From: Candidatus Bathyarchaeia archaeon
Lineage (GTDB): Archaea; Thermoproteota; Bathyarchaeia; Bathyarchaeales; Bathycorpusculaceae
NCBI GenBank assembly: GCA_038882955.1
Contig: JAVZNC010000004.1
Coordinates: forward strand, 126,349-190,348
Direction of reading: 5' to 3'
Length of the DNA: 64,000 bases
The notes under the pieces are model-generated. The model was not told where the DNA came from. It worked only from the letters and a program-made list of their open reading frames with translations, and did no database searches. The position numbers were made by a program, and so were the translations under genes. This document shows, in pieces, positions 1-64,000 of the stretch; the first letter of the stretch is position 1; the number at the start of each line of letters is the position of its first letter.

Positions 1-49
1 GGTTAATCTTGTATTCTAAACTACGCTTCCTTCTCCTTTTTTCACTCAT
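1..49 (-). CDS. 5' end of a gene running off the window (MSEKRRRKRSLEYKIN...)
   Basis: ATG at 49 on the minus strand, GGTG-like SD upstream, frame open to the window edge. Confidence 0.4.
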   Translation of the reverse strand, partial: MSEKRRRKRSLEYKIN

Positions 50-526
50 TCAAAACACCACTTTCCATAAATTGAAAAACAAAAAAGGAGTTAGTGTGGG
101 TTTTAAGTGGAGAAATCTCCACTCTCAGCCGATTTACCTCACCTCGGCCACTTTCGTTTTGGTTTGTCATTGCTATTTTGTTTTGTAGGCGCTTATTTAG
201 GTTTTTGAGTTCGTCAATTTTACGTTTTATTATGTTGTTAAATTGATAGCCCCCTCTAGTTTTTCTTTGCGGGGCTTGACGTATCTAATTTTGGAATATG
301 GATTATATGAACTTGTGGACATAATGCTAATTGGTGGCCCATCCTTGAATGAGAAGAAGCTTCGCAAGATGCTTGAGAAGATGGTTATTCTAGCAGTGCT
401 GTTGAGGAAATTCTTAAGTGGTACACTTCTAATCCTTCGAAATAATGGGCTTGCGGCTAGTTGCGTTTTTGATTAAAGTTTATATGTGCAGTTTTACGTT
501 TAGATTAAATCAGCGGAAGTGTTTGT

Positions 527-1192
527 ATGAGAAAGTTTGGGTCTCTTGCTTTGCTGCTTGTTGTTTTGCTTTCAACGTTTGCTTTGGCATCCTCCACAGT
601 TGTTGCTGAATCGCTTGTACACGAGGAGATTATTGTCGTTTATGCTATCCCACCGCAGGACGACTCCATGAGTAATTCGCATTATGCACTGCTTCCATAC
701 CATTGGTATACGACAATTAATTATTGGATAAACCCGAAAAACAAGTATGGCTTTTCCACTTCGGCTGTTGTTGCAGCAATAACAATGTCGGCTGAGACTT
801 GGGATGCTGAAACAAGTTTTGAAGTTTTCGTCTACAAAGGAACAACCACCAGAACGGCTGGGAAACGCGACGGCTACAATGTAGTTTCCTGGGGCGCTTA
901 TCAAGCTGGCGTTATCGCGGTAACCTACATATGGGCAAGTGGAAGCCAAATCGTTGAAACTGACTGCCGCATGAACACCTATTACGTGTGGAGTTTGACT
1001 GGCGAGGCTGGGAAGATGGATGTGCAGAACATTATGACGCATGAGTTTGGACATTGGTGTGGCTTAAAAGACCTATACAACGACGCTGATTACTGGCTGA
1101 CAATGTATGGCTACGCAAACTTTGGAGAAACATATAAGCGGACACTTGGACTGGGCGACATCCTAGGACTACAAGCAGTCTACGGTCCATAA
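527..1192 (+). CDS. Secreted matrixin/metzincin-like zinc metalloprotease
   Basis: Signal peptide; HEFGHWCGLKD zinc motif followed by Met-turn (TMYGY). Confidence 0.85.
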   Translation: MRKFGSLALLLVVLLSTFALASSTVVAESLVHEEIIVVYAIPPQDDSMSNSHYALLPYHWYTTINYWINPKNKYGFSTSAVVAAITMSAETWDAETSFEVFVYKGTTTRTAGKRDGYNVVSWGAYQAGVIAVTYIWASGSQIVETDCRMNTYYVWSLTGEAGKMDVQNIMTHEFGHWCGLKDLYNDADYWLTMYGYANFGETYKRTLGLGDILGLQAVYGP

Positions 1193-1240
1193 AACTAAGC
1201 ATCCACATTTTCTTTGATTGTGAGCTGCGCTGCTGTTTAA

Positions 1241-2143
1241 ATGTTATATAGGGCTTGTTTGCAAAGTTGTGTTTCGGTGCTTTGTTTGATTGAAAGCGTT
1301 TGCATAAACGTTTTGGTTGACGATGTTGCCGGTGCTGAGGGTGGAGCTAGGCTTATTGCCAGACATGGCTTATCAATGTTTGTGCAAGCTAAAGCAGAGG
1401 ACGCGGATGTTTGTATTCTTTTGGATGTTGGCGCTTCTGCGGAGGCTTTGTTGAATAATGTTGACGTTGTTGGCGTTAATCTTCGAAAGACTGACGCGAT
1501 AGTGCTTAGCCACGGCCATTACGACCATGTGGACGGTTTGATTCCACTGCTTAGAGCAGTTGGCAAGAGCGTCCCAGTTTTTGCCCATCCAAGCGCGTTT
1601 TACCCAAAATTTTCTTACACGAAAAAGCTCAGGTTTATAGGCGCTTCTTTTGCGCTTTCGGATGTTAAGCAGGCTGGGGGCGTTCCGATTTTGACTAGGA
1701 ATGCTGTTAAGATTGCGGAGGGTTTAATGACCACCGGCGAGGTTGAACGTGTAAATGATTATGAGAAGCCTAAGGGATTTTTAACTTTTGAGGATGGGCG
1801 TCTCATTGAGGATGCGCTTGTGGATGACCAAGCGTTAATTATCAATTTGAAGAGTAAGGGTTTGATAATTTTAACTGGCTGTGCACATTCAGGCATAGTC
1901 AACACCATTTGTCATGCACAGAGGGTTGCTGGAACAAGGAAAGTTTATGCCGTTCTTGGCGGCTTCCACCTTGCCGACGCAACAAACCAGAGGCTACGTA
2001 AAACAATTGACGCCTTGAAGGGTTTCAGCCCAGAATTTTTTGGGCCTTGCCACTGCACTGGAAAGAAGGCCATTCGAAGGCTAACTGAGGCTTTTGGGAG
2101 TAAATGTCGCCAAATAAAAACTGGAGACGTTATAAAGTTTTAG
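1241..2143 (+). CDS. MBL-fold metallo-hydrolase (MJ0301/COG1237-like); true start probably TTG 1286
   Basis: HGLS, LSHGHYDH, DDQAL, TGCAHSG, GGFHL and PCHCTG motifs. Confidence 0.85.
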   Translation: MLYRACLQSCVSVLCLIESVCINVLVDDVAGAEGGARLIARHGLSMFVQAKAEDADVCILLDVGASAEALLNNVDVVGVNLRKTDAIVLSHGHYDHVDGLIPLLRAVGKSVPVFAHPSAFYPKFSYTKKLRFIGASFALSDVKQAGGVPILTRNAVKIAEGLMTTGEVERVNDYEKPKGFLTFEDGRLIEDALVDDQALIINLKSKGLIILTGCAHSGIVNTICHAQRVAGTRKVYAVLGGFHLADATNQRLRKTIDALKGFSPEFFGPCHCTGKKAIRRLTEAFGSKCRQIKTGDVIKF

Positions 2144-2144
2144 T

Positions 2145-4157
2145 TTAAGCGCCCATAAATGGTGAAAGTATTCTGTAGGCGATTCCGCCGAGTAGTAGAG
2201 CTAAGCCAACGTCAACAAAGGCTATTGTCAACGCCTTTTTCCATCCGAATTCTCTTATGCACGCGGCTATTGTGGCTATGCATGGAATGTAAATCATGAC
2301 CACAAGCGAGAAGACAATCATTTGGACAGCCTCTAAATTCGCTAGTGTCATACCTTGCTGTAGCAAAGCGCTTTCGAGGAGAATTAAGGCCAGTTCCTTG
2401 CGTAATACACCGAAGATTAATGGTATGCCCGCTGCCGCTGGAAGCCCAAGCCATCCACCTATGAGTGGCTCTAATGCGTTGACGACGTATACCATAAATC
2501 CAGACAAAGCTAAGGCTTCCATGATTAGGCTTCCAGCAACAATTATTGGAAAGGCCACATAAACAAAGTCCTTTGTTCTGCTCCAAGTTTTTATTGCGAT
2601 TAGTTTTGCTGAAGGCTTTTTGTAGGGCGGCATCTCCATAATTAGGCCCACTGGCTCGCCTGGAAGCGCCTTGAACGCTATTCTGCCCAAGACAAAGACG
2701 AGTATGAGGTCAAAGGCGTATAGGGCTAGTGCCGCATGTAAGCCAACATATCTGCCAACTAAGCCGAGGATAACGACGGTTCTTGCTGCGCATGGAATTA
2801 GTATAACAACAAACGCCGTTAAGAAACGTTCGCGTTCGGTCTCCATCATCCTACAGCCTATGCATGCGGGGACGCTGCAGCCATAGCCAAGCATTAGCGG
2901 GATGAAAGCTTTTCCGTGCAATCCTATTTTGTGCATGATGTTGTCCATTAGGAATGCTGCCCTTGGCAGGTAGCCGCTGTCCTCCAAAAGCGCCAACATC
3001 ACGTAGAAGGGTATGATGTAGGGCAAGGCTATGGTTATTCCTGCAACTATGCCTCCGACCAGTCCATGATTGATTAGTTCTACTGCCGTTGCAGGAAGGA
3101 ACCGCGACAAAGCATTTGTAATGTATGCGGTTAGGCTTTCGAAAATTGTGTTCATGGCTTCGGAAAGCATGTTTCCACCGACAAATATTACAGTGAATAT
3201 TAGCGCTGCTACCGCTGCTAAAATTGGGTAGCCAAGCACCTTATGTGTTGTTATCGCGTCAAGCTTCTGTTCTAGGCTTATTCTTGGCGGAGACTCTATT
3301 ATGACCGTTTCTTTTGCAATCTTGTTTGCAAGCGAATACCTTTCAGAAGCCAAAACCACGGGCGATGGCTCCCCATGTATTTCTTCAAGTTCCGAAGCTA
3401 TTTTTTCCGTGTAATTCAGAACATCGCTTCCGTTTTCATAGTTTTTCAGCTTTCCAGCAACGTCAGCGTCTCGCTCCAAAAGTTTTATGGCAATCCACCT
3501 TGCAGGATAAACAGTGCACAAGTGGGCAAGCTTTTCTGCAACAATTTTTTCTAAATTTTGGATTTTTTCTTCAATTTCGCCTCCAAACCTAACCTTTAAA
3601 GGGTTAAGTTTTATCTCGCCATTTATCACCATAATAACTGTTGAAAGTAGCTCGTTTATTCCGCTTCCAGTTATGGCTACTGTTGGAACGACTGGAACCC
3701 CTAAAATCTCGGAAAGCTTTTGTGCGTCGATTCTCATGCCCTTCTTGGCTGCTAGGTCAACCTGATTTAAAGCAACAATTATTGGCGCTTCAAGCTCCAA
3801 AAGCTGCAGCGTAAAGTACAAGTTGCGCTCAAGCGCCGAAGCATCCACCACGTTAATTATTATGTCTGGTTTTTCAACAGCAATGTAATCGCGTGAAACG
3901 ATTTCTTCCATGGAAAACGTGGAAAGTGAATATATCCCAGGCAAATCAATAACGCGGATTTTGTAGCCTTTAAAGTGGAGCGTTCCTTCAGCCCTTTCAA
4001 CGGTTTTTCCAGGCCAGTTTCCAACAATCTGGTTTAAGCCCGTAAGTTGGTTGAATATGGCGCTTTTTCCAACATTTGCGTTTCCAGCAAGCGCTATCCT
4101 TAGGGTTTTTCCTTCTCCAGAATCTTTGCTTTTTGCTTGTATGTGGCAGCTAGCCAT
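2145..4157 (-). CDS. feoB: Ferrous iron transporter FeoB
   Basis: GNANVGKS, GNWPGKTVE and DLPGIYSL GTPase motifs; LEDSGYLPRAA and PCAAR in the membrane domain. Confidence 0.97.
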   Translation of the reverse strand: MASCHIQAKSKDSGEGKTLRIALAGNANVGKSAIFNQLTGLNQIVGNWPGKTVERAEGTLHFKGYKIRVIDLPGIYSLSTFSMEEIVSRDYIAVEKPDIIINVVDASALERNLYFTLQLLELEAPIIVALNQVDLAAKKGMRIDAQKLSEILGVPVVPTVAITGSGINELLSTVIMVINGEIKLNPLKVRFGGEIEEKIQNLEKIVAEKLAHLCTVYPARWIAIKLLERDADVAGKLKNYENGSDVLNYTEKIASELEEIHGEPSPVVLASERYSLANKIAKETVIIESPPRISLEQKLDAITTHKVLGYPILAAVAALIFTVIFVGGNMLSEAMNTIFESLTAYITNALSRFLPATAVELINHGLVGGIVAGITIALPYIIPFYVMLALLEDSGYLPRAAFLMDNIMHKIGLHGKAFIPLMLGYGCSVPACIGCRMMETERERFLTAFVVILIPCAARTVVILGLVGRYVGLHAALALYAFDLILVFVLGRIAFKALPGEPVGLIMEMPPYKKPSAKLIAIKTWSRTKDFVYVAFPIIVAGSLIMEALALSGFMVYVVNALEPLIGGWLGLPAAAGIPLIFGVLRKELALILLESALLQQGMTLANLEAVQMIVFSLVVMIYIPCIATIAACIREFGWKKALTIAFVDVGLALLLGGIAYRILSPFMGA

Positions 4158-4449
4158 TCGACTCTTTCCTCAACGGTTTGACGAAAATTTTTGAGGCTAC
4201 ACCGTAGCCTAGGGCTAGGGCTACGCCTCTGACTTCTACTTCGACTGGACCGCGGAATGGACACTTTTTGGTGAGTTTAACTTCAACTCCTGGGGTTAAT
4301 CCCATCTCTGCTAGTCTTCTGATTAATCCAAATCCGCCTATGGCATGCGCCACAACGCCTTTTGCTCCTTCTGGAAGACTTGTTAGAGAGACTATTTGCG
4401 CATTGTTTTGCTGGTCTTGCTTTCTGTCTTTTGATTCCATGGTGTTCAC
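4150..4449 (-). CDS. feoA: FeoA family protein
   Basis: RRLAEMGLTPG...PFRGPV SH3-like motif; directly upstream of feoB. Confidence 0.93.
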   Translation of the reverse strand: MNTMESKDRKQDQQNNAQIVSLTSLPEGAKGVVAHAIGGFGLIRRLAEMGLTPGVEVKLTKKCPFRGPVEVEVRGVALALGYGVASKIFVKPLRKESNG

Positions 4450-5114
4450 CTCTTCGCTTTTGCTTTTCTAACCCAGATTCGTGAAACATCCTCGTTGCTT
4501 AGGCTGCTTTCTTTCCCGGCAATGCACAAAATCATGCTTGTGGGTTTTCTTTTTACGATGTGTATTGGGGCGCCTGGCTTTATTCCGATGTTTGCGAATT
4601 TTGTGAGCGATTGGCGTTTTTCATCTGTTATTTTAGCTACTATGACTGTTTCGTTTATGGCTGTCTCCGCGAGCGGATAGCATGATTCCTCTTCAATCTT
4701 TCCGTTTTCTGTGGGTATAGGGTTTCCGTGTGGGCAAAACCTTGGATGTCCAAGTTTCCTTTCGAGAAGCTTTACGATGTCTTTTGAAAGTGCGTGTTCA
4801 AGTTTGCAAGCGCTTTCGTGAACCTCGCTCCACTCAGCCTTCAAAATATCTGTTAATAGCCTCTCGGCAAGCCTATGCCTTCTCAAAACGTCCAAAGCCA
4901 GCTTTTCGCCTTCGGCTGTGAGCCTAACGCCCTTGTATGGTTCATGCCTAACCAAACCATGCCTTTCCAGATGCTCAATAGTGTTGGTTATGGAGCCCGG
5001 CACAACATTAAGCTCCTTGGCTAGTTCAGAAGTTTTAGCAACTCCGCTTCTCTTTTGAAGTCTGTAAATTGCCTCGACGTACTCTTCAGCCTCGCTTGAA
5101 AGCTCAACGCTCAT
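4446..5114 (-). CDS. DtxR/IdeR metal-dependent transcriptional repressor with C-terminal FeoA domain
   Basis: EEYVEAIY, RRHRLAERLL, ACKLEH and CPHGNPIP motifs; heads the feo operon. Confidence 0.95.
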   Translation of the reverse strand: MSVELSSEAEEYVEAIYRLQKRSGVAKTSELAKELNVVPGSITNTIEHLERHGLVRHEPYKGVRLTAEGEKLALDVLRRHRLAERLLTDILKAEWSEVHESACKLEHALSKDIVKLLERKLGHPRFCPHGNPIPTENGKIEEESCYPLAETAINETVIVAKITDEKRQSLTKFANIGIKPGAPIHIVKRKPTSMILCIAGKESSLSNEDVSRIWVRKAKAKR

Positions 5115-5131
5115 TTTCTTGCAGCCTCAAA

Positions 5132-5147
5132 TTACGAGCTCTCGTAA
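5132..5147. promoter_or_regulatory. Inverted repeat TTACGAG-CT-CTCGTAA, putative DtxR operator of the dtxR-feoAB operon
   Basis: Perfect 7-bp arms between a minus-strand BRE/TATA-like element (~5168-5180) and the dtxR start. Confidence 0.6.
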
Positions 5148-5719
5148 ATTTAAATGAAGCGCAGCCCGATAAACCTTTCGCAAGCTCGAAGCAAAACGAA
5201 ACTTAAATAATCATGAAAACATAAAGCAAAGCAGGACAAGGTTCTATTAAGAAACTATTATATTGTTCGCTAAAAATCCATGCCAAAGAGAAAGTTTGTA
5301 TCCTGTTTCACGTATATGTTGCTGTGTAAGGATGTAAAAATTCATAAAAAGCGTTTACTTGTGTTTGCGAAAAATAGACGAATCGTTTAAAATTTAATAA
5401 AAAATGAAAAATTAGACATCTAAAAACTGTGTTTTTACAAGAATTGTTTGACTGCCAATATAGCATTTTTTTCTATTAAAATAACGAACTGCGAATTTAC
5501 AGCATAACATGCTTCCAAGCTACATTCCTAGAAAAAATCCAAGAATTTCGGAAATATGATGCCATGCTCACCCATGTTGATGCAATGGTTCAATCGGAAG
5601 TAAGGGAGTACCTAGGTAGAATCAATGTTTTCTAGGGGCAATGGTTTCCAATACCATACTTATGAAATCTTTTAAGTGTCAAATTAAGTCCGAGCACTGC
5701 AAACAGATTCTTTTTGAAT

Positions 5720-6139
5720 TTACCCTTGTTCTCCTATTACTTGGATTATTACTGTTCGTCTTCTCGGATAAACGTCGGTTTCCACAAAAATGAGTGATTG
5801 CCATGTTCCAAATTCTATTCTGCCGTCTATTACTGGAAGCGTTTTGTCTGGTGGCAGTAGCACTGACCTTAGGTGTGCGTGGGCGTTTGATGGATGCGCA
5901 TATCCGCCATGTTTTGGAACTATTTTTTCCAGGAGGGCTTTTATGTCGTTTAGTAGGCCGTGCTCGTTTTCTGTTAGGATTAGTATTCCAGTTGCATGCG
6001 GCGCGAAAACGTGGACTATGCCGTTCTTTATTCCCGACTTTGAAACTGCCTCTTGAACCTTGCTTGTTAAGTCCACGAAGTCTATTTCGCCTTTTGTTGA
6101 GAAGCTTACTGTTGTGTTAAAGATTTTGAAGTTAGACAA
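5720..6139 (-). CDS. yjbQ: YjbQ/UPF0047 family protein
   Basis: PHATG.LILTENE, HPSNAHAHLRS and FGTWQS motifs. Confidence 0.9.
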   Translation of the reverse strand: MSNFKIFNTTVSFSTKGEIDFVDLTSKVQEAVSKSGIKNGIVHVFAPHATGILILTENEHGLLNDIKALLEKIVPKHGGYAHPSNAHAHLRSVLLPPDKTLPVIDGRIEFGTWQSLIFVETDVYPRRRTVIIQVIGEQG

Positions 6140-6148
6140 GCCCCCTTT

Positions 6149-6697
6149 TCACTCCAGCATTTTCGCCATAATCAACTCGTCTATGTACTCGCCATTCTTG
6201 AAAAACTTTTTTGGAACACGCCCAGTAACGGCAAACCCAACTTTCTCGTAAACGTGGATTGCACGCTTGTTGCTCGCGAACACGGATAGCGTCAAAACCT
6301 TCAAGCCCATTTCACGCGCCTTCTCGATTAACGTTTTCATTATTTCCGTGCCGATACCAACATCCCTAAAGCCATCCTTAACTATTATACCCAAAACACC
6401 AACATGCCTCGCAAAACCGCTGCGCGGATGAATATCAGAAGACGCAACAATTTTTCCGTCAACCTCCGCCACAAGATAAAAAGCCTCGCCCTTCTCTACA
6501 CTCGCGAGCGTTTTAGAAAGCCAGTCAATCTCCTCATCTCTAGAAACCCTTTCAGTCCTAAGAATATCAGCGCCTTCCTCAACAAGCGAATTAATCAGCT
6601 CCAGCAAATCGTCCAAGTCTTCCCAATTAGGAGTTCGTAGAACAACACTCCGCCCGTCCTTGACGTTAAAGGTCCTTATGATTTTACCAGTTTTCAT
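6149..6697 (-). CDS. GNAT family N-acetyltransferase
   Basis: FRDVGIGT acetyl-CoA motif; LSVFASNKRAIHVYEKVGF. Confidence 0.9.
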   Translation of the reverse strand: MKTGKIIRTFNVKDGRSVVLRTPNWEDLDDLLELINSLVEEGADILRTERVSRDEEIDWLSKTLASVEKGEAFYLVAEVDGKIVASSDIHPRSGFARHVGVLGIIVKDGFRDVGIGTEIMKTLIEKAREMGLKVLTLSVFASNKRAIHVYEKVGFAVTGRVPKKFFKNGEYIDELIMAKMLE

Positions 6698-6861
6698 GAT
6701 AGTAAATTGCGTAGCAAAACCTTTAACACTTTCCAATTTTCAAAAGCTTTCGTCGATGCTTTTGTATACGAAAGCCGAGACTGGTGACTCTGAAAAAGCC
6801 ATGGTGATACATAAAAGCCAAAGGTATTCCAAATACAACCAACACAACCAAAAAGCAAAAC

Positions 6862-8262
6862 TTAAACATAACAAAACGAAAAATCTAAAACATCACGCCT
6901 ACACCAAACAAAGTAAACACAAGCATCCGCAGAAATTTCCTGACTGTTAGAATGCTTTACTGGAAACTTCCGTTTTTTTACGATACGATACAAAAATAAG
7001 GTTGAAACACTCAGAAGCAGTAGTATACATCCGTACAATGCAACATTTTTCGTCACCTCCACCACCGTGTAATATTCCGAAAACTTTTCTAAACTTCCAG
7101 AATAATTAAGTGGTGCTGTTACAGCTGCGTGTCTGTCACTTGCCCCTCCTAAAGCATCTATTTTAAATTCTAGACTTATGTCAATGCTATTCGATTGCGA
7201 TGGAGATATCCCCCAGTTTATAGATTTGCTTTGTACCAAATATTTGTCATTTTTCTGTTGATCGTAATCCACGTAGCTAACAATGTTGTTACCTATTCGT
7301 GCAATCCTACACTCTGTTGAATAGTACCATTCTATGCTCTCATTCTTATAGGGTGAAACAAAATTTATATGATATGTTGGCGTAGATGCGAAATTTGAAA
7401 TAAACCATTCAGCCGTCTCATTAAAATTCCAGAAGTGATAATTGCGTGTCGTAAGCGTCGTGTTAATCCAATCTAAAATATAACTTGTGATTCCTTCCTC
7501 GTAACACCAGTCCCACTCAAACTGAACACAAACATAACCAAAAGGAAAACTTCCTGCCAAACTATTATCAATCATGTTCAAAAAGTAAGTTTTTGCCTTA
7601 TTAACATCGCCTGAAAAGACGCGCTTAATTAAGTTTAATGGATGCAATTGAATGCTATGAGCATATTTAAAAGAAGCAATCCAATCCCATGAGGCATGAG
7701 GCAAAATAATAATGCCCCTTTGGTTTGATGGAATTAGAACATGAGTATCTGAAGCGTAATAAGGCATTTGGAACCCTCCACGCATACTCATGTAATCGAT
7801 TATCCACTGGTCAAAACAATAACCTTGATAGTAAACGATGCCTTTAGAATAGAGATACCGTGCGGTATAAGTGTCGGGTATATAATCAAAAACTCCTTTA
7901 GGAGTGCAACCCAAACTGTTGTTATACTTAACTATTGTCGCGTCAACTTTAGCTTCTCTTTCCGTGGGTGAAAGTTGCTGGACATATGCCAAACGGGGAA
8001 TTATTTCACCATATTGCTTAAGCTTACTTATTCTCGTGGCATTGCTCAAAATAGAATCTTCAGCGCACTCCCAAATGCAGAATGTAAAGTGGGAAAAGTT
8101 CAGCATATCTAACCAAGATGCTAATGCGTCAAAATTAGATGCGTCATCTATTATAACGCTGAAATTTACAACATCCGTTTTTTCACTATTAACCGAAACT
8201 TGGTTAAAATTTTGGAAAACCAAAATTGTAAGAACAAAGAAAATTAAGCGCTTATCCAACAA
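6862..8262 (-). CDS. Secreted, C-terminally membrane-anchored protein of unknown function (possible carbohydrate-active barrel)
   Basis: 466-aa ORF with signal peptide, aromatic-rich body and TM helix plus basic tail near the C-terminus; AT-rich DNA. Confidence 0.6.
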   Translation of the reverse strand: MLDKRLIFFVLTILVFQNFNQVSVNSEKTDVVNFSVIIDDASNFDALASWLDMLNFSHFTFCIWECAEDSILSNATRISKLKQYGEIIPRLAYVQQLSPTEREAKVDATIVKYNNSLGCTPKGVFDYIPDTYTARYLYSKGIVYYQGYCFDQWIIDYMSMRGGFQMPYYASDTHVLIPSNQRGIIILPHASWDWIASFKYAHSIQLHPLNLIKRVFSGDVNKAKTYFLNMIDNSLAGSFPFGYVCVQFEWDWCYEEGITSYILDWINTTLTTRNYHFWNFNETAEWFISNFASTPTYHINFVSPYKNESIEWYYSTECRIARIGNNIVSYVDYDQQKNDKYLVQSKSINWGISPSQSNSIDISLEFKIDALGGASDRHAAVTAPLNYSGSLEKFSEYYTVVEVTKNVALYGCILLLLSVSTLFLYRIVKKRKFPVKHSNSQEISADACVYFVWCRRDVLDFSFCYV

Positions 8263-8731
8263 TAATTCGCCTCAAGCAGTCTTCGTATAGGGATTAGCCA
8301 AAAACGCTTTATAAGAAATACGTTGCGCTGCAGTCAAAATTGGTGCATTGAAAAATAGGCAAAATTTCGAAGCACAGCGAACTACGCAATTCTTTGTTTA
8401 GTATGGAGATTTTCGACAGTTTTTATATGAAGCTCCCGTGAAGTCCATGCTTCTGGTTTAACTGGCAAGATGAAAAGCAATAAAAATGCTTCTTTTCCAG
8501 TTTTAAGCCTAATTTTGGCTTCTAGAATTTTTGTTCACTCTGACTGTGCATGCAGCCTTTCGCGTGGAAAATATTTCGGATTGAAACAGCCAAAAAATGT
8601 AGTTTTAATTTGAAAATGCCGCTTTAATTTTGTCAATTTTTTATGAAGTTTTTAAACGGTTCTCGTTTGTAAGCCTTATAGACTCTGGTTTTGGTATATT
8701 GCCGATTTTGAAATAACCGCTATTATACCTC

Positions 8732-11026
8732 GTGGCGATGTTTATTTTGGAGAGAAGAAGGCTAGGGGTAGATAGTTTGCCAGCAGACCCTTTTGGAAAT
8801 GATGTGGAAATAATCGAGAAAACCGTAAACGGAAGAAGAGTTAGGGTGAAGTGGGACTGGGGAAAATTCAAAAGCACAGAGGGATTCCCGGTTGACGATA
8901 ACTTAATAAACTGGGTTATTGGACAAGAGCAAGCGCTAAACGAGTGTTTCCTCTGCCTCGACGAGTGGGTTCATAAGTTAAAATGGCTTGAAAAGACAAA
9001 CTGGTATGAAAGCTGGAGCGACCCAAACAAGCCGAAACCATCAGCAAAAACAGCCATAAGCCCAGGACCATACCTACTGCTTTTGGGAGACCCTGGAACG
9101 GGCAAATCCTTGATTGGAAGGGCTTTAGCTGAAAAACTAACGCAAGTCTACAAGGAGAACGGCATAAAACTTTTTGATGTTTTGTGCTGGAAAAATCCAG
9201 TCTTGCCAAGTCAGCCGAAAATTTCGATTCACAAGGCTGGCGAGGGGAAGAAAATCCTAGTTAAAGAGCAGTTAAAAGAGCTTAAGAGGAAATTCGTCAC
9301 GAAAGTTGGGCTTAAAGCCCTACAAATAATGCTAATAATTATGGGCTTGTTTCTCCTAGGCTTAGGCTTCTACTTCATGTACCAAGCATGGCAAACGTGG
9401 GAGATGAATCCCCTCCTCTACGGGCAGGAGCCACTACAAGAGTATTACAACTACAATTTTATGGATTACCTTGTCAACAGGTTCGTCACCATAGTACCAG
9501 TAACATTCATCCCAGGCGGGAGCCTAATATTCTTCGGAGTATTCATATGGTGGTTCTCAAAACTTGGCGGAATGGGAAACTTGCGGGGAATCGGCGGCGC
9601 CCAACAAACAGAAGTTCCAAAACTGATAGTTGACAACAGCTCTGGACACGCGCCTTTTGTTGATGCAACTGGACACAGAAGCGCCCAATTATTTGGCTCA
9701 ATCGCGTGGGACCCATACCAAACTGGCGGGTTAGGCACACCAGAACACCAAAGAGTTACAGCTGGAGACGTGCACAGAGCATCGCTTGGAATCCTATACA
9801 TCGACGAGATTAAAAATTTGGATCCAGAAGAGGCTATTACGCTCTTGACAGTTCTTGAAGATGGACAGTTGCCGATAACCGTGAGGGGTAAGTGGCACGG
9901 CGGTGACACAGCGGCGATGGCGGTTTCAACAGAACCCGCTCCAGCCATAACTTTTCTTGTGGGCGCTGGAAACTTTGACAGCATTGGGCAGATTCATCCA
10001 GCGTTGATGGATAGAATTTACGGTTATGGCAAAGTGGTGAGAATGAATAATGACATGCCAAACACTGTGGAGAACCGCCGCAAATACGTCCAGTTCATAG
10101 CCCAAGAAGTTAAACGCTTCAACCTCATACCATTCAGCCGCGAAGCATGCGAAGAAATAGTTGAGGAAGGAAGAAGACGAAGCAACAAACGGGATGCTCT
10201 AACAACAAAGTTTAGACCATTAATTTCAATAATTAAGACTGCGGCAACGCTTGCCATAAACGAAAACTGCAAGATCGTTGAAAGACGCCATGTACTCGAA
10301 GCTATAGGACACCACTGCAAAACAATTCAAAGGCAAATACTTGAGCATGAAATGAACGAACGCGGAAAACTTTTGGAGATTTCGCCGAAAGGAGTAAAAC
10401 TTGGACAGATATATGGCTTAGCGGTTGTAAGAGATCCCTACAGCGGAGAAATGACTGGAAGCGTCCTCTGCGTGAAAGCACACATGGCCAAAAGAAGCGA
10501 ATTGTCGCGTAACTATCCAATTAAGGGCTATTACAAGGTTACTGGCGTTGCGAAGGGACAAAGCTTCATAGCGGACAGCATAGCCAAAGTTCGCAGCGTA
10601 ATCCTACAAAAATACGGCATAGACATTGCCCAAGACTATTTAACGCACATAGACTTTGCTCAATCCTACGGCGTCGATGGACCATCAGCAGGAGTGACAA
10701 TGGCAATACTGCTATGCTCGTTGATTGAGGGCAAGCCGATAAGGCAGGATGTGGCGGTTACTGGCGAGATAAACCTTGGCGTTGGGAACGCTATACAAGT
10801 GACGGCTGTCGGCGGAGTTTACGAGAAGATTAAGGCTGCTGAGGCGTGGGGCTTCAAGAAGGTTGTTATTCCACAGAAGAACTTTGAGCATTCAATCGAT
10901 ATTAGAGACTACAAGATTGAGGTTGTGCCAGCCGCAACGCTTGACGATTACTTGAGAGAATGCCTTGTTGAAAAGCCAGAGATAAAGGTTCAAGTCAAAA
11001 CATTTAAACATAGAAAGCAAGGCTAA
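8732..11026 (+). CDS. lonB: Archaeal membrane-anchored ATP-dependent Lon protease (LonB)
   Basis: Walker A GDPGTGKS, two TM helices inside the AAA+ domain, Walker B ILYIDEI, Ser-Lys dyad (DGPSAG...EKIKAA). Confidence 0.93.
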   Translation: MAMFILERRRLGVDSLPADPFGNDVEIIEKTVNGRRVRVKWDWGKFKSTEGFPVDDNLINWVIGQEQALNECFLCLDEWVHKLKWLEKTNWYESWSDPNKPKPSAKTAISPGPYLLLLGDPGTGKSLIGRALAEKLTQVYKENGIKLFDVLCWKNPVLPSQPKISIHKAGEGKKILVKEQLKELKRKFVTKVGLKALQIMLIIMGLFLLGLGFYFMYQAWQTWEMNPLLYGQEPLQEYYNYNFMDYLVNRFVTIVPVTFIPGGSLIFFGVFIWWFSKLGGMGNLRGIGGAQQTEVPKLIVDNSSGHAPFVDATGHRSAQLFGSIAWDPYQTGGLGTPEHQRVTAGDVHRASLGILYIDEIKNLDPEEAITLLTVLEDGQLPITVRGKWHGGDTAAMAVSTEPAPAITFLVGAGNFDSIGQIHPALMDRIYGYGKVVRMNNDMPNTVENRRKYVQFIAQEVKRFNLIPFSREACEEIVEEGRRRSNKRDALTTKFRPLISIIKTAATLAINENCKIVERRHVLEAIGHHCKTIQRQILEHEMNERGKLLEISPKGVKLGQIYGLAVVRDPYSGEMTGSVLCVKAHMAKRSELSRNYPIKGYYKVTGVAKGQSFIADSIAKVRSVILQKYGIDIAQDYLTHIDFAQSYGVDGPSAGVTMAILLCSLIEGKPIRQDVAVTGEINLGVGNAIQVTAVGGVYEKIKAAEAWGFKKVVIPQKNFEHSIDIRDYKIEVVPAATLDDYLRECLVEKPEIKVQVKTFKHRKQG

Positions 11027-11257
11027 CCACCGCAAAAATGCAACTTTTCAATGTCCAACCTTTAGTAGCCAGTTGCCACAGTTGACTAGGTATTACCAAA
11101 CTTATGCATATGCAACCGTAACTTCACCAATACAACCATACTCTCCTCATAGCGAAAAACCCGTATACAAAAGCATCAACAAAAACACGCATTTTTCAAT
11201 AGTTTTTTATCTTCTATCCATTAATCAGCTTTATAGACGCAAGGCAAACGAGAGGCA

Positions 11258-11692
11258 TTGAATATGAGAAGTGTCGACAAGGCGGAGCTTCGCAGATGGC
11301 GAAAGAGAGGCTTTTACAGCGAGAACGTTTTGGTGAAACTCCTAATGAAGAGCGGCTATAACGCCGTGCGCATTCCAGTGAGCAACCCAAGCCTAAGCCC
11401 ACTTCCAGACATCATTGCAAGAAAAGACGCGCATGTCTACGCCTTTGAGGTTAAAAATGCTGGATATTACGCATACTTTCCCAAACAACAAATAGAGAAG
11501 CTGTTCAGGTTCCTAAACGAGCTTGTCCCACTTGAAAACAAACTTAAACACGCTGTTCTCGCTGCGCACTTGGGCAAGAAATGGGTTTTTAGGGAAGTTG
11601 ACTGGAAGGATTGGGAGAAAGGAAAAATCCCAGAGAAAGTCAGAATTCTAAAGAGAGACAGAGGAAACTTCAACCTAGAAAAGGGAAGCTAA
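11258..11692 (+). CDS. Hjc-like PD-(D/E)xK nuclease (Holliday junction resolvase family)
   Basis: RGFYSE...AVRIPVS...PDIIA...FEVK. Confidence 0.75.
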   Translation: MNMRSVDKAELRRWRKRGFYSENVLVKLLMKSGYNAVRIPVSNPSLSPLPDIIARKDAHVYAFEVKNAGYYAYFPKQQIEKLFRFLNELVPLENKLKHAVLAAHLGKKWVFREVDWKDWEKGKIPEKVRILKRDRGNFNLEKGS

Positions 11693-11842
11693 CCTTTAAG
11701 ATGAAACGTCTTCCTCGCTGCTTTAATATCTACTTTGCGAGATTTTATTCCGTGAACTATAGCTTAAATAGAAAGTCTTTTAAGCACAGTTCTGGAAGCC
11801 TGATTTTTAAGCATTCTAATGTATAATTTTCGGGGACTAGAA

Positions 11843-12526
11843 ATGAATGTTGAAAGAAACCTGATTATTACAATTCTAAAGTTGACCAGAAATGGACCAA
11901 TTTTACATAAATTAATCAATAAAGAGGCGAACGTTCCATTGCGAAATTGTAGAAAGTTGCTGTTAAAATTGCAAAATGATGGATTTATTTATGTCAAGGG
12001 AGCACTAGTTGAAGCAGATGGGACGCAACGCCTAAAATTGGCTGTTAAAGCGCTAAGCCTAGGCGCAGACATCGAAACCGTAAGCGCCTTTCTGCAGTGG
12101 CGAGAATTTGAAGAAATCGCTGCAACAGCTTTGGAGAGAAACGGCTACAGCGTATCAAAGAACATCCATTTCAGTTATGCTGGGCGAAGGTGGGAGATGG
12201 ATGTTGTCGGATGCCGAAAACCAATAGTCCTATGCATTGACTGTAAGCATTGGCACCGTGCAATTTCGCCTTCTGCTTTAAAAACGGTTGTTGCGGAGCA
12301 AACGCAGAGAACATGGGCTTTCGCTGAGGCTCTGCCAACACTTGCGGGCAAGGTTGAATGCGCCATGTGGGATAGTGCATGCTTAGTTCCAACGGTGCTA
12401 TCGCTTGTTGCTGGAAAATTCAAATTCTACGATAACGTGCCCATCGTTCCAGTCTTGCAGCTTCAAGATTTCATAAATCAGCTTCCGGCATACGTTGAAT
12501 CTTTAAGGCATTTTAAAAAACCCTAG
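11843..12526 (+). CDS. wHTH + restriction-endonuclease-like (Mrr/NERD) domain protein
   Basis: WREFEE, EMDVVG and CIDCKHW PD-(D/E)xK motifs. Confidence 0.75.
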   Translation: MNVERNLIITILKLTRNGPILHKLINKEANVPLRNCRKLLLKLQNDGFIYVKGALVEADGTQRLKLAVKALSLGADIETVSAFLQWREFEEIAATALERNGYSVSKNIHFSYAGRRWEMDVVGCRKPIVLCIDCKHWHRAISPSALKTVVAEQTQRTWAFAEALPTLAGKVECAMWDSACLVPTVLSLVAGKFKFYDNVPIVPVLQLQDFINQLPAYVESLRHFKKP

Positions 12527-12792
12527 CCGACAAGCTCGACAATTGTCCCCAAAGCTTGACCCGGCACGCCTCTTCTGAATTTCGCTCTAACCAAACCCTT
12601 TTTTCCATGCAAAGCCACAATTTTGCCTACAATCCTGTTTTTTCCATTTTTCCATGCAACCTTTCGTCCAACAAGCCTACACGCTTCAGAAAATGATTTC
12701 ACGTGGCTAAACTGGATTATGCATTCTTTAGGTCTCTGACTTCTAGGACCAACGCGATAATTGACTATGATTCCACTAGCTTGCTGAGCCAA
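12523..12792 (-). CDS. rpl35ae: 50S ribosomal protein L35ae
   Basis: GIIVNYR, GKIVALHGKKGLVRAKF and PGQALG motifs. Confidence 0.93.
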   Translation of the reverse strand: MAQQASGIIVNYRVGPRSQRPKECIIQFSHVKSFSEACRLVGRKVAWKNGKNRIVGKIVALHGKKGLVRAKFRRGVPGQALGTIVELVG

Positions 12793-12929
12793 GCCTCATC
12801 ACCCAAAATTTTAGACAAAAATAAGGTTTTAAATTCATTTCGGTCTATTGGCCGCCATCGTAAACGTGGAAACAGTAATAAGAAAATTGTGCTGAAACAA
12901 GATTCTAACAAGAGAAAGGGAGCTTCAAG

Positions 12930-14231
12930 ATGTTCAACAATTACATTTCTAGAACTGCAAAGTCAAGGGCCTTGTATGAAAGAGCAAAGAGGGTTTTGCC
13001 CGCTGGTGTTTCATATGGCATAAGGTTTTTTGAGCCATACCCCTTCTACACAGCCAAAGCGAAGGGAAGCAAACTTTACGACGCTGATGGAAACGAGTAC
13101 ATAGACTTCTGGCTTGGACACACAGCGCTCATACTTGGGCACAGTCCAAAACCAGTAGTTGAAGCTGTTAAGAGGCAGCTTGAAAATGGCACCCATTACG
13201 GGACATGCCACGAGTTAGAAATAGCATTGGCAGAACAGGTCATGAAGATGGTTCCAAACGTGGATATGGTGCGCTTCACAAACTCTGGAACAGAGGCAAA
13301 CATGTACGCAGTTCGCTTGGCAAGAGCCTACGCAAAAAGACAGAAAATCGCAAAGTTTGAAGGCGGATGGCACGGCGGATACGACGCGCTACACGTAGGC
13401 GTAAAATATCCATTTGACATGCCAGAATCCGCTGGACTAACAAGTGGAGCCACACGAGACACTGTGCTTTTGCCATTTAACGACATCGACGGCGTGAGAA
13501 AAAAATTACAGAATGAAAAGGATGTTGCCGCCATAATAATCGAGCCAGTCCTAGGCGCTGGCGGCGGAATCCCCGCAGAAAAAGAATTTTTGAAGGAACT
13601 TAGAGAAATCTGCGATGAAAAAGATATTCTGTTAATCTTTGATGAGGTGATTACTGGATTTAGGTTGGCTCCGGGTGGCGCCCAACAATTCTTCAACGTC
13701 AAGTCGGACATCACTGTTCTAGGGAAAATTTTGGGCGGAGGCTTTCCAGTAGGAGCCTTCTGCGGACGAAGGGAAATCATGGAGAAACTTGACACGACAA
13801 TTTATGAAAGACCAAACTACGCTTTCCACGGCGGGACGTTCACGGCAAACCCGATAACAATGACTGCGGGTTTAGCAACATTGAAAATTTTGGAGGACGG
13901 CAAACTGATAAACGAGCTAAACACGCTTGGAGACAAAATAAGGAAAGAGTTAAAGGAAATCTTCGAAAAAAGCGGCGTTAGCGTGCAAATTACTGGTGCA
14001 AGCTCAATTTTCAATGTACACTTCACAAAAGAGGAAGTTAAAGATGCAAGAGCTACCTTTAGAGCTGACAGAAAGAAACTTTTAGACTACAACTTGGAAC
14101 TAATCGCCAATGGAATCTTTTTCTTGCCAACGCATAACGGCACGTTAAGCACGGCTCACACAAAAAATGACATAGAAAAACTTTTCACAGAAACCGAAAA
14201 ATACGCAAAAACGCAAAAAGGAGCGAAATAA
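12930..14231 (+). CDS. hemL: Glutamate-1-semialdehyde 2,1-aminomutase-like class III aminotransferase
   Basis: NSGTEA, FDEVITGFR, PLP lysine in GKILGGGFPVG, HGGTF. Confidence 0.85.
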   Translation: MFNNYISRTAKSRALYERAKRVLPAGVSYGIRFFEPYPFYTAKAKGSKLYDADGNEYIDFWLGHTALILGHSPKPVVEAVKRQLENGTHYGTCHELEIALAEQVMKMVPNVDMVRFTNSGTEANMYAVRLARAYAKRQKIAKFEGGWHGGYDALHVGVKYPFDMPESAGLTSGATRDTVLLPFNDIDGVRKKLQNEKDVAAIIIEPVLGAGGGIPAEKEFLKELREICDEKDILLIFDEVITGFRLAPGGAQQFFNVKSDITVLGKILGGGFPVGAFCGRREIMEKLDTTIYERPNYAFHGGTFTANPITMTAGLATLKILEDGKLINELNTLGDKIRKELKEIFEKSGVSVQITGASSIFNVHFTKEEVKDARATFRADRKKLLDYNLELIANGIFFLPTHNGTLSTAHTKNDIEKLFTETEKYAKTQKGAK

Positions 14232-14234
14232 GCC

Positions 14235-14864
14235 CTAAAGCTTGCCTTTCGCGCGTTTAAGCATAAGCTCAGCCCTTTTCAAATCCAATTGAGTATTCAC
14301 ATTAAAGAATGTCCTAAGCTCCGAATCCAACTGTTGCAGAACAAGGGTTGAAACATAACGTACTTCACGCAGCTCACCAATCATTGACCGCATATTCAAG
14401 CCGCCAGCAGCCAAAGCCCTTCCAGCTGCCTCCAAAGCTGGTTTAACACGATAAACAGCTTGTAATGGTTCTATGTAGCCGTTTGGCCACCGTGGAATGG
14501 CAGCATTCCTATTTATGCAAAGCTCAAAAAGGAGTGAGACTATTTCGCTTGATATGAATGGAACATCGCATGGAAGTAGTAGGGCATATTCACCGCTTGC
14601 CACTCTTAAGCCCGTCAATGTCCCCAAAAGCGGAGTGCGTATTTCCCTTTCGTCAACCGCCAACTTAACATTCGAATTGAGTATTTCCATGTAGTTCTCA
14701 AGTTGGATTTTTGAGCTGACAACAACAATCTTTTCTTCGACAACCTTTTCCACAGCATCTAAAACGTGCCTTATTAGGGGCTTGTCTGCAAGTAGCATTA
14801 GCCCCTTGTCCTTTCCAAATCTGCTGGAAAATCCTCCAGCGAGGACTATTGCTGACCTATCCAA
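14235..14864 (-). CDS. mobA: Molybdenum cofactor guanylyltransferase
   Basis: LAGGFSSRFGKDK, PCDVPF, EPLQAVY and FFNVNT motifs. Confidence 0.9.
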   Translation of the reverse strand: MDRSAIVLAGGFSSRFGKDKGLMLLADKPLIRHVLDAVEKVVEEKIVVVSSKIQLENYMEILNSNVKLAVDEREIRTPLLGTLTGLRVASGEYALLLPCDVPFISSEIVSLLFELCINRNAAIPRWPNGYIEPLQAVYRVKPALEAAGRALAAGGLNMRSMIGELREVRYVSTLVLQQLDSELRTFFNVNTQLDLKRAELMLKRAKGKL

Positions 14865-14884
14865 TAACTGCTAGTCTCCAGTTT

Positions 14885-15262
14885 TCATTTTGACTTTGCC
14901 AAGGCACGCGCGGCTTCCGCAATTATAAACAAGCCTATCAGGATTATTACAATGGCATACCATGGTAACATTTGCAAGTAACCCGTCACAGCTAACCCGC
15001 CGAGAACGAAGGCTAATATGCCTATGAATAGGCTGAACTTGCTGAGTCCCATCCCTAAGCCGGTTCTGGCAACGTTTAATCCAATTAGAATTATGCCCGT
15101 CGCAACGGCAATGTAGGGCAGCATAGCCTCAAAGGTCATTCCATAACCAGTCATGGCTAAGCTGACGCCAATCATCACGAAAAACAGTCCCCATGCAAGA
15201 GACGTTAAAGCAACATTTTTGTTCAAAGTTTGCACCACACGAACTGAAACGTTTACTAACAA
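14885..15262 (-). CDS. Small 4-TM membrane protein
   Basis: Four hydrophobic segments. Confidence 0.7.
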   Translation of the reverse strand: MLVNVSVRVVQTLNKNVALTSLAWGLFFVMIGVSLAMTGYGMTFEAMLPYIAVATGIILIGLNVARTGLGMGLSKFSLFIGILAFVLGGLAVTGYLQMLPWYAIVIILIGLFIIAEAARALAKSK

Positions 15263-15366
15263 GCAATATAAGATTATCGCACAAGTTCGACGTATGAAAT
15301 ATTACTAATGCGGAATAGCCTATATTACTGTATCAGGGCAAAGTCTAAGATGAAGAGGCGAAACTA

Positions 15367-15489
15367 ATGAACTCGGAGATTAAAGAGCTCAGCAGAATCA
15401 TTTGCAAGCAATGCGATGAAAAGGACTATGAGAAATGCAGAAACTGCAAGATATACTGGCTGATCAACAAGATAGCAAACGGAAGCTAA
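15367..15489 (+). CDS. 40-aa micro-protein with two CxxC motifs (MNSEIKELSRIICKQCDEKDYEKCRNCKIYWLINKIANGS)
   Basis: Manually translated; GAGG SD upstream; stop overlaps the minD stop convergently. Confidence 0.65.
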   Translation: MNSEIKELSRIICKQCDEKDYEKCRNCKIYWLINKIANGS

Positions 15490-16268
15490 ACCAAACCGTC
15501 AATTTTTTCCGCTATGTCCTCAAGAATCTTTGCAAACGGGTGTTCGGGTTTTTCCTGTGCGAATATTATGTATTCTTCGCCTTTCAAAACATCGCAGAAG
15601 CATGGAATTATGCCTAAAAGCGGTGCTTGATAAACGTCCTTAATTCTGGATTGAAGCTCTTTCCCGCTCCTTAATGAGATGTCATTCAAAACCTTGTTGA
15701 GAACAATTTCGGTTTTCTTCTCAAACAACTCGTAAAGTTCCCTAAGCATACGCCTTGTGCCATCAACATCAGACCTGTCAAAGGTTGTTGCCACAATAAC
15801 AACGTCGGCGCTTACAATCGCGTTTATCGAGGAGTACTGCAGCCCTGGACTAGTGTCAAAAATTATGTAATCAAAACCCCTATCGTTCAAAAGCGAGTTC
15901 CGAAGAGACAAAAGCCTACCCAGAGCGCGCATCTCCCACTTCCTATCCTTTGCGGTCATATCCCTAATTGCTTCCGTTGCGGGATTAGCGAAACAAACGA
16001 AAAATTTACCATTATTTTTGATTTTGTCGCTTAAGTCCACTAAAACCTTGTCAATTTCACACGTACCATTCAAGTAATCGTTCAGCCAATAATTCACATT
16101 TTCAGCCTTAAGAAGCGTTGCAATGCTTGGAGCGCGAAAGTCAAGGTCTAAAAGGCAAACTTTTTTGCCATGTTTGGCAAGTGTTGCCGCTAAATTTATC
16201 GATATTATTGTTTTTCCAGTCCCGCCCTTGTAAGAGTGAACAGCAATTATTTTGCCCATACGAATCAC
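15486..16268 (-). CDS. MinD/ParA family ATPase
   Basis: Deviant Walker A KGGTGKT, LDLDFRAPS, IFDTSPG, VLNKV. Confidence 0.9.
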   Translation of the reverse strand: MIRMGKIIAVHSYKGGTGKTIISINLAATLAKHGKKVCLLDLDFRAPSIATLLKAENVNYWLNDYLNGTCEIDKVLVDLSDKIKNNGKFFVCFANPATEAIRDMTAKDRKWEMRALGRLLSLRNSLLNDRGFDYIIFDTSPGLQYSSINAIVSADVVIVATTFDRSDVDGTRRMLRELYELFEKKTEIVLNKVLNDISLRSGKELQSRIKDVYQAPLLGIIPCFCDVLKGEEYIIFAQEKPEHPFAKILEDIAEKIDGLV

Positions 16269-16639
16269 CCTTGACTTTCCCTGTCAACGTAGAAGTAGGC
16301 TTTACGCCCCTTACGCTCCTTCTTCAAATACCCCATAATCACAAGCTGGTTCAAATAGGCGCTTTCAACAGCCCTAGCCCTGCGGGTCTGCTGGGCTATC
16401 TCATCCGCAGTTGCTCTCCCAAGTCTACAAACGGTCATCGCCGTCTTTCTGAGATGGTCTGGCATCGAAAGCAGCGTCATAACATCTAAGGGTGCTTCAG
16501 GCAAGGGTTGTAATTCTTTTCTTTCGCGTTTTTGCAGTTCAATTATTATTTCCATTTTCTCGTTTAGCTTCTCAAGGTTTTCTTTAATCTTTTCAAGAAT
16601 CTGCAGGGGTTTCTTCCCTAAAGCTTCCTCTTTTGCCAC
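16265..16639 (-). CDS. Coiled-coil + winged-HTH DNA-binding protein
   Basis: N-terminal heptads; TADEIA...RAVESAYLNQLVIMGYLKKERKGRKAYF; overlaps the minD start by 4 nt. Confidence 0.8.
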   Translation of the reverse strand: MAKEEALGKKPLQILEKIKENLEKLNEKMEIIIELQKRERKELQPLPEAPLDVMTLLSMPDHLRKTAMTVCRLGRATADEIAQQTRRARAVESAYLNQLVIMGYLKKERKGRKAYFYVDRESQG

Positions 16640-16653
16640 CGTCTTTCCCCGTT

Positions 16654-16680
16654 GTGTATTACACGTGTACAGTTAGTGTA
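16654..16680. repeat. Three GTGTA repeats at 11-bp period with nested palindromes (GTGTATTACAC, TACACGTGTA)
   Basis: GTGTA at 16654, 16665 and 16676, immediately upstream of the wHTH-MinD operon. Confidence 0.6.
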
Positions 16681-16961
16681 GAAGCCAAGAGCCTTTATTA
16701 AGTCTTACGAAACAATCATCATTATTCACAAGACAAACACAAACTACTTACGACAAAAACCAGTTTTACAATAAAAGGCGCCCATAAAAAGGATAAACAA
16801 TAACATAAAGATAAATAATGCGGCGGTATACTGCGTTGCGAAAACCGCTAGCTTCTCCAACATGGCGCATCATAAGAACGAAAAACTTAGAAAAATAAAA
16901 GACGTATTTCACTGTTTGAAATATTATTAGAAATGATGGCTTATTATAGAAAATTTGGAAT

Positions 16962-17258
16962 CTAATATGGCACTAGCGCCTTGTTCCTGGCTTCCTCGAC
17001 GATTGGCAGTACTTGTTTAAGCTCCCTGAAGTATTTGAGCACAGTTATGCCCTTCTGCGTTATTGCGTAAACAACTCTTCTTTTGCCAACGGTCCTTTCC
17101 TCGATTAGGTTTTGTTTAATCAAAAAGTCCAAGTATTCCTTAAGCACGCTACAGTTCACGTTAGCCTTATACATTATATGCGTCAACTTTAATGGACCAC
17201 GGTGAGCTAACACTTTAAGTATATCTATATACATTTCGAGTTTGGAACGTCTCATCAT
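16962..17258 (-). CDS. Winged-helix transcription regulator (HTH_45/DUF4364-like)
   Basis: RRSKLEMYIDIL...THIMYKANVN...YAITQKG. Confidence 0.88.
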   Translation of the reverse strand: MMRRSKLEMYIDILKVLAHRGPLKLTHIMYKANVNCSVLKEYLDFLIKQNLIEERTVGKRRVVYAITQKGITVLKYFRELKQVLPIVEEARNKALVPY

Positions 17259-17341
17259 CCAAACCTCTTGGCGATATTTTCACCCTTTTTATATAAAGCT
17301 TTTATGGATTCAAACTACGTCTTTTTCCTATTTAGTCAGCA

Positions 17342-17542
17342 TTAGTAGCTCCTTTTCCTCTGTGCTCGCATTAACACGTTTATTCTATTTTGGAAAGCCG
17401 TAACCATGTCATCTAGCAATATTTTTTGCAATTCCGCTGAAAGCCCCTTAATGTTTTCTTTGAGAACTTTAGCCATCTTGGCTTCCAAATCTTTCCTCTG
17501 TTTCAAAGTTATGCTTTGTCTCAAAGAGTTTCCTCCACCCAT
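17342..17542 (-). CDS. Small hypothetical protein, 66 aa
   Basis: Helical, protein-like composition; TATA-like element upstream. Confidence 0.65.
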   Translation of the reverse strand: MGGGNSLRQSITLKQRKDLEAKMAKVLKENIKGLSAELQKILLDDMVTAFQNRINVLMRAQRKRSY

Positions 17543-17579
17543 TTACGCACAAGAATAGGCATAGAGTATATAACTAACT

Positions 17580-17598
17580 TATGAATTCAAAATTCATA
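17580..17598. promoter_or_regulatory. Inverted repeat TATGAATT-CAA-AATTCATA, putative operator
   Basis: Perfect 8-bp arms between the 17542 gene promoter and the sRNA promoter. Confidence 0.45.
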
Positions 17599-17656
17599 TT
17601 CAAAATAAATGAGCCAATTGGAGAACATTTTTATCTATTTGCTTGATTAATTTTTA

Positions 17657-17722
17657 TTGCCGGATGATGAGAAGGCATTAGATTGACTGGAGGATGAAAT
17701 CTCAGAGTTACTCGGACGGCAA
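17657..17722 (+). ncRNA. Box C/D 2'-O-methylation guide sRNA, probably targeting 23S rRNA H69/H71
   Basis: 6-bp terminal stem TTGCCG/CGGCAA; box C ATGATGA; D' TTGA; C' GGATGA; D variant CGGA; guides AAGGCATT and TCAGAGTTACT. Confidence 0.8.
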
Positions 17723-17815
17723 CGAACAAGAAACTTTTCTTAAAATAAGCAGAAAGTAAAAATTAGGGTGTCAATTTACTAACTGAATCTAAACTGAAAA
17801 ATGAGTGGATAGCAC

Positions 17816-18925
17816 ATGAAAACGTTGAACGAGGATGAAGTCGAATATCTGGTCTATGGTGCAACAACTTTGGGCACTGGTGGTGGTGGAAATCCAAAAA
17901 AAGGTTTGAAATTACTTATTGAAGATATGCGGAAAGGACGAAGACTTAGAATTGCAGATTTAAATGAGCTATCTGATAATGATATAATTGTCTGTCCTTA
18001 TTTCTGCGGCACCATTGCTCCCACGACTCAAAAGCATGAAAACATCGTATATAGTGATCCAATAGTTGAATCCTTCAAAAAAATTGAAAAAACTTTAGGT
18101 GAAAAAATTTCGGCTGTTGCAACCACCGAACTAGGCGGCTTTAACACAGCAGCAGCTCTGCATGTAGCCTCTGTGATGGATATACCGTTAGTCGATGGAG
18201 ACTATGTTGGCAGAGCTGCTCCAGAATTACTACAGTCCACAGCCAACATTTTCGGCATCCCCTTGTTACCCAGCGTAATCACAACAGAAACTGGCAATTT
18301 AGTTATCATTGAGAAATGCGCCAACTTAGATGAGTATGAGCGCATTGCCAGAACAGTATCTCTGACAAGTGGCAGCGCTGCCGTTGTTGACACCCCAATC
18401 AAAGGAAATTTAGCCAAAAAAGTTCTAATCAAAGGTTCTGTTTCGAAATGCATAGAAATTGGAGAAACCGTGAAAAAAGCGAACGCTGTTGGACGAAATC
18501 CAATACTTGAACTTATAAAAAGCCTTGGCGGAGTCCTTGTGTTTAAGGGCTCGGTAAAAAATTACTCATGGAATGATACTGGCGGCTTCCTTTATGGAGA
18601 GGCCATCTACGAAGGAGTTGACGAATGGAAAAAGCATGAACTTAAAATATGGATTAAAAACGAGAACATAATCGCTTGGGTAGATGGAGAGGTTGCTGTT
18701 ACTGCACCTGACTTAATAGTTGTTGTGAATGAAAAAGGCTATGGCATTACAAACACGGAGCTAAAGGAAGGGATGAAAGCGTTTGTTATAGGCGTTAAAG
18801 CTCCGAATGTGTGGACTACTAAAAAGGGTCTAGAACTTTTCGGTCCAAGACACTTTGGCTTCGAGTTTGACTATAAACCTCTTGAAATTGGAGAGTGCAA
18901 ATGTTTTGAAACGCGTTTGAAATGA
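17816..18925 (+). CDS. DUF917 family protein
   Basis: LGTGGGG, ELGGFN, DGDYVGRAAPEL, KNENI and APDLI motifs. Confidence 0.9.
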   Translation: MKTLNEDEVEYLVYGATTLGTGGGGNPKKGLKLLIEDMRKGRRLRIADLNELSDNDIIVCPYFCGTIAPTTQKHENIVYSDPIVESFKKIEKTLGEKISAVATTELGGFNTAAALHVASVMDIPLVDGDYVGRAAPELLQSTANIFGIPLLPSVITTETGNLVIIEKCANLDEYERIARTVSLTSGSAAVVDTPIKGNLAKKVLIKGSVSKCIEIGETVKKANAVGRNPILELIKSLGGVLVFKGSVKNYSWNDTGGFLYGEAIYEGVDEWKKHELKIWIKNENIIAWVDGEVAVTAPDLIVVVNEKGYGITNTELKEGMKAFVIGVKAPNVWTTKKGLELFGPRHFGFEFDYKPLEIGECKCFETRLK

Positions 18926-18953
18926 GAAAAAGGAGAAAGTTGACTGAGGCTTG

Positions 18954-20528
18954 TTATTCTGGCGGTAGTTCTCCGTAAATGCTTGTTGGTGGTATTCCCT
19001 TCTTTTGATTTTTATGTGCGTAGTAAGCAAAGTGCAATGCCCCTATGAAGTAAGTTACAGCTATCAACAGGCCGCTGCTCACAGTAATTGCAGACGTACA
19101 CAGAATGTATAGGTAAAGCATCGAGCTAATAGCGCCTGTAATGGCCACTAAGGGTATGCCTGCTAATCGCCATTTAAGTCCTTTTTCCCATATGTGTGGT
19201 TTAGAGAATGGAAATTCAGCTTCTGACCAGTGCTGCCACATACTGGCGAATGCATAAACCCAGCTTATACCCATTATTACAGGTATTAACGCATCGAAGA
19301 ACACACATAGTACCGCTGTAATCGTCGAAACTGCGAACCACCATATAGTGCCAACGTAGGGGCTGTTCCATCTTGGGTGCACTTTTGCAAAGATTTCAGG
19401 ACCCATTCTGTCCATTGCCATGGCAAACATTGGACGCGACGTATAAATTGAGTTTATAACCATATCTGCAAAGTTACCCCATTGAGGCGCCCAAGCAACC
19501 AATGTTGCGAAGGACGGGTTGTCCGCAACCAATACTGCAGCATATGTGCTTACGCTTGGAGAAAAGTTTTGATTCAGTGTAAATTCGCTAGCATAACCAT
19601 TTTCCACTATGAAATTGTATCTCAGTGAAAAGTCACCATAGGCGTTCGTGTAGGCCGCTGATAATGAAACATTCACAACTAAAACGATAAACGCGGCGCC
19701 CACCATGCCAAGAGGCACGCTTTTAGTGGGTTCTTGCACTTCGCCAACCACGGGCTCCAATACATAAGGCCATGTGTTCGCCACGGGAATCAGCAGTGCA
19801 GCGCCTATGGCTTCCCATGTAAACACTGGTGTTTGGTATCCATGAGCATTAGATATACTTATGACTTCGTTGTAGGCGCCTATACCAAAAGTTTGATCCC
19901 ATTTCGACTGCAAAGTTGCTGGAGAGGTCAAAACAAGCGGCACAAGCACCGTTATATATCCGAACATGGCGAGAATGCCCCAGAACGCCACCCACTTTCC
20001 AATTATTCCAGGTCCTAGTCCATCAACAAGTGCACCTATCACTTGCATAAGCACCGTAACTCCAAGCGCAAACATCGGCTGCATTAACGTAGCTCCCGCG
20101 TTTAGGAGAGGATCTAACTTGGTGATTGAGCCTACTATTTGAAACAGGGAGCCCATGGATACTGTTCCAAGGTACGCGTTTGCCCCTCTGCTTATTGGGT
20201 TTGTAATGTAGCTTCTTGTTGCCTCCATTATTCCAAGCATTGGAGAAACAGTTCTGGAGATTGGAATGTAAGATGAGCCTGATCTGGGCATCGCGACATA
20301 AATTAGGGATTCGCTGAAACATGCGAAGGCTACGATTAGGTTAGCAACTCCATATAACAGCGGCAGGTTTATTCCTGGATACCAATTTGGAAGCACCGCC
20401 ATCAGATAGAAGTGCCACGGCAATGTGCACGAAGTAGCTATGCCAAAGAATATTGCTTGCCAAGGCGTAATAGCACGTCTGAGACCAGAAGCTTTCCTAA
20501 CAAACAATAGAGGCTTTTCCTTCTCCAT
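18954..20528 (-). CDS. APC family amino acid/polyamine permease
   Basis: FVRKASGL.R, MPRSG..Y, GEV..P, SRPMFAMAMDR...P; about 12 TM helices. Confidence 0.88.
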   Translation of the reverse strand: MEKEKPLLFVRKASGLRRAITPWQAIFFGIATSCTLPWHFYLMAVLPNWYPGINLPLLYGVANLIVAFACFSESLIYVAMPRSGSSYIPISRTVSPMLGIMEATRSYITNPISRGANAYLGTVSMGSLFQIVGSITKLDPLLNAGATLMQPMFALGVTVLMQVIGALVDGLGPGIIGKWVAFWGILAMFGYITVLVPLVLTSPATLQSKWDQTFGIGAYNEVISISNAHGYQTPVFTWEAIGAALLIPVANTWPYVLEPVVGEVQEPTKSVPLGMVGAAFIVLVVNVSLSAAYTNAYGDFSLRYNFIVENGYASEFTLNQNFSPSVSTYAAVLVADNPSFATLVAWAPQWGNFADMVINSIYTSRPMFAMAMDRMGPEIFAKVHPRWNSPYVGTIWWFAVSTITAVLCVFFDALIPVIMGISWVYAFASMWQHWSEAEFPFSKPHIWEKGLKWRLAGIPLVAITGAISSMLYLYILCTSAITVSSGLLIAVTYFIGALHFAYYAHKNQKKGIPPTSIYGELPPE

Positions 20529-20713
20529 AGTCTCACATCAAGACATCCGAAATTTCAAACATAACTATTTAATACTTTGTTAACAGCAACAGTTTTTCTT
20601 GATAATTTTGCATCATGTGGTTCATAATGGAAATTTCATAATCAAAGCCTCACACGTATATTGTTAGTAATTCCAACAACTTTAATTCCATCATCCTAAA
20701 AAGCTCTTTAACA

Positions 20714-22651
20714 TCACCCTTTCTTTTTAGGTAAAATTATACCGTTACGCTCTAGCTGCTGCGCAACGCTAAGTAAACCAAGCTTTTCCAATGTTTCTCT
20801 GTAAGGCCAGCTAGTTTCAGGATCCCACTCGTGAAGTTCATAATACCTATTTAACATGGCGTCTAGCTCCTGCTTCGAATTCGTTAAACCCTTGTATGGT
20901 CCAGACAAAACAGGTTCGTTCATCAACCGCCATGGCAAATCGTCAAGTTTTCTGTCTGCGCCTTCTCTGATGTTGAAGCATTTTTCGAGAGTTACTATGC
21001 GTCTTCCAGCTGTCATAATTGTTTTCTCGTCCATTGGTATGCCTGTTGCCAAATGGAACATTTGCGCCATATTTTCTGGGTTGACTGCGTATGCGGCGGT
21101 TGTTGCGAAGGCGCAGAAGCCCAAACTGTCAGTAACCGCGTAGCAGTCTTCATGCCAACGCACAATTTCAGGACGATATTCAACATAATGTGGTTGAGCC
21201 CATTTTTTGTCCCCTGTAATTTTCTCTATTAGGGCCACTGCTTCTGGACTTGCGCCGAATTCTGCAATTGTTTCGGTGTGAAGGTGATCGGGACCACGTG
21301 GGTTGACGGCAAACGCTAATGCGTAAGCTTTTGCTGATCTCGTGTCAACATTAGATTGTTCCAGTCCCTTGGAATTGCACACTGCCCATTTCCAACTTTC
21401 CTTACCAACTTTTTCAGCGGCGCGTTTTGCCCCATCAGCTAAGAGTTTGCCAAGATTACCCCTTCTAAAAGCAATACGGTGAATGGTTTCAATCATGGCT
21501 TCGGCGTTTCCAAATTTTAATTCAATCCCATCTGTGTCCTCTCTTGTTAGAACGCCCCTCTCAAAGCTTTCCATAGCCCAAGAGATAACAGCGCCTGTTG
21601 AAATCGTGTCAATCCCATAAATGTTGCACAATTCACTTGCCTTGATTATTGCGTCTGTGTCGATTACAAATGGCTGAGCACCCAACGCCTCAAAAGTTTC
21701 AAATTCCGGCCCCCCGGTATATGCGCCGTCATATGGACCGCTCTTTGCTTCCACAAACCGGTGGCAGCTTATTGTACAGCTAAAACATCCGACTCTTCGT
21801 AGCAAGTATTCCTTCTCTACTAGATTTTGGCCGGATAAAGGTTTAGGGTCTGGCAGATTGTCGTAAATAAAATTACGATTTGGAAGTCTATGCAGCTCAT
21901 TATCAAGCTCGAATGAATTTGCAGTTCCGTATTGGTAGAGCGTTTGGGCTCCGCTGTCCTTCGCCACGTTCATTCGCACTGCTAGGGTTAGCTCTCTGAA
22001 TTCGTCTGGTTTCCACAATTCTATGCTTTTGGTGCCTCTAACGGCTATTGCTTTGACGTTCTTTGAGCCCATCACTGCACCTGCTCCGCCTCTGCCAGCA
22101 GCATGATAAACGGAGTTCATGACAGCAGCAAACCTCACAAGGTTCTCTCCAGCCGGTCCGATGCATGCGATCTTGGCCTCCTTGTCGTTTAACTCGTCGG
22201 TTAGTGCTTCAGTTGTTTCCCTCACATCTAAACCCCAAACATGTTTGGCATCTCTTATCTCAACATTTTCATCTTGTAGCGCTATGTATACAGGCTTTTC
22301 CGCTTTCCCATGAAGAACTAGGTGGTCGTATCCTGCGAACTTTAGTTCGGCGCCCCAGTGCCCACCCATGTTCGTTTTGAGGAAAAGATTTGTCATTGGG
22401 CTTTTGCATGTAACTGTTGTTCTACCAGAAGATGGCGCAGTGGTGCCTGTGAGAGTGCCAGTTCCAAATATTAGGACGTTTTCCGGTCCGAGCGGGTCTA
22501 TGCCAGATTTGGTGATTAGATTCCACAAGAGTTTGGCGTTAATTCCCCTGCCGCCGAGGAAAAGTTCGCATAGTTGCTCGTCCAACCCTTCTGTCCATAT
22601 TTTGCCTCTCGATAAGTTTATGTGAAGAATCTTCCCTTGCCAGCCGTACAT
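20714..22651 (-). CDS. aor: Aldehyde:ferredoxin oxidoreductase (W/Mo-AOR family)
   Basis: GGRG, KSP.T, IGPAGEN, GRGGAGAVMGSKN, CxxCxxxC, DSLGFC; GGAGGT SD before ATG 22651. Confidence 0.93.
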   Translation of the reverse strand: MYGWQGKILHINLSRGKIWTEGLDEQLCELFLGGRGINAKLLWNLITKSGIDPLGPENVLIFGTGTLTGTTAPSSGRTTVTCKSPMTNLFLKTNMGGHWGAELKFAGYDHLVLHGKAEKPVYIALQDENVEIRDAKHVWGLDVRETTEALTDELNDKEAKIACIGPAGENLVRFAAVMNSVYHAAGRGGAGAVMGSKNVKAIAVRGTKSIELWKPDEFRELTLAVRMNVAKDSGAQTLYQYGTANSFELDNELHRLPNRNFIYDNLPDPKPLSGQNLVEKEYLLRRVGCFSCTISCHRFVEAKSGPYDGAYTGGPEFETFEALGAQPFVIDTDAIIKASELCNIYGIDTISTGAVISWAMESFERGVLTREDTDGIELKFGNAEAMIETIHRIAFRRGNLGKLLADGAKRAAEKVGKESWKWAVCNSKGLEQSNVDTRSAKAYALAFAVNPRGPDHLHTETIAEFGASPEAVALIEKITGDKKWAQPHYVEYRPEIVRWHEDCYAVTDSLGFCAFATTAAYAVNPENMAQMFHLATGIPMDEKTIMTAGRRIVTLEKCFNIREGADRKLDDLPWRLMNEPVLSGPYKGLTNSKQELDAMLNRYYELHEWDPETSWPYRETLEKLGLLSVAQQLERNGIILPKKKG

Positions 22652-22873
22652 CTTACCTCCAAATGCTTTCACGGTAACCTCCACTCCCTATGCGAAGAAC
22701 AAGCTGAAACGCGCGCGTTCTATATAACCTATACATATGTTTAAATCACTTCTGTTCATGAATACGCTAGAAAAATAGTTACTTAGAATATAAGTCTTAA
22801 GCGCGCTGCACTGCTGTTTGTAATTGTGGTTAGGCTTTTAATTGAAAAGTTCATAATAGAATTGGGTGCCGCC

Positions 22874-23326
22874 ATGTCTAAAGGCGAGTCTAACATGACT
22901 TTTCTAGAGTCTGAGTTAAAGGGAAAAACGCTTCTTGTATACTGGTATTTGCTTCAGCAATCCACACATACGGTTGGCGTCCGCGAGGTTCAACGTGCCT
23001 TGGGTTTTTCAAGTCCAAGCATAGCGGTGCATCATCTTGAGAAGCTTCAGGATTTGGGTCTTGTTCGTAAGAGGGCGACTGGCGAGTATGTGCTTGAGGA
23101 GGAGGTTAAAGTTGGGATTTTGCGTTTTTTCACGCGTATGGGACGTTTTCTTGTTCCGCGATACTTGTTTTATTCTGTTCTTTTTCTCACAATGCTTATC
23201 GCTTATTTAATTTTATGCATCATAAACCAGTTGGCTCCAAACTTGTACGCTTTAATTTTTGGCTCTGCTGCAAACATAATACTTTGGTTTGAGACCTTTA
23301 GATTGTGGAGGGCGAAGCCCCTATGA
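22874..23326 (+). CDS. Membrane-tethered wHTH transcription regulator
   Basis: GVREVQRALGFSSPSIAVHHLEKL HTH followed by two TM helices. Confidence 0.8.
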   Translation: MSKGESNMTFLESELKGKTLLVYWYLLQQSTHTVGVREVQRALGFSSPSIAVHHLEKLQDLGLVRKRATGEYVLEEEVKVGILRFFTRMGRFLVPRYLFYSVLFLTMLIAYLILCIINQLAPNLYALIFGSAANIILWFETFRLWRAKPL

Positions 23327-23339
23327 GGCTTTTACATGC

Positions 23340-23360
23340 TGTTCTAAAGTGTAGAATTAA
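23340..23360 (+). promoter_or_regulatory. Operator-like motif copy 1 (TGTTCTAAAGTGTAGAATTAA)
   Basis: TTCTA-N5-TAGAA palindrome; 16/21 identical to the copy at 23716. Confidence 0.5.
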
Positions 23361-23404
23361 AAGAGCAAGTGCGCTATCTAAACTTGTGAAGGTGTAAGCG
23401 AGCC

Positions 23405-23701
23405 TTGAAGAAGATTGTGCTGTACTGCGTGGCGGCAGCTATCCTTGGAATAATCCTCGTAGTTGGTCCGCTTTTTGCGCTTGCAATGTTCAGAAATGAG
23501 TCTTCAGCAGTTCCGGTTTTCCTTCGCTCTGAAGGGTTAAAGGAACTTGAGAAAGAAACGTATGGTTCTGACACTTATTCATATTCAAATTTTGACGTTG
23601 GAATCTTGGTGTTATGCTTTTTTATAGCCTTAACCGTTTACTTGATTTTCAAGCGCAGGTCACCATATTCAGAGAATGTTTGGTTTAGGTACCTGTACTA
23701 A
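23405..23701 (+). CDS. Small 2-TM membrane protein
   Basis: N- and C-terminal hydrophobic helices; AGGTG SD. Confidence 0.7.
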   Translation: MKKIVLYCVAAAILGIILVVGPLFALAMFRNESSAVPVFLRSEGLKELEKETYGSDTYSYSNFDVGILVLCFFIALTVYLIFKRRSPYSENVWFRYLY

Positions 23702-23715
23702 TTTTGGTACAAACG

Positions 23716-23736
23716 TGTTCTGAAACATAGCATTAA
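23716..23736 (+). promoter_or_regulatory. Operator-like motif copy 2 (TGTTCTGAAACATAGCATTAA)
   Basis: Similar spacing to the downstream start codon as copy 1. Confidence 0.5.
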
Positions 23737-23775
23737 GTCAACTAAACACGCTTGTTATAGGCAGGTGAGTTCGAA

Positions 23776-25548
23776 ATGATTAAGGGAAAAGTTGTATTGT
23801 TAACAGTGTTAATCGGCTTAAGCATGTTTCTAGCACTGTGTAGCAACACTGAGTATGGCACAGCCGCACTTAACAAGTTCAGGTCATACGATGAACTTAA
23901 AGAGTTTCTACAGAAGCCAAGACCATATTATCCGCCAGACTACGCGTTCTTTTTACCCGATGGAAATGCGCGGGTGCTCTCAGAAAGCTACGGAAGCTAC
24001 GGCTACTCAAAAACTAACATTCAAGTTGAAGGCGTTGACGAGGCAGACATCGTTAAGACTGACGGCGAGTTCCTTTACGTAATTTCGGGACAAAGCGTAG
24101 TCATTGTTAAGGCTTATCCACCAGAAGAAGCTGCTGTCTTGTCCAGAATAAATGTGAATGGCACTTTGAAGCAGCTCTTTATAAACGGCGACAGGCTTGT
24201 GATTTTCTATGAAGGAACCGTCCAAACATTCTATCCCGAAGTTATCGGCAAAGCATATTCTGGATATTGCGGTGAACCAAAAACTTTCATTCAAATATAC
24301 GATGTTTCATTCAGGGAATTTCCAACACTTAGAAGAGAAATAATTGTTGAGGGACACTACTTCAATTCTAGAATGATAGGCAACTATGTATACGCTATTG
24401 TCATGCGGAGCGCTTGCATAAACAATGATGAAGTGGAACTTCCAAAAATCTGCTTTGATGGCGAATGGAGAGAGATAGATGCGACTGAAATTTACTACTC
24501 AAACGTTTTGGATTACGCCTACATATACACTACGATAGTTGCCGTTAATGTGCAAAGTGATTGGCAAGAACCAACCTATGGACCGTTGCTTTTAGGCGCA
24601 ACTTCGACGCTGTATGTTTCGTTGAGCAATATTTACTTGGCTATAACAGACCACCACAACACGTATTTGCATAGAATCCACGTTGAAGACGACGAAATAA
24701 CCTATGTTGCTGATGGACAGGTTCCAGGCGTTGTTCTTAACCAGTTTTCAATGGACGAGTATAACGGATACTTTAGAATTGCCACATGCTATGGTGGAAT
24801 AAACAGTTTATACGTTTTAAACATGGACTTGGAAATAGTTGGCAGTCTCAAAGACGTAGCCCCGAGAGAGCAGATTCACTCAGCACGGTTCATGGGCGAC
24901 ATTTGCTACCTCGTGACATTCAGAAAAGTTGACCCATTCTTCGTCATAGACTTGGCTGACCCATACAATCCCAAGGTGCTTGGCGAGTTGAAGGTTAGCG
25001 GCTACTCGGATTATCTGCACCTTTATGACGCGAATCACGTTATAGGCGTCGGCAAGGAAACAGTTCCAGAGGAAGAAGGCGACTTCTCATGGTATCAAGG
25101 CGTAAAAATTTCGCTTTTCGACGTTACAAATGTAAGCAGTCCAGAAGAAATTGCAAAGTACATTATAGGCGAGAGAGGCACACACTCGCCAGTTCTAAGC
25201 GACCACAAAGCTTTCCTATTTAACAAGGAAAAGCAGCTTCTAGTAATACCCGTACTTGTTGCGGATATTAACGAAAGCAAATACCCACAGGGTGTTCCGC
25301 CATGCGTTTGCGGTGAACCCGTTTGGCAAGGCGCATACGTGTTCGCAGTCTCTCTGGAGCTTGAAGAGAAAATCGTTTTAAGAGGCACTATAACACACAT
25401 TGAAAACGGCAACGTAATGGACAGCACGCATCACATTACGAGAGCACTGTACATAGGCGACGTCTTATACACAATATCCGAAAGCAAAGTTAAGATGAAC
25501 TCGCTGCTCGACCTAAGCGAAATAAAAGAACTAAACCTTAAAGCTTGA
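23776..25548 (+). CDS. Secreted beta-propeller domain protein (Beta_propel/COG4880-like)
   Basis: YSKTNIQVEGVDEADIVKTDG, LNQFSMDE, TFRKVDPFFVIDL and GELKVSGYSDYLH motifs. Confidence 0.9.
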   Translation: MIKGKVVLLTVLIGLSMFLALCSNTEYGTAALNKFRSYDELKEFLQKPRPYYPPDYAFFLPDGNARVLSESYGSYGYSKTNIQVEGVDEADIVKTDGEFLYVISGQSVVIVKAYPPEEAAVLSRINVNGTLKQLFINGDRLVIFYEGTVQTFYPEVIGKAYSGYCGEPKTFIQIYDVSFREFPTLRREIIVEGHYFNSRMIGNYVYAIVMRSACINNDEVELPKICFDGEWREIDATEIYYSNVLDYAYIYTTIVAVNVQSDWQEPTYGPLLLGATSTLYVSLSNIYLAITDHHNTYLHRIHVEDDEITYVADGQVPGVVLNQFSMDEYNGYFRIATCYGGINSLYVLNMDLEIVGSLKDVAPREQIHSARFMGDICYLVTFRKVDPFFVIDLADPYNPKVLGELKVSGYSDYLHLYDANHVIGVGKETVPEEEGDFSWYQGVKISLFDVTNVSSPEEIAKYIIGERGTHSPVLSDHKAFLFNKEKQLLVIPVLVADINESKYPQGVPPCVCGEPVWQGAYVFAVSLELEEKIVLRGTITHIENGNVMDSTHHITRALYIGDVLYTISESKVKMNSLLDLSEIKELNLKA

Positions 25549-25562
25549 AGAAGGGAGCATTT

Positions 25563-25697
25563 ATGACTTTAAGTGAACTCATCAGAATGCTTGGAGACTT
25601 CGTCGAAGTGGCTATGACCATCCTTTTGGCTTACGTTGCGTACAAAGTTGCTGTTTTGGTGGATGCGCTTAACAACAAGTTAAAGCGAGAAGGCTAG
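25563..25697 (+). CDS. 44-aa single-TM micro-protein (MTLSELIRMLGDFVEVAMTILLAYVAYKVAVLVDALNNKLKREG)
   Basis: Manually translated; GGGAG SD; fills the gap between flanking genes. Confidence 0.65.
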   Translation: MTLSELIRMLGDFVEVAMTILLAYVAYKVAVLVDALNNKLKREG

Positions 25698-25711
25698 AGG
25701 AAGTCTAAAAC

Positions 25712-25938
25712 ATGATTAAGAGACAAGAATTGCTCCAACAACACAACATAGAAGAGAAGAAAAAGGAAAACGGTGGTTCCTTAGGAGCTTATCCCAATGC
25801 ACATAATGGAAAAATCATTGTTCAAATGCAAGTTTGCATCTGCTGCGGTAAAACATTTCCATTCAAGAAGGGACGAAAAACTGTCCTTACTGTCAAGCAA
25901 CGCTTAAAGTGAGGGCTATGGTGCTTAAAGTTCCATAA
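25712..25938 (+). pseudogene. Zinc-ribbon protein split by a -1 frameshift (CICC ... CPYC)
   Basis: Frame 0 gives VCICCGKTFPFKKGR; the -1 frame after the A5 run at 25876-25880 gives KNCPYCQATLKVRAMVLKVP*. Confidence 0.55.
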
Positions 25939-25945
25939 AAACCAA

Positions 25946-26725
25946 TTATTTTTTAACCATTTTTCTTGCGAATGTTATGTAGCCAGTATGCCCAACCATC
26001 AGCGTCTGTGGGCGGGTTTTTCCCCTTTCAGCTTGAATCCCACGCATTAGGCATTCAACGGTTTCAACATCGACGAAATTGTTTTCTTTTAGGGCTTCCA
26101 CGGTTTTCACAACTTGGTCTATTGTGGGGCTAAAAGAGACAAGCGTCCCACATGATTTTAAGGCGTTGTAGGCATGCGGAACCACAAGCCAAGGCGTAGC
26201 CAAATCCAGAATTACGGTATCCACATCTGACTCGTCTATGCCAGCAGTGACATCTTTATTTTTGAGTTCCACAAAATCTGCCAAGCCTGCCCTCCGCAAG
26301 TTTTTCTCCGCAGTTTCCAGAAATTCATTTCTAATCTCGTAGCTGTAGACTTTGCCGTTCGGCTTTACGTAGTGGGCTAGAGCTGTTGTTAGGGCGCCTG
26401 TTCCAGTTCCAGCCTCGACAACGCGGCTTCCAGAGCCTATGCCGCTGAACATTATTATTAGGGCGATGTCCTTTGGGTATGTTATCTGCGTTTGCCTAGC
26501 CGACTTCATGATGTAATCGCGCAGCAGAGGCTTTAGGGCTACAAATTCAATGCCCATGTTGCTGACAACTGTTGAGCCATACTCTTTTCCAATTAAATCA
26601 TCAAATTTTATGAAACCCTTATGCGTGTGGAAGTTTTTTCCAGCTTCCACTTTGACAAGATAGGTTTTCCTTGGGCTTAGGTATAGTAGGACGTAGTCGC
26701 CTTCAGTTATTTTCTGGTCTGACAA
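25946..26725 (-). CDS. trmI: tRNA (adenine-N1)-methyltransferase
   Basis: QITYPKD, VVEAGTGTGALT, ILDLATPW, FSPTIDQV and GHTGY motifs. Confidence 0.95.
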   Translation of the reverse strand: MSDQKITEGDYVLLYLSPRKTYLVKVEAGKNFHTHKGFIKFDDLIGKEYGSTVVSNMGIEFVALKPLLRDYIMKSARQTQITYPKDIALIIMFSGIGSGSRVVEAGTGTGALTTALAHYVKPNGKVYSYEIRNEFLETAEKNLRRAGLADFVELKNKDVTAGIDESDVDTVILDLATPWLVVPHAYNALKSCGTLVSFSPTIDQVVKTVEALKENNFVDVETVECLMRGIQAERGKTRPQTLMVGHTGYITFARKMVKK

Positions 26726-26734
26726 TTGTGGTCA

Positions 26735-28228
26735 CTAGGGCGTGTATTTGAATGGATGCTTTGCGCGGTCTTTGTTTTCCATAAGCTCTTCTATGTTTGG
26801 TCTGCCTTCTATGGCTTTGCGGATTGCGTGGCGCATAGCCTTATAATTGTTTATGTAAACGCGTTGTCTATCCACGGCTGTTGGGTGAACGAAAACATTT
26901 GCGATTATAATCAAGTCTTCAACCGCTTCTTTCGGAATTGTGCCGTCAGCGACGCTGTCCACGACTGCTTTGGCTACGGCTGTTTGGGCTGGTCCGTAAA
27001 CCATGCTGGCTTGACGCATGCTCGTGATTGTAACCGTTGGCACTATTAGGGTTACAGGTTTAACCGTCAAGTTTGGCTCCAGAATCGCCAACAAGGGCTC
27101 GTGTCCAGGCGTCGGTGCAGCCTTAGCCTTTGCAAAGGCTTCGCCTACTGGGCCGTCTTTTTTGCCTATGACTAGGTCTATGTGGGCGACTTCTGCGCCA
27201 GACCCGGCTAGGGCTTCGCCTACACGCAGTTTAAAGTCTCTTATGGTTTCTGGTGTTATGTTTATTGCCATGAACCTTTCTTCTATGGGTTTTTCGGCGA
27301 TTTCGAAGGTTATGGGTTTTGGCGTTATCTTACCTATCTTTTCCAAGTCTAGGCGTAGCTCTTCTCTTGATTCGTAGGTTAATTCTCCGCCAACGCTTAG
27401 CGGCTTTCTAACTGGACCAACTTTGATTTTCATCATGTTTAACGCCTCTTTTGCGCCTACCGCGCCGCTTCCAGCTATTATTCTGGCTATTTTCTGCACT
27501 TTATACTGGAGTTCACGGGCTTTTTGCAACTCGCCACTTTTTACGTGATTGTAAATTTGAACCCAAATGTCTGGTATCACATTGGCGCTTGCGAGGATGG
27601 CGCCGGAACATCCAGCGGCTAATGCGGCTACAACAACTTCGTCGTGTCCGCATAAGACATTGATTTTGTCTCTTACTTTTTCCAGAACCGCCAGAATATA
27701 GCGCAGCTGTCCGCTGCTGTCCTTTAAGCCAACAATGTTTGGAATTTGAGCCAAGTCTTCAACCATCTGCCATGTCAATTCTACGCCCGTGCATTGTGGA
27801 ATATTGTATAGGATTATTGGCAAGTCCACTTTGCTTGCGATTGTATCAAAATGCTCGTATATGCCGCGGTCTGCTGGCTTCAAATAGAAAGGCGTAACGA
27901 TTAAAGCGGCGTCACAACCCACATCCTTCGCGTACCGCGTCATCTCCAAGGCTTGGTCTGTTCCGCTTGCGCCTGTTCCAGCGATAACTGGAACTTTTCC
28001 ATTAACCTCGTCAATGACGATTTCTATTACGCGTTTCTTTTCTTCAGTTGTCAAATTAACGAATTCGCCTGTTGTCCCGCATGGAACAACGCCATGCACG
28101 CCCAACTCAATACAATGCCTAACCAAAGCGCGAAGCCTTTCCTCGTCAACGGTTTTTCCATCATCCGTGAAAGGTGTAACCAAGGCGGGTGATATCCCTT
28201 CAGGTTTAAACATTGTTTGTGTCTCCAA
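26735..28228 (-). CDS. Fusion: DapA/NAL-family class I aldolase + formaldehyde-activating enzyme (Fae)
   Basis: N-domain GTTGE, LYNIP, GLKDSSG; C-domain VGEALAG...HIDLVIG, KPVTL, GPAQTAVAKAV, NY.A, HPF. Confidence 0.9.
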   Translation of the reverse strand: METQTMFKPEGISPALVTPFTDDGKTVDEERLRALVRHCIELGVHGVVPCGTTGEFVNLTTEEKKRVIEIVIDEVNGKVPVIAGTGASGTDQALEMTRYAKDVGCDAALIVTPFYLKPADRGIYEHFDTIASKVDLPIILYNIPQCTGVELTWQMVEDLAQIPNIVGLKDSSGQLRYILAVLEKVRDKINVLCGHDEVVVAALAAGCSGAILASANVIPDIWVQIYNHVKSGELQKARELQYKVQKIARIIAGSGAVGAKEALNMMKIKVGPVRKPLSVGGELTYESREELRLDLEKIGKITPKPITFEIAEKPIEERFMAINITPETIRDFKLRVGEALAGSGAEVAHIDLVIGKKDGPVGEAFAKAKAAPTPGHEPLLAILEPNLTVKPVTLIVPTVTITSMRQASMVYGPAQTAVAKAVVDSVADGTIPKEAVEDLIIIANVFVHPTAVDRQRVYINNYKAMRHAIRKAIEGRPNIEELMENKDRAKHPFKYTP

Positions 28229-28323
28229 CCTTTTAGTTAAGCATACACTTTATATCATTTAAGCTTTGAATATTGAAAGAAGATTCTGATATCATCTACT
28301 ATTTGTAAAATTGAAGGAGAGCA

Positions 28324-29664
28324 TTGAAAACTTTTAAATCAACAAAAAATAAAATAAGCTCACCATTCGGAGGACACGTTTTGAACGCTGTTAGGGAAAA
28401 ACTTGAAATTAAAGAAGGAAATCTGAAGGAAATCAACGACTTTCTCCTAAAAAAAGACAATCCCTTGGTTAGTAGACTACTAGAAATTGTCGATAAATAT
28501 GACGGCGTAAGCAAGATTAACCGCAAGGCTAGAGAGTCTGGAAAGCTTGAAAATCTCATGGCGAGGCTTGAAAGGAAGAAGTCGCCTTTTGTAAAGGATT
28601 TGGAGTGGCTTATGAAGCAACGCGACAAAGAAGCATTCATCAGCATACCAGAGTACCGTAGAAAAATCTTGGGGAGAAAGGCTGATTCCATGCGTTTTGA
28701 CGATTCGTTTGCTGTTACTCTTGAAATTAGCGCGTGCAACTTTTTCCCATGGATAATTGAGGAGGCAAAGCAATCCATAAAGAAAAGCGAACTGATGCCC
28801 GCACGTTATATCCGCGTCAGAAACATGAAGGAGCAAGTTGAAGACAATGACATATTAGCCTTCGCTGCTGCCATGCAAATCATGGGCGCGTCTTATGTTC
28901 AGACTTTGGATACGAAGGGAACCATGCCCGGACCGGACGGCAATCCCATAAATGTGCATTTGGGTGGACCAGAAACCATAACTGGATATTTTGGCGGTAT
29001 AGGCATGCCTAACGAATACGCCTTAAAATGGGTTGACGAGTACCTACATTATCACACGGAGTACGGCGTCAAACAAGTTTTGAACTTTAACGCTGGAACT
29101 ATAATGCTTGGTTATCTGCTTTACAAGCTTGGAATAGACATTGAATTCAAAATTTCAGTATACGCTGGAAACGACAACCCCTACTTTATCTTATGGACGT
29201 TGATGACCGCCAAACTTTTAAGCCGCGAAGACGGCACAACACCGCTTATAGGCTTTAACTTGTCAAACTCAGTGAACAACAAGACAATTGAACTTGCAGC
29301 CTACATAAGGAAGGCGTTTGGCTTCGAAGACATCGTGCGCATAGAACATCACATCGTGGAAACGCAAAAGAGCATTGTTAGGCAGCCCTACGATAGGCTA
29401 AATGAACTTTTGGAATTGGCAGACCACGTAAAAAACATAAGCGCCAAACACGAGGGTGGAATCCCAGAAATTGACAAGAACAGAGAGCATCCATCAGACA
29501 TACTTGACTACTTTATGCCGAAAAAAGAAATAATGGCGCAAGGGCTTATGCCGAAACTGCTGCAAAACTACATGGACAAGCACGATGCAGTAAACAGAAC
29601 AGCTAAAGCACTGACGGAACGCGGACTAACGTTCATTGCAGCCCCAAACCTGCACAAAAAATGA
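28324..29664 (+). CDS. Conserved-looking hypothetical protein (possible enzyme)
   Basis: Long clean ORF with Gly/His/acidic motifs (NVHLGGPETITGYFGG, EHH, KHEGG); divergent from dapA-fae. Confidence 0.75.
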   Translation: MKTFKSTKNKISSPFGGHVLNAVREKLEIKEGNLKEINDFLLKKDNPLVSRLLEIVDKYDGVSKINRKARESGKLENLMARLERKKSPFVKDLEWLMKQRDKEAFISIPEYRRKILGRKADSMRFDDSFAVTLEISACNFFPWIIEEAKQSIKKSELMPARYIRVRNMKEQVEDNDILAFAAAMQIMGASYVQTLDTKGTMPGPDGNPINVHLGGPETITGYFGGIGMPNEYALKWVDEYLHYHTEYGVKQVLNFNAGTIMLGYLLYKLGIDIEFKISVYAGNDNPYFILWTLMTAKLLSREDGTTPLIGFNLSNSVNNKTIELAAYIRKAFGFEDIVRIEHHIVETQKSIVRQPYDRLNELLELADHVKNISAKHEGGIPEIDKNREHPSDILDYFMPKKEIMAQGLMPKLLQNYMDKHDAVNRTAKALTERGLTFIAAPNLHKK

Positions 29665-29682
29665 AAGTGGAAAGTGCTTGGG

Positions 29683-30447
29683 TCACCACTGTTCTTTGGG
29701 TTTGCGGAAGAGTAGGTAAACCGTTGACACAAAGAGAATAGCTGTTATCACACCTAAAATGACTGAAACGCTGCGTAAGTTCTCTAGTTCGCTTGCGCTT
29801 CCCTTGAGTGCATCATATTTTTGTACGTAATCCCAGTAAGTTTGGTTCAATTGTTCAATATTTTCTTTGGACAGTGACATGTTAAAGCTTTCAAAGAACG
29901 TCGCGTTTAGACTTGCAAGCTGCTCTTCTATGCTTTTAAGATAAGTATTTTCAACATAGGTCATGTCAAAGCTAACCTTCAGATTTTCATAAGGCATTAT
30001 CGTTATTATTATAGGCGTGCCCGGCTGCTCATAAGTGACGTTATATGTCAATGTAATTTCCCCTTGAGTTATACCCCAGACGTTTTCAGGTATCGCGAAA
30101 GGCGGAAGAACGCAATTGTATTCGTTAACTAATGATATGTTGCCATCAGTCAAGCTAACAATGAGAATCTTTTCTTTACCATAAACGAAACCAAAAACGC
30201 TTACATTGAGGTACCCTATATACACGTCTTTTGGACCGAGTGCTTTGGATAGGCTCAAAGTTAGTGAAACATTCTGACCAGGCACTGCTTCTGCAGTTGC
30301 ATTTATTTCAATGTTTATTCCAGGGAGATTTAGAAGTTTTGTTATGGTTTCATTTTGTGCTTCTGTTCTTGCGAGTGGTAAGCTGGCAATGGAAAGACAG
30401 CATATTAGGATTATCAATTTAAGTTTTTTCAATTTTTCACCTTCCAA
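29683..30447 (-). CDS. Secreted/membrane-anchored hypothetical protein
   Basis: Signal peptide, several N-x-S/T sequons, C-terminal TM helix. Confidence 0.75.
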   Translation of the reverse strand: MEGEKLKKLKLIILICCLSIASLPLARTEAQNETITKLLNLPGINIEINATAEAVPGQNVSLTLSLSKALGPKDVYIGYLNVSVFGFVYGKEKILIVSLTDGNISLVNEYNCVLPPFAIPENVWGITQGEITLTYNVTYEQPGTPIIITIMPYENLKVSFDMTYVENTYLKSIEEQLASLNATFFESFNMSLSKENIEQLNQTYWDYVQKYDALKGSASELENLRSVSVILGVITAILFVSTVYLLFRKPKEQW

Positions 30448-30521
30448 TAACGAGATGGTGATTTAGATTCAAAGTTTATTTAACAATTTCTCACGGTTCA
30501 GAAGCCAGAAAGGCTAATGGG

Positions 30522-30761
30522 CTATTTCAATGAGCGGATAAAACGCTGATAAATATATATGAAGTAGATGAAGGCAAAAGCTGTCAAAACTATTTCAGTG
30601 AACAGTATCGCCGGGTTGTTTTCGATAGCCATAAAATATCCGTGTTGGAGTATATCAGCGAAAACTAGAATTTGGAGGAATATGGCGCCCCCTAAGCAGC
30701 TTAAGCCCAAAATGTGGAACAGCGTACGCATTCTGCGGTCAAGCTTTGGTTCGGCCTTCAT
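30522..30761 (-). CDS. Small 2-TM membrane protein
   Basis: Two hydrophobic helices. Confidence 0.65.
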   Translation of the reverse strand: MKAEPKLDRRMRTLFHILGLSCLGGAIFLQILVFADILQHGYFMAIENNPAILFTEIVLTAFAFIYFIYIYQRFIRSLK

Positions 30762-30929
30762 ACTTTATCGTGAATAACAAGAAACCATACTTTGACTTAT
30801 AGGTTATGAATCCCCACACACTACAAAGCCTTATGATTAAAACTTTTAATTAAAACTTAACATCCCACAAGCAAAAATCTAGAGATGGTACTCAATTTAG
30901 CAGTTCAAACACAGTTAAAATTGACTGGG

Positions 30930-31844
30930 CTAGGCTTCTGTCAGCTTGTCAATGGCTTCTTTGATGGTTGCAACGGACATTTCGAAGCGTTTTTTTGTTT
31001 CTGGCTGCAGTTCAAGTTCCAAAATCTTTTCAACTCCGTTTCTGCCGAGGACAACTGGGACGCCTATTGCTACGTCTGAAAAGCCATACTCGCCTTGCAG
31101 GTAGGTTGATACGCCCATTACGCGGTTTCTTCCTCTCATAACGGCATCAGCCATCACAGCGATTACGGCTGCTGGCGCGTAGATTGTTGCGCCTTTAAGC
31201 CTTATAACATCCGAGCCAGAGCTTACAGTTAAATTAACTATTTTCTCGATTTGCTCTTTGCTTAGTAAACGCGTTATTGGTATGCCAGAAACAGAAGCGT
31301 ACTCCACAAGCGGAACCATCGAATCGCCATGTTCACCTATGACAAGCGCGCGTATATCCTCCCTCGAAACGTTAAGTTCAGAAGCAATGTAAGACCTAAA
31401 ACGTAAAGTGTCCAGTATGTTGCCCATGCCGAAAACGCGGTTCCGCTCAAACCCAGACTCCTTGTAGGCAACATAGGTCATCACATCAACTGGGTTCGTA
31501 ACCATCATAATTTTACAGTCGGGCGCATATTTCGCGATTTCCTTCACTATTGACCTCACTATTTTCGCATTTTTATTCATCAAATCAATCCGCGACATCC
31601 CAGGCTTTCTCGCCTCACCAGCCGCCACGATAACAAGTTCAGAATCGCGCATCTCGCTGTAGTTGCTTGTCCCCTTTATTTTTCCGTCAAACTCTATTGC
31701 TGGTGCCGCTTGCATCATGTCTAGGGCTTCGCCTTTCGCTAGGTTCTCGTAAACATCTATCAAAACAACATCGCCTATTCGGTATCTCAAAATGTTGAAG
31801 GCTGCGGCGCTTCCAACGCGTCCAGCGCCAATTATGGTTATCAT
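30930..31844 (-). CDS. mdh: Malate dehydrogenase (LDH-like)
   Basis: IIGAGRVG, ARKPGMSRIDL, VTNPVD, LDTLR and GEHGD motifs. Confidence 0.93.
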   Translation of the reverse strand: MITIIGAGRVGSAAAFNILRYRIGDVVLIDVYENLAKGEALDMMQAAPAIEFDGKIKGTSNYSEMRDSELVIVAAGEARKPGMSRIDLMNKNAKIVRSIVKEIAKYAPDCKIMMVTNPVDVMTYVAYKESGFERNRVFGMGNILDTLRFRSYIASELNVSREDIRALVIGEHGDSMVPLVEYASVSGIPITRLLSKEQIEKIVNLTVSSGSDVIRLKGATIYAPAAVIAVMADAVMRGRNRVMGVSTYLQGEYGFSDVAIGVPVVLGRNGVEKILELELQPETKKRFEMSVATIKEAIDKLTEA

Positions 31845-31882
31845 AGGTTAGAATAGGCGGCATCAGCCAAAAATAGGTTTTG

Positions 31883-33220
31883 TTAGATTTCGTATTCCCT
31901 TTCTTTTTCAGCCATTAGTACTTTGCCTTTCAAATCTCTTATGAAGTTGGCGAAGAGGTTTGGCTTTTCCGTGTGCACGGGAAAGACTTGTTTTGCGCCT
32001 ATTTCTTTTAGGATGTTCTTTAGTTGTATTGGCATTATGTGTCCAGAAACATGCGCGTGATACTGCGGCAAACCATAATGCTCAAGCCAGTTAACAAGCC
32101 TCTCATAGTCTATCTCCATCTCCTCGTTGAAAGGCTCAGAAGCGGAAAGCACATAACAGCTTCCAGCCTCTGGCTTAATCTCAACAAGCTCCTCCAAGTC
32201 GTAGAAGGATAAAGCCAAAACAATTTTGCACTGCTGCTTCGAAACTTCGGATGCACTCTTAACCTTGTCTGGATAACTTTCAATCAGCGCGTTTTCCCAC
32301 TTGTCTCGCACACGCTTCGATTTTCGAAAAACCAAAATGCCATCATCACTCAAACACGGAATCTCCAAATGCTTGTCCTCGCGCAACGCCTCCATCAAGT
32401 AGGCTTGTTTAAGTGAAACGGCGAGACAACGCCCATTATTCTTGGCGGCGCAGTAAAGCGAATTGAGCCTATCAACATCTGTAGAAGCAAAATCAACAAG
32501 CACGATGCCGCTTGCATGTCCGACAATCTCATTCAACTTGCCTTTAACCTCTGCTTCAGAAGAAACATGCGCCCCAGTCATGTTCGTGGCTTCAGTGATA
32601 ACCGCTTCGGGCTCTGCTTCAACAGCTTTTTCAACAAAGTCCCTTGTCATCTCGTGCTTGGCGCCATGCGTTCTGAAATCGCCAGTGTAGGCTATGCTGC
32701 CGCTGGAAGTGTGGATTATGAAGCCGTAAGCCCCTGGAACAGAGTGGTCAACGTGAACTGGCTCAACTTCTAGGTTATCCACTCGGATTTTCTTTCCAGT
32801 TCTAAAGGTTTGAAATTCTATGCCCTCAACGTTAAATTCCAAGTCTGCCCTACGTATTTCGCCCAGCGCTTGCAAAATGATTTTCATTGTTTCACCGCAG
32901 TAAACTGGAATTTCACGTTTTATAAATGACAAGTAAGCAGAATGGTCCATGTGCGCATGCGAAATGAAAACGGCGTCAATTGCACACGGTTCTTCATCAA
33001 ACTTGTATACGCCCTTTATTTTTGGTAATATACCAAGCTCCTGTAGACTTTTTTCGCTTCTAGGCGACAGGAAAGGCGGCGAATAAAACCGCCTTCTAGC
33101 GGCGTATGACAAGCCAAAATCGAAGAGCACTCTGATTTCTCTGTCTTGGATTAGGATTTTGTTTCCGCCGATTTCGTTTACTCCACCGTAAAAGGTTATT
33201 GTGGTTTTTGGCTTAACCAT
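31883..33220 (-). CDS. RNase J-like MBL/beta-CASP hydrolase
   Basis: GGVNEIGGN, SHAHMDH, VDHSVPGA, YTGDFR, HVSGH and PVHTE motifs. Confidence 0.88.
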   Translation of the reverse strand: MVKPKTTITFYGGVNEIGGNKILIQDREIRVLFDFGLSYAARRRFYSPPFLSPRSEKSLQELGILPKIKGVYKFDEEPCAIDAVFISHAHMDHSAYLSFIKREIPVYCGETMKIILQALGEIRRADLEFNVEGIEFQTFRTGKKIRVDNLEVEPVHVDHSVPGAYGFIIHTSSGSIAYTGDFRTHGAKHEMTRDFVEKAVEAEPEAVITEATNMTGAHVSSEAEVKGKLNEIVGHASGIVLVDFASTDVDRLNSLYCAAKNNGRCLAVSLKQAYLMEALREDKHLEIPCLSDDGILVFRKSKRVRDKWENALIESYPDKVKSASEVSKQQCKIVLALSFYDLEELVEIKPEAGSCYVLSASEPFNEEMEIDYERLVNWLEHYGLPQYHAHVSGHIMPIQLKNILKEIGAKQVFPVHTEKPNLFANFIRDLKGKVLMAEKEREYEI

Positions 33221-34922
33221 GCTGTTCCCTCATTTTATCCGCCCTTTTGCAAGCGTTTGATATTATGAGCATTATATGTGGAAGGGTGAAGACGCTGAAA
33301 ACTTTTGTGTATTTTGGATTTCCCGCCTTCTTGACCGTTTCTGGGCTTCCTCCAGCTTTCAAGTAGCCTTCGATAAAAGATTTGGCGATATGCTCCGCTA
33401 GACTACTTTTTGAGAAGGGCGAAAAATAATGTCCAGCATAGTAGAGGAACTCGGCTATGTCCCATGTCTTATCGCCCTTTCTTGATGCTTGTTCAAAATC
33501 TAATAGATAAATTTGGTTGTCCTTGCCTATTATGATGTTTTCTGGTTTTGTATCGCCCAAGGAGACATCAAGCGCGTGAACTTCAGCAAATTTTTCTCCC
33601 ACTTTCCGTATAATGTCAAGTTCATCTTTAACCTCGTCAGCAGCCCTTGCCTCGGCTATGCGCTTTATTTTTTTCTCAAGGCTCTCGCCTTCAACATATT
33701 CCATGAGAACAAGACGTTCGCCATGGTTTATGTGAAGCAGTTTTGGAACGGCAAACCCGCGTGAATGTAGAAACTGGTTTATTGCACATTCACGTTCAAG
33801 CCTTGAACGTCCCAAAACGGCGAAAGTTCTTGTTCCAACAGTCCACAATGTAAGCGGAAACCATTTAAAACTTGACCAGTCCTTAAACCTTTTTGCAACA
33901 ATCTTCTGTTCCATGCCGTTGGCTGAAGCCGTTATCAAATACGTCTCGTTTAAAACGCTTCCAATCTGCGTAACATTTATTTCAGCCTTTTCATCTGCCG
34001 ACAAAACTTTCCTGGCAAAAGCTTTCAAGTCAAGCCTATTAGCAAAAGAAACAAGACCATTAGCAGTTGGAACAAACAAATATGCTTGCGGGTCCTCAAC
34101 GAAACAAACATCTCGCGAGTAGCTTTCAGCAAACCTAAACCTTGTGAGTAAATCCCTATTCTGCATGAGAAAACTGAAAATTCTTGGAAAAGTTCCAATT
34201 AAAGAATTGAATAAAGCCTTCTGCGCAGTTCTGAAAAGGTTTACAAATCTGATTTTCCGATTCTTAACGCCATCAATGAATTTGGCGGAAATCTTAACAA
34301 AACCATTAGAAAAGCTGACTATACCCTCACTTTCAAGCTCCTTCAAGGCTTCCAGATAGCCGGGTAATACGCGGTTCACATTTATGCTTTTCCTATTTTC
34401 ATGCATGAATTCGATTAGGTCTGGCATCATAAGCGGAAAAAGCCTCGCCCTAGTTAACAAAGTTTCGTACATGAAGTATTCGGGCTTAATGCGGATGTCG
34501 TAGGATAGTTCTGGAAAGTCTAGGATGATGTTTTCTAGGATTTCGTGTATTAGGCGTTTCTTCAATTGTACCTCTTGAGCATGCAGATAATTCTCGCTGA
34601 CAATTGGGATATATGGAAAAATTAGTCCTCCAGCCAAAGCTTCGCCTAGAAATCCCCTGTCAACATCCCTCTCGAAAACCCACTGGTCAACGGCAAAAAT
34701 AATGAAACTTTTGCTTTCAAAAACATCTAGATAAGTCATTAATCGAGGCTTAAAATCTCTAATTATAAGCAAAGCTTGCGAGGCAGTTTTGGCTTTGAAG
34801 GTTAACTCTGAATCGCCGATTATGCATAACGCTGTAATGTCGCACGAGCCGGCAACATACCTACAAAACCTCATAAGACTTTCAGTTATTTCCTTGTCCA
34901 AGCGCCTCGTTTGCCTACTCAC
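33213..34922 (-). CDS. Atypical kinase (Bud32/Kdo/RIO-like C-domain) with large N-terminal domain
   Basis: IVAKRF, LMEYVEG, LGDTKPENI, LLDFEQA and WDIAEFLYY motifs. Confidence 0.75.
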   Translation of the reverse strand: MSRQTRRLDKEITESLMRFCRYVAGSCDITALCIIGDSELTFKAKTASQALLIIRDFKPRLMTYLDVFESKSFIIFAVDQWVFERDVDRGFLGEALAGGLIFPYIPIVSENYLHAQEVQLKKRLIHEILENIILDFPELSYDIRIKPEYFMYETLLTRARLFPLMMPDLIEFMHENRKSINVNRVLPGYLEALKELESEGIVSFSNGFVKISAKFIDGVKNRKIRFVNLFRTAQKALFNSLIGTFPRIFSFLMQNRDLLTRFRFAESYSRDVCFVEDPQAYLFVPTANGLVSFANRLDLKAFARKVLSADEKAEINVTQIGSVLNETYLITASANGMEQKIVAKRFKDWSSFKWFPLTLWTVGTRTFAVLGRSRLERECAINQFLHSRGFAVPKLLHINHGERLVLMEYVEGESLEKKIKRIAEARAADEVKDELDIIRKVGEKFAEVHALDVSLGDTKPENIIIGKDNQIYLLDFEQASRKGDKTWDIAEFLYYAGHYFSPFSKSSLAEHIAKSFIEGYLKAGGSPETVKKAGNPKYTKVFSVFTLPHIMLIISNACKRADKMREQHG

Positions 34923-34976
34923 ATTTTCACCTAGGCAAGAACCAAAATAGAATTTAATCCATTTTAGAGATATAAA

Positions 34977-36365
34977 CTAATGTCTCTCAAGAATTTTCCC
35001 ATACGCTCTCAAAACTTTCAGGGCTTTTGCAGCCTTCTCTGGCAAATTATAAAGTGGAATTTTCGTTTTGCCTAAAACCTTGTAAACTAGCGCGAAGTCT
35101 TCGCCTCCAGCTGGCACGTCCACAATGGGCTTTTTCGGGTATTTTGCCGCAACTTTTGGGATTACACGTGCATCTTCTGGTTCAAAGAAGCAGGATTTAA
35201 GCATGTTTATGATTAGAACGCCGTCAACATCATCGTCTGCAAGCACCAAATCCAAAACCTTCTCGTACCTTTCGGCTCTTGCATCGGCAATCATATCGAT
35301 GGGGTTTGTTGCGTCAACACCGGGATATAAGCGCTCAATTTCATTTCTGGTTTTGTTCGACAATGTCGCAAGTTTTAAGCCGTTTTTTGCTATCGCGTCT
35401 GCTGCAAGAATTGCTGGTCCGCCGACATTGCTTACTATTGCAACGTTGTCTCCGAGCATTGGCGGTTGCTTTGAAAGGGCGATTGCCGCGTCCATGAGTT
35501 CTTCCACGTTTTCTACCCTTATTATTTCAGCCTTTTTTAGTGCCGCGTTAAAAATTTCGTCTGAGCCAGCTATTGAGGCTGTGTGAGACTTTGCTCTATG
35601 CGCGGATTCTTCTGTTATTCCACCCTTTAAAACTAGGACTGGCTTTTTCTTGACGGTTCTTTTGGCTTCTTCTATGAAGGTTCTTCCGTCTTTTATTCCT
35701 TCCATGTATAGGCATATAACCTTTGTTTCTTTATCCTCGCTTAGATACCTAAGCAAGTCAACGTCGTCAACGTCTATCTTGTCTCCCATGAAGGCGAATT
35801 TGCTTACGCCAACATTGTAGAAACACGCCCAGTCCAGTAGGCAAGCGCCGACGCCACCGCTCTGCGAGATAACGGCGATGTTCCCCCTCTTTGGCATCAG
35901 ATTCCTTTCGAAGGTCGTGTTTAAACCGTTTGAAGTGTTTACCACGCCCATGATCGTGTTTGGACCCAAAATTCTTATGCCATAATCCTCCTTAAGCTTA
36001 AGCAGTTTTTGGCGTTGCGCATCCTTGTAGCCGCCAGTAATTATTACAAGGGCTTTTGCGCCTTTCTTTGCAATTTCTTCCGCTTGGATTAACGCGTGCT
36101 TAGGTGGAAGCATTATAACTGCGAGTTCTGGAACGCCTAGCAATGCTTTAGTGCTTGCAGATTTTTTCCTTCCATCAACATCCAGAACGTGAACTTTGCC
36201 TTTGAAGAACTTTTTCATGTTGTACGTTACACTTTTAAACAGTTGCGGGGAACTCATCCCAACCTTTTCGCGTAGCCTACTCGAACCTATTAGAACAACG
36301 CTTTTCGGCTCGAAGATAGCTTCCACTCCACTCATAATTTTACCTTCAAGTAGCACCTTCAACAT
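34977..36365 (-). CDS. acdA: ADP-forming acyl-CoA synthetase, alpha subunit
   Basis: GPNT.G, SQSGG, LYMEG, phospho-His motif SHTASIAG, NPID. Confidence 0.88.
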   Translation of the reverse strand: MLKVLLEGKIMSGVEAIFEPKSVVLIGSSRLREKVGMSSPQLFKSVTYNMKKFFKGKVHVLDVDGRKKSASTKALLGVPELAVIMLPPKHALIQAEEIAKKGAKALVIITGGYKDAQRQKLLKLKEDYGIRILGPNTIMGVVNTSNGLNTTFERNLMPKRGNIAVISQSGGVGACLLDWACFYNVGVSKFAFMGDKIDVDDVDLLRYLSEDKETKVICLYMEGIKDGRTFIEEAKRTVKKKPVLVLKGGITEESAHRAKSHTASIAGSDEIFNAALKKAEIIRVENVEELMDAAIALSKQPPMLGDNVAIVSNVGGPAILAADAIAKNGLKLATLSNKTRNEIERLYPGVDATNPIDMIADARAERYEKVLDLVLADDDVDGVLIINMLKSCFFEPEDARVIPKVAAKYPKKPIVDVPAGGEDFALVYKVLGKTKIPLYNLPEKAAKALKVLRAYGKILERH

Positions 36366-36414
36366 GACGGAAGGTAAGAAAATACGTTGTTCATATTCAT
36401 AAATTTAACCATAA

Positions 36415-37188
36415 CTACTTCTGGGTTACCTTCATATAAGCCAATGTGGCAAGCGAAGTGAAAATCAACGCAAACAAGGCTATGTCAACAAGCATAAATG
36501 GGTCAAAGGGTGGATTACCTAAAAGAAAAGCTCTTGAGAGGTCGGCGCCGCAGCTTAATGGATTATACTGCGCTATCAACGCCAACTGTGGAATTGCACT
36601 TTGTATAAGCGTCATTGGATAAAACACCGTGCTGCAAAAGAAAAGGACATAGTAGACAACTCCTCTCGCAGTTATGTATTTCTCAAAACTTGTCGTTGAC
36701 ACGGCAAGGGCTATGCTCAAACCAGAAGTGCCAATTGATATTAGGAAAAGAGCAAAGATTATTGTTAGAAACTGAAGCGCGTCTGGGAAAACTCCAGTGT
36801 AAACATAAGTTATGCCCAGTGTTGTGGCTAAAAGCGGAGCCATGTAAATTACTCCTCTAATGCCTCCAGCCAAAACCCTTCCAAGCGCCAGTTCTAAACG
36901 CTTTATTGGAAGGCTCAACATATAATGCGAGATTTCCCGTCGGATTTCCATGTTTATCTCGCGTCCAATCATGAACGCCGCGGCGAAAAGCGCTGTTATT
37001 GTTAAGCCTGGAGCGAAGAAGACGAAGTAGTCTGTTATTATGCTCCTATTAACCATGTTTGTGTATACGACTGCCATTATGAAGAGGTCTGCAAGGTTCA
37101 TGCTTATCATTCCAGCAATCCACCATTTATAGCGGAGGAAATAGCTGAGGTCCCTTTGAATGACGTGCAATATTGGTTTTATTGCCAT
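36415..37188 (-). CDS. ABC-2 type exporter permease
   Basis: 6 TM helices; LSLPI, STVFYP and NPLS motifs. Confidence 0.88.
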   Translation of the reverse strand: MAIKPILHVIQRDLSYFLRYKWWIAGMISMNLADLFIMAVVYTNMVNRSIITDYFVFFAPGLTITALFAAAFMIGREINMEIRREISHYMLSLPIKRLELALGRVLAGGIRGVIYMAPLLATTLGITYVYTGVFPDALQFLTIIFALFLISIGTSGLSIALAVSTTSFEKYITARGVVYYVLFFCSTVFYPMTLIQSAIPQLALIAQYNPLSCGADLSRAFLLGNPPFDPFMLVDIALFALIFTSLATLAYMKVTQK

Positions 37189-37964
37189 CCTCCGCCCTCC
37201 AGTCTGCGTTCATGCAGAAATATGCCTAGAAAAGTGAATATTGAAAAGAAGGCGACAATCCCAAAAGTTGCCAGCAAAGGCGAAGTGAGCGCTGCAGACT
37301 CTAATCCAGCACCCCACCTGAAGAGGTCAGCGGCAAAAGACAGCGGATTTATCGACGCGAGCCCACGGTAGTATTGAGGCATATATGCTACTGGATAGAG
37401 CGTAGTGCTCAACCGCACTATTAAGGCGTCAGTTACGCCCATCAAAATGTCAAATCTGTCTGATGACTTTATGGTTACAGCCAAAGTTATGCTGAAACCA
37501 GCTACGCCAAAAGTGAAAAGAAAAAGCGACAGCAAAGCTGTTAAAAGCTGTAGGACGCTTGAAACTCCGATTAGGTAGAGGACAAAGAGCATCATTGGAC
37601 CCACGTATAGAAAGCTTCTCAAGCCTCCGCCGATGGACCTTCCTAGGACAAGCTCCTTTCGTGAAACGGGAACGCTTAATAGGTACTCGATAACGCCGTG
37701 GTCAGCCTCTTCATATATGTCGTAGCCTATGAAAACTGCTGTTGAATATAGCATTGTTATTATTATTCCAGCAGCATAATAGTTGAAGTAGCTTCCCCCA
37801 ACCGCGCTTTGCACGTTAGGGTCGAACATCCTGTTGACAACCAAGCCGAATAGGGCTATTTGCGCCACAAACCATATTGCACGCATTATCAAAAGAAACT
37901 TGTAGCGCAGAAACATCTTTATGTCTCTTTCAGCAACAGTCCAAACCCTGCGTAGGCTTATCAT
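37179..37964 (-). CDS. ABC-2 type exporter permease
   Basis: EYLLSVPVSR, STTLYP and NPLS motifs. Confidence 0.88.
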   Translation of the reverse strand: MISLRRVWTVAERDIKMFLRYKFLLIMRAIWFVAQIALFGLVVNRMFDPNVQSAVGGSYFNYYAAGIIITMLYSTAVFIGYDIYEEADHGVIEYLLSVPVSRKELVLGRSIGGGLRSFLYVGPMMLFVLYLIGVSSVLQLLTALLSLFLFTFGVAGFSITLAVTIKSSDRFDILMGVTDALIVRLSTTLYPVAYMPQYYRGLASINPLSFAADLFRWGAGLESAALTSPLLATFGIVAFFSIFTFLGIFLHERRLEGGGWQ

Positions 37965-38920
37965 TTCCTCTGAGCCTCTTCAATTGTTAAGCCAGTATAA
38001 TGCGCAAACACATCATCAAGCGAAGGTTCACTCACGCGAATAGACTTTATCTGTACATGCACTTTCATAAAGAACTCCATTATTTTTGGTAGAACCTCCT
38101 CAGCATTGTTCAAGTAAATTTTTAGGTAATCCTCATTTATTGGCAAAACATTTACGACGCGCTGGATTCCCTTAAGCTTCTCAACTGTTTCGCTTGAAAC
38201 GGCTTTTTCCAAGGCTATTTCGACAACGTCTCCGCCTGGTATGCTGTCCTTCAGCTTTTTGGGCTCATCGCAGACAAGCAGTTTTCCTCTATGCATTATG
38301 GCGACTCTGTCGGAAAGCACATCAGCCTCGTAAAGTTCATTTGTGGCAAGCAGTATAGTGGAACCTTCATCTTTCAATTCGCGGATCATGTTCCAAATTC
38401 TGTGCTTTCCAACAATGTCTATTTGGGCTGTAGGCTCGTCCACTATGGCTATTTTTGGTCTTTGAATGAGAATTTTTGCTATCTCAATCCTTTTGCGCAT
38501 TCCGCCAGAAAAAGTATGAACGCTCTTAAATCGGTCGCTCCACAATTCCACTTGCTCTAAAACCCAGCGAACCTTTTTTTTACGTTCTTCCGCTGGCAAG
38601 CCGCAAACCTTTGCATGCCAATTCAAAATATCCCATGGCGCATCAACCCACAAAAGTTTAGGCTCCTGAAAAGCCATGCCAATCAGCGTCCTAGCCTTGT
38701 CTGGCTCACGCGTGACGTCATAAGGACCTACGAAAGCCGTTCCTTCAGTAGGCTTAATGACGGTTGTCAACATCAAAAGCGTCGTCGTTTTCCCAGCGCC
38801 GTTCGGACCCAAAATTCCGAGAATTTCTCCCTCTTCAACTTCGAGGTTTAGATGGTCAACTGCCGTGAAATCGCCAAACTTCTTTGTAAGATTGACCATC
38901 CGAATTATAGGTGCCATCAT
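37961..38920 (-). CDS. ABC exporter ATP-binding protein (DrrA-like)
   Basis: GPNGAGKTT, FSGGM, VDEPT, C-terminal PSLDDVF. Confidence 0.93.
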   Translation of the reverse strand: MMAPIIRMVNLTKKFGDFTAVDHLNLEVEEGEILGILGPNGAGKTTTLLMLTTVIKPTEGTAFVGPYDVTREPDKARTLIGMAFQEPKLLWVDAPWDILNWHAKVCGLPAEERKKKVRWVLEQVELWSDRFKSVHTFSGGMRKRIEIAKILIQRPKIAIVDEPTAQIDIVGKHRIWNMIRELKDEGSTILLATNELYEADVLSDRVAIMHRGKLLVCDEPKKLKDSIPGGDVVEIALEKAVSSETVEKLKGIQRVVNVLPINEDYLKIYLNNAEEVLPKIMEFFMKVHVQIKSIRVSEPSLDDVFAHYTGLTIEEAQRK

Positions 38921-38978
38921 TAGCCCAACGCTGAAGCAAATAGAAATAAAAAAACTACTAAATAAGATTAACTATTGT

Positions 38979-40256
38979 TCATGAAAGCAGATGAAAAGCC
39001 CTTTCTTCAGCTTTCCCCATCGCTTCTGCTTCATGAAATGTTTTTATTTGACGTTTCTCCATCAGCATTTTTCCATCAACAATTACCGTGTCCACGTCGC
39101 TTCCATGAGCGGAGTAGACAACGCTTGCGAATACGTCATGCAAAGGCTTCAAGTGCGGCTTGCTGAAGTCTATTAAAATTATGTCAGCTTGTTTTCCAAC
39201 TTCCAGCGAGCCAGCAACGCTTTCCAGTCCAAGGGCTTTTGCGCCGTTTATTGTTGCCATTTCTAAAACTTCGTAGGCTGAAAGAATAGTTGGGTCGCGG
39301 TAAGCGTGCTTCTGAAGTAGGGCAGCAAACTTCATGGTTTCAAACATATCTAACGTATTGTTGCTCGCTGGACCATCTGTCCCCAAGCATACATTGACAC
39401 CCAAACTTTTTAGGTCTTTCACTCTTGCTGCTCCTAAGCCGAGTTTCATGTTAGCCACTGGAACATGCACGACGTTAACTTCCCGCATAAAAAGCGTTTG
39501 CATATCTCTTTTTGACAAGTTTATGCAGTGCGATGCCAGCGTGTGCGCATCAAAAAAGCCTATTCTGTCAAGAAAGGCAACTTCCTTCAACATTGATTTT
39601 GACTCGGCTAAATGCGTGTGAACGCCAACTTTTAACTCAAGCGCTTTTTCGCGAACCTTCAAAAGCAAGTCTTCGCTGCAACTGTAGGCTGCATGTGGAC
39701 CGAGCATTGCTTTTATTCTGCCAGAAGCGTAGCCATCAAAATTTTTGGCGAAATCCACGCTTCGAGAAAAAGTTTCTGCGCCTAACTCGCGCCTTCCAGC
39801 CTCAATAATACCCTCTGCTAAAATACTTCTCAAACCACTTTCAGCCACAGCTCTTGCAACCATATCCTCATGGAAATACATGTCCGCAAAGCATGTTGTT
39901 CCACTTTTAATCATCTCCAAACAGCCCAAAAGCGCCCCAGCATAAACATCGTCAGACTTGAGCTTAGCCTCCAAAGGCCAAATAGTCTTTTTAAGCCACT
40001 TCTCCAGCGGCTGGTCTTCAGCTAAACCCCTAAAAAGCGTCATCGGCACATGCGTGTGGCAGTTAATTAGCCCTGGCAAGGCAACCTTTCCACGTCCATC
40101 TATCAGCGTTTCTGCTTTCATGCCGCTTGCGCGTGGGGCTCTTCCAACAAAAGTTATTTTCCCATCCTTCACGGCGAGTGCGCCATTTTCTATTATGCGT
40201 TTTTCGTCCATCGGCAGAATTGTGCATCCACGGATTAATATGTCAACCTTCTCCAA
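38979..40256 (-). CDS. Amidohydrolase (MTA/SAH deaminase-like)
   Basis: PGLINCHTH, GPHAAYSCS, HTHLAE and LGTDGPASNN motifs. Confidence 0.88.
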   Translation of the reverse strand: MEKVDILIRGCTILPMDEKRIIENGALAVKDGKITFVGRAPRASGMKAETLIDGRGKVALPGLINCHTHVPMTLFRGLAEDQPLEKWLKKTIWPLEAKLKSDDVYAGALLGCLEMIKSGTTCFADMYFHEDMVARAVAESGLRSILAEGIIEAGRRELGAETFSRSVDFAKNFDGYASGRIKAMLGPHAAYSCSEDLLLKVREKALELKVGVHTHLAESKSMLKEVAFLDRIGFFDAHTLASHCINLSKRDMQTLFMREVNVVHVPVANMKLGLGAARVKDLKSLGVNVCLGTDGPASNNTLDMFETMKFAALLQKHAYRDPTILSAYEVLEMATINGAKALGLESVAGSLEVGKQADIILIDFSKPHLKPLHDVFASVVYSAHGSDVDTVIVDGKMLMEKRQIKTFHEAEAMGKAEERAFHLLS

Positions 40257-40334
40257 ACTGCCTTCCCAATTATTATGGTGAACGCTGAAGGATAAAAGCG
40301 TATTAACAAAATTGTGAAGGGGGGATGTTGATGT

Positions 40335-40760
40335 TTAAATTATGGTTTTCGGCTCTTCAATTTTCTTCATTAGGGAAGGTCTTATGTGCGCTTGTGGTGG
40401 TTGCGAGATTTCCTCCTCAATTCCAGCTTTTGGCAGTCCATTTGTGCCTATTTTTCGGCATATGAAGTTGAGCGAGTCCTCTGCGAAGTTCAGCAGGTTT
40501 CGTCCCTCAACAGTCAGCTTGTAGATTTTTCTGGGTCTTTCGCTGTCCATGTTCCACTCGCTTTTCACGTAACCTTTTTTCTCCAAAGTGTTCAACAGCG
40601 GATAGATTGTGCTTGGCCCAAAGTATACGCCGAAGTTTTTGCGTATGCGCGTTATTATTTGGTAGCCATGCATTGGTTGGCTGCTTAGGAACTGTAGCAC
40701 TATTAGGTCTAGTAGGCCCTTCATTAATTTGACCTGAACTTCTTTTGAGCTGTTACCCAT
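40335..40760 (-). CDS. PadR family transcriptional regulator
   Basis: PMHGYQII...GPSTIYPLL..LEKKG...RKIYKLT. Confidence 0.92.
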   Translation of the reverse strand: MGNSSKEVQVKLMKGLLDLIVLQFLSSQPMHGYQIITRIRKNFGVYFGPSTIYPLLNTLEKKGYVKSEWNMDSERPRKIYKLTVEGRNLLNFAEDSLNFICRKIGTNGLPKAGIEEEISQPPQAHIRPSLMKKIEEPKTII

Positions 40761-40801
40761 TTCCCTTTTCCCTTCCTGTATTTTTGTTGTACACGGATAC
40801 A

Positions 40802-40823
40802 ATATGTCTATTTTTAGACATAT
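40802..40823. promoter_or_regulatory. Inverted repeat ATATGTCTA-TTTT-TAGACATAT, putative PadR operator
   Basis: Perfect 9-bp arms with ATGT/ACAT cores, between two divergent padR genes. Confidence 0.65.
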
Positions 40824-40945
40824 CTCAAGACTCTATAAATCCTAAACAAAAATATAAACGTTCATACTTAAACTAAACATAAAAAAGCATACCACACACA
40901 TACCGCAATATTCCAAACCCTACATAAACCTAAATAAGCCAAAAC

Positions 40946-41308
40946 ATGAACAAGTCCAAAACAGAACAACAAACGGAAAGTGAAAAATTGACAGAAGACA
41001 TCAAAAAAGAAATTGTTCAACGCATAACCAGAAACTTACTAGACATACAAATACTGAGGCTACTAAGCGCCGAGCCAATGTGGGGATACAAAATAAAAAA
41101 GGAAGTAGAAACAAAATTCGGAGTAAAACTAAGACACGGAGCGCTCTACCCACTCCTAAACACAATGGAAAAGAAAGGCCTAATAAAAGGCAAAAAACAG
41201 CAGCAAGGAGGAAGAACAAGAAAAGTCTACACAATAGCAGAAAAAGGCAGCGAATACATAGAAACATACTACGACATATTAACAGAGCAAATACAGAGTA
41301 AAACATGA
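40946..41308 (+). CDS. PadR family transcriptional regulator
   Basis: PMWGYKI...HGALYPLL...RKVYTI. Confidence 0.9.
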   Translation: MNKSKTEQQTESEKLTEDIKKEIVQRITRNLLDIQILRLLSAEPMWGYKIKKEVETKFGVKLRHGALYPLLNTMEKKGLIKGKKQQQGGRTRKVYTIAEKGSEYIETYYDILTEQIQSKT

Positions 41309-41345
41309 GTCCAAGGCAATTCATTCTTCTAACTAAATCTTTTAA

Positions 41346-42350
41346 ATGTCTAAAAAGATAAAATGTAGTATGACTCCGAAAATAGGCAGATTCGTAGTAG
41401 CAAATCTTAAGAAAAGAAGCGAAAAAGGAATTAAACTTGCAAAACAAATACTAGAAACAGAGGAAATTAAATATCCTCCTTTGCGTGAAGCTATTAAATA
41501 CTACATTGAACATTGGAGAGACTTCACACATCCAGGTCTTTTTTCAATAGCATGTGAAGCAGTAGGGGGTAAAACTGATGATACACTATTGCCACAAGCA
41601 GCGATAACCATGATGGCAGCGGCATTTGACATACATGATGACATCATAGATGGGTCAAAAGTGAAACATAAAATTCCTACAGTCTACGGCAAATTTGGAG
41701 CTAAAATTGCCTTGCTCCTAGGTAACGCGTTTCTGATAGACGGTTTCAAAATTTTAGTTGATTCAACAGCATTATTGTCAGAAGAAAAAAGAAAAGAAAC
41801 GCTTGAAACAGTTAAGCGGTTAACGTTTGAAGTGGGCAATGCGCATGCCCTTGAAGTAGGCTTGAAAGAAAGGAAAGAACCTGTTCCGGAAAGTTACATG
41901 AAGGTCATCGAGATGAAAGCAGCAGGAATAGAGTTGGACATGCATTTAGGTGCATTGTTCGGTGGTGGAAAAGATAAAGAAATTGAATTATTATCCAGAT
42001 TAGGGAGAGTTCTTGGGATATTAGGCACTCTTCGAGAAGAATTTGTTGACATCTTTGAAATCGAAGAGCTCCGACACCGAGTGACTACACAAGACTTACC
42101 CGTACCCCTATTATTCGCAATGCAAGACCATGAAACAAAGAAAAAAGTCACTAAGATTATCCTAAAGTCAAAGATAAAAGAGAGCGATGTTACCAAACTA
42201 GTTAACGTCACCTTAAAGTCTAAACCTGTTGTTAGACTGAAAGAGAATATGCAACGCTTAATAAGTGAAGGAACCAAACTAGCAACATATTTTCAACAAG
42301 TAGAGAGTGACCTTCAACTTCTGCTGTCGTTTATGCTTGAAGACCTATAA
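41346..42350 (+). CDS. Divergent trans-isoprenyl diphosphate synthase (class I terpenoid fold) homologue
   Basis: First Asp-rich motif HDDIID, PTVYGKFG, LLGNAFL; second motif degenerate (REEFVD). Confidence 0.85.
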   Translation: MSKKIKCSMTPKIGRFVVANLKKRSEKGIKLAKQILETEEIKYPPLREAIKYYIEHWRDFTHPGLFSIACEAVGGKTDDTLLPQAAITMMAAAFDIHDDIIDGSKVKHKIPTVYGKFGAKIALLLGNAFLIDGFKILVDSTALLSEEKRKETLETVKRLTFEVGNAHALEVGLKERKEPVPESYMKVIEMKAAGIELDMHLGALFGGGKDKEIELLSRLGRVLGILGTLREEFVDIFEIEELRHRVTTQDLPVPLLFAMQDHETKKKVTKIILKSKIKESDVTKLVNVTLKSKPVVRLKENMQRLISEGTKLATYFQQVESDLQLLLSFMLEDL

Positions 42351-42352
42351 CT

Positions 42353-42415
42353 TTAGAGTGCCATTCGTATAGGCACTTCTTTCTTTTTCGCTCTTTTAAC
42401 TGCTACCTTCTTCAT
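42353..42415 (-). CDS. 20-aa basic peptide MKKVAVKRAKKKEVPIRMAL
   Basis: Manually translated; GAGGGG SD 6 nt before ATG; TATA-like TTTATTA ~42456-42462; stop abuts the stop of the prenyl-synthase gene. Confidence 0.55.
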   Translation of the reverse strand: MKKVAVKRAKKKEVPIRMAL

Positions 42416-42527
42416 CCAATTCCCCTCATGTAGTAGTATTGTAGAACATATCTACTAATAAAGTTTGTTGTTGAACACGAATACAGAATAATGATTAACA
42501 ACAGTTTTATCCTCAAAACAATACTTA

Positions 42528-43763
42528 TTGATGAGTTACTGTATGATTGCCTTGAAGGTGCTAAAAGAAAAAATCGTCTGGAGAGAAACTGCGCCATCGA
42601 TTCTTCTAGTGCTCAATAGTTTTGTGTGGTTTACATTAATTCATGCAGTTTTTGAGATGTTTTTAAATGAAATAAATTTGCTTGAGACGCAAAAGTTGAT
42701 CTTGTTCACTACATATTATGTAGGTATCGCAGTTTCGGCAATCTTTGGCTCGAAAATTTTCCCAATGGCGCGGCTAAAGTTTCTATATCTCTGGTTATTT
42801 ATAGGAACGATTACAACATCGTTTTTAGTTACAGTTCCCATAAATGACATGATGACTAATGTTCTATTCGCCTTTTTTTTGGGCATTTCAATTGGAATAG
42901 GAATGCCTTCTTGTTTAAGCTATTTTGCCGATTTAACGTGTGTTGAAAACCGCGGTTTTGTAGGCGGAATAATATGGAGCGGTGTTGGCTTTATCGTTTT
43001 GCTTTTAGCTCTTGTAGCTACTATGCTTAAACCATTGGAGACTGTTGCCATATTGACATTTTGGCGGCTTTTTGGTGGTTTAAGTTTTCTTTTACTCACT
43101 AAACAGCACAAAATGCTTAATAGCCGAAAATCTCCGAAGTATCTAGAACTTGTTTGTAAAAGAGACGTATTGCTTTACCTGTTTCCATGGATTATGTTTT
43201 CTATTATAAATTTTGCAGAATCGCCAATCTTGGAAAGAGTATTCGGTTCGGAATTTTTTGCCTTTATAGAGCTTGCGGTATACATATTCATCGGGATATT
43301 TGCGATTGTTGGTGGTTTTATTGCAGATATTGTTGGAAGAAAAAGAGTGGTTATCACTGGTTTTGTGATGCTCGGCATCGAATATGCCGCACTTAGTATT
43401 TTTTATGATTCACCAGCTACATCCTACTTATTTTTGGTTTTTGATGGTGTGACATGGGGGTTATTTGCTTCAGTTTTCTTTATGGCCGTTTGGGGAGATC
43501 TTGGTGAAGATTTTGAGAAAGAAAAGTATTACGCTTTAGGCGGTCTTCCTTTTCTTCTCGCAAGCTTCGTGTCAGTGCTAATCGAACCCTTTGTTAGTGA
43601 TATTTCTCCGACGGCAGCTTTTTCTTTTGCGAGCTTCTTTTTGTTTTTGGCTGTTGTTCCCTTGATGTACGCTCCTGAAACTTTGCCTGAGCGTAAAATT
43701 CGTGAGAGGGAGCTTAAGAATTATATCGAGAAAGCAAAGAAAATTAAGGAAAAGTATGTTTAA
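42528..43763 (+). CDS. MFS transporter
   Basis: About 12 TM helices; GGFIADIVGRKRV motif A; PETLP C-terminal motif. Confidence 0.85.
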   Translation: MMSYCMIALKVLKEKIVWRETAPSILLVLNSFVWFTLIHAVFEMFLNEINLLETQKLILFTTYYVGIAVSAIFGSKIFPMARLKFLYLWLFIGTITTSFLVTVPINDMMTNVLFAFFLGISIGIGMPSCLSYFADLTCVENRGFVGGIIWSGVGFIVLLLALVATMLKPLETVAILTFWRLFGGLSFLLLTKQHKMLNSRKSPKYLELVCKRDVLLYLFPWIMFSIINFAESPILERVFGSEFFAFIELAVYIFIGIFAIVGGFIADIVGRKRVVITGFVMLGIEYAALSIFYDSPATSYLFLVFDGVTWGLFASVFFMAVWGDLGEDFEKEKYYALGGLPFLLASFVSVLIEPFVSDISPTAAFSFASFFLFLAVVPLMYAPETLPERKIRERELKNYIEKAKKIKEKYV

Positions 43764-43771
43764 ATTGGGCG

Positions 43772-44902
43772 GTGGAATTCGTGTTTTTTCATTTGTTGTT
43801 GACAACTGATTGTAACCTTATGTGCCGTTATTGCTTTGGTGAAGCATCTGAAGACTTTGATGAAAGTTTTCCGGATTTTGATGTTGATTATGCTTTACCA
43901 AAAAGAATAGCATACAAAATTGAAGAGTTGGACAACTTTTGTAGGAAAGACGCGGATTGCGTTCTAACCTTTTATGGTGGTGAGCCGCTCTTGTGTGTTG
44001 ATGATGTTAGGCGTGTTATGGACAGCGTGCACGCCAAGCATTTTCTAATCCAGACTAATGGTTTGCTTTTGGACCGTTTGGAACCAGAATATGTTAATCG
44101 TTTGCACACTGTTCTTGTTTCTGTTGATGGCGATGAAGCGTTAACGGACTTTTATAGGGGGGCTGGCACTTTTAGGCGTGTTATCGAAAATCTGCGCCTT
44201 ATCAGGCGGAATGGTTTTGGCGGCGAGGTCATTGCGCGCATGACTGTTATGGAGCAAACAGACATTTACAAGCAGGTTAGGTGGCTTGTTGAGAACAGCG
44301 AGTTTCCATTTTCCTCTGTGCATTGGCAGTTGAATGCTGGCTTTTGGAATGATTTTGAGAGAAGGGATTTTAAGCGCTGGACTGAGCAGAGCTATAATCC
44401 TGGAATTCGTAGGCTTGCCCGTTTCTGGGTTGATTACATGGAACAGTTCGGCATTGTTTTGCGGCTTTACCCCTTCCTTGGAATTGCACATTCCATGCTA
44501 AATGGCGAAAAGCAAATTCTTCTACGCTGCGGCGGAGGATGGATAAACTACGCGATTCAAACAGACGGCTATATCGTTCCCTGCCCAACCATGTGGGGAA
44601 TGAAAGACTATTATCTTGGACACATAAGCAATGCAAACCCGTTAAACTTGCGTAAGATTTTCGTCGGCGAACCATGCACAAAATGCGAAATTTACGGCTT
44701 ATGCGGCGGAAGATGCCTTTACGCAAACATAACAAAACGTTGGAAAGGAGACGCCTACAAGGAAGTCTGCAAGACTGTACGAAACTTGATAGACGCAGTT
44801 TCGGCGGAAATTCCAAGAATAAAGGACCTAATAAAAAATGGGAGAATAAGGCTTGAAGACTTCGAATTCATGAAACACAATGGCTGCGAAATAATCCCAT
44901 AA
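43772..44902 (+). CDS. Radical SAM/SPASM protein (AF0577/TIGR04084-like)
   Basis: CNLMCRYC, FYGGEPL, QTNG, SVDG; SPASM cysteines CGGG...PCP...CxxCxxxxxCGGRC. Confidence 0.88.
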   Translation: MEFVFFHLLLTTDCNLMCRYCFGEASEDFDESFPDFDVDYALPKRIAYKIEELDNFCRKDADCVLTFYGGEPLLCVDDVRRVMDSVHAKHFLIQTNGLLLDRLEPEYVNRLHTVLVSVDGDEALTDFYRGAGTFRRVIENLRLIRRNGFGGEVIARMTVMEQTDIYKQVRWLVENSEFPFSSVHWQLNAGFWNDFERRDFKRWTEQSYNPGIRRLARFWVDYMEQFGIVLRLYPFLGIAHSMLNGEKQILLRCGGGWINYAIQTDGYIVPCPTMWGMKDYYLGHISNANPLNLRKIFVGEPCTKCEIYGLCGGRCLYANITKRWKGDAYKEVCKTVRNLIDAVSAEIPRIKDLIKNGRIRLEDFEFMKHNGCEIIP

Positions 44903-45156
44903 AACTTTACTGCAGCCACTATACAGCTGCCCCCTTTCTAAAGGCGCAATTAGGCAGAGTTGTCAGCGTTTATTTATGCTTTTGTGTTTCTGGTATAGAA
45001 GTTACTTCCAGAAAGTTAAATAATAGCGCGGTTGACTGTTGAGTCTTGGATTAGGCTTTAGCCATGCTAAAGCTGGTGGTTAGGCGCCTAAACCCGTGCT
45101 ATGCCTTATGCACGCTAAAAATATGGGTGAATAAAAAGGAAGGAGGGGAAAGGAAA

Positions 45157-46719
45157 ATGAAAAGAATATTCACGGTTCTATTAATGATGTCTATGATAAT
45201 AGCAATGGCGATGCCCGCGGTAGTTCATGCAAATGGACAGGCCGGAACAACCCTCGAGGCGCGTGTGACAGCAACAGCGCACTGGACGATTACGTATGGA
45301 TGGACAATTGACAAGTCTGTGAGTCCGGACAGTTGGACTTTTTATCCTGGCGAATCTGGTATTTCAACATACACTATTACTGTGGCAAAGGATAATGGCA
45401 CTGAAGAAGCATGGATCGAAGGTATAGTAACCGTGACTAACGGTGGAGAGCGAGCTACTGAGAACTTGACAATCTTAATTGAACTTAGAAACGGTGTGCC
45501 ACCACCAAAGGATTTAATCGCAACTGCCATTGTTGATGTGAGCGGCAATCCGGTCCTTGATCCAGGAGAGACAGGGGAATATCCTTACAGAATTGATATC
45601 CCGAGTGCGAATGTGCATGCTTGTGGAGAGTACAAGGTTACTGCATGTGTTACTATAACGAACCACTCAGGATATTTAGGTGAGCCTTTCGGTCCTAGCC
45701 CAAGCGCGACAACAAATCTGCCAAATAGCCCAACGTTAGTTAATGATGTGATTCATGTCGATGATACTAATGGTGGTTCATGGGAATTCAGTACCAGCAG
45801 TTCTGTAACTTATGACGTGCTTTTTGTGTATTGCCAAGAAGGGGAACATGTTAATAGGGCGACTATTCGTGAGACTGGGCAATATGATGAGGCAGTTGTG
45901 ACAATAACTTGTGTAATACCACCTCAAGCAATTATAAGCGGTGTCAAATTCTTCGATACCGATCTAGACGGACAACGAGACCCTGACGAGGTTGGCATAG
46001 AAGACTGGAAAATCGAGCTATACAAATGGAATGAAACCTCAGAGGCCTGGTATCTTTATGATACTACTTTTACGGATGGTATAGGCAACTATGTCTTCAC
46101 GGCTTCTGAAGTTGGACGCTACAAGATTGTTGAGGTCATGCCTTCTGGAATGTGGATTCAGACAGCTCCGGAAGACGGTTACTATGAATTCGATGTTGCC
46201 TTAGGCGAAACTTACACGGATAAAGACTTTGGAAACGTCTGCTTAAAACCTGGCTATGGAGGCAAAACGTTGGGTTTCTGGAGCAACAAAAATGGACAAG
46301 CCTTAATAAATTCTAGTGATGTAACAGCACTTAACGGACTGAACCTTTACAAGCCAAGCGGATGGTCATATCCGCCGTTTAGTAGCGATCTTGCAACAGC
46401 AAAAACGCAGATTAAAAACTATTTACTATCTGCAACTGCTGTGGATATGCGCTGGATGCTTTCCGCCCAACTGATCGCAACAAAACTGAACGTTCTTCAC
46501 GGCTTCTTAAGTAGCGGCACAACTGTTTACGTTGGTTCATCGTCATATGTTCCAACAGGATTCATAACAATAGGCGAAATCATAAATAACGCAAATACAG
46601 CACTGCACGGAAATGACAGAGCAGAGCAGGAGTATTGGAAGAACCTTCTCGACGGACTTAACAACAACATGCTACCATTTGTCTGCCCAGAACCCTGTTA
46701 TCCCGTAGTGTATCCATAA
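45157..46719 (+). CDS. Secreted surface protein with SdrD B-like/prealbumin-type domain
   Basis: Signal peptide after GGAGG SD; ISGVKFFDTDLDG...TDGIGNYVF...DFGN; GGKTLGFWSN. Confidence 0.8.
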   Translation: MKRIFTVLLMMSMIIAMAMPAVVHANGQAGTTLEARVTATAHWTITYGWTIDKSVSPDSWTFYPGESGISTYTITVAKDNGTEEAWIEGIVTVTNGGERATENLTILIELRNGVPPPKDLIATAIVDVSGNPVLDPGETGEYPYRIDIPSANVHACGEYKVTACVTITNHSGYLGEPFGPSPSATTNLPNSPTLVNDVIHVDDTNGGSWEFSTSSSVTYDVLFVYCQEGEHVNRATIRETGQYDEAVVTITCVIPPQAIISGVKFFDTDLDGQRDPDEVGIEDWKIELYKWNETSEAWYLYDTTFTDGIGNYVFTASEVGRYKIVEVMPSGMWIQTAPEDGYYEFDVALGETYTDKDFGNVCLKPGYGGKTLGFWSNKNGQALINSSDVTALNGLNLYKPSGWSYPPFSSDLATAKTQIKNYLLSATAVDMRWMLSAQLIATKLNVLHGFLSSGTTVYVGSSSYVPTGFITIGEIINNANTALHGNDRAEQEYWKNLLDGLNNNMLPFVCPEPCYPVVYP

Positions 46720-46886
46720 GATATACGTAGCAAAACGTTAGTTTCCCAAATTTTTTTGTTTTTTCTATTTAGATACGCAACTGCTGCGTTAAAATTGATT
46801 TTGGAAAATCTAGAGGGGGAGGGGGTAGGGAAAATGAAGCTTGGCAATGCCCTATTTTCTAAATTTTAGAGAGGTTTAGCTTTTGT

Positions 46887-48113
46887 TTAGGATTCGCTTG
46901 TTTCTATTTGCGTATCGTTCTTGTCGTAGATCATGTATGTTGTAACATTTGCCTTGTCTATTCCATTCCAGTTGTAAGTGTTCCCTATGGAGACAAGTTT
47001 TTGTGTTGGCGCTGCAATGTTGTAGCCTTTGTATTGGATGTTCTGTTCGAAAAGTGCGCCTATAAGCGTTATTGTTTCTGCGCATGGGTTTAATTCGCTG
47101 TAAATGTTTGGGCTATTGTCCGTGTAGAACATTCCGCCTATTACGGTGAGTTTGGACATTGGGCGATTTCTTATAAGTATGTTTGGGACGTTGCCGCCGG
47201 GTCCATTTTCAACCCAGCAGTTTGTCATTTCAAGTGTTGGCATAAGCGGGTTTTCGCCTGTTCCGCCTTCAACTATTATGTGCGCTTCGAACTCGGCACT
47301 CCACATGTTCTTACTTGACAAGAGGCAATTCGACAGTTTAAGCTGGGCAATGTTCTTTGCGAATACGTCTGCCTTCCTATGAAAGCCCATCAAGCAGTGG
47401 ATTAAGTTTATTTGACCGCCGGTGCGGTAGCCATCACAGAACTCGCCTATTTTCACGCCAAAATCGGTAACCGTTAGCGGTGGCTCGCTTGTGTCCTTTC
47501 GCCCATCAATCCAACAGTTAAATATTAGGCTGTCTTCGCATCCAGTAAAATCAATGTTCGCCAGCGTCGCGCCCCAAATTTTGCAGTTGCGGATTTGGTG
47601 GACTGGCACTTGGCTTGGAGTGCGTGAGGCATTTATACACTTTTGGGCTAACCCGTTGCCGTTTATGAATAAACCGTCAAAGTGGGCGTATCTAACATTG
47701 CGGATATCAAAAACCGTGTTCATGGGTTGAACTGCAACAATTTCAGCGCCGTTTCCAATTATGTAGAAATCCTCTTTCAGTGGAACTATGGGCTCGCTGA
47801 TTTCAAATCTTTGTCTCTTCAAATAAAGGCACAAGTAGCCGTCATCCAGCGCGTCTTGAATGTTCTCGTAGCGTTCTCCATCGCCAACGACAACTTCAGC
47901 AGTAAAAGACTCATTCAGAGAGAATTCGCCATATTGCGCGTAGCCACTTTTTATCCAACTTTCATAATCATTAAAGAAAACAAATTCATTTACGTCATCG
48001 CTTTGATTTTCACTTTCGTTTAACGTGAATGGGAGACTGCCAACAACAAGTATAAACGAGAAGGCAAATATTGCAAACATTTTGACAAGGACAAGCGATG
48101 AACGCATTTTCAA
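46887..48113 (-). CDS. Secreted right-handed beta-helix (pectin-lyase-like) protein
   Basis: Signal/TM segment; NIQDALDDG cap, IIGNGA, repeating NC.I/NCW stacks. Confidence 0.65.
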   Translation of the reverse strand: MKMRSSLVLVKMFAIFAFSFILVVGSLPFTLNESENQSDDVNEFVFFNDYESWIKSGYAQYGEFSLNESFTAEVVVGDGERYENIQDALDDGYLCLYLKRQRFEISEPIVPLKEDFYIIGNGAEIVAVQPMNTVFDIRNVRYAHFDGLFINGNGLAQKCINASRTPSQVPVHQIRNCKIWGATLANIDFTGCEDSLIFNCWIDGRKDTSEPPLTVTDFGVKIGEFCDGYRTGGQINLIHCLMGFHRKADVFAKNIAQLKLSNCLLSSKNMWSAEFEAHIIVEGGTGENPLMPTLEMTNCWVENGPGGNVPNILIRNRPMSKLTVIGGMFYTDNSPNIYSELNPCAETITLIGALFEQNIQYKGYNIAAPTQKLVSIGNTYNWNGIDKANVTTYMIYDKNDTQIETSES

Positions 48114-48237
48114 TCAGAATGGCGAATATCACGCTTGAATGGTAAGCCTTTGTATGTAACTCACGTAGACTTACAAGCAGTAAGCGCTCTGGCGTTCAAA
48201 AGCAATGCAAAGAAAGGAAAAGGACAAAGGCGTAGCG

Positions 48238-48498
48238 TTAAAGCTTCTTGTAAACTATGTCCTTTTCTCTTACACGCTGCGCAACCTTCAAACCTATGCT
48301 CTGTCCAGCCTCGGCTCTCTGAACATTCTTATGCTCTATCTGCATCGATTCCACAACTTGTTCAAAATCCGTTGTCGGCCCCTTTATAGTTATGCGATCC
48401 CCAACGGCCAGTGGCGCGGTAAGCTCAATAACTGCAACGCTTATTTTTGAGAAGAAATGTGTGATACGTCCAACTTCGATAATCTTTTCTTCGCCCAA
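48238..48498 (-). CDS. Small EF-Tu domain-II-like beta-barrel protein
   Basis: VGRITHFFSKISVAV...LAVGDRI.IKG...VESMQI...AEAGQSIG; TTG start after GGAG. Confidence 0.8.
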   Translation of the reverse strand: MGEEKIIEVGRITHFFSKISVAVIELTAPLAVGDRITIKGPTTDFEQVVESMQIEHKNVQRAEAGQSIGLKVAQRVREKDIVYKKL

Positions 48499-48544
48499 AC
48501 TTTCATCTCCAGAAAATAATTGCTGTTTCAGCATAAATAATTTA

Positions 48545-49834
48545 TCAGCAGACAACACCCAGCAGATGAGTACTAAAGGCTTCAACAACCTTCACACGCA
48601 AAGTTTTGCCAAGCATACCCACATTACCACCTTTAACAACAATCGGCTTATAAGCAAAGTTGCGCCCAACCCAAGAACCAGAAACCTTACCAACTTCGTC
48701 TACGAGAATTTCGCCTACCCAGCCAACCCAACGCTCATTCCTTTCAAAAGCTATTTTTCGGGCAAGACCCGCAGCTAGGCTGCTTCGCCGCTTAATTTCC
48801 TTCAAAGACACAAAATCGCTTTCCATGTTTGCGGCTGCTGTTCCTGGTCTTACAAAAAACTTTGAAACGTTAACTATATCTGGCTTAACCTCTTCAATTA
48901 GTCGGAGAGTACGCTTGAATGCTTCTTCAGTTTCGCCTGGAAAACCACATATCACATCTGTCGCTATCGTTATTTCTGGAACGCGCTTTCTGAACGCTTT
49001 AATGATTTTCGTGAAATCTTCAACCGAATAAAACCTTCTCATACGCTGTAAAACTTCGTTGTCGCCGCTCTGTACGGGTAAATGAAGAAACTTGAATATC
49101 TTCTCGTCTGCGAATGCTTCAATTAAACCATCAAGCATATCAATTACCATGTTAGGGGTCATCATACCGACGCGAATCTTAAAGTTTCCTTCGATGGCAC
49201 ATATTGCCTTGAGCAGTTCTGCAGGGTTTGTGCCTAAATCCCGCCCATAACATGCAATGTCTTGCGAGGTAATCCAGAACTCCCTAATGCCCAAAGCTAA
49301 ATCCCGCTTAACCCTTTCCACAATTTCGTTTATGCCATAGCTTCTCAAACGTCCCCTGGCAAAAACCACACAGCAGTACGCGCATGAACCCAAACAGCCA
49401 TAGTTTATTGGAATTATGCTCACAACTGGATTTATGGGCTTCCTCGGCAAATCTAAACAAGGTTTACTAGCCAAAGCATTTTCCAGAATTACAACTTTCT
49501 CACCGCTTAAAACCCGTCTCACAACACCAACTATTTCTTTACCAAAAGCTGGTCCAACAACACCATCAAAACGCACCTCGTTAGACAACCTCTCAAAATT
49601 TATAAGCGGCAAACAACCAGCAACCACAAGCTTCTTGCCGTTTGGCACGCGCCTCAAAACCTCAATCATGCGATTCTCTGTTGGACCCTTAACAGCACAA
49701 GTGTTATAGATTATCACATCAGCATCTAAAGGCGAGTTGACAAGCTCATAGCCAGCCTCCGCTAGACAACCAGCCAAAATTTCGCCGTCAGCCAAATTCG
49801 ACGAACAGCCAAAGCTTTTAACAAAGACACGCAT
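48545..49834 (-). CDS. mtaB: tRNA t6A37 methylthiotransferase (archaeal MtaB/CDKAL1 type)
   Basis: FGCSSN, NTCAVK, AGCL, CLGSCAYC, HLPVQSG, C-terminal TRAM domain. Confidence 0.92.
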   Translation of the reverse strand: MRVFVKSFGCSSNLADGEILAGCLAEAGYELVNSPLDADVIIYNTCAVKGPTENRMIEVLRRVPNGKKLVVAGCLPLINFERLSNEVRFDGVVGPAFGKEIVGVVRRVLSGEKVVILENALASKPCLDLPRKPINPVVSIIPINYGCLGSCAYCCVVFARGRLRSYGINEIVERVKRDLALGIREFWITSQDIACYGRDLGTNPAELLKAICAIEGNFKIRVGMMTPNMVIDMLDGLIEAFADEKIFKFLHLPVQSGDNEVLQRMRRFYSVEDFTKIIKAFRKRVPEITIATDVICGFPGETEEAFKRTLRLIEEVKPDIVNVSKFFVRPGTAAANMESDFVSLKEIKRRSSLAAGLARKIAFERNERWVGWVGEILVDEVGKVSGSWVGRNFAYKPIVVKGGNVGMLGKTLRVKVVEAFSTHLLGVVC

Positions 49835-50038
49835 TTACCATCGCAATACATTAAATGCTCCAAAAAGAGATAAAAACATAGGGGTCCCAAACTCACGAAA
49901 TTTACACAGAACTGAAACGGCATGCACATAAGATTTAAAAGAATAAAAACGAACATAATTAAAACATAATTAAAACATATTATATACAACTATAGGCACA
50001 CCGAAAGCGATTTTATGCCACCAAAAGGGGGAGATGCA

Positions 50039-50194
50039 ATGAAATTGATTACGCTGTATTTGCCTGAACCTTACATTAAGATGTTAGATCAGCTTGTTAA
50101 TGAGAAGTACTATCCTAACAGGGCGGAGGCCATTCGTGTGGCTATACGTGACTTAATTAACGGTGAGATTGAACGAAAGAAAAGGGTTGACTAA
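50039..50194 (+). CDS. cdrS: Ribbon-helix-helix cell-division regulator CdrS (51 aa; missed by ORF track)
   Basis: MKLITLYLPEPYIKMLDQLVNEKYYPNRAEAIRVAIRDLI...; ends 1 nt before the ftsZ ATG. Confidence 0.85.
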   Translation: MKLITLYLPEPYIKMLDQLVNEKYYPNRAEAIRVAIRDLINGEIERKKRVD

Positions 50195-50195
50195 C

Positions 50196-51302
50196 ATGAG
50201 TCCAATGGAACATGCGCTTAAGTATGCCCTTCAAAACGCTGGCACCGATGGAGTCGCATTAACGGACACATGTCATATAGCTGTTGTGGGCGTTGGCGGG
50301 GCTGGAAACAACACGTTGACAAGGCTTATGGAGATGGGTATATCAGGCGCAGAATGCATTGCCATAAACACGGATGCAATTCACTTGAGGGTTTCAAAGG
50401 CGCATAGAAAGGTCCTTATAGGCGAAAAGCTTACGCGCGGTCTTGGTGTTGGTGGAGACCCAAAACTTGGCAGAGCAGCCATTGAGGAGTCTAAGAAGAA
50501 TATTGAGGAGTTGCTTTCAAACGTGGACATAGTCTTTATAACAGCTGGTTTGGGCGGAGGTACCGGAACCGGCGCAGCGCCAGTTATTGCTGAGATTGCA
50601 AGGCGAAAGGGCGCAATTACCGTTGGTGTCGTCACAACACCCTTCAGAATTGAGAAGGGACGCATCGAGTATGCGGCTTTGGCTTTAAATGAAATGCGCA
50701 GACACTGTGACACCGTCGTCGTCATAGACAACAACAAGTTGATGCAGCTTGTGCCGCAGCTGCCCATAAACGAGGCTTTCAGGGTTGCAGACCAAGTTTT
50801 GGCGAACATGATTAAAGGAATAGTGGAAACAATTTCAGCGCCAAGCCTGATAAACCTTGACTTTGCAGACTTTAAGACGATAGTCAAGCGTGGAGGCGTA
50901 GCCGTCATAGGCGTCGGCGAATCGGACGCGCCGAACAGGGCGGAAGAAGCTGTAAGAAATGCCTTAAGGAGTCCGCTTTTGGATGTGGATTATGCTGGTG
51001 CGACTGGAGCGCTCATACACGTTACTGGAGACGCGCAAATGACGATTGAAGAGGCGAATCGTGTTGGCGAAATAGTAACGGAAATGATGGACCGCAACGC
51101 TCTTGTTATTTGGGGTGCAAGGGTCAATCCGGAAGAAAATGGCAAGCTTAGAGTAACCCTAGTAATGACGGGCGTGAATTCGCCGCACATCCTAAGTGGC
51201 TTCGGAACAATTGCGCCGCAACTCTTCAATCTTGAACCATACGCGGAACCGGAAAAACCGCTAAACATTCAGCTTGACCTCTACCAGATGGAGAACCTTT
51301 AA
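50196..51302 (+). CDS. ftsZ: Cell division protein FtsZ (FtsZ2-type context)
   Basis: GVGGAGNN, GLGGGTGTG, T7 loop NLDFAD. Confidence 0.97.
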   Translation: MSPMEHALKYALQNAGTDGVALTDTCHIAVVGVGGAGNNTLTRLMEMGISGAECIAINTDAIHLRVSKAHRKVLIGEKLTRGLGVGGDPKLGRAAIEESKKNIEELLSNVDIVFITAGLGGGTGTGAAPVIAEIARRKGAITVGVVTTPFRIEKGRIEYAALALNEMRRHCDTVVVIDNNKLMQLVPQLPINEAFRVADQVLANMIKGIVETISAPSLINLDFADFKTIVKRGGVAVIGVGESDAPNRAEEAVRNALRSPLLDVDYAGATGALIHVTGDAQMTIEEANRVGEIVTEMMDRNALVIWGARVNPEENGKLRVTLVMTGVNSPHILSGFGTIAPQLFNLEPYAEPEKPLNIQLDLYQMENL

Positions 51303-51334
51303 CAATCCTCAATTTTCCATATTTTTATGCACAA

Positions 51335-51976
51335 CTAGAAACTCTTTTTGAGGCGCAAAATTATTCTCTTAGACCTTAAACTTAACGGTATTGGTTCTCC
51401 AAAAGGCTTACAAAAACCTTTAGTTAAGGCTTCAATTATGCTTGTGATTTCAGGCTCAGCGTCAACAACAGTGTACGCATATCCTATTTCTGGACCGTAA
51501 TGCGCGTCGCTTCCAGCAACTTGCGCAACACCAAGTTCTTTAGCAAGCTCCTTGCTGCGCTCCACTGATTGCTTGAATGGGAATGCTGAAGCGTTTATCA
51601 CTTCCACAGCATCAAACTTCGCATTCATGTGCTTTCCGAGAGTGCTTTTGAACAAAGTTGTAGGGTGACAAGCGACAGCTAAACCTCCAGTGTCGTGTAT
51701 TTTGTCAACTGTTTCCTCAACGTTTAAGTCCGTTGGAATACTCTCACAAACATTAAGTCCTACAATATGCCCGCCCATGCTTGAAATTTCGATTCCCGGA
51801 ATTATCAAAAATTCTGTCTCCTTCGCGATTCTTAATGCGCCTTCAACAGTGTCATGGTCTGTTATGGCAACGCCATCCAATCCACGCTTTTTTGCGTAAT
51901 AAACGAGTTCTTTCGGCGTGATTAAACCGTCATAGGAGTATTGCGTGTGCACATGCAAGTCGATTTTTAGCTGCAA
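51335..51976 (-). CDS. PHP-family metal-dependent phosphoesterase
   Basis: DLHVHT, ITDHD, GIE, CHP and GSDAH motifs. Confidence 0.9.
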   Translation of the reverse strand: MQLKIDLHVHTQYSYDGLITPKELVYYAKKRGLDGVAITDHDTVEGALRIAKETEFLIIPGIEISSMGGHIVGLNVCESIPTDLNVEETVDKIHDTGGLAVACHPTTLFKSTLGKHMNAKFDAVEVINASAFPFKQSVERSKELAKELGVAQVAGSDAHYGPEIGYAYTVVDAEPEITSIIEALTKGFCKPFGEPIPLSLRSKRIILRLKKSF

Positions 51977-51991
51977 GTTTCCACAACCAGA

Positions 51992-53704
51992 CTAGGCGCT
52001 TTTAATTCCTTCTCTGATTTTCTCTAGCAGTTCGTCCAACTGCTGTGCGTTTGCTTCTATCTTCTTGAAGAGCGGTTTTGCTTTGGCTATTTTGTGTTTT
52101 GCGGGTAAGGGTTTTAGGGCTTCTTCCCACGTTTGCTCGTGAACGCTTCTAGGAAGGTTTAGCGTTTTCCAGACTTCTTCTGCCGTGAATGGAACAAATG
52201 GTGCGGAGACTATCGCCAAAGCTTTTACTATTTGAGCTGCCACGTATAGGACGTTTGCAGCCTTAGCCCTATCCTTCTTTATGATGTTCCATGGCTCCTT
52301 CTCGTTTAGATACTGGTTTCCAATGCGGCTTATGCTTATCAAAGTGTTTGCTGCCGACTGGAGTTTACATTCCTCGATTTCCCTGGCAATGTTTTCCACT
52401 TTCTCCTTAAGGATTTCAAGTATGCGCTTGTCATCTTCTTCTAGGTTTGATGGTTCTGGAATTTCGCCGCCGAACTTTGTGTTTATGAATGTTATTGTTC
52501 TGTGGATAAAGTTTCCAAATGTGTCGTTTAGGTCCGCGTTTATCTTTTCTGTGAAAAATTCCCAGGTAAAGTTTGAATCTTTTGTTTCTGGTCTCGTCGC
52601 CATTAAGAAGTAACGCCAATAATCCGCTGGGAAAAGCTCCAGCGCTTCGTCTATCCATATTCCCTTTCTTAGGCTTTTTGATGCTCTTTCGCCTTTGAAT
52701 TGGAGAAACTCTGTTGTTGAAACATTCCATGGTAGGATGTAGCCCTCTCGTGCGCCTAAAAGGAGCGCTGGAAAAATTATTGTGTGAAATGGTATGTTGT
52801 CCTTGCCTATGAAGAACAGTGTTTTAGCGTCTTTGTTGAACCAAAATTCCCTCCATTTTTCTGGTTCGCCGCGATTTTTGAAATGCTCGATTGTGGCTGA
52901 AACATAACCCAAAACAGCTTCAACCCAAACATAAATTGTCTTTTCTTCAGCTCCTGGAAAAGGCGCTGGGATTCCCCATTTGTTGTCTCGTGTGACTGCT
53001 CTTGGTTTTAAGCCTTCCTTTATGAGGTTTAGGCTGAAGTTTCTCGCGTTTGTTGGCAACTGCTCGTTATTCTTTATGTAATCTTCAAGTTCCTGTGAGA
53101 ACTTTAATAGGTCAAAGTAAAAATGTTTAGTCTTTTTCAACACTGGTGTTGTCTTGCATACTGCGCAGTACGGTTCGATGAGAAGCGTTGTTTCTAACAG
53201 TCTTCCGCATTCTGGGCATTGGTCTCCCCTTGCTGGAGTGTATCCGCAGTAGGGGCATTTTCCTTCAACGAATCTGTCTGGAAGGAAGCGCTTGCAGTTT
53301 TCGCAGTAAAGCATCTCCGTCTCCTTTTCGAATATGTAGCCGTTGTTGTAGAGTTTCATGAAGTGCTTTTGGACAAATTCTTTATGTGTTGGATTTTCTG
53401 TGCGCGTGTAGTTGTCGAAGGATATTCCCCACTTCTTGAAAAGTTCAACAACCCTCGCGTGAACCTTGTCAGTCAACTGTTTAGGCTGCACGCCAAGCCT
53501 AATCGCTTCAACCTCTATTGGCGTTCCATGCTCATCTGAACCGCTAACCATCACAACATCTTCGCCCTTCAGGCGGTAGTACCTAGCAACAACGTCTGTT
53601 GACAAAATCTGCAGCATAGTGCCCAAGTGTGGCGTGTAGTTTACATACGGCCAGGCAGACGCAACCAAAACTTTTCCGAGTTTCACGGCACCTCCAACAT
53701 CCAA
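51992..53704 (-). CDS. metG: Methionine--tRNA ligase (no C-terminal tRNA-binding domain)
   Basis: AWPYVN..PHLG, GSDEHG, zinc knuckles, YVWVEA, GKDNIPFH, RASKS. Confidence 0.95.
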   Translation of the reverse strand: MDVGGAVKLGKVLVASAWPYVNYTPHLGTMLQILSTDVVARYYRLKGEDVVMVSGSDEHGTPIEVEAIRLGVQPKQLTDKVHARVVELFKKWGISFDNYTRTENPTHKEFVQKHFMKLYNNGYIFEKETEMLYCENCKRFLPDRFVEGKCPYCGYTPARGDQCPECGRLLETTLLIEPYCAVCKTTPVLKKTKHFYFDLLKFSQELEDYIKNNEQLPTNARNFSLNLIKEGLKPRAVTRDNKWGIPAPFPGAEEKTIYVWVEAVLGYVSATIEHFKNRGEPEKWREFWFNKDAKTLFFIGKDNIPFHTIIFPALLLGAREGYILPWNVSTTEFLQFKGERASKSLRKGIWIDEALELFPADYWRYFLMATRPETKDSNFTWEFFTEKINADLNDTFGNFIHRTITFINTKFGGEIPEPSNLEEDDKRILEILKEKVENIAREIEECKLQSAANTLISISRIGNQYLNEKEPWNIIKKDRAKAANVLYVAAQIVKALAIVSAPFVPFTAEEVWKTLNLPRSVHEQTWEEALKPLPAKHKIAKAKPLFKKIEANAQQLDELLEKIREGIKSA

Positions 53705-53764
53705 CAGTTGCGTACAAGGATTATTGCTTTTCTATTACTTAAGAATTCACTAACGCTTGGTTAC

Positions 53765-54337
53765 TTATGCGCTTTGGCTTTCTTCCTTTTTAATTGCTGA
53801 CGGCGGCTTGTGTGTTGACAAGAATATTGTTGCCGATATCACTATTGTACAGACTATTAGCAGAACTGCTTGTATCGTGAAAAGCGCGACTATTTGCTCC
53901 ATGTAAGGCGAATTTTCCGAGACTTTAATTGCTGTAGCATCAAGTTTGGTTTCAAGTCCAAGGCTTGTCCCAATCTCTATGTCAACAGTTGTTTCTTGCG
54001 CTCTTCCATCGCTTGGAACATTGAAGGGTATAGCCAAAGTGGCTACACTGCCATCTGTGACGTTTTCGTTAACGCTGAAGGTTTCGTTGCCAACCCACTT
54101 GCCATCAATGTATGCCTGCCAAGACTTGTACCTCACAGTTATGTTCTTAATCTCAACCGTGCTTGCCCCGCTGTTGTAAAAGTTCACGTAGAGCGTGCCT
54201 CTTTCGCCTGGAACATAAATCTGTTTGTTCGTCCAAGCTGTTATGGTTTTAACATTTGCATCTGCGTGTGCAACTGCAAACAGCATGGGTATAATAAATA
54301 ACGCTAAGAGTAATGTTTCTTTCCTCAAACTGTCCAC
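53765..54337 (-). CDS. Secreted Ig-like protein with C-terminal TM anchor
   Basis: Signal peptide, beta-rich body, C-terminal TM helix. Confidence 0.7.
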   Translation of the reverse strand: MDSLRKETLLLALFIIPMLFAVAHADANVKTITAWTNKQIYVPGERGTLYVNFYNSGASTVEIKNITVRYKSWQAYIDGKWVGNETFSVNENVTDGSVATLAIPFNVPSDGRAQETTVDIEIGTSLGLETKLDATAIKVSENSPYMEQIVALFTIQAVLLIVCTIVISATIFLSTHKPPSAIKKEESQSA

Positions 54338-54366
54338 CTAGCCTCTTCATGTAAAGCCAAAGTTAT

Positions 54367-55599
54367 TTAAAACTTGCCAGACAAGCGCAAGGTCTCACGT
54401 AAAACCTCTTTTAGTCTTGCTGCTGGGGCATCTGACTTTATTCCCCTAGGATGAAAGTGCGTCAAAAGTGCTTGGAAACCTTCACCTCGTAAGCCATCCA
54501 GAACAGTTTTTAATGGTGGAACTTGTAAGTTTAAAGCGTCACATAACTTGTCCAAAACATAGTATGTTGGCGGAGCGCCAGCCTCACTTTTTACCAAAGC
54601 CAAAAGTTTCTCCACCCTTCCTTTCTGTCCAAGCCTTTTACTTGAAAGTTCCTTCTCCATCAACTCACAGAACTCCTCATCAGCTATTTTGCCAAGCCAC
54701 AATGGACCGCCAAAGCTAAGCTTTGCTCCGCACTCGGGACATTGGGGCGGCAATACATTTACAAAAAGTCCTTTGTGGGCTTCTCTGTGGAAGCAAGCGA
54801 AGCAGTGAAGAATATAACCCATATTTTTTATGCTTTCGTCAGCCATTTTTGCACCGTGCATTACTTTTGCGTAGACTCGTATGTAGTGGTCTGTGCTGTG
54901 ACTAAATAGAAGTTCTACGCCTATGTCGTATTTTGCCGCCGTTAAAGCCAAGCAACCAGCCAAAAGTCTAACGGCTAACTCGTGGCAATACTCCGTTCTT
55001 AAAGGCTTCCCATAATATCGCCTAACACAAGCCTTGGGATAAACTCCACACAAAGGCGCCATATCAGTCGCGGTTAAAGCCAAAAAGCCGCCGTTACGCA
55101 GCGCCCTCAACGCCGAATCCATGTAGGGAACTGGCGAACCAAAAGGGTCTATGTCTATTGCATCAAACCTTTTTCTAGGCGCCCCATGCACGCTTAAAAT
55201 GTAATTTGCATCTTCGTTGGTTAATTTCACACGGTCTTCAAGCCTATTCATTTCAACGTTGCACTTTGCAAGTTTGAACGCTTTGGCGTTTATGTCGTTG
55301 ATTAAAACTTCCTTCACATCTTCAACTTCAACAGCGAAACGTACGCCCCTAACACCGCAGCCGCCAAGCGGCTCACAAACCACAATTTCACGGTTAACAA
55401 TCCTCTGATAAGCTTGTAGGGCTAAAACTGCAATGTCACGGTTCAACTCCATAACGGGATTGAAAAAGACAGGCGCCCTAGAAGGCGCATACTCTGACGG
55501 CGACTTGACGAAAGCCTTCAACTTTGGAACTAAAACTTTCACTGCACCTTCATTGACAGTTTCTAATGGAAAATCCAAGTCGCAGAGTTTTCCGTTCAT
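54367..55599 (-). CDS. trm1: tRNA (guanine26-N2)-dimethyltransferase
   Basis: VFFNP.MELNRD, DIDPFGSP, TATD, CxxC...CPEC, GPLWLG. Confidence 0.95.
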   Translation of the reverse strand: MNGKLCDLDFPLETVNEGAVKVLVPKLKAFVKSPSEYAPSRAPVFFNPVMELNRDIAVLALQAYQRIVNREIVVCEPLGGCGVRGVRFAVEVEDVKEVLINDINAKAFKLAKCNVEMNRLEDRVKLTNEDANYILSVHGAPRKRFDAIDIDPFGSPVPYMDSALRALRNGGFLALTATDMAPLCGVYPKACVRRYYGKPLRTEYCHELAVRLLAGCLALTAAKYDIGVELLFSHSTDHYIRVYAKVMHGAKMADESIKNMGYILHCFACFHREAHKGLFVNVLPPQCPECGAKLSFGGPLWLGKIADEEFCELMEKELSSKRLGQKGRVEKLLALVKSEAGAPPTYYVLDKLCDALNLQVPPLKTVLDGLRGEGFQALLTHFHPRGIKSDAPAARLKEVLRETLRLSGKF

Positions 55600-55657
55600 C
55601 AGCCTGCTTTCTCCAGCAACTAAATCATTATAAAAGTGATATTAGACTTTCTCGCTT

Positions 55658-56215
55658 ATGGAAAAGCGAATAATACTTCTAACTGGAAGTCCAGGAATAG
55701 GAAAAACAACGGTGCTAACAAAGATTGTGCAAATTTTGAGAGAGAAAGGCTATACGGTAGGCGGAATGATAAGCCGAGAAGCTCGCTCTTGCGGAACACG
55801 CGTCGGCTTTGAAATTCTAGACATAGCCAGCTCAAGGCGCGGTTGGCTTGCCCACATCAATCAGCCCACGGGTCCAAGCGTTGGCAAGTACCGCGTCAAC
55901 ATTGAAGACCTAAACGGTGTTGGCGTAGACGCCATATTGAAGGCTGTTAGGGACGCTGATATAATAGTCATAGACGAGATTGGACCAATGGAGCTTTTCT
56001 CTGAAAAATTTAAACAAGCCGTGAAAACCGCTGTGGACAGCAAAAAGCCATTGATTGGCGTTGTCCATTGGAAGGCAAAAGACAAACTTATAGAAGAAAT
56101 TAAAGCCAGAGAAGACGCGGAAGTTCACGTTGTAAACTTTGAGAACAGAGATGAACTCCACGCGGTTATCGCCGAGAAAATCGCCTACTTGCTTAAAAGT
56201 GATAAAGCGTATTAG
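55658..56215 (+). CDS. THEP1-family NTPase
   Basis: TGSPGIGKTT, RVGF, VGKY and IDEIGPME motifs. Confidence 0.92.
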   Translation: MEKRIILLTGSPGIGKTTVLTKIVQILREKGYTVGGMISREARSCGTRVGFEILDIASSRRGWLAHINQPTGPSVGKYRVNIEDLNGVGVDAILKAVRDADIIVIDEIGPMELFSEKFKQAVKTAVDSKKPLIGVVHWKAKDKLIEEIKAREDAEVHVVNFENRDELHAVIAEKIAYLLKSDKAY

Positions 56216-56251
56216 CTTCAAAATGGAGTATTGTTTAGAAGGCGATTTTAA

Positions 56252-56914
56252 ATGTTAATTGCTGGAGTTGACGATGCTGGACGCGGCTCAGTAATTGGAC
56301 CGCTTGTTATTGCGGGAGTCCTACTTAAAGAGGAGAACATATCAAAACTTGTTGAATTAAAAGTTAGAGATTCAAAACTTCTTTCACCGCAGAGACGTGA
56401 ACACCTTGCAGTTGAAATTAAGCGCGTAGCAGAAAAGTACAGCGTTGTGAAGCTTTCGCCAATGGAAATTGACAAGGTTGTCATGTCTGGGAGAAAATTG
56501 CATAAGCTGAATAGGCTTGAGGCACAAGCCATGGCAAAGATTATAGAAATATTAAAGCCAGATGTCGCATACGTAGACGCATCGGATGTTTTGGAAGAAC
56601 GGTTCAAACAGCACATCTTAGAAGAGCTCTCAATTACGGTTCAAGTGATTTCAGAACATAAGGCTGATAGGAAATATCCAATAGTTTCAGCAGCCTCAAT
56701 AATAGCCAAAGTTGAAAGGGATAGGGAAATAGCGGAAATTGCCAAAAAATATGGGGATATTGGATGCGGCTACCCATCAGACCCCAAAACAATAATGTTC
56801 CTGCGAAAATGCCTAGAAGAGTTTGGAGAATACCCCGAGTTTGTTAGGAAGTCATGGAAGCCAGCCAAAAAAACAAAAAGCGAGAATACGCTGCGTCAAG
56901 CAAAACTTGTTTAA
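56252..56914 (+). CDS. rnhB: Ribonuclease HII
   Basis: GVDDAGRG, DSK, VSAASIIAKV.RD and GYPSDP motifs. Confidence 0.95.
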   Translation: MLIAGVDDAGRGSVIGPLVIAGVLLKEENISKLVELKVRDSKLLSPQRREHLAVEIKRVAEKYSVVKLSPMEIDKVVMSGRKLHKLNRLEAQAMAKIIEILKPDVAYVDASDVLEERFKQHILEELSITVQVISEHKADRKYPIVSAASIIAKVERDREIAEIAKKYGDIGCGYPSDPKTIMFLRKCLEEFGEYPEFVRKSWKPAKKTKSENTLRQAKLV

Positions 56915-57855
56915 AATTTGTTGATCAAATCTTCAGGCTTTCTGATTTTTGAGATTTCCTCGCTGCTGACGCAGGGTATATCCTTGTCCACTGGCTTCTG
57001 CCTATCTGTGACGAGGATTGGATAGGCTCTTACAACCTTGCTTACGCTTAAGATTTCCTCAACCCTTCTCTCAAGTTTTTGCTCTTTGCCGCTTGCAACT
57101 CCGCCTATTATCTGAGTATTTCCTTCTGGAACTGTTATTACAAAGTCGAATGGCGCTTTTCTAACGGTTGTTATGTTGCATCTTGAAAACTTTTTCAAAA
57201 ATCTTCTCACAACCTTGTTCTTTGCGATTATCCGTTTGGCTTTTGTTAAGAAACATTTGCGCTGATTCCTGGGTTTTTCAAATATGTTTACTGGCTTGGC
57301 TATTGGAATCCCCAAGGCGCACATGAGGTTGTACGCGGCGGTTACTGATGCTTTAGCCATTCCACGTTCATAACCATAAAGGGTTCTTCGGGATAAGCCA
57401 ACCATTTCAGCCATTTCTCCAACGGACAAGCCTAACTCTTGCCTTCTGCGTCTTATAGCCTTGCAGTCTATCTCCACATAATATCCGCCTGGTCCAGCCT
57501 GCACGAGGGGACTAATTTTGTTAACAACAAAGTTTTCGAAGGTTTTTGGGGTTACAGCCACAATGTTGTAGCGTGAATAAACCGTGTCGTCCTCGAGTGG
57601 TCTTTCACGCATGCTTTCGCTTACAAGAAGTGGCGTTGCCCTAACACAGTTCGAAATTTTTTCAAGTTCGAAAAAGTCGTTTTGAGAGAGAGCATCAATA
57701 TCGCGGTGGACTTTAACAAAAACTAGAATTTCCTTTTTCCTTGCCGCAAAATCAAAACAGCTTGGACGTATGTAGCACTTTTCTGAAACAGTGAAACCAG
57801 CCTCTATCAGCGCGTTTTCTGGCGGTTTCGCCTTCTCCCTCTCCTCGCTAATCAT
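56911..57855 (-). CDS. Archaeal XRE-HTH transcriptional regulator (COG1395-like)
   Basis: SCFDFAARK, AGPGGYYV, RRRQELGLS...YERG. Confidence 0.85.
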   Translation of the reverse strand: MISEEREKAKPPENALIEAGFTVSEKCYIRPSCFDFAARKKEILVFVKVHRDIDALSQNDFFELEKISNCVRATPLLVSESMRERPLEDDTVYSRYNIVAVTPKTFENFVVNKISPLVQAGPGGYYVEIDCKAIRRRRQELGLSVGEMAEMVGLSRRTLYGYERGMAKASVTAAYNLMCALGIPIAKPVNIFEKPRNQRKCFLTKAKRIIAKNKVVRRFLKKFSRCNITTVRKAPFDFVITVPEGNTQIIGGVASGKEQKLERRVEEILSVSKVVRAYPILVTDRQKPVDKDIPCVSSEEISKIRKPEDLINKF

Positions 57856-57902
57856 CGCGATGTCACAAAAAATATCAGTGCATTGTCTGATATAAATTAT
57901 AC

Positions 57903-58598
57903 TTAAAACTGAGCAACTATCATGGCGTGAGCCTTATCATAAGGTTCTAGGTGAACGATTTCCTCTATGCGAAAGCCACGATTTTCCAGAACCTTAACTT
58001 CGCCCTTGTAGACTTCTTCCGGCTCCTTTGTCACGTCTATGCTCTGGGCTTTAACAGCAAGCATTATCCACCCAGATTTTTTTAGGAACGCGTCGGCGTT
58101 GTCTGCCAAAATTTTTGCTTGTTCTGGCTGTGCAATGTCGCAGTAAACATCGTCAACTTTTCCGCTTATGAAAACCGCGTACTTTTCTGGAAAACGGGCA
58201 TCCTCAAGTATTGGCAACATATTAACCCTATAAGCGCAAACATTGTTCACAAGCTCCCTCAGGGCTCGAGCTGCAAACTCAACGCAGTACACGTAGCCTT
58301 TTTCTCCGACAATGTCTGAAACATGGCTCGCCGTGGTTCCAGAAGCCGCACCCAAATAGAGCACTTTGTGTTCTGGCTTTATTGGAACAGTTCGCAAATT
58401 TTTCAATATTGCCGCCGCAAGTTTGCTGCGAAAGGCATCCCAAAGGCGATACTCAACGCCCTCATAACGGATTAGCCTCTCGCCATAAACGTTTCTTCCA
58501 AGCGCAAGGTTTCTTGTCGCGAGTCTTTGACTTCCATCCTCCAACGTCGCTTGATATATTGCTGGAAATTGCGGGTGAGGCTTAACTTTTACTTCCAC
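57903..58598 (-). CDS. flpA: Fibrillarin-like rRNA/tRNA 2'-O-methyltransferase
   Basis: VYGE, RSKLAAA, LYLGAASGTT.SH and DIAQP motifs. Confidence 0.96.
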   Translation of the reverse strand: MEVKVKPHPQFPAIYQATLEDGSQRLATRNLALGRNVYGERLIRYEGVEYRLWDAFRSKLAAAILKNLRTVPIKPEHKVLYLGAASGTTASHVSDIVGEKGYVYCVEFAARALRELVNNVCAYRVNMLPILEDARFPEKYAVFISGKVDDVYCDIAQPEQAKILADNADAFLKKSGWIMLAVKAQSIDVTKEPEEVYKGEVKVLENRGFRIEEIVHLEPYDKAHAMIVAQF

Positions 58599-59823
58599 GT
58601 TTTTTCTTTCTCCTCTTTTCCTTTTCATGTTTAGGCTTCTTTTCCTTCACCGGCGGAGGTTCGCTGTATTTTTCATGAATTTCTTCTATGCGCTTTTCCA
58701 AGTTAGCCTTCAACTCCTCGCCTATGTATCTTCCGCCAAAAGCGTCAGCCCTTGCAGCAATTGCCAGCTTGCCAGCCAAAGCCCTTGCAATTTTGCCTCT
58801 ATGCCACTTCTTCGCTTCATGCAGATAGGTATGCTGGAAAATTATCCCATGCTTAGGCGGTCTAGTTCCAGTTTTCAATGAACGGAAAAGCGCCTTTTCA
58901 GCGCCTATAACTTGTATTGTGCTTGCTGGTATTCTAGCAAGATTTGTTAAATCTCCAGCTAAAGCGATTAGGCGGGCTCCGAGCAAAGCGCCAGTTAAAG
59001 CCTTAACGTTCGGTGCAACTTCATCCATTGTTTTGTCTAAATAACTTTCAAGTTCTTGTCTGAGCTGGTACGTGGCAATTACGTTTTTGCATAAGTTTTG
59101 AATTTGCATCATGTCCCCATTTGAAAGCGCTGCGCCCATGGAGTTTTCAGCAGCCTTTGCTATTTGTTCAGCCTTTGCTTTTGGGATGCTCTCCATTTCA
59201 AGGTTTTCAACCGTGAAGTTTTCTCTGCTTCCAAGTTTTAAGACTAGACGCGCATATGTTTCATGCTTCTCCACTAAACGGTCAAGCTCTGGGAAGTGTA
59301 TGCCATACCATTCTCGGAGCCTTCCCATGAAAAGGTTTATCGCCTTGTCAAGGTCATCGAGCGTCTGTATCGCTTGAACTATTAACAAGTCTCTTTTTTC
59401 CACAGCAACCTTAACTCTCAGTTTGGCAATCTCCATTGTCAAATTGTGCATCCAAACCTTGAACTCTTCAGCGTCTCTAACAAAGCCTGATTCAACGGCA
59501 AAGTTCTCCATGTCTTGGCGGACGAACTTGCCAGCCTTTGAAGATTCCAAAAATTCCGTTATAACTTTAAAACGCCTTTTTACTTCTTCTGCAAGAGCAG
59601 CATTTTCAAAAACGAAAACGTCAAAACCGTTGCCCTTAAGCCTGTCAATGAGCATCGCAAGCTCTTCAACAACTTTGCCAGATTCAACCCTAAGGAGTGT
59701 TTGGGCTGCGTTCTGCGGGTTTTTCGAGAACAAAACCTTGTCTATAAGCCGATTCTCTTCGTTGAAAGCCAAAAAACCGAATGAACAGCCAATAATTGTC
59801 ACCTTCACGGATTTTCCCTCCAT
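58582..59823 (-). CDS. nop5: Box C/D RNP protein Nop5 (Nop56/58)
   Basis: REWYGIHFPEL, PASTIQVIGAEKALF, PPKHG and RGKIAR motifs. Confidence 0.96.
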   Translation of the reverse strand: MEGKSVKVTIIGCSFGFLAFNEENRLIDKVLFSKNPQNAAQTLLRVESGKVVEELAMLIDRLKGNGFDVFVFENAALAEEVKRRFKVITEFLESSKAGKFVRQDMENFAVESGFVRDAEEFKVWMHNLTMEIAKLRVKVAVEKRDLLIVQAIQTLDDLDKAINLFMGRLREWYGIHFPELDRLVEKHETYARLVLKLGSRENFTVENLEMESIPKAKAEQIAKAAENSMGAALSNGDMMQIQNLCKNVIATYQLRQELESYLDKTMDEVAPNVKALTGALLGARLIALAGDLTNLARIPASTIQVIGAEKALFRSLKTGTRPPKHGIIFQHTYLHEAKKWHRGKIARALAGKLAIAARADAFGGRYIGEELKANLEKRIEEIHEKYSEPPPVKEKKPKHEKEKRRKKKRGSKS

Positions 59824-59956
59824 ACTTGAAACTTAAGCCCTTACATATTCATCTTATTGTTTCAATAAATAGTTATTGGACACGCCTGTAAAGATGTTTA
59901 GCTACAAAAATCTTAAGTGTTTAAAACGGCTAATATTTTATCGCGAGAGCTTCCTT

Positions 59957-60175
59957 ATGAGCAACATAAAGACGGTTATAGAAAAGATAAGAAATTTGGA
60001 AAGCGAGAGGAAAAACCTCCTTCTAGAAATTGAGGAACTTAAGAAAATGGCTGACGCAAAGGCAAGAGCCCTGGAAAGCGAGATTAGTATGCTCCGAGAA
60101 GAAGTTAAGTCGCTGCGCATACTTTTAGGCGCCGAAGAACCACAACCAGAGGCAACGCCTAAAAAGAAAAAGTGA
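59957..60175 (+). CDS. Small coiled-coil protein (72 aa)
   Basis: Continuous heptad pattern; basic tail PKKKK. Confidence 0.75.
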   Translation: MSNIKTVIEKIRNLESERKNLLLEIEELKKMADAKARALESEISMLREEVKSLRILLGAEEPQPEATPKKKK

Positions 60176-60288
60176 AATGGAAAACGTCGCCCTTTACAGT
60201 GTCCGTTTCCCAACCTTTTAAATAGGCTTAAGTTGCTAAAATTAAAACTCAGCATATGATTTGCAATTAATGCTTACGGTGAAAATGG

Positions 60289-61206
60289 TTGAAAATAAAT
60301 TTAAACGTAAATTTAGGCGGCTTAAAAATTGCCAATCCAACAATGCTAGCATCTGGAGTTTTAGGCTACTCGACTGAAACTTTTGAAACAGTTGCTGCTG
60401 GAGGCGCTGGAGCCATCGTGACAAAGTCTGTTGGCTTAAAGCCGAGGACTGGCTATCCAAACCCAACAATCGTCCAAGCCAGCTGCGGTTTGATCAACGC
60501 TATGGGTCTTCCAAATCCTGGCATAGAAGAATTCGCAACGGAAATCCGTAAGGCAAAAAGCATCTTAAAAGTTCCATTAATTGTGAGCGTTTACGGTTTT
60601 ACAGCAGAAGAATACGCAGAAGCAGCGAAAAAGGCTGTTGAAGCTGGGGCTGACGCTGTTGAGCTCAATGTCTCATGTCCACACGTTAAGGAGACGGGCG
60701 CAGAAATTGGGCAGAACGCGAAAATTCTTGCGGAAGCCGTGAACAAAGTCAAAAAAGCTGTTGATAAGCATGTTATTGTTAAGCTTTCGCCAAATGTTAC
60801 AGATATCGTTGAAATTGCTGATGTCGCCGTTAAGGCTGGCGCTGATGGACTAACGGCAATAAACACTGTTAGGGCGATGGCAATAGACGTGGAAACAGCA
60901 ATGCCAATCCTAAGCAACAAGTTCGGCGGCTTATCCGGACCAGCCATAAAGCCGATAGCCCTAAGATGCGTCTACGAAATTTATGAGAATGTCAAAGTGC
61001 CCATAGTTGGTTGTGGCGGCATAACCAACTGGCGTGACGCTGTGGAGTTCTTGCTGGCTGGAGCTTCAGCCGTCCAGATAGGCACGGCTATGGCAATAAA
61101 AGGCTCAAATGTTTTTGGCTCTGTTGTTAGGGGGATAAGAGCCTACCTGAAAAGGAAGAATTTTAGGAGTGTTGAAGAGATTGTTGGCTTATCGCACCGC
61201 CGCTAA
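60289..61206 (+). CDS. pyrD: Dihydroorotate dehydrogenase family 1B, catalytic subunit
   Basis: LASG, TKS, NAMGLPNPG, ELNVSCP, KLSPN and GGLSGPAIKP motifs. Confidence 0.96.
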   Translation: MKINLNVNLGGLKIANPTMLASGVLGYSTETFETVAAGGAGAIVTKSVGLKPRTGYPNPTIVQASCGLINAMGLPNPGIEEFATEIRKAKSILKVPLIVSVYGFTAEEYAEAAKKAVEAGADAVELNVSCPHVKETGAEIGQNAKILAEAVNKVKKAVDKHVIVKLSPNVTDIVEIADVAVKAGADGLTAINTVRAMAIDVETAMPILSNKFGGLSGPAIKPIALRCVYEIYENVKVPIVGCGGITNWRDAVEFLLAGASAVQIGTAMAIKGSNVFGSVVRGIRAYLKRKNFRSVEEIVGLSHRR

Positions 61207-61999
61207 CAAACATAGGGCTACGCAAATAATAGAAATTGAAGATGTAAGCCCAACGGTTAAGAAGTTCACTTTTAAGGATAGGCTTTGCGCAAAAGCCATG
61301 CCTGGACAATTTCTGATGTTGTGGATTCCAAGCGTTGACGAAATTCCATTAAGCATATTAGGAGTTGAAGGAAAGACGGTTTCGGTTGCCGTAAAGAAGG
61401 TTGGAGAAGCCACAAAGGCATTGCACATGCTGAAGGTCGGCGCAACAGTTGGCGTCCGCGGACCTTTCGGCAACAGCTTTACGCTGAACTATGGCAGGGT
61501 TTTGATGGTTGGCGGTGGAACTGGCATTGCACCGCTGCTTTTTCTAGCAAAAAGGCTTATTAAAAAAGCTGAAAAACTTGTCTTCATCGCAGGCGCAAAG
61601 ACAAAAGAAGAACTACTTTTCATAAGCGAACTGGAAAAAGTTTGTGGCAAAAACTTAATCGCCACAACAGAGGATGGAAGCCACGGCATAAAAGGCTTGG
61701 CGACAGATCCGCTTAAAGAAAATTTGGCTAGGGAAAAATTTGACTTCATTTACACTTGCGGACCAGAGCAAATGATGCGGAAAGTCTTCGATTTAGCCGA
61801 AAAACATGGAACCGCCTTGCAAGCAAGCTTGGAACGGCTAATGCGCTGTGCAATCGGCTTATGCGGAAGCTGTGTTGTGGGTAATTATCGCGTTTGCAGA
61901 GACGGACCAGTTTTTAATTCCAATCAGCTAAAAAGTGTAAAGAACGAGTTCGGATTTTTGAAGCGTGACTTTTGCGGTAGAAAAGTTCCGCTGGAATAA
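61169..61999 (+). CDS. pyrK: Dihydroorotate dehydrogenase electron transfer subunit
   Basis: PGQF, RGPFG, GGGTGIAP, CGPE, CAIGLCGSC...CRDGPVF. Confidence 0.95.
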   Translation: MLKRLLAYRTAANKHRATQIIEIEDVSPTVKKFTFKDRLCAKAMPGQFLMLWIPSVDEIPLSILGVEGKTVSVAVKKVGEATKALHMLKVGATVGVRGPFGNSFTLNYGRVLMVGGGTGIAPLLFLAKRLIKKAEKLVFIAGAKTKEELLFISELEKVCGKNLIATTEDGSHGIKGLATDPLKENLAREKFDFIYTCGPEQMMRKVFDLAEKHGTALQASLERLMRCAIGLCGSCVVGNYRVCRDGPVFNSNQLKSVKNEFGFLKRDFCGRKVPLE

Positions 62000-62000
62000 A

Positions 62001-62501
62001 ATGCCAATAACACCCCTTCATGCACTGTCGCTAATGTTCTTACATTTCAGGGATAAAAGGAGATTCGACCCTCTTGCCTTGGCTGTTTCATCAACATTCG
62101 TCGACTTGGAAGCGGCATATTACTTGCTCATCATGGAGCCGTTAGACCATAGGCTTTGGCATGGCTTTGCGCTAGCCCTAACAGTCTATCCCGTACTAAC
62201 GACGCTTGGAGTTTACGCTGCTGGACGATCATTCGCTTCACAACTGCAATCCACATACAACAAATTGAGGCTCAAAACAAGCCAAGTGCAGTATTCAGCA
62301 TCAACAATTTATTACTGCAGCTTAGTAGGTGGCTTCACTCACATATTCTTTGACATGTTCACGCATAAAGACATGCCATACGTGCTGTACCCAATTGCCT
62401 ATGGAAATCCATTCTACATTGGAAACGCTTCATTAATGGTTGAAATTACAGTGATTTTGTTTGCATTTTATTCTCTCTTTGAATGGATTAAAGCGAAATG
62501 A
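62001..62501 (+). CDS. DUF4184/YdjM-like membrane-bound metal-dependent hydrolase
   Basis: MPITPLH, DLE, HRLWH and THIFFDMFTH motifs. Confidence 0.75.
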   Translation: MPITPLHALSLMFLHFRDKRRFDPLALAVSSTFVDLEAAYYLLIMEPLDHRLWHGFALALTVYPVLTTLGVYAAGRSFASQLQSTYNKLRLKTSQVQYSASTIYYCSLVGGFTHIFFDMFTHKDMPYVLYPIAYGNPFYIGNASLMVEITVILFAFYSLFEWIKAK

Positions 62502-62696
62502 AAAGTTTCCAAAATTTTAAATGATTATTATGTTAAGGGAAAATTTAAGCGGAGCCATAACAGTGCCAAACCCGGCTACAGCAGACACAGAAGTCGACTG
62601 ATATGTAGAAGTTTAAGGTCAATGCATATTAAGATAGAACAATTTTACAAAAAGTTTTTAAGATTTTAACATTAAAGGCTTTGACAAGGGGAGAAA

Positions 62697-63713
62697 ATGA
62701 AGGTAGATAAAAAGGTCTTAGCTTTAATAGTAATCATGTGCGTTATAACATTGCCAATAGCTTTTACATTGTACTCTTCCAAAGCCAATTTATCATCAGA
62801 AGCAACGCTCTTTATAGATCCACCGCTTTTAAGTTTCGACACGCTTGTTCTGGGGAAACGATTTTCTGTAAACATAACAGTGTTAAACGTTACCGACTTG
62901 AAAAGTTATGAGCTTAAGCTAAGTTACAACTCGATGATGCTGGATGTGGTAGGTGTTGCTTTTCTACCCGAAGTAAATCTGCCTGTTGGAAACTTGGCGG
63001 TTAACGACACTGAAGGCGTAATATGGATGAGCACCACTTATGAAGGCAACCCGATTACAACAAGCGGTCCTATTGCCTTAGCAACAATAACATTTAAGAT
63101 GATGAATCATGGAACATGCCCGCTGCACCTGTATGAAACAAAAATGTGGAATTCCACAAGTGGAGAGATCCCTCACTTCACTCAAGACGGAACAATTCTG
63201 ATACTGCGCCACGATGTAGCAATAACAGACCTAACGCTTTCAACTACAGAAACATATGTTGAAAGAATAGTTGAAATCAACGTTACTGCCAAAAACTTGG
63301 GAGACGTGACTGAAAACTTCACAGTTAAATTATACCATAACACCACTCTGCTTGGCTCATTCGACATTAACAATCTAGGTTCGGGCGTAAGCATTGTCAT
63401 AACATTTGAGTGGAACACCAGCGACGCAGCCGCTGGACACAATTATGAAATAAAGGCTGAAGCCACAACAGTTTCAGGCGAAGCGGACACATCAAACAAT
63501 CTGCTTGTGGATGGCATAATCAAAGTCAAAATTATTGGAGACATTAACAATGACGATTACGTAGACATAAATGACCTTAACGCTTGGGACGTTGCTTACG
63601 GAAGCAAGTCTGGCGATCCAAACTGGAACCCGCAGGCGGACATCAACAACGATGGCATAGTAGACAAGGCCGACGGAATGCTGATAATTGAGAACTATCA
63701 TAATACTCCATAA
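62697..63713 (+). CDS. Membrane-anchored cohesin-like + CARDB + dockerin protein
   Basis: N-terminal TM helix; cohesin-like (FSVNITV...YELKLSYN...LATITF); HDVAI...KNLG CARDB; duplicated GDINNDDYVDIND / ADINNDGIVDKAD. Confidence 0.8.
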   Translation: MKVDKKVLALIVIMCVITLPIAFTLYSSKANLSSEATLFIDPPLLSFDTLVLGKRFSVNITVLNVTDLKSYELKLSYNSMMLDVVGVAFLPEVNLPVGNLAVNDTEGVIWMSTTYEGNPITTSGPIALATITFKMMNHGTCPLHLYETKMWNSTSGEIPHFTQDGTILILRHDVAITDLTLSTTETYVERIVEINVTAKNLGDVTENFTVKLYHNTTLLGSFDINNLGSGVSIVITFEWNTSDAAAGHNYEIKAEATTVSGEADTSNNLLVDGIIKVKIIGDINNDDYVDINDLNAWDVAYGSKSGDPNWNPQADINNDGIVDKADGMLIIENYHNTP

Positions 63714-64000
63714 TAAAGCGATTAGTCAAATATACGCACAAGCAAGATTGAAAAAGAAGAGGATAGGCCAAATCATATTATCTCATTATACCCATAAAAT
63801 TTATGGGTAAGGTTATTTACGCAAAAAATGGCGCCCTCTCCCACAAAAATTCCCTTTTTTCTATTAACCGCAATTAATGGAAGTTCATTTGCTCAAAATA
63901 AAAATTATTGCCGAAATAAATGATAATTTTGGACAGTTGGCCTATAAAGATCATTTGACCATAAACGTTTTCGAAAATCTTAAATGAAAATGATTTGATA

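Follow-up and report, generated by a model that had tools for sequence, protein, structure and literature searches.

A polymorphic three-gene cassette of Bathyarchaeia, with an isoprenyl synthase-fold enzyme, a micropeptide gene and a transporter, suggests lipid-tagged peptide production in archaea

The 64,000-nucleotide stretch of Candidatus Bathyarchaeia DNA analysed here (the window) carries one allele of a three-gene cassette that occurs in many Bathyarchaeia and comprises an enzyme of the isoprenyl diphosphate synthase (IPPS) fold, a micro-gene encoding a short cationic peptide and an MFS transporter. The trio is swapped as a block between close relatives, within conserved flanks, and the cassette suggests a previously undescribed archaeal system that makes and exports a lipid-tagged peptide. 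The anatomy of the cassette, its conservation and coding signature, the layout of its promoters, the states of its motifs, its replacement as a block and the co-variation of enzyme and transporter are direct observations. An earlier note on this DNA had described a locus of PadR, IPPS homologue, 20-residue open reading frame (ORF), MFS and radical SAM/SPASM genes as a candidate for peptide prenylation; every listed gene is present in the window (Table 1), and its observations are confirmed with corrections, its interpretation in part.

Layout of the locus

A second PadR gene (PadR1), divergent from the one that precedes the enzyme gene (PadR2), belongs to the locus. PadR1 is highly conserved, being 57–91% identical across related loci, and a later ATG near 40760 is a possible alternative start. 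The enzyme probably starts at M9, which matches the start of its closest orthologues and has a TTTTAAA box about 25 nt upstream. Of the 87 unique loci compared, 80 were taken as the best of 225 yielded by a scan that used the FARM (first Asp-rich motif) pattern as its key; counts over the 87 loci do not represent an unbiased sample, and related genomes among them are not independent. The motif alignment comprises 22 rows: 21 family members found regardless of motif and the genome's own canonical GGPPS.

Table 1. Features of the cassette and its flanks in the window
Feature	Position	Strand	Remarks
PadR-family regulator 1	40335..40802	-	Pfam PF03551, 68 bits; 155-aa ORF from TTG
Operator-like motif TGTTGTACA	40785..40793	strandless	Pattern TGTWSWACA; upstream of later PadR1 ATG
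PadR-family regulator 2, 120 aa	40946..41308	+	Pfam PF03551, 69.3 bits
IPPS-fold enzyme, 326 aa from M9	41370..42350	+	PF00348, 76.1 bits; ORF open from 41346
Micro-gene, 20-aa cationic peptide MKKVAVKRAKKKEVPIRMAL	42353..42415	-	Homologous ORFs at related loci
Shine-Dalgarno-like GAGGGG	42422..42427	-	6 nt upstream of small-ORF ATG
Divergent control region	42440..42477	strandless	Two operator-like motifs and a TATA-like element
Operator-like TGTAGAACA	42440-42448	strandless	Within divergent control region
TATA-like element	42455-42463	strandless	Within divergent control region
Operator-like TGTTGAACA	42469-42477	strandless	Within divergent control region
MFS transporter, 410 aa from ATG 42531	42531..43763	+	PF07690, 53.6 bits (cut-off 33.4); ORF start 42528/42531
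Radical SAM/SPASM enzyme, TIGR04084	43772..44902	+	315.8 bits (cut-off 225); TIGR04085 38.3 (27)

A conserved micro-gene between enzyme and transporter

The small gene had been placed against the enzyme's stop codon with its own Shine-Dalgarno site and TATA box. These features stand, with the correction that the minus strand encodes it: the gene and that of the enzyme converge, their stops being 2 nt apart, and it diverges from the MFS gene. The window peptide shows a basic N-terminus, a P-I-R core and a three-residue tail, M-A-L, that offers no aromatic acceptor. Across the family the peptide has 12–25 residues: Met, then a stretch rich in Lys/Arg, the core Pro-(Ile/Val/Met)-Arg and a short hydrophobic tail, usually with Trp. 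Of 21 loci, 19 gave a matching ORF in a listing restricted to ATG starts; inspection by eye of the highest-scoring ORFs at the 87 unique loci showed the pattern at nearly all, and at two (L064 and L065) it was not found. The earlier note had named the absence of a small ORF at homologous loci as grounds for refutation; of 84 loci, only 1 or 2 lack one.

A strict form of the peptide motif occurred on the minus strand at 62 of 84 loci and on the plus strand at one, whereas 100 dinucleotide shuffles averaged 0.05 of 84 (maximum 1). The conserved Pro uses all four of its codons and the conserved Arg all six (AGR 32, CGN 38), the most variable sites are third codon positions, and a Shine-Dalgarno-like 4-mer lies at −18 to −3 in 73 of 83 small ORFs. 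By this coding signature the micro-gene is real, far beyond chance. The caveat that the peptide lacks Trp, Cys and Tyr holds for the window allele in that it has no aromatic acceptor, but is softened by the family: among 83 distinct peptides, 46 have Trp within the last five residues, 15 end in Trp, 9 contain Gly-Trp and 70 have an aromatic residue among their final six, the window's belonging to the 13 that have none there. The Trp-tail state changed at least eight times on the enzyme tree, mostly without a matching change in the pocket columns tested. The micro-gene product has no recognisable leader domain, and the cassette includes no protease gene.

The spacer between the small ORF and the MFS gene is rich in the operator-like pattern TGTWSWACA (7.7 per kb, versus 0.06 per kb in coding DNA), and its elements keep their positions relative to the small-ORF start, with a TATA peak at −50 to −41 and motif peaks at −35 to −26 and −65 to −56. 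Of 35 loci, 11 also carry this pattern in the 260 nt upstream of PadR2, and the copy at PadR1, in extended form, resembles the second motif of the spacer.

The enzyme keeps the donor site and loses the IPP site

The FARM of the window enzyme is DIHDDIID, and the three Asp of DDxxD, which the earlier note had described as retained, are invariant in all 22 aligned rows. The alignment likewise upholds the two losses that the note had reported: GGKRWRP, the IPP site of canonical GGPPS, is replaced by W-R-D-F-T-H-P and S-E-M-R-R-G by S-K-V-K-H-K, and the GKRxR, RRG and late-Lys positions are replaced across the 21 family members. At the second motif, where canonical GGPPS has QMQDDILD, the window enzyme has LREEFVD. 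EEFVD does stand in place of DDxxD, as had been stated, but as aligned the change is conservative and not degenerate, the family motif being mostly [E/D][E/D]xxD (also SD, HE and DD) with an invariant last Asp in the 21 members. This profile, with a kept donor site and lost IPP-binding basic residues, supports a predicted prenyl transferase that does not use IPP. Since the second motif retains three acidic residues, canonical metal chemistry and another type of reaction are also possible, and the acceptor could be a non-peptide.

By its closest matches the enzyme is an offshoot of archaeal GGPPS/IdsA. Its best NCBIfam match, to IdsA_Meth, scores 96.2 bits where the cut-off is 468 (a further such model gives 78 against 500), and its AF2 model (pLDDT 93.2) finds in Foldseek a GGPPS, PDB 1wy0, as best solved match (TM 0.80). 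The fold and the first Asp-rich motif are shared with its closest sequence relatives, from which it differs in the replaced IPP-binding residues and the altered second motif. A canonical GGPPS is encoded separately in the same genome (contig C2).

Enzyme, micro-gene and transporter are exchanged together

Each of the 80 fetched loci, the best of 225, has the MFS gene after the enzyme gene (80 of 80); the hydropathy profile of the transporter shows numerous hydrophobic segments, and its C-terminal tail is basic. Enzyme and MFS identities are strongly correlated (r = 0.89; 1,596 pairs, 57 loci), whereas over the same pairs their correlations with the adjacent radical SAM protein are only 0.26 and 0.28, and in some pairs of loci the radical SAM proteins are 90–96% identical and the enzymes 31–44%. 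Compared with two genomes of the same genus, DNA identity is 85–93% in the flanks but 40–55% from about 41250 to about 43750, and the enzyme and MFS proteins are 35–42% identical against about 90% for the flanks. One breakpoint of the replacement falls in the 3′ part of PadR2: between 41100 and 41250, sliding identity drops from about 0.9 to about 0.5. In AU tests, grouping with the same genus is rejected for both the enzyme (p = 2.7e-54) and the MFS protein (p = 1.2e-51) but not for the radical SAM protein (p = 0.58). The linkage of enzyme, tiny peptide and transporter suggested earlier is upheld, and these data support the view that the three form one conserved functional unit.

The radical SAM gene is a conserved neighbour

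The radical SAM/SPASM gene does begin 8 nt past the MFS stop, as reported, and of the 75 unique loci whose downstream DNA extends far enough, 57 have an intact copy directly after the MFS gene, in two upstream contexts (PadR pair and leucyl-tRNA synthetase). TIGR04084 is, however, widespread (65 of 151 Thermoproteota genomes, Sulfolobus acidocaldarius among them) and separable from the cassette. It occurs in five relatives that have no cassette-level enzyme match (G027, G029, G033, G034 and G037), was not found in three cassette-bearing genomes that are 91–99% complete (G023, G030 and G032), and is unlinked to the cassette in further genomes, where it has no conserved neighbour. A whole enzyme clade without an adjacent radical SAM gene still has K-P-M/I-R in its peptides. 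The gene is the right flank of the swapped cassette and probably not a specific component; its inclusion in the system is not supported, in line with the caveat that it may be an unrelated neighbour. A literature search on the family (rSAM_AF0577) returned nothing relevant. The next-best models, PapB (99.9 bits) and TIGR03942 (61 bits), both fall below cut-off. Assignment as Gms was rejected: Gms has an extra N-terminal domain, and its homologues were filtered at >420 aa. GrsA/B are described as B12-binding radical SAM enzymes, probably without auxiliary clusters.

Comparison with known systems

The cassette resembles ComQXPA in that an IPPS-fold enzyme with the first Asp-rich motif kept and IPP elongation gone adjoins a small gene encoding Trp near the C-terminus, and in that enzyme, peptide and membrane protein are replaced as a block; ComQXPA is described, in the portion consulted, as highly polymorphic within species, giving pherotypes (PMC4408185). 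The likeness proposed earlier holds as an analogy but not as kinship. Membership of the ComQ family is rejected, the best models being archaeal IdsA/GGPPS and the best solved structure 1wy0, and [E/D][E/D]xxD contrasts with the pseudo-SARM NDxxx given for ComQ and StheQ in the excerpts used. The cassette peptide, with 12–25 residues against 50–70 in ComX, is read from the strand opposite the enzyme gene; an MFS transporter takes the place of the histidine kinase and PadR proteins that of ComA, and the host is an archaeon.

PalQ/PalX of Paenibacillus alvei and StheQ/StheX of Sphaerobacter thermophilus, as far as the available accounts go, are also trans-IDS-like peptide prenyltransferases, which act on a Trp at or near the C-terminus and accept short C-terminal peptides; Gly before Trp aids PalQ. 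They differ in precursor (a long NHLP-type leader in PalX, 69 residues in StheX), the cassette enzyme is not a sequence member of their group, and the window allele lacks Trp. Ord1 (PDB 9v4g, 9v4h, 9v4i and 9v4j) shares the IPPS fold and, from what is described, prenylates an aromatic with the donor at the first motif. Its substrate is a free small molecule, and its match to the enzyme (profile about 104 bits; fold rank 36, TM 0.67) is far weaker than those of ordinary GGPPSs.

A sister cassette in Bathyarchaeia (L144 and L145) has the same arrangement of IPPS-fold gene, convergent small gene, divergent MFS gene and nearby PadR, and its small proteins have Trp near the end (..QKWPPLS and ..LKWPILE). 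Unlike the micropeptides of the window family these have 73–74 residues and are not polybasic, and they gave no Pfam or NCBIfam match, which lends no support to a Nif11-like label; the sister enzymes are only 23–31% identical to the micro-ORF family, the first Asp-rich motif has been lost in one of them, and the sister cassette has wHTH and ParA-like genes alongside.

Proposed function and alternatives

On our analysis, peptide prenylation by the IPPS-fold enzyme in the manner of ComQ, PalQ or StheQ, followed by export, is the best reading, held tentatively. The enzyme, derived from an archaeal short-chain isoprenyl diphosphate synthase, with the allylic-diphosphate/Mg site kept and the IPP-holding residues lost, would move a prenyl group from an allylic diphosphate to the micropeptide tail. 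The MFS protein would export the resulting cationic lipopeptide, and PadR-type repressors would control the divergent small-ORF and MFS promoters by binding TGTWSWACA operators. In the passages available, all characterised trans-IDS-like peptide prenyltransferases act on Trp, the PalQ substrate being a C-terminal Trp and ComX168 being modified at the third residue from its end (PMC13290415, PMC10853753, PMC13731918); StheQ is described there as accepting a 10-mer peptide. Weighing against this reading are the peptides that have no aromatic residue near the end, the window's among them, the changes of the Trp-tail state that the pocket columns mostly do not follow, the acidic second motif, the placement of the micro-gene on the strand opposite the enzyme, and the lack of a recognisable leader domain and of a protease gene.

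It is possible, if rather unlikely, that the enzyme produces a compound other than a peptide, or attaches a prenyl group to one, as a terpene synthase or Ord1 does, that the MFS protein pumps this compound out under PadR control, and that the micropeptide is accessory or regulatory, for instance modulating transporter or repressor. PadR regulators beside an MFS pump are a common efflux layout, the second motif is acidic as in enzymes that ionise diphosphate with three metals, Ord1 offers a precedent with free indole substrates as far as its description goes, and 13 of 83 peptides have no aromatic acceptor. Such a system leaves unexplained, however, the joint replacement and polymorphism of all three genes between close relatives; peptides of 12–25 residues fall below the membrane-spanning length of known transporter-binding small proteins, and the Trp-rich tails fit the known substrates of the enzyme class.

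We consider it improbable that the micropeptide is chiefly a TIGR04084 substrate, recognised by its x-P-x-R core, with the IPPS-fold enzyme and MFS protein providing a second step and export. The intact neighbour at most loci, in both contexts, would suit this proposal, as would the next-best models, which are peptide maturases and an anaerobic sulfatase maturase; sulfatase maturases target C/S-x-P-x-R, a motif similar to the peptide core. Against it stand the frequency of TIGR04084, its occurrence with no cassette and the converse, its unlinked copies, the core kept in the clade that lacks the neighbour, the failure of radical SAM identity to follow the cassette, and the variability of the peptide residue at the sulfatase Cys/Ser position.

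Very doubtful is a role for the IPPS-fold protein, beside unrelated neighbours, as a partner that regulates the canonical GGPPS or sets its chain length, comparable with the small subunits known from heptaprenyl and geranyl diphosphate synthases. The lost IPP-binding residues are compatible with a non-elongating subunit, and the nearest named Atlas clusters (PF00348 clusters left out) are heptaprenyl diphosphate synthase component 1, at 0.79–0.81, a level below that for more than a lead; but the donor-site Asp are invariant and the second motif acidic, a combination that to our knowledge non-catalytic small subunits lack, and the fixed linkage, co-variation and block replacement would go unexplained. 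There is scarcely any likelihood that the small ORF is no gene, its Lys codons being the reverse complement of a T-rich IPPS terminator and the remainder MFS promoter DNA: the plus strand past the IPPS stop is T/C-rich with T4–T5 runs, which archaeal terminators resemble, but the reading frame is uninterrupted and has a start codon, the Shine-Dalgarno-like site and a TATA box at fixed distance, Pro-x-Arg persists while its codons range over every synonym, the AGR/CGN switch included, and the strict motif favours one strand over the other and over shuffles.

Peptide prenylation and export remains the preferred, tentative reading. Exchange of three genes as a block between conserved flanks suggests that the cassette acts like a specificity locus, and we infer from it that its biological role in Bathyarchaeia may be of the pheromone or bacteriocin type.

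Organization of the locus

The genes that the earlier note had named, encoding PadR, an isoprenyl synthase (IPPS) homologue, a tiny peptide, an MFS transporter and a radical SAM/SPASM enzyme (rSAM), are all present, as established by their coordinates and family scores (table below). The window lies on contig C4, in a bin of 1.54 Mb that is 95.6% complete and 6.1% contaminated. The MFS protein displays many hydrophobic segments in a hydropathy scan. In related genomes, too, the PadR pair is preceded by an exporter ATPase gene and an amidohydrolase gene. An Rfam search of the window gave no match.

Genes of the cassette and of its surroundings in the window
Feature	Coordinates	Strand	Family scores and remarks
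DrrA/DrrB-like ABC-2 exporter (three genes) and TRZ/ATZ-type amidohydrolase	36415-40256		NCBIfam matches of the amidohydrolase include 5'-deoxyadenosine deaminase, all under cut-off
PadR1	40335-40802	-	Divergent from PadR2; PF03551, 68 bits (cut-off 27)
PadR2	40946-41308	+	PF03551, 69.3 bits (cut-off 27); winged-helix domain
IPPS homologue	41346-42350	+	PF00348, 76.1 bits (cut-off 27)
20-codon micro-gene	42353-42415	-	Peptide MKKVAVKRAKKKEVPIRMAL
MFS transporter	42528/42531-43763	+	PF07690, 53.6 bits (cut-off 33.4)
Radical SAM/SPASM gene	43772-44902	+	PF04055, 49.2 bits; TIGR04084, 315.8 (cut-off 225)
551-aa protein	45064-46719		3' of the rSAM gene; one SdrD_B-like domain; unmatched in 20 related loci
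408-aa protein	46887-48113		No family match; 81% identical in L044, a same-genus locus

A second copy of the neighbourhood, comprising the ABC exporter, the amidohydrolase, both PadR genes, the enzyme gene, the micro-gene and the MFS and rSAM genes, is found on contig C9 of the same bin (locus L038; G000:C9:6407-24500). Its interpretation as a paralogue was rejected: because the bin is contaminated at the level quoted and C9 is colinear with window positions 30516-38894 at a DNA identity of 69-76%, the copy probably belongs to a co-binned relative.

A conserved micro-gene on the opposite strand

In related genomes, all 20 extended loci have an MFS gene 3' of the IPPS gene, and the spacer of about 200 nt contains an ORF of matching design on the minus strand in 19 of 21 loci, the window included, when only ATG starts are listed; the remaining two are recovered with a TTG start (L043) or once the IPPS end is corrected (L050). 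Pattern scanning across 185,579 species genomes yielded 225 relatives, of which the best 80 were examined. All 80 have a same-strand downstream MFS homologue, and 77 carry the names Bathyarchaeota, Bathyarchaeia, Bathyarchaeales or Bathyarchaeum. The small ORF that the earlier note had proposed to look for at homologous loci was recognised by eye, in lists of top-scoring ORFs, at nearly all of 87 unique loci, and none was found in these lists at L064 and L065.

The micro-gene itself, which had been proposed from the window alone, proves to be real. A strict rule, requiring P-[IVM]-R with at least three Lys/Arg in the preceding 8 residues and at most 10 residues following, is satisfied by 62 of 84 loci on the minus strand and by 1 of 84 on the plus strand, against a mean of 0.05 of 84 and a maximum of 1 in 100 shuffles. 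The identity of the Pro and Arg residues is set by the rule itself, and their codons are free of it: in 70 motif-bearing ORFs, Pro is encoded by CCA (40), CCT (16), CCC (7) and CCG (7), and Arg by AGA (22), CGA (22), AGG (10), CGT (6), CGG (6) and CGC (4). This synonymous spread, together with mean column entropies of 0.98, 0.83 and 1.62 at codon positions 1, 2 and 3, shows that selection acts on the amino acids of the micro-peptide.

The control signals attributed to the window's peptide gene recur across the family, with an SD-like 4-mer at -18 to -3 in 73 of 83 micro-ORFs and TATA-like hexamers clustering at -50 to -41 relative to the start (73 hits, two bins). A further element, TGTWSWACA, clusters at -35 to -26 (52 hits) and at -65 to -56 (32 hits), and reaches a density of 7.7 per kb in the spacers between micro-ORF and MFS gene (107 hits, 74 of 84 loci) versus 0.06 per kb in coding DNA belonging to these loci. 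In 11 of 35 loci it also precedes PadR2 by no more than 260 nt, and in the window it lies at 42440, 42469 and 40785 (6 matches in total, where 2.2 are expected). We infer that PadR proteins may bind these sites. The stops of the micro-ORF and the IPPS gene are separated by a median of 6 nt (range -26 to +64), and the starts of the micro-ORF and the MFS gene by a median of 139 nt. A conserved gene of 12-25 codons escapes gene callers.

The 83 distinct peptides are 12-25 aa long (median 16), with a net charge of +3 to +9. In 46 of them, the window's peptide not being among these, Trp occurs within the final five residues, and in 15 it is the terminal residue; Gly-Trp is present in 9. Trp, Phe or Tyr is found in the last six residues of 70 peptides and in none of the last six of 13, among which is that of the window. 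No recognisable leader family or recognition element of the kind that marks a RiPP precursor is present, 12-25 aa being too short for a leader domain. Peptide types go with enzyme clades, as expected of adjacent genes, and so provide no proof of co-evolution.

The enzyme is related to archaeal GGPP synthases

The AF2 model of the window enzyme (pLDDT 93.2) shows the all-helical IPPS fold. Its best solved match is 1wy0 (173 bits by sequence, Foldseek TM 0.80), ordinary synthases from archaea and bacteria make up the top solved matches, and the indole prenyltransferase Ord1 ranks 36 in the fold search. The cut-offs of the named-synthase NCBIfam models all lie far above the enzyme's scores, which are 96.2 versus 468 for the best of them, IdsA_Meth, and 78.1 versus 500 for GGPP_syn. 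A search of the Atlas with the enzyme gave weak leads only.

A separate, canonical GGPPS is encoded on contig C2 of the genome (GKRWRP, DDIED and DDILD) and was aligned with 21 family members picked regardless of motif. The first motif, D(I/V)HDD(I/V)xD in the family and DIHDDIID in the window, retains the Asp residues of DDxxD, the allylic diphosphate/Mg site, in every one of the 21 family rows. As second motif, most rows have [E/D][E/D]xxD, with SD, HE and DD as further variants, and the window enzyme has EEFVD; the final Asp of this motif is invariant. In FPPS and GGPPS structures, GKRxR, the RRG loop and a late Lys bind IPP. At these canonical positions the window enzyme has WRDFTHP and SKVKHK and no late K-T, and the family displays W-x-D/N-x-x-H/R-P, S-x-x-K and a conserved LPLP in place of GGKRWRP, RRG and the late K-T. 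The description of the enzyme as a degenerate synthase is thus borne out by its replaced IPP-binding positions and low family scores, but not by its second motif, which is still [E/D][E/D]xxD. Taken together, the low synthase scores, the motif states and the structural matches to ordinary synthases identify the enzyme, as judged from sequence, as an offshoot of archaeal GGPPS with a predicted donor site kept and the IPP site lost.

The closest orthologues begin at a Met aligned with M9 (41370), about 25 nt past a conserved TTTTAAA. Three long forms of the enzyme (P0123, P0147 and P0148) contain no informative additional domain. Two tandem IPPS-like genes, or two enzyme/MFS pairs, precede the micro-gene at L041 (genome G030), L070, L078, L082, L099, L108 and L119. 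Among the pocket columns most associated with a Trp tail is the one 4 residues ahead of the first motif; a tie between pocket residues and the Trp tail is unsupported, with only 6 independent pairs and underpowered sign tests (p 0.5-1).

Enzyme, micro-gene and transporter form one swappable unit

The enzyme gene, the micro-gene and the transporter gene form a polymorphic unit, a conclusion that is solid. Across the 1596 pairs drawn from 57 loci with all three large genes, the identities of IPPS and MFS proteins are tightly correlated (r = 0.89), whereas the adjacent rSAM correlates with IPPS at 0.26 and with MFS at 0.28. Indeed, rSAM proteins that are 96% (L101/L109), 93% (L062/L091) and 90% (L076/L078) identical accompany enzymes sharing 44%, 36% and 31% identity, respectively. 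DNA identity of the window to the same-genus loci L043 and L044 is 85-93% across the amidohydrolase gene, PadR1 and most of PadR2, drops to 40-55% between about 41250 and about 43750, and is back at 86-90% in the rSAM gene. In AU tests on 32 loci, the constraint held together four same-genus loci, a group taken from the genus label at a time when a quick enzyme tree was already known. This grouping is rejected for the enzyme (ΔlnL 264.7, p 2.7e-54) and for MFS (ΔlnL 285.7, p 1.2e-51), and is not rejected for rSAM (p 0.58). Some records in the metagenome contig sets X5 and X6 match the PadR flank, then diverge from the window at 41112 and 41128, a pattern that would fit block replacement, if weakly; the stretch left uncovered in X5 and X6, roughly 41400-43600, carries no weight here.

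The PadR pair lies upstream in 35 of 84 loci and leucyl-tRNA synthetase in others; at L053, L058, L087 and L127, which lack the pair, the divergent upstream gene is that of leucyl-tRNA synthetase, and L053 additionally encodes a 91-aa winged-helix protein upstream of the enzyme gene. PadR2 was considered as a co-varying sensor and rejected, since its correlation with enzyme identity is 0.24 for the C-terminal part versus 0.35 for the winged helix.

The radical SAM gene is a conserved flank

The rSAM protein scores 38.3 with TIGR04085 (cut-off 27) and 19.7 with Pfam SPASM, slightly below the cut-off of 21.5; its N-terminal CxxxCxxC reads CNLMCRYC and its SPASM Cys cluster CTKCEIYGLCGGRC. Of 75 unique loci with sufficient downstream DNA, 57 have an intact rSAM gene directly 3' of MFS, 6 have it split, partial or more distant (L064, L066, L068, L070, L105 and L125), and 12 gave no match. 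The adjacency is kept under either upstream context, PadR pair or leucyl-tRNA synthetase. Such linkage could suggest a part in the system, as the earlier note had supposed, and TIGR04084 enzymes may act on the conserved x-P-x-R core of the peptides. The distribution of the family argues against such a part. TIGR04084 occurs in the Sulfolobus acidocaldarius control and, mostly as a single copy, in 65 of the 151 Thermoproteota genomes sampled. Among 41 relatives, five genomes carry it with no cassette-level enzyme match (G027, G029, G033, G034 and G037), and it was not found in three cassette-bearing genomes that are 91-99% complete (G023, G030 and G032). It is unlinked to the cassette in G040, G026, G025 and G031, and on a separate contig in G020, and these unlinked copies have no constant neighbour. 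This spread, the cassette-free occurrences, the absences and the unlinked copies lead us to read the gene as a conserved flank, whose enzyme is probably a bystander with a general substrate. The interpretation put forward from the window therefore stands for the enzyme/micro-gene/MFS unit, but not for a role of rSAM, which is separable from the cassette.

In G020, an MFS-like fragment (32% identity) lies beside the rSAM gene (L141; G020:C19, 5230-5553), and the full cassette is at the start of another contig. An Rce1-like CAAX/CPBP intramembrane protease gene adjoins the unlinked TIGR04084 of G031 (L140; G031:C2, 3291-3959), a single case that is possibly coincidence. The lipid radical SAM enzymes Gms, Tes and GrsA/B were rejected as matches, as their domain layouts, so far as described in the material compared, differ. 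A literature search on TIGR04084/AF0577 returned nothing relevant on function.

Comparison with peptide prenyltransferases

A related layout is found at L144 and L145, where a gene of 73-74 aa is convergent with an IPPS-like gene; the L144 gene additionally diverges from an MFS gene, and PadR, wHTH and ParA-like genes adjoin it. The two small proteins are homologous and end in ..QKWPPLS and ..LKWPILE, and neither is matched by Pfam or NCBIfam, with E values up to 1 admitted for the 73-aa protein. At L145 (G277:C115, 1501-2508), the IPPS-like protein lacks the first Asp-rich motif (NIYNNMMDN), and the 74-aa partner is retained. Beside this sister layout, the micro-ORF family of the window is a second version, and a far more compact one, of a recurrent Bathyarchaeia cassette class.

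Resemblance to the ComQ family (IPR033965) is partial. According to the excerpts compared, ComQ retains only the first of the two motifs (PMC10853753), and ComQ and StheQ have a pseudo-SARM NDxxx and bind the donor at the first motif, StheQ taking a 10-mer peptide (bioRxiv 10.64898/2026.08.29.745113). The enzyme studied here shares DDxxD but not NDxxx, having instead [E/D][E/D]xxD with an invariant last Asp. No ComQ-named model is among its 16 NCBIfam hits, and no ComQ-named chain among the best 60 PDB sequences listed for it. By descent, the enzyme would be no relative of ComQ. For an adjacent precursor with Trp in its C-terminal region, a ComQ trait, the evidence is mixed: 46 of the 83 distinct peptides are Trp-tailed, the window's is not, and the gene lies on the opposite strand. 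In the consulted parts of the literature, PalQ prenylates a C-terminal Trp (PMC10853753) and is favoured by a Gly preceding it (PMC13290415), Trp is the target of all characterised trans-IDS-like peptide prenyltransferases (2026 review, PMC13290415), and ComX168 carries its farnesyl group on the third residue counted back from the C terminus (PMC13731918).

Peptide prenylation would be the mechanism that fits these features best, a proposal that we regard as tentative and that is strained by alleles with no aromatic acceptor, the window's included. Within the sections compared of the literature on ComQ, StheQ, PalQ and ComX, no archaeal case is mentioned and ribosomal peptides lipidated by IPPS-fold enzymes are bacterial only; those of the 2026 review mention archaea only for lipoproteins (PMC13290415). 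The word 'archaea' is absent from a 2014 ComQXPA census, no paper joining Bathyarchae- with ComQ was retrieved, and a search on archaeal RiPPs and prenyltransferases returned only the 2026 review.

The cassette is widespread and its enzyme family diverse, with 108 clusters (50% identity) reaching E 1e-30. It is exchanged en bloc among close relatives, the hallmark of specificity loci such as those for signals, bacteriocins and recognition. Bathyarchaeia are abundant and mostly uncultured, and their interactions are poorly known. One speculative and rather unlikely reading is a pherotype-like system of communication or kin discrimination, in which a swappable cassette would supply each lineage with a prenylated, cationic micropeptide of its own, to be sensed by conserved PadR repressors. 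The predicted substrates are 12-25-mers within easy reach of chemical synthesis, which opens the prenylation hypothesis to direct tests in vitro, and the cassette enzymes represent new, possibly thermostable, putative peptide-lipidating enzymes. If true, the pherotype-like reading would give Archaea their first ribosomal lipopeptide signal, along with their first peptide prenyltransferase of the trans-IDS-like type.
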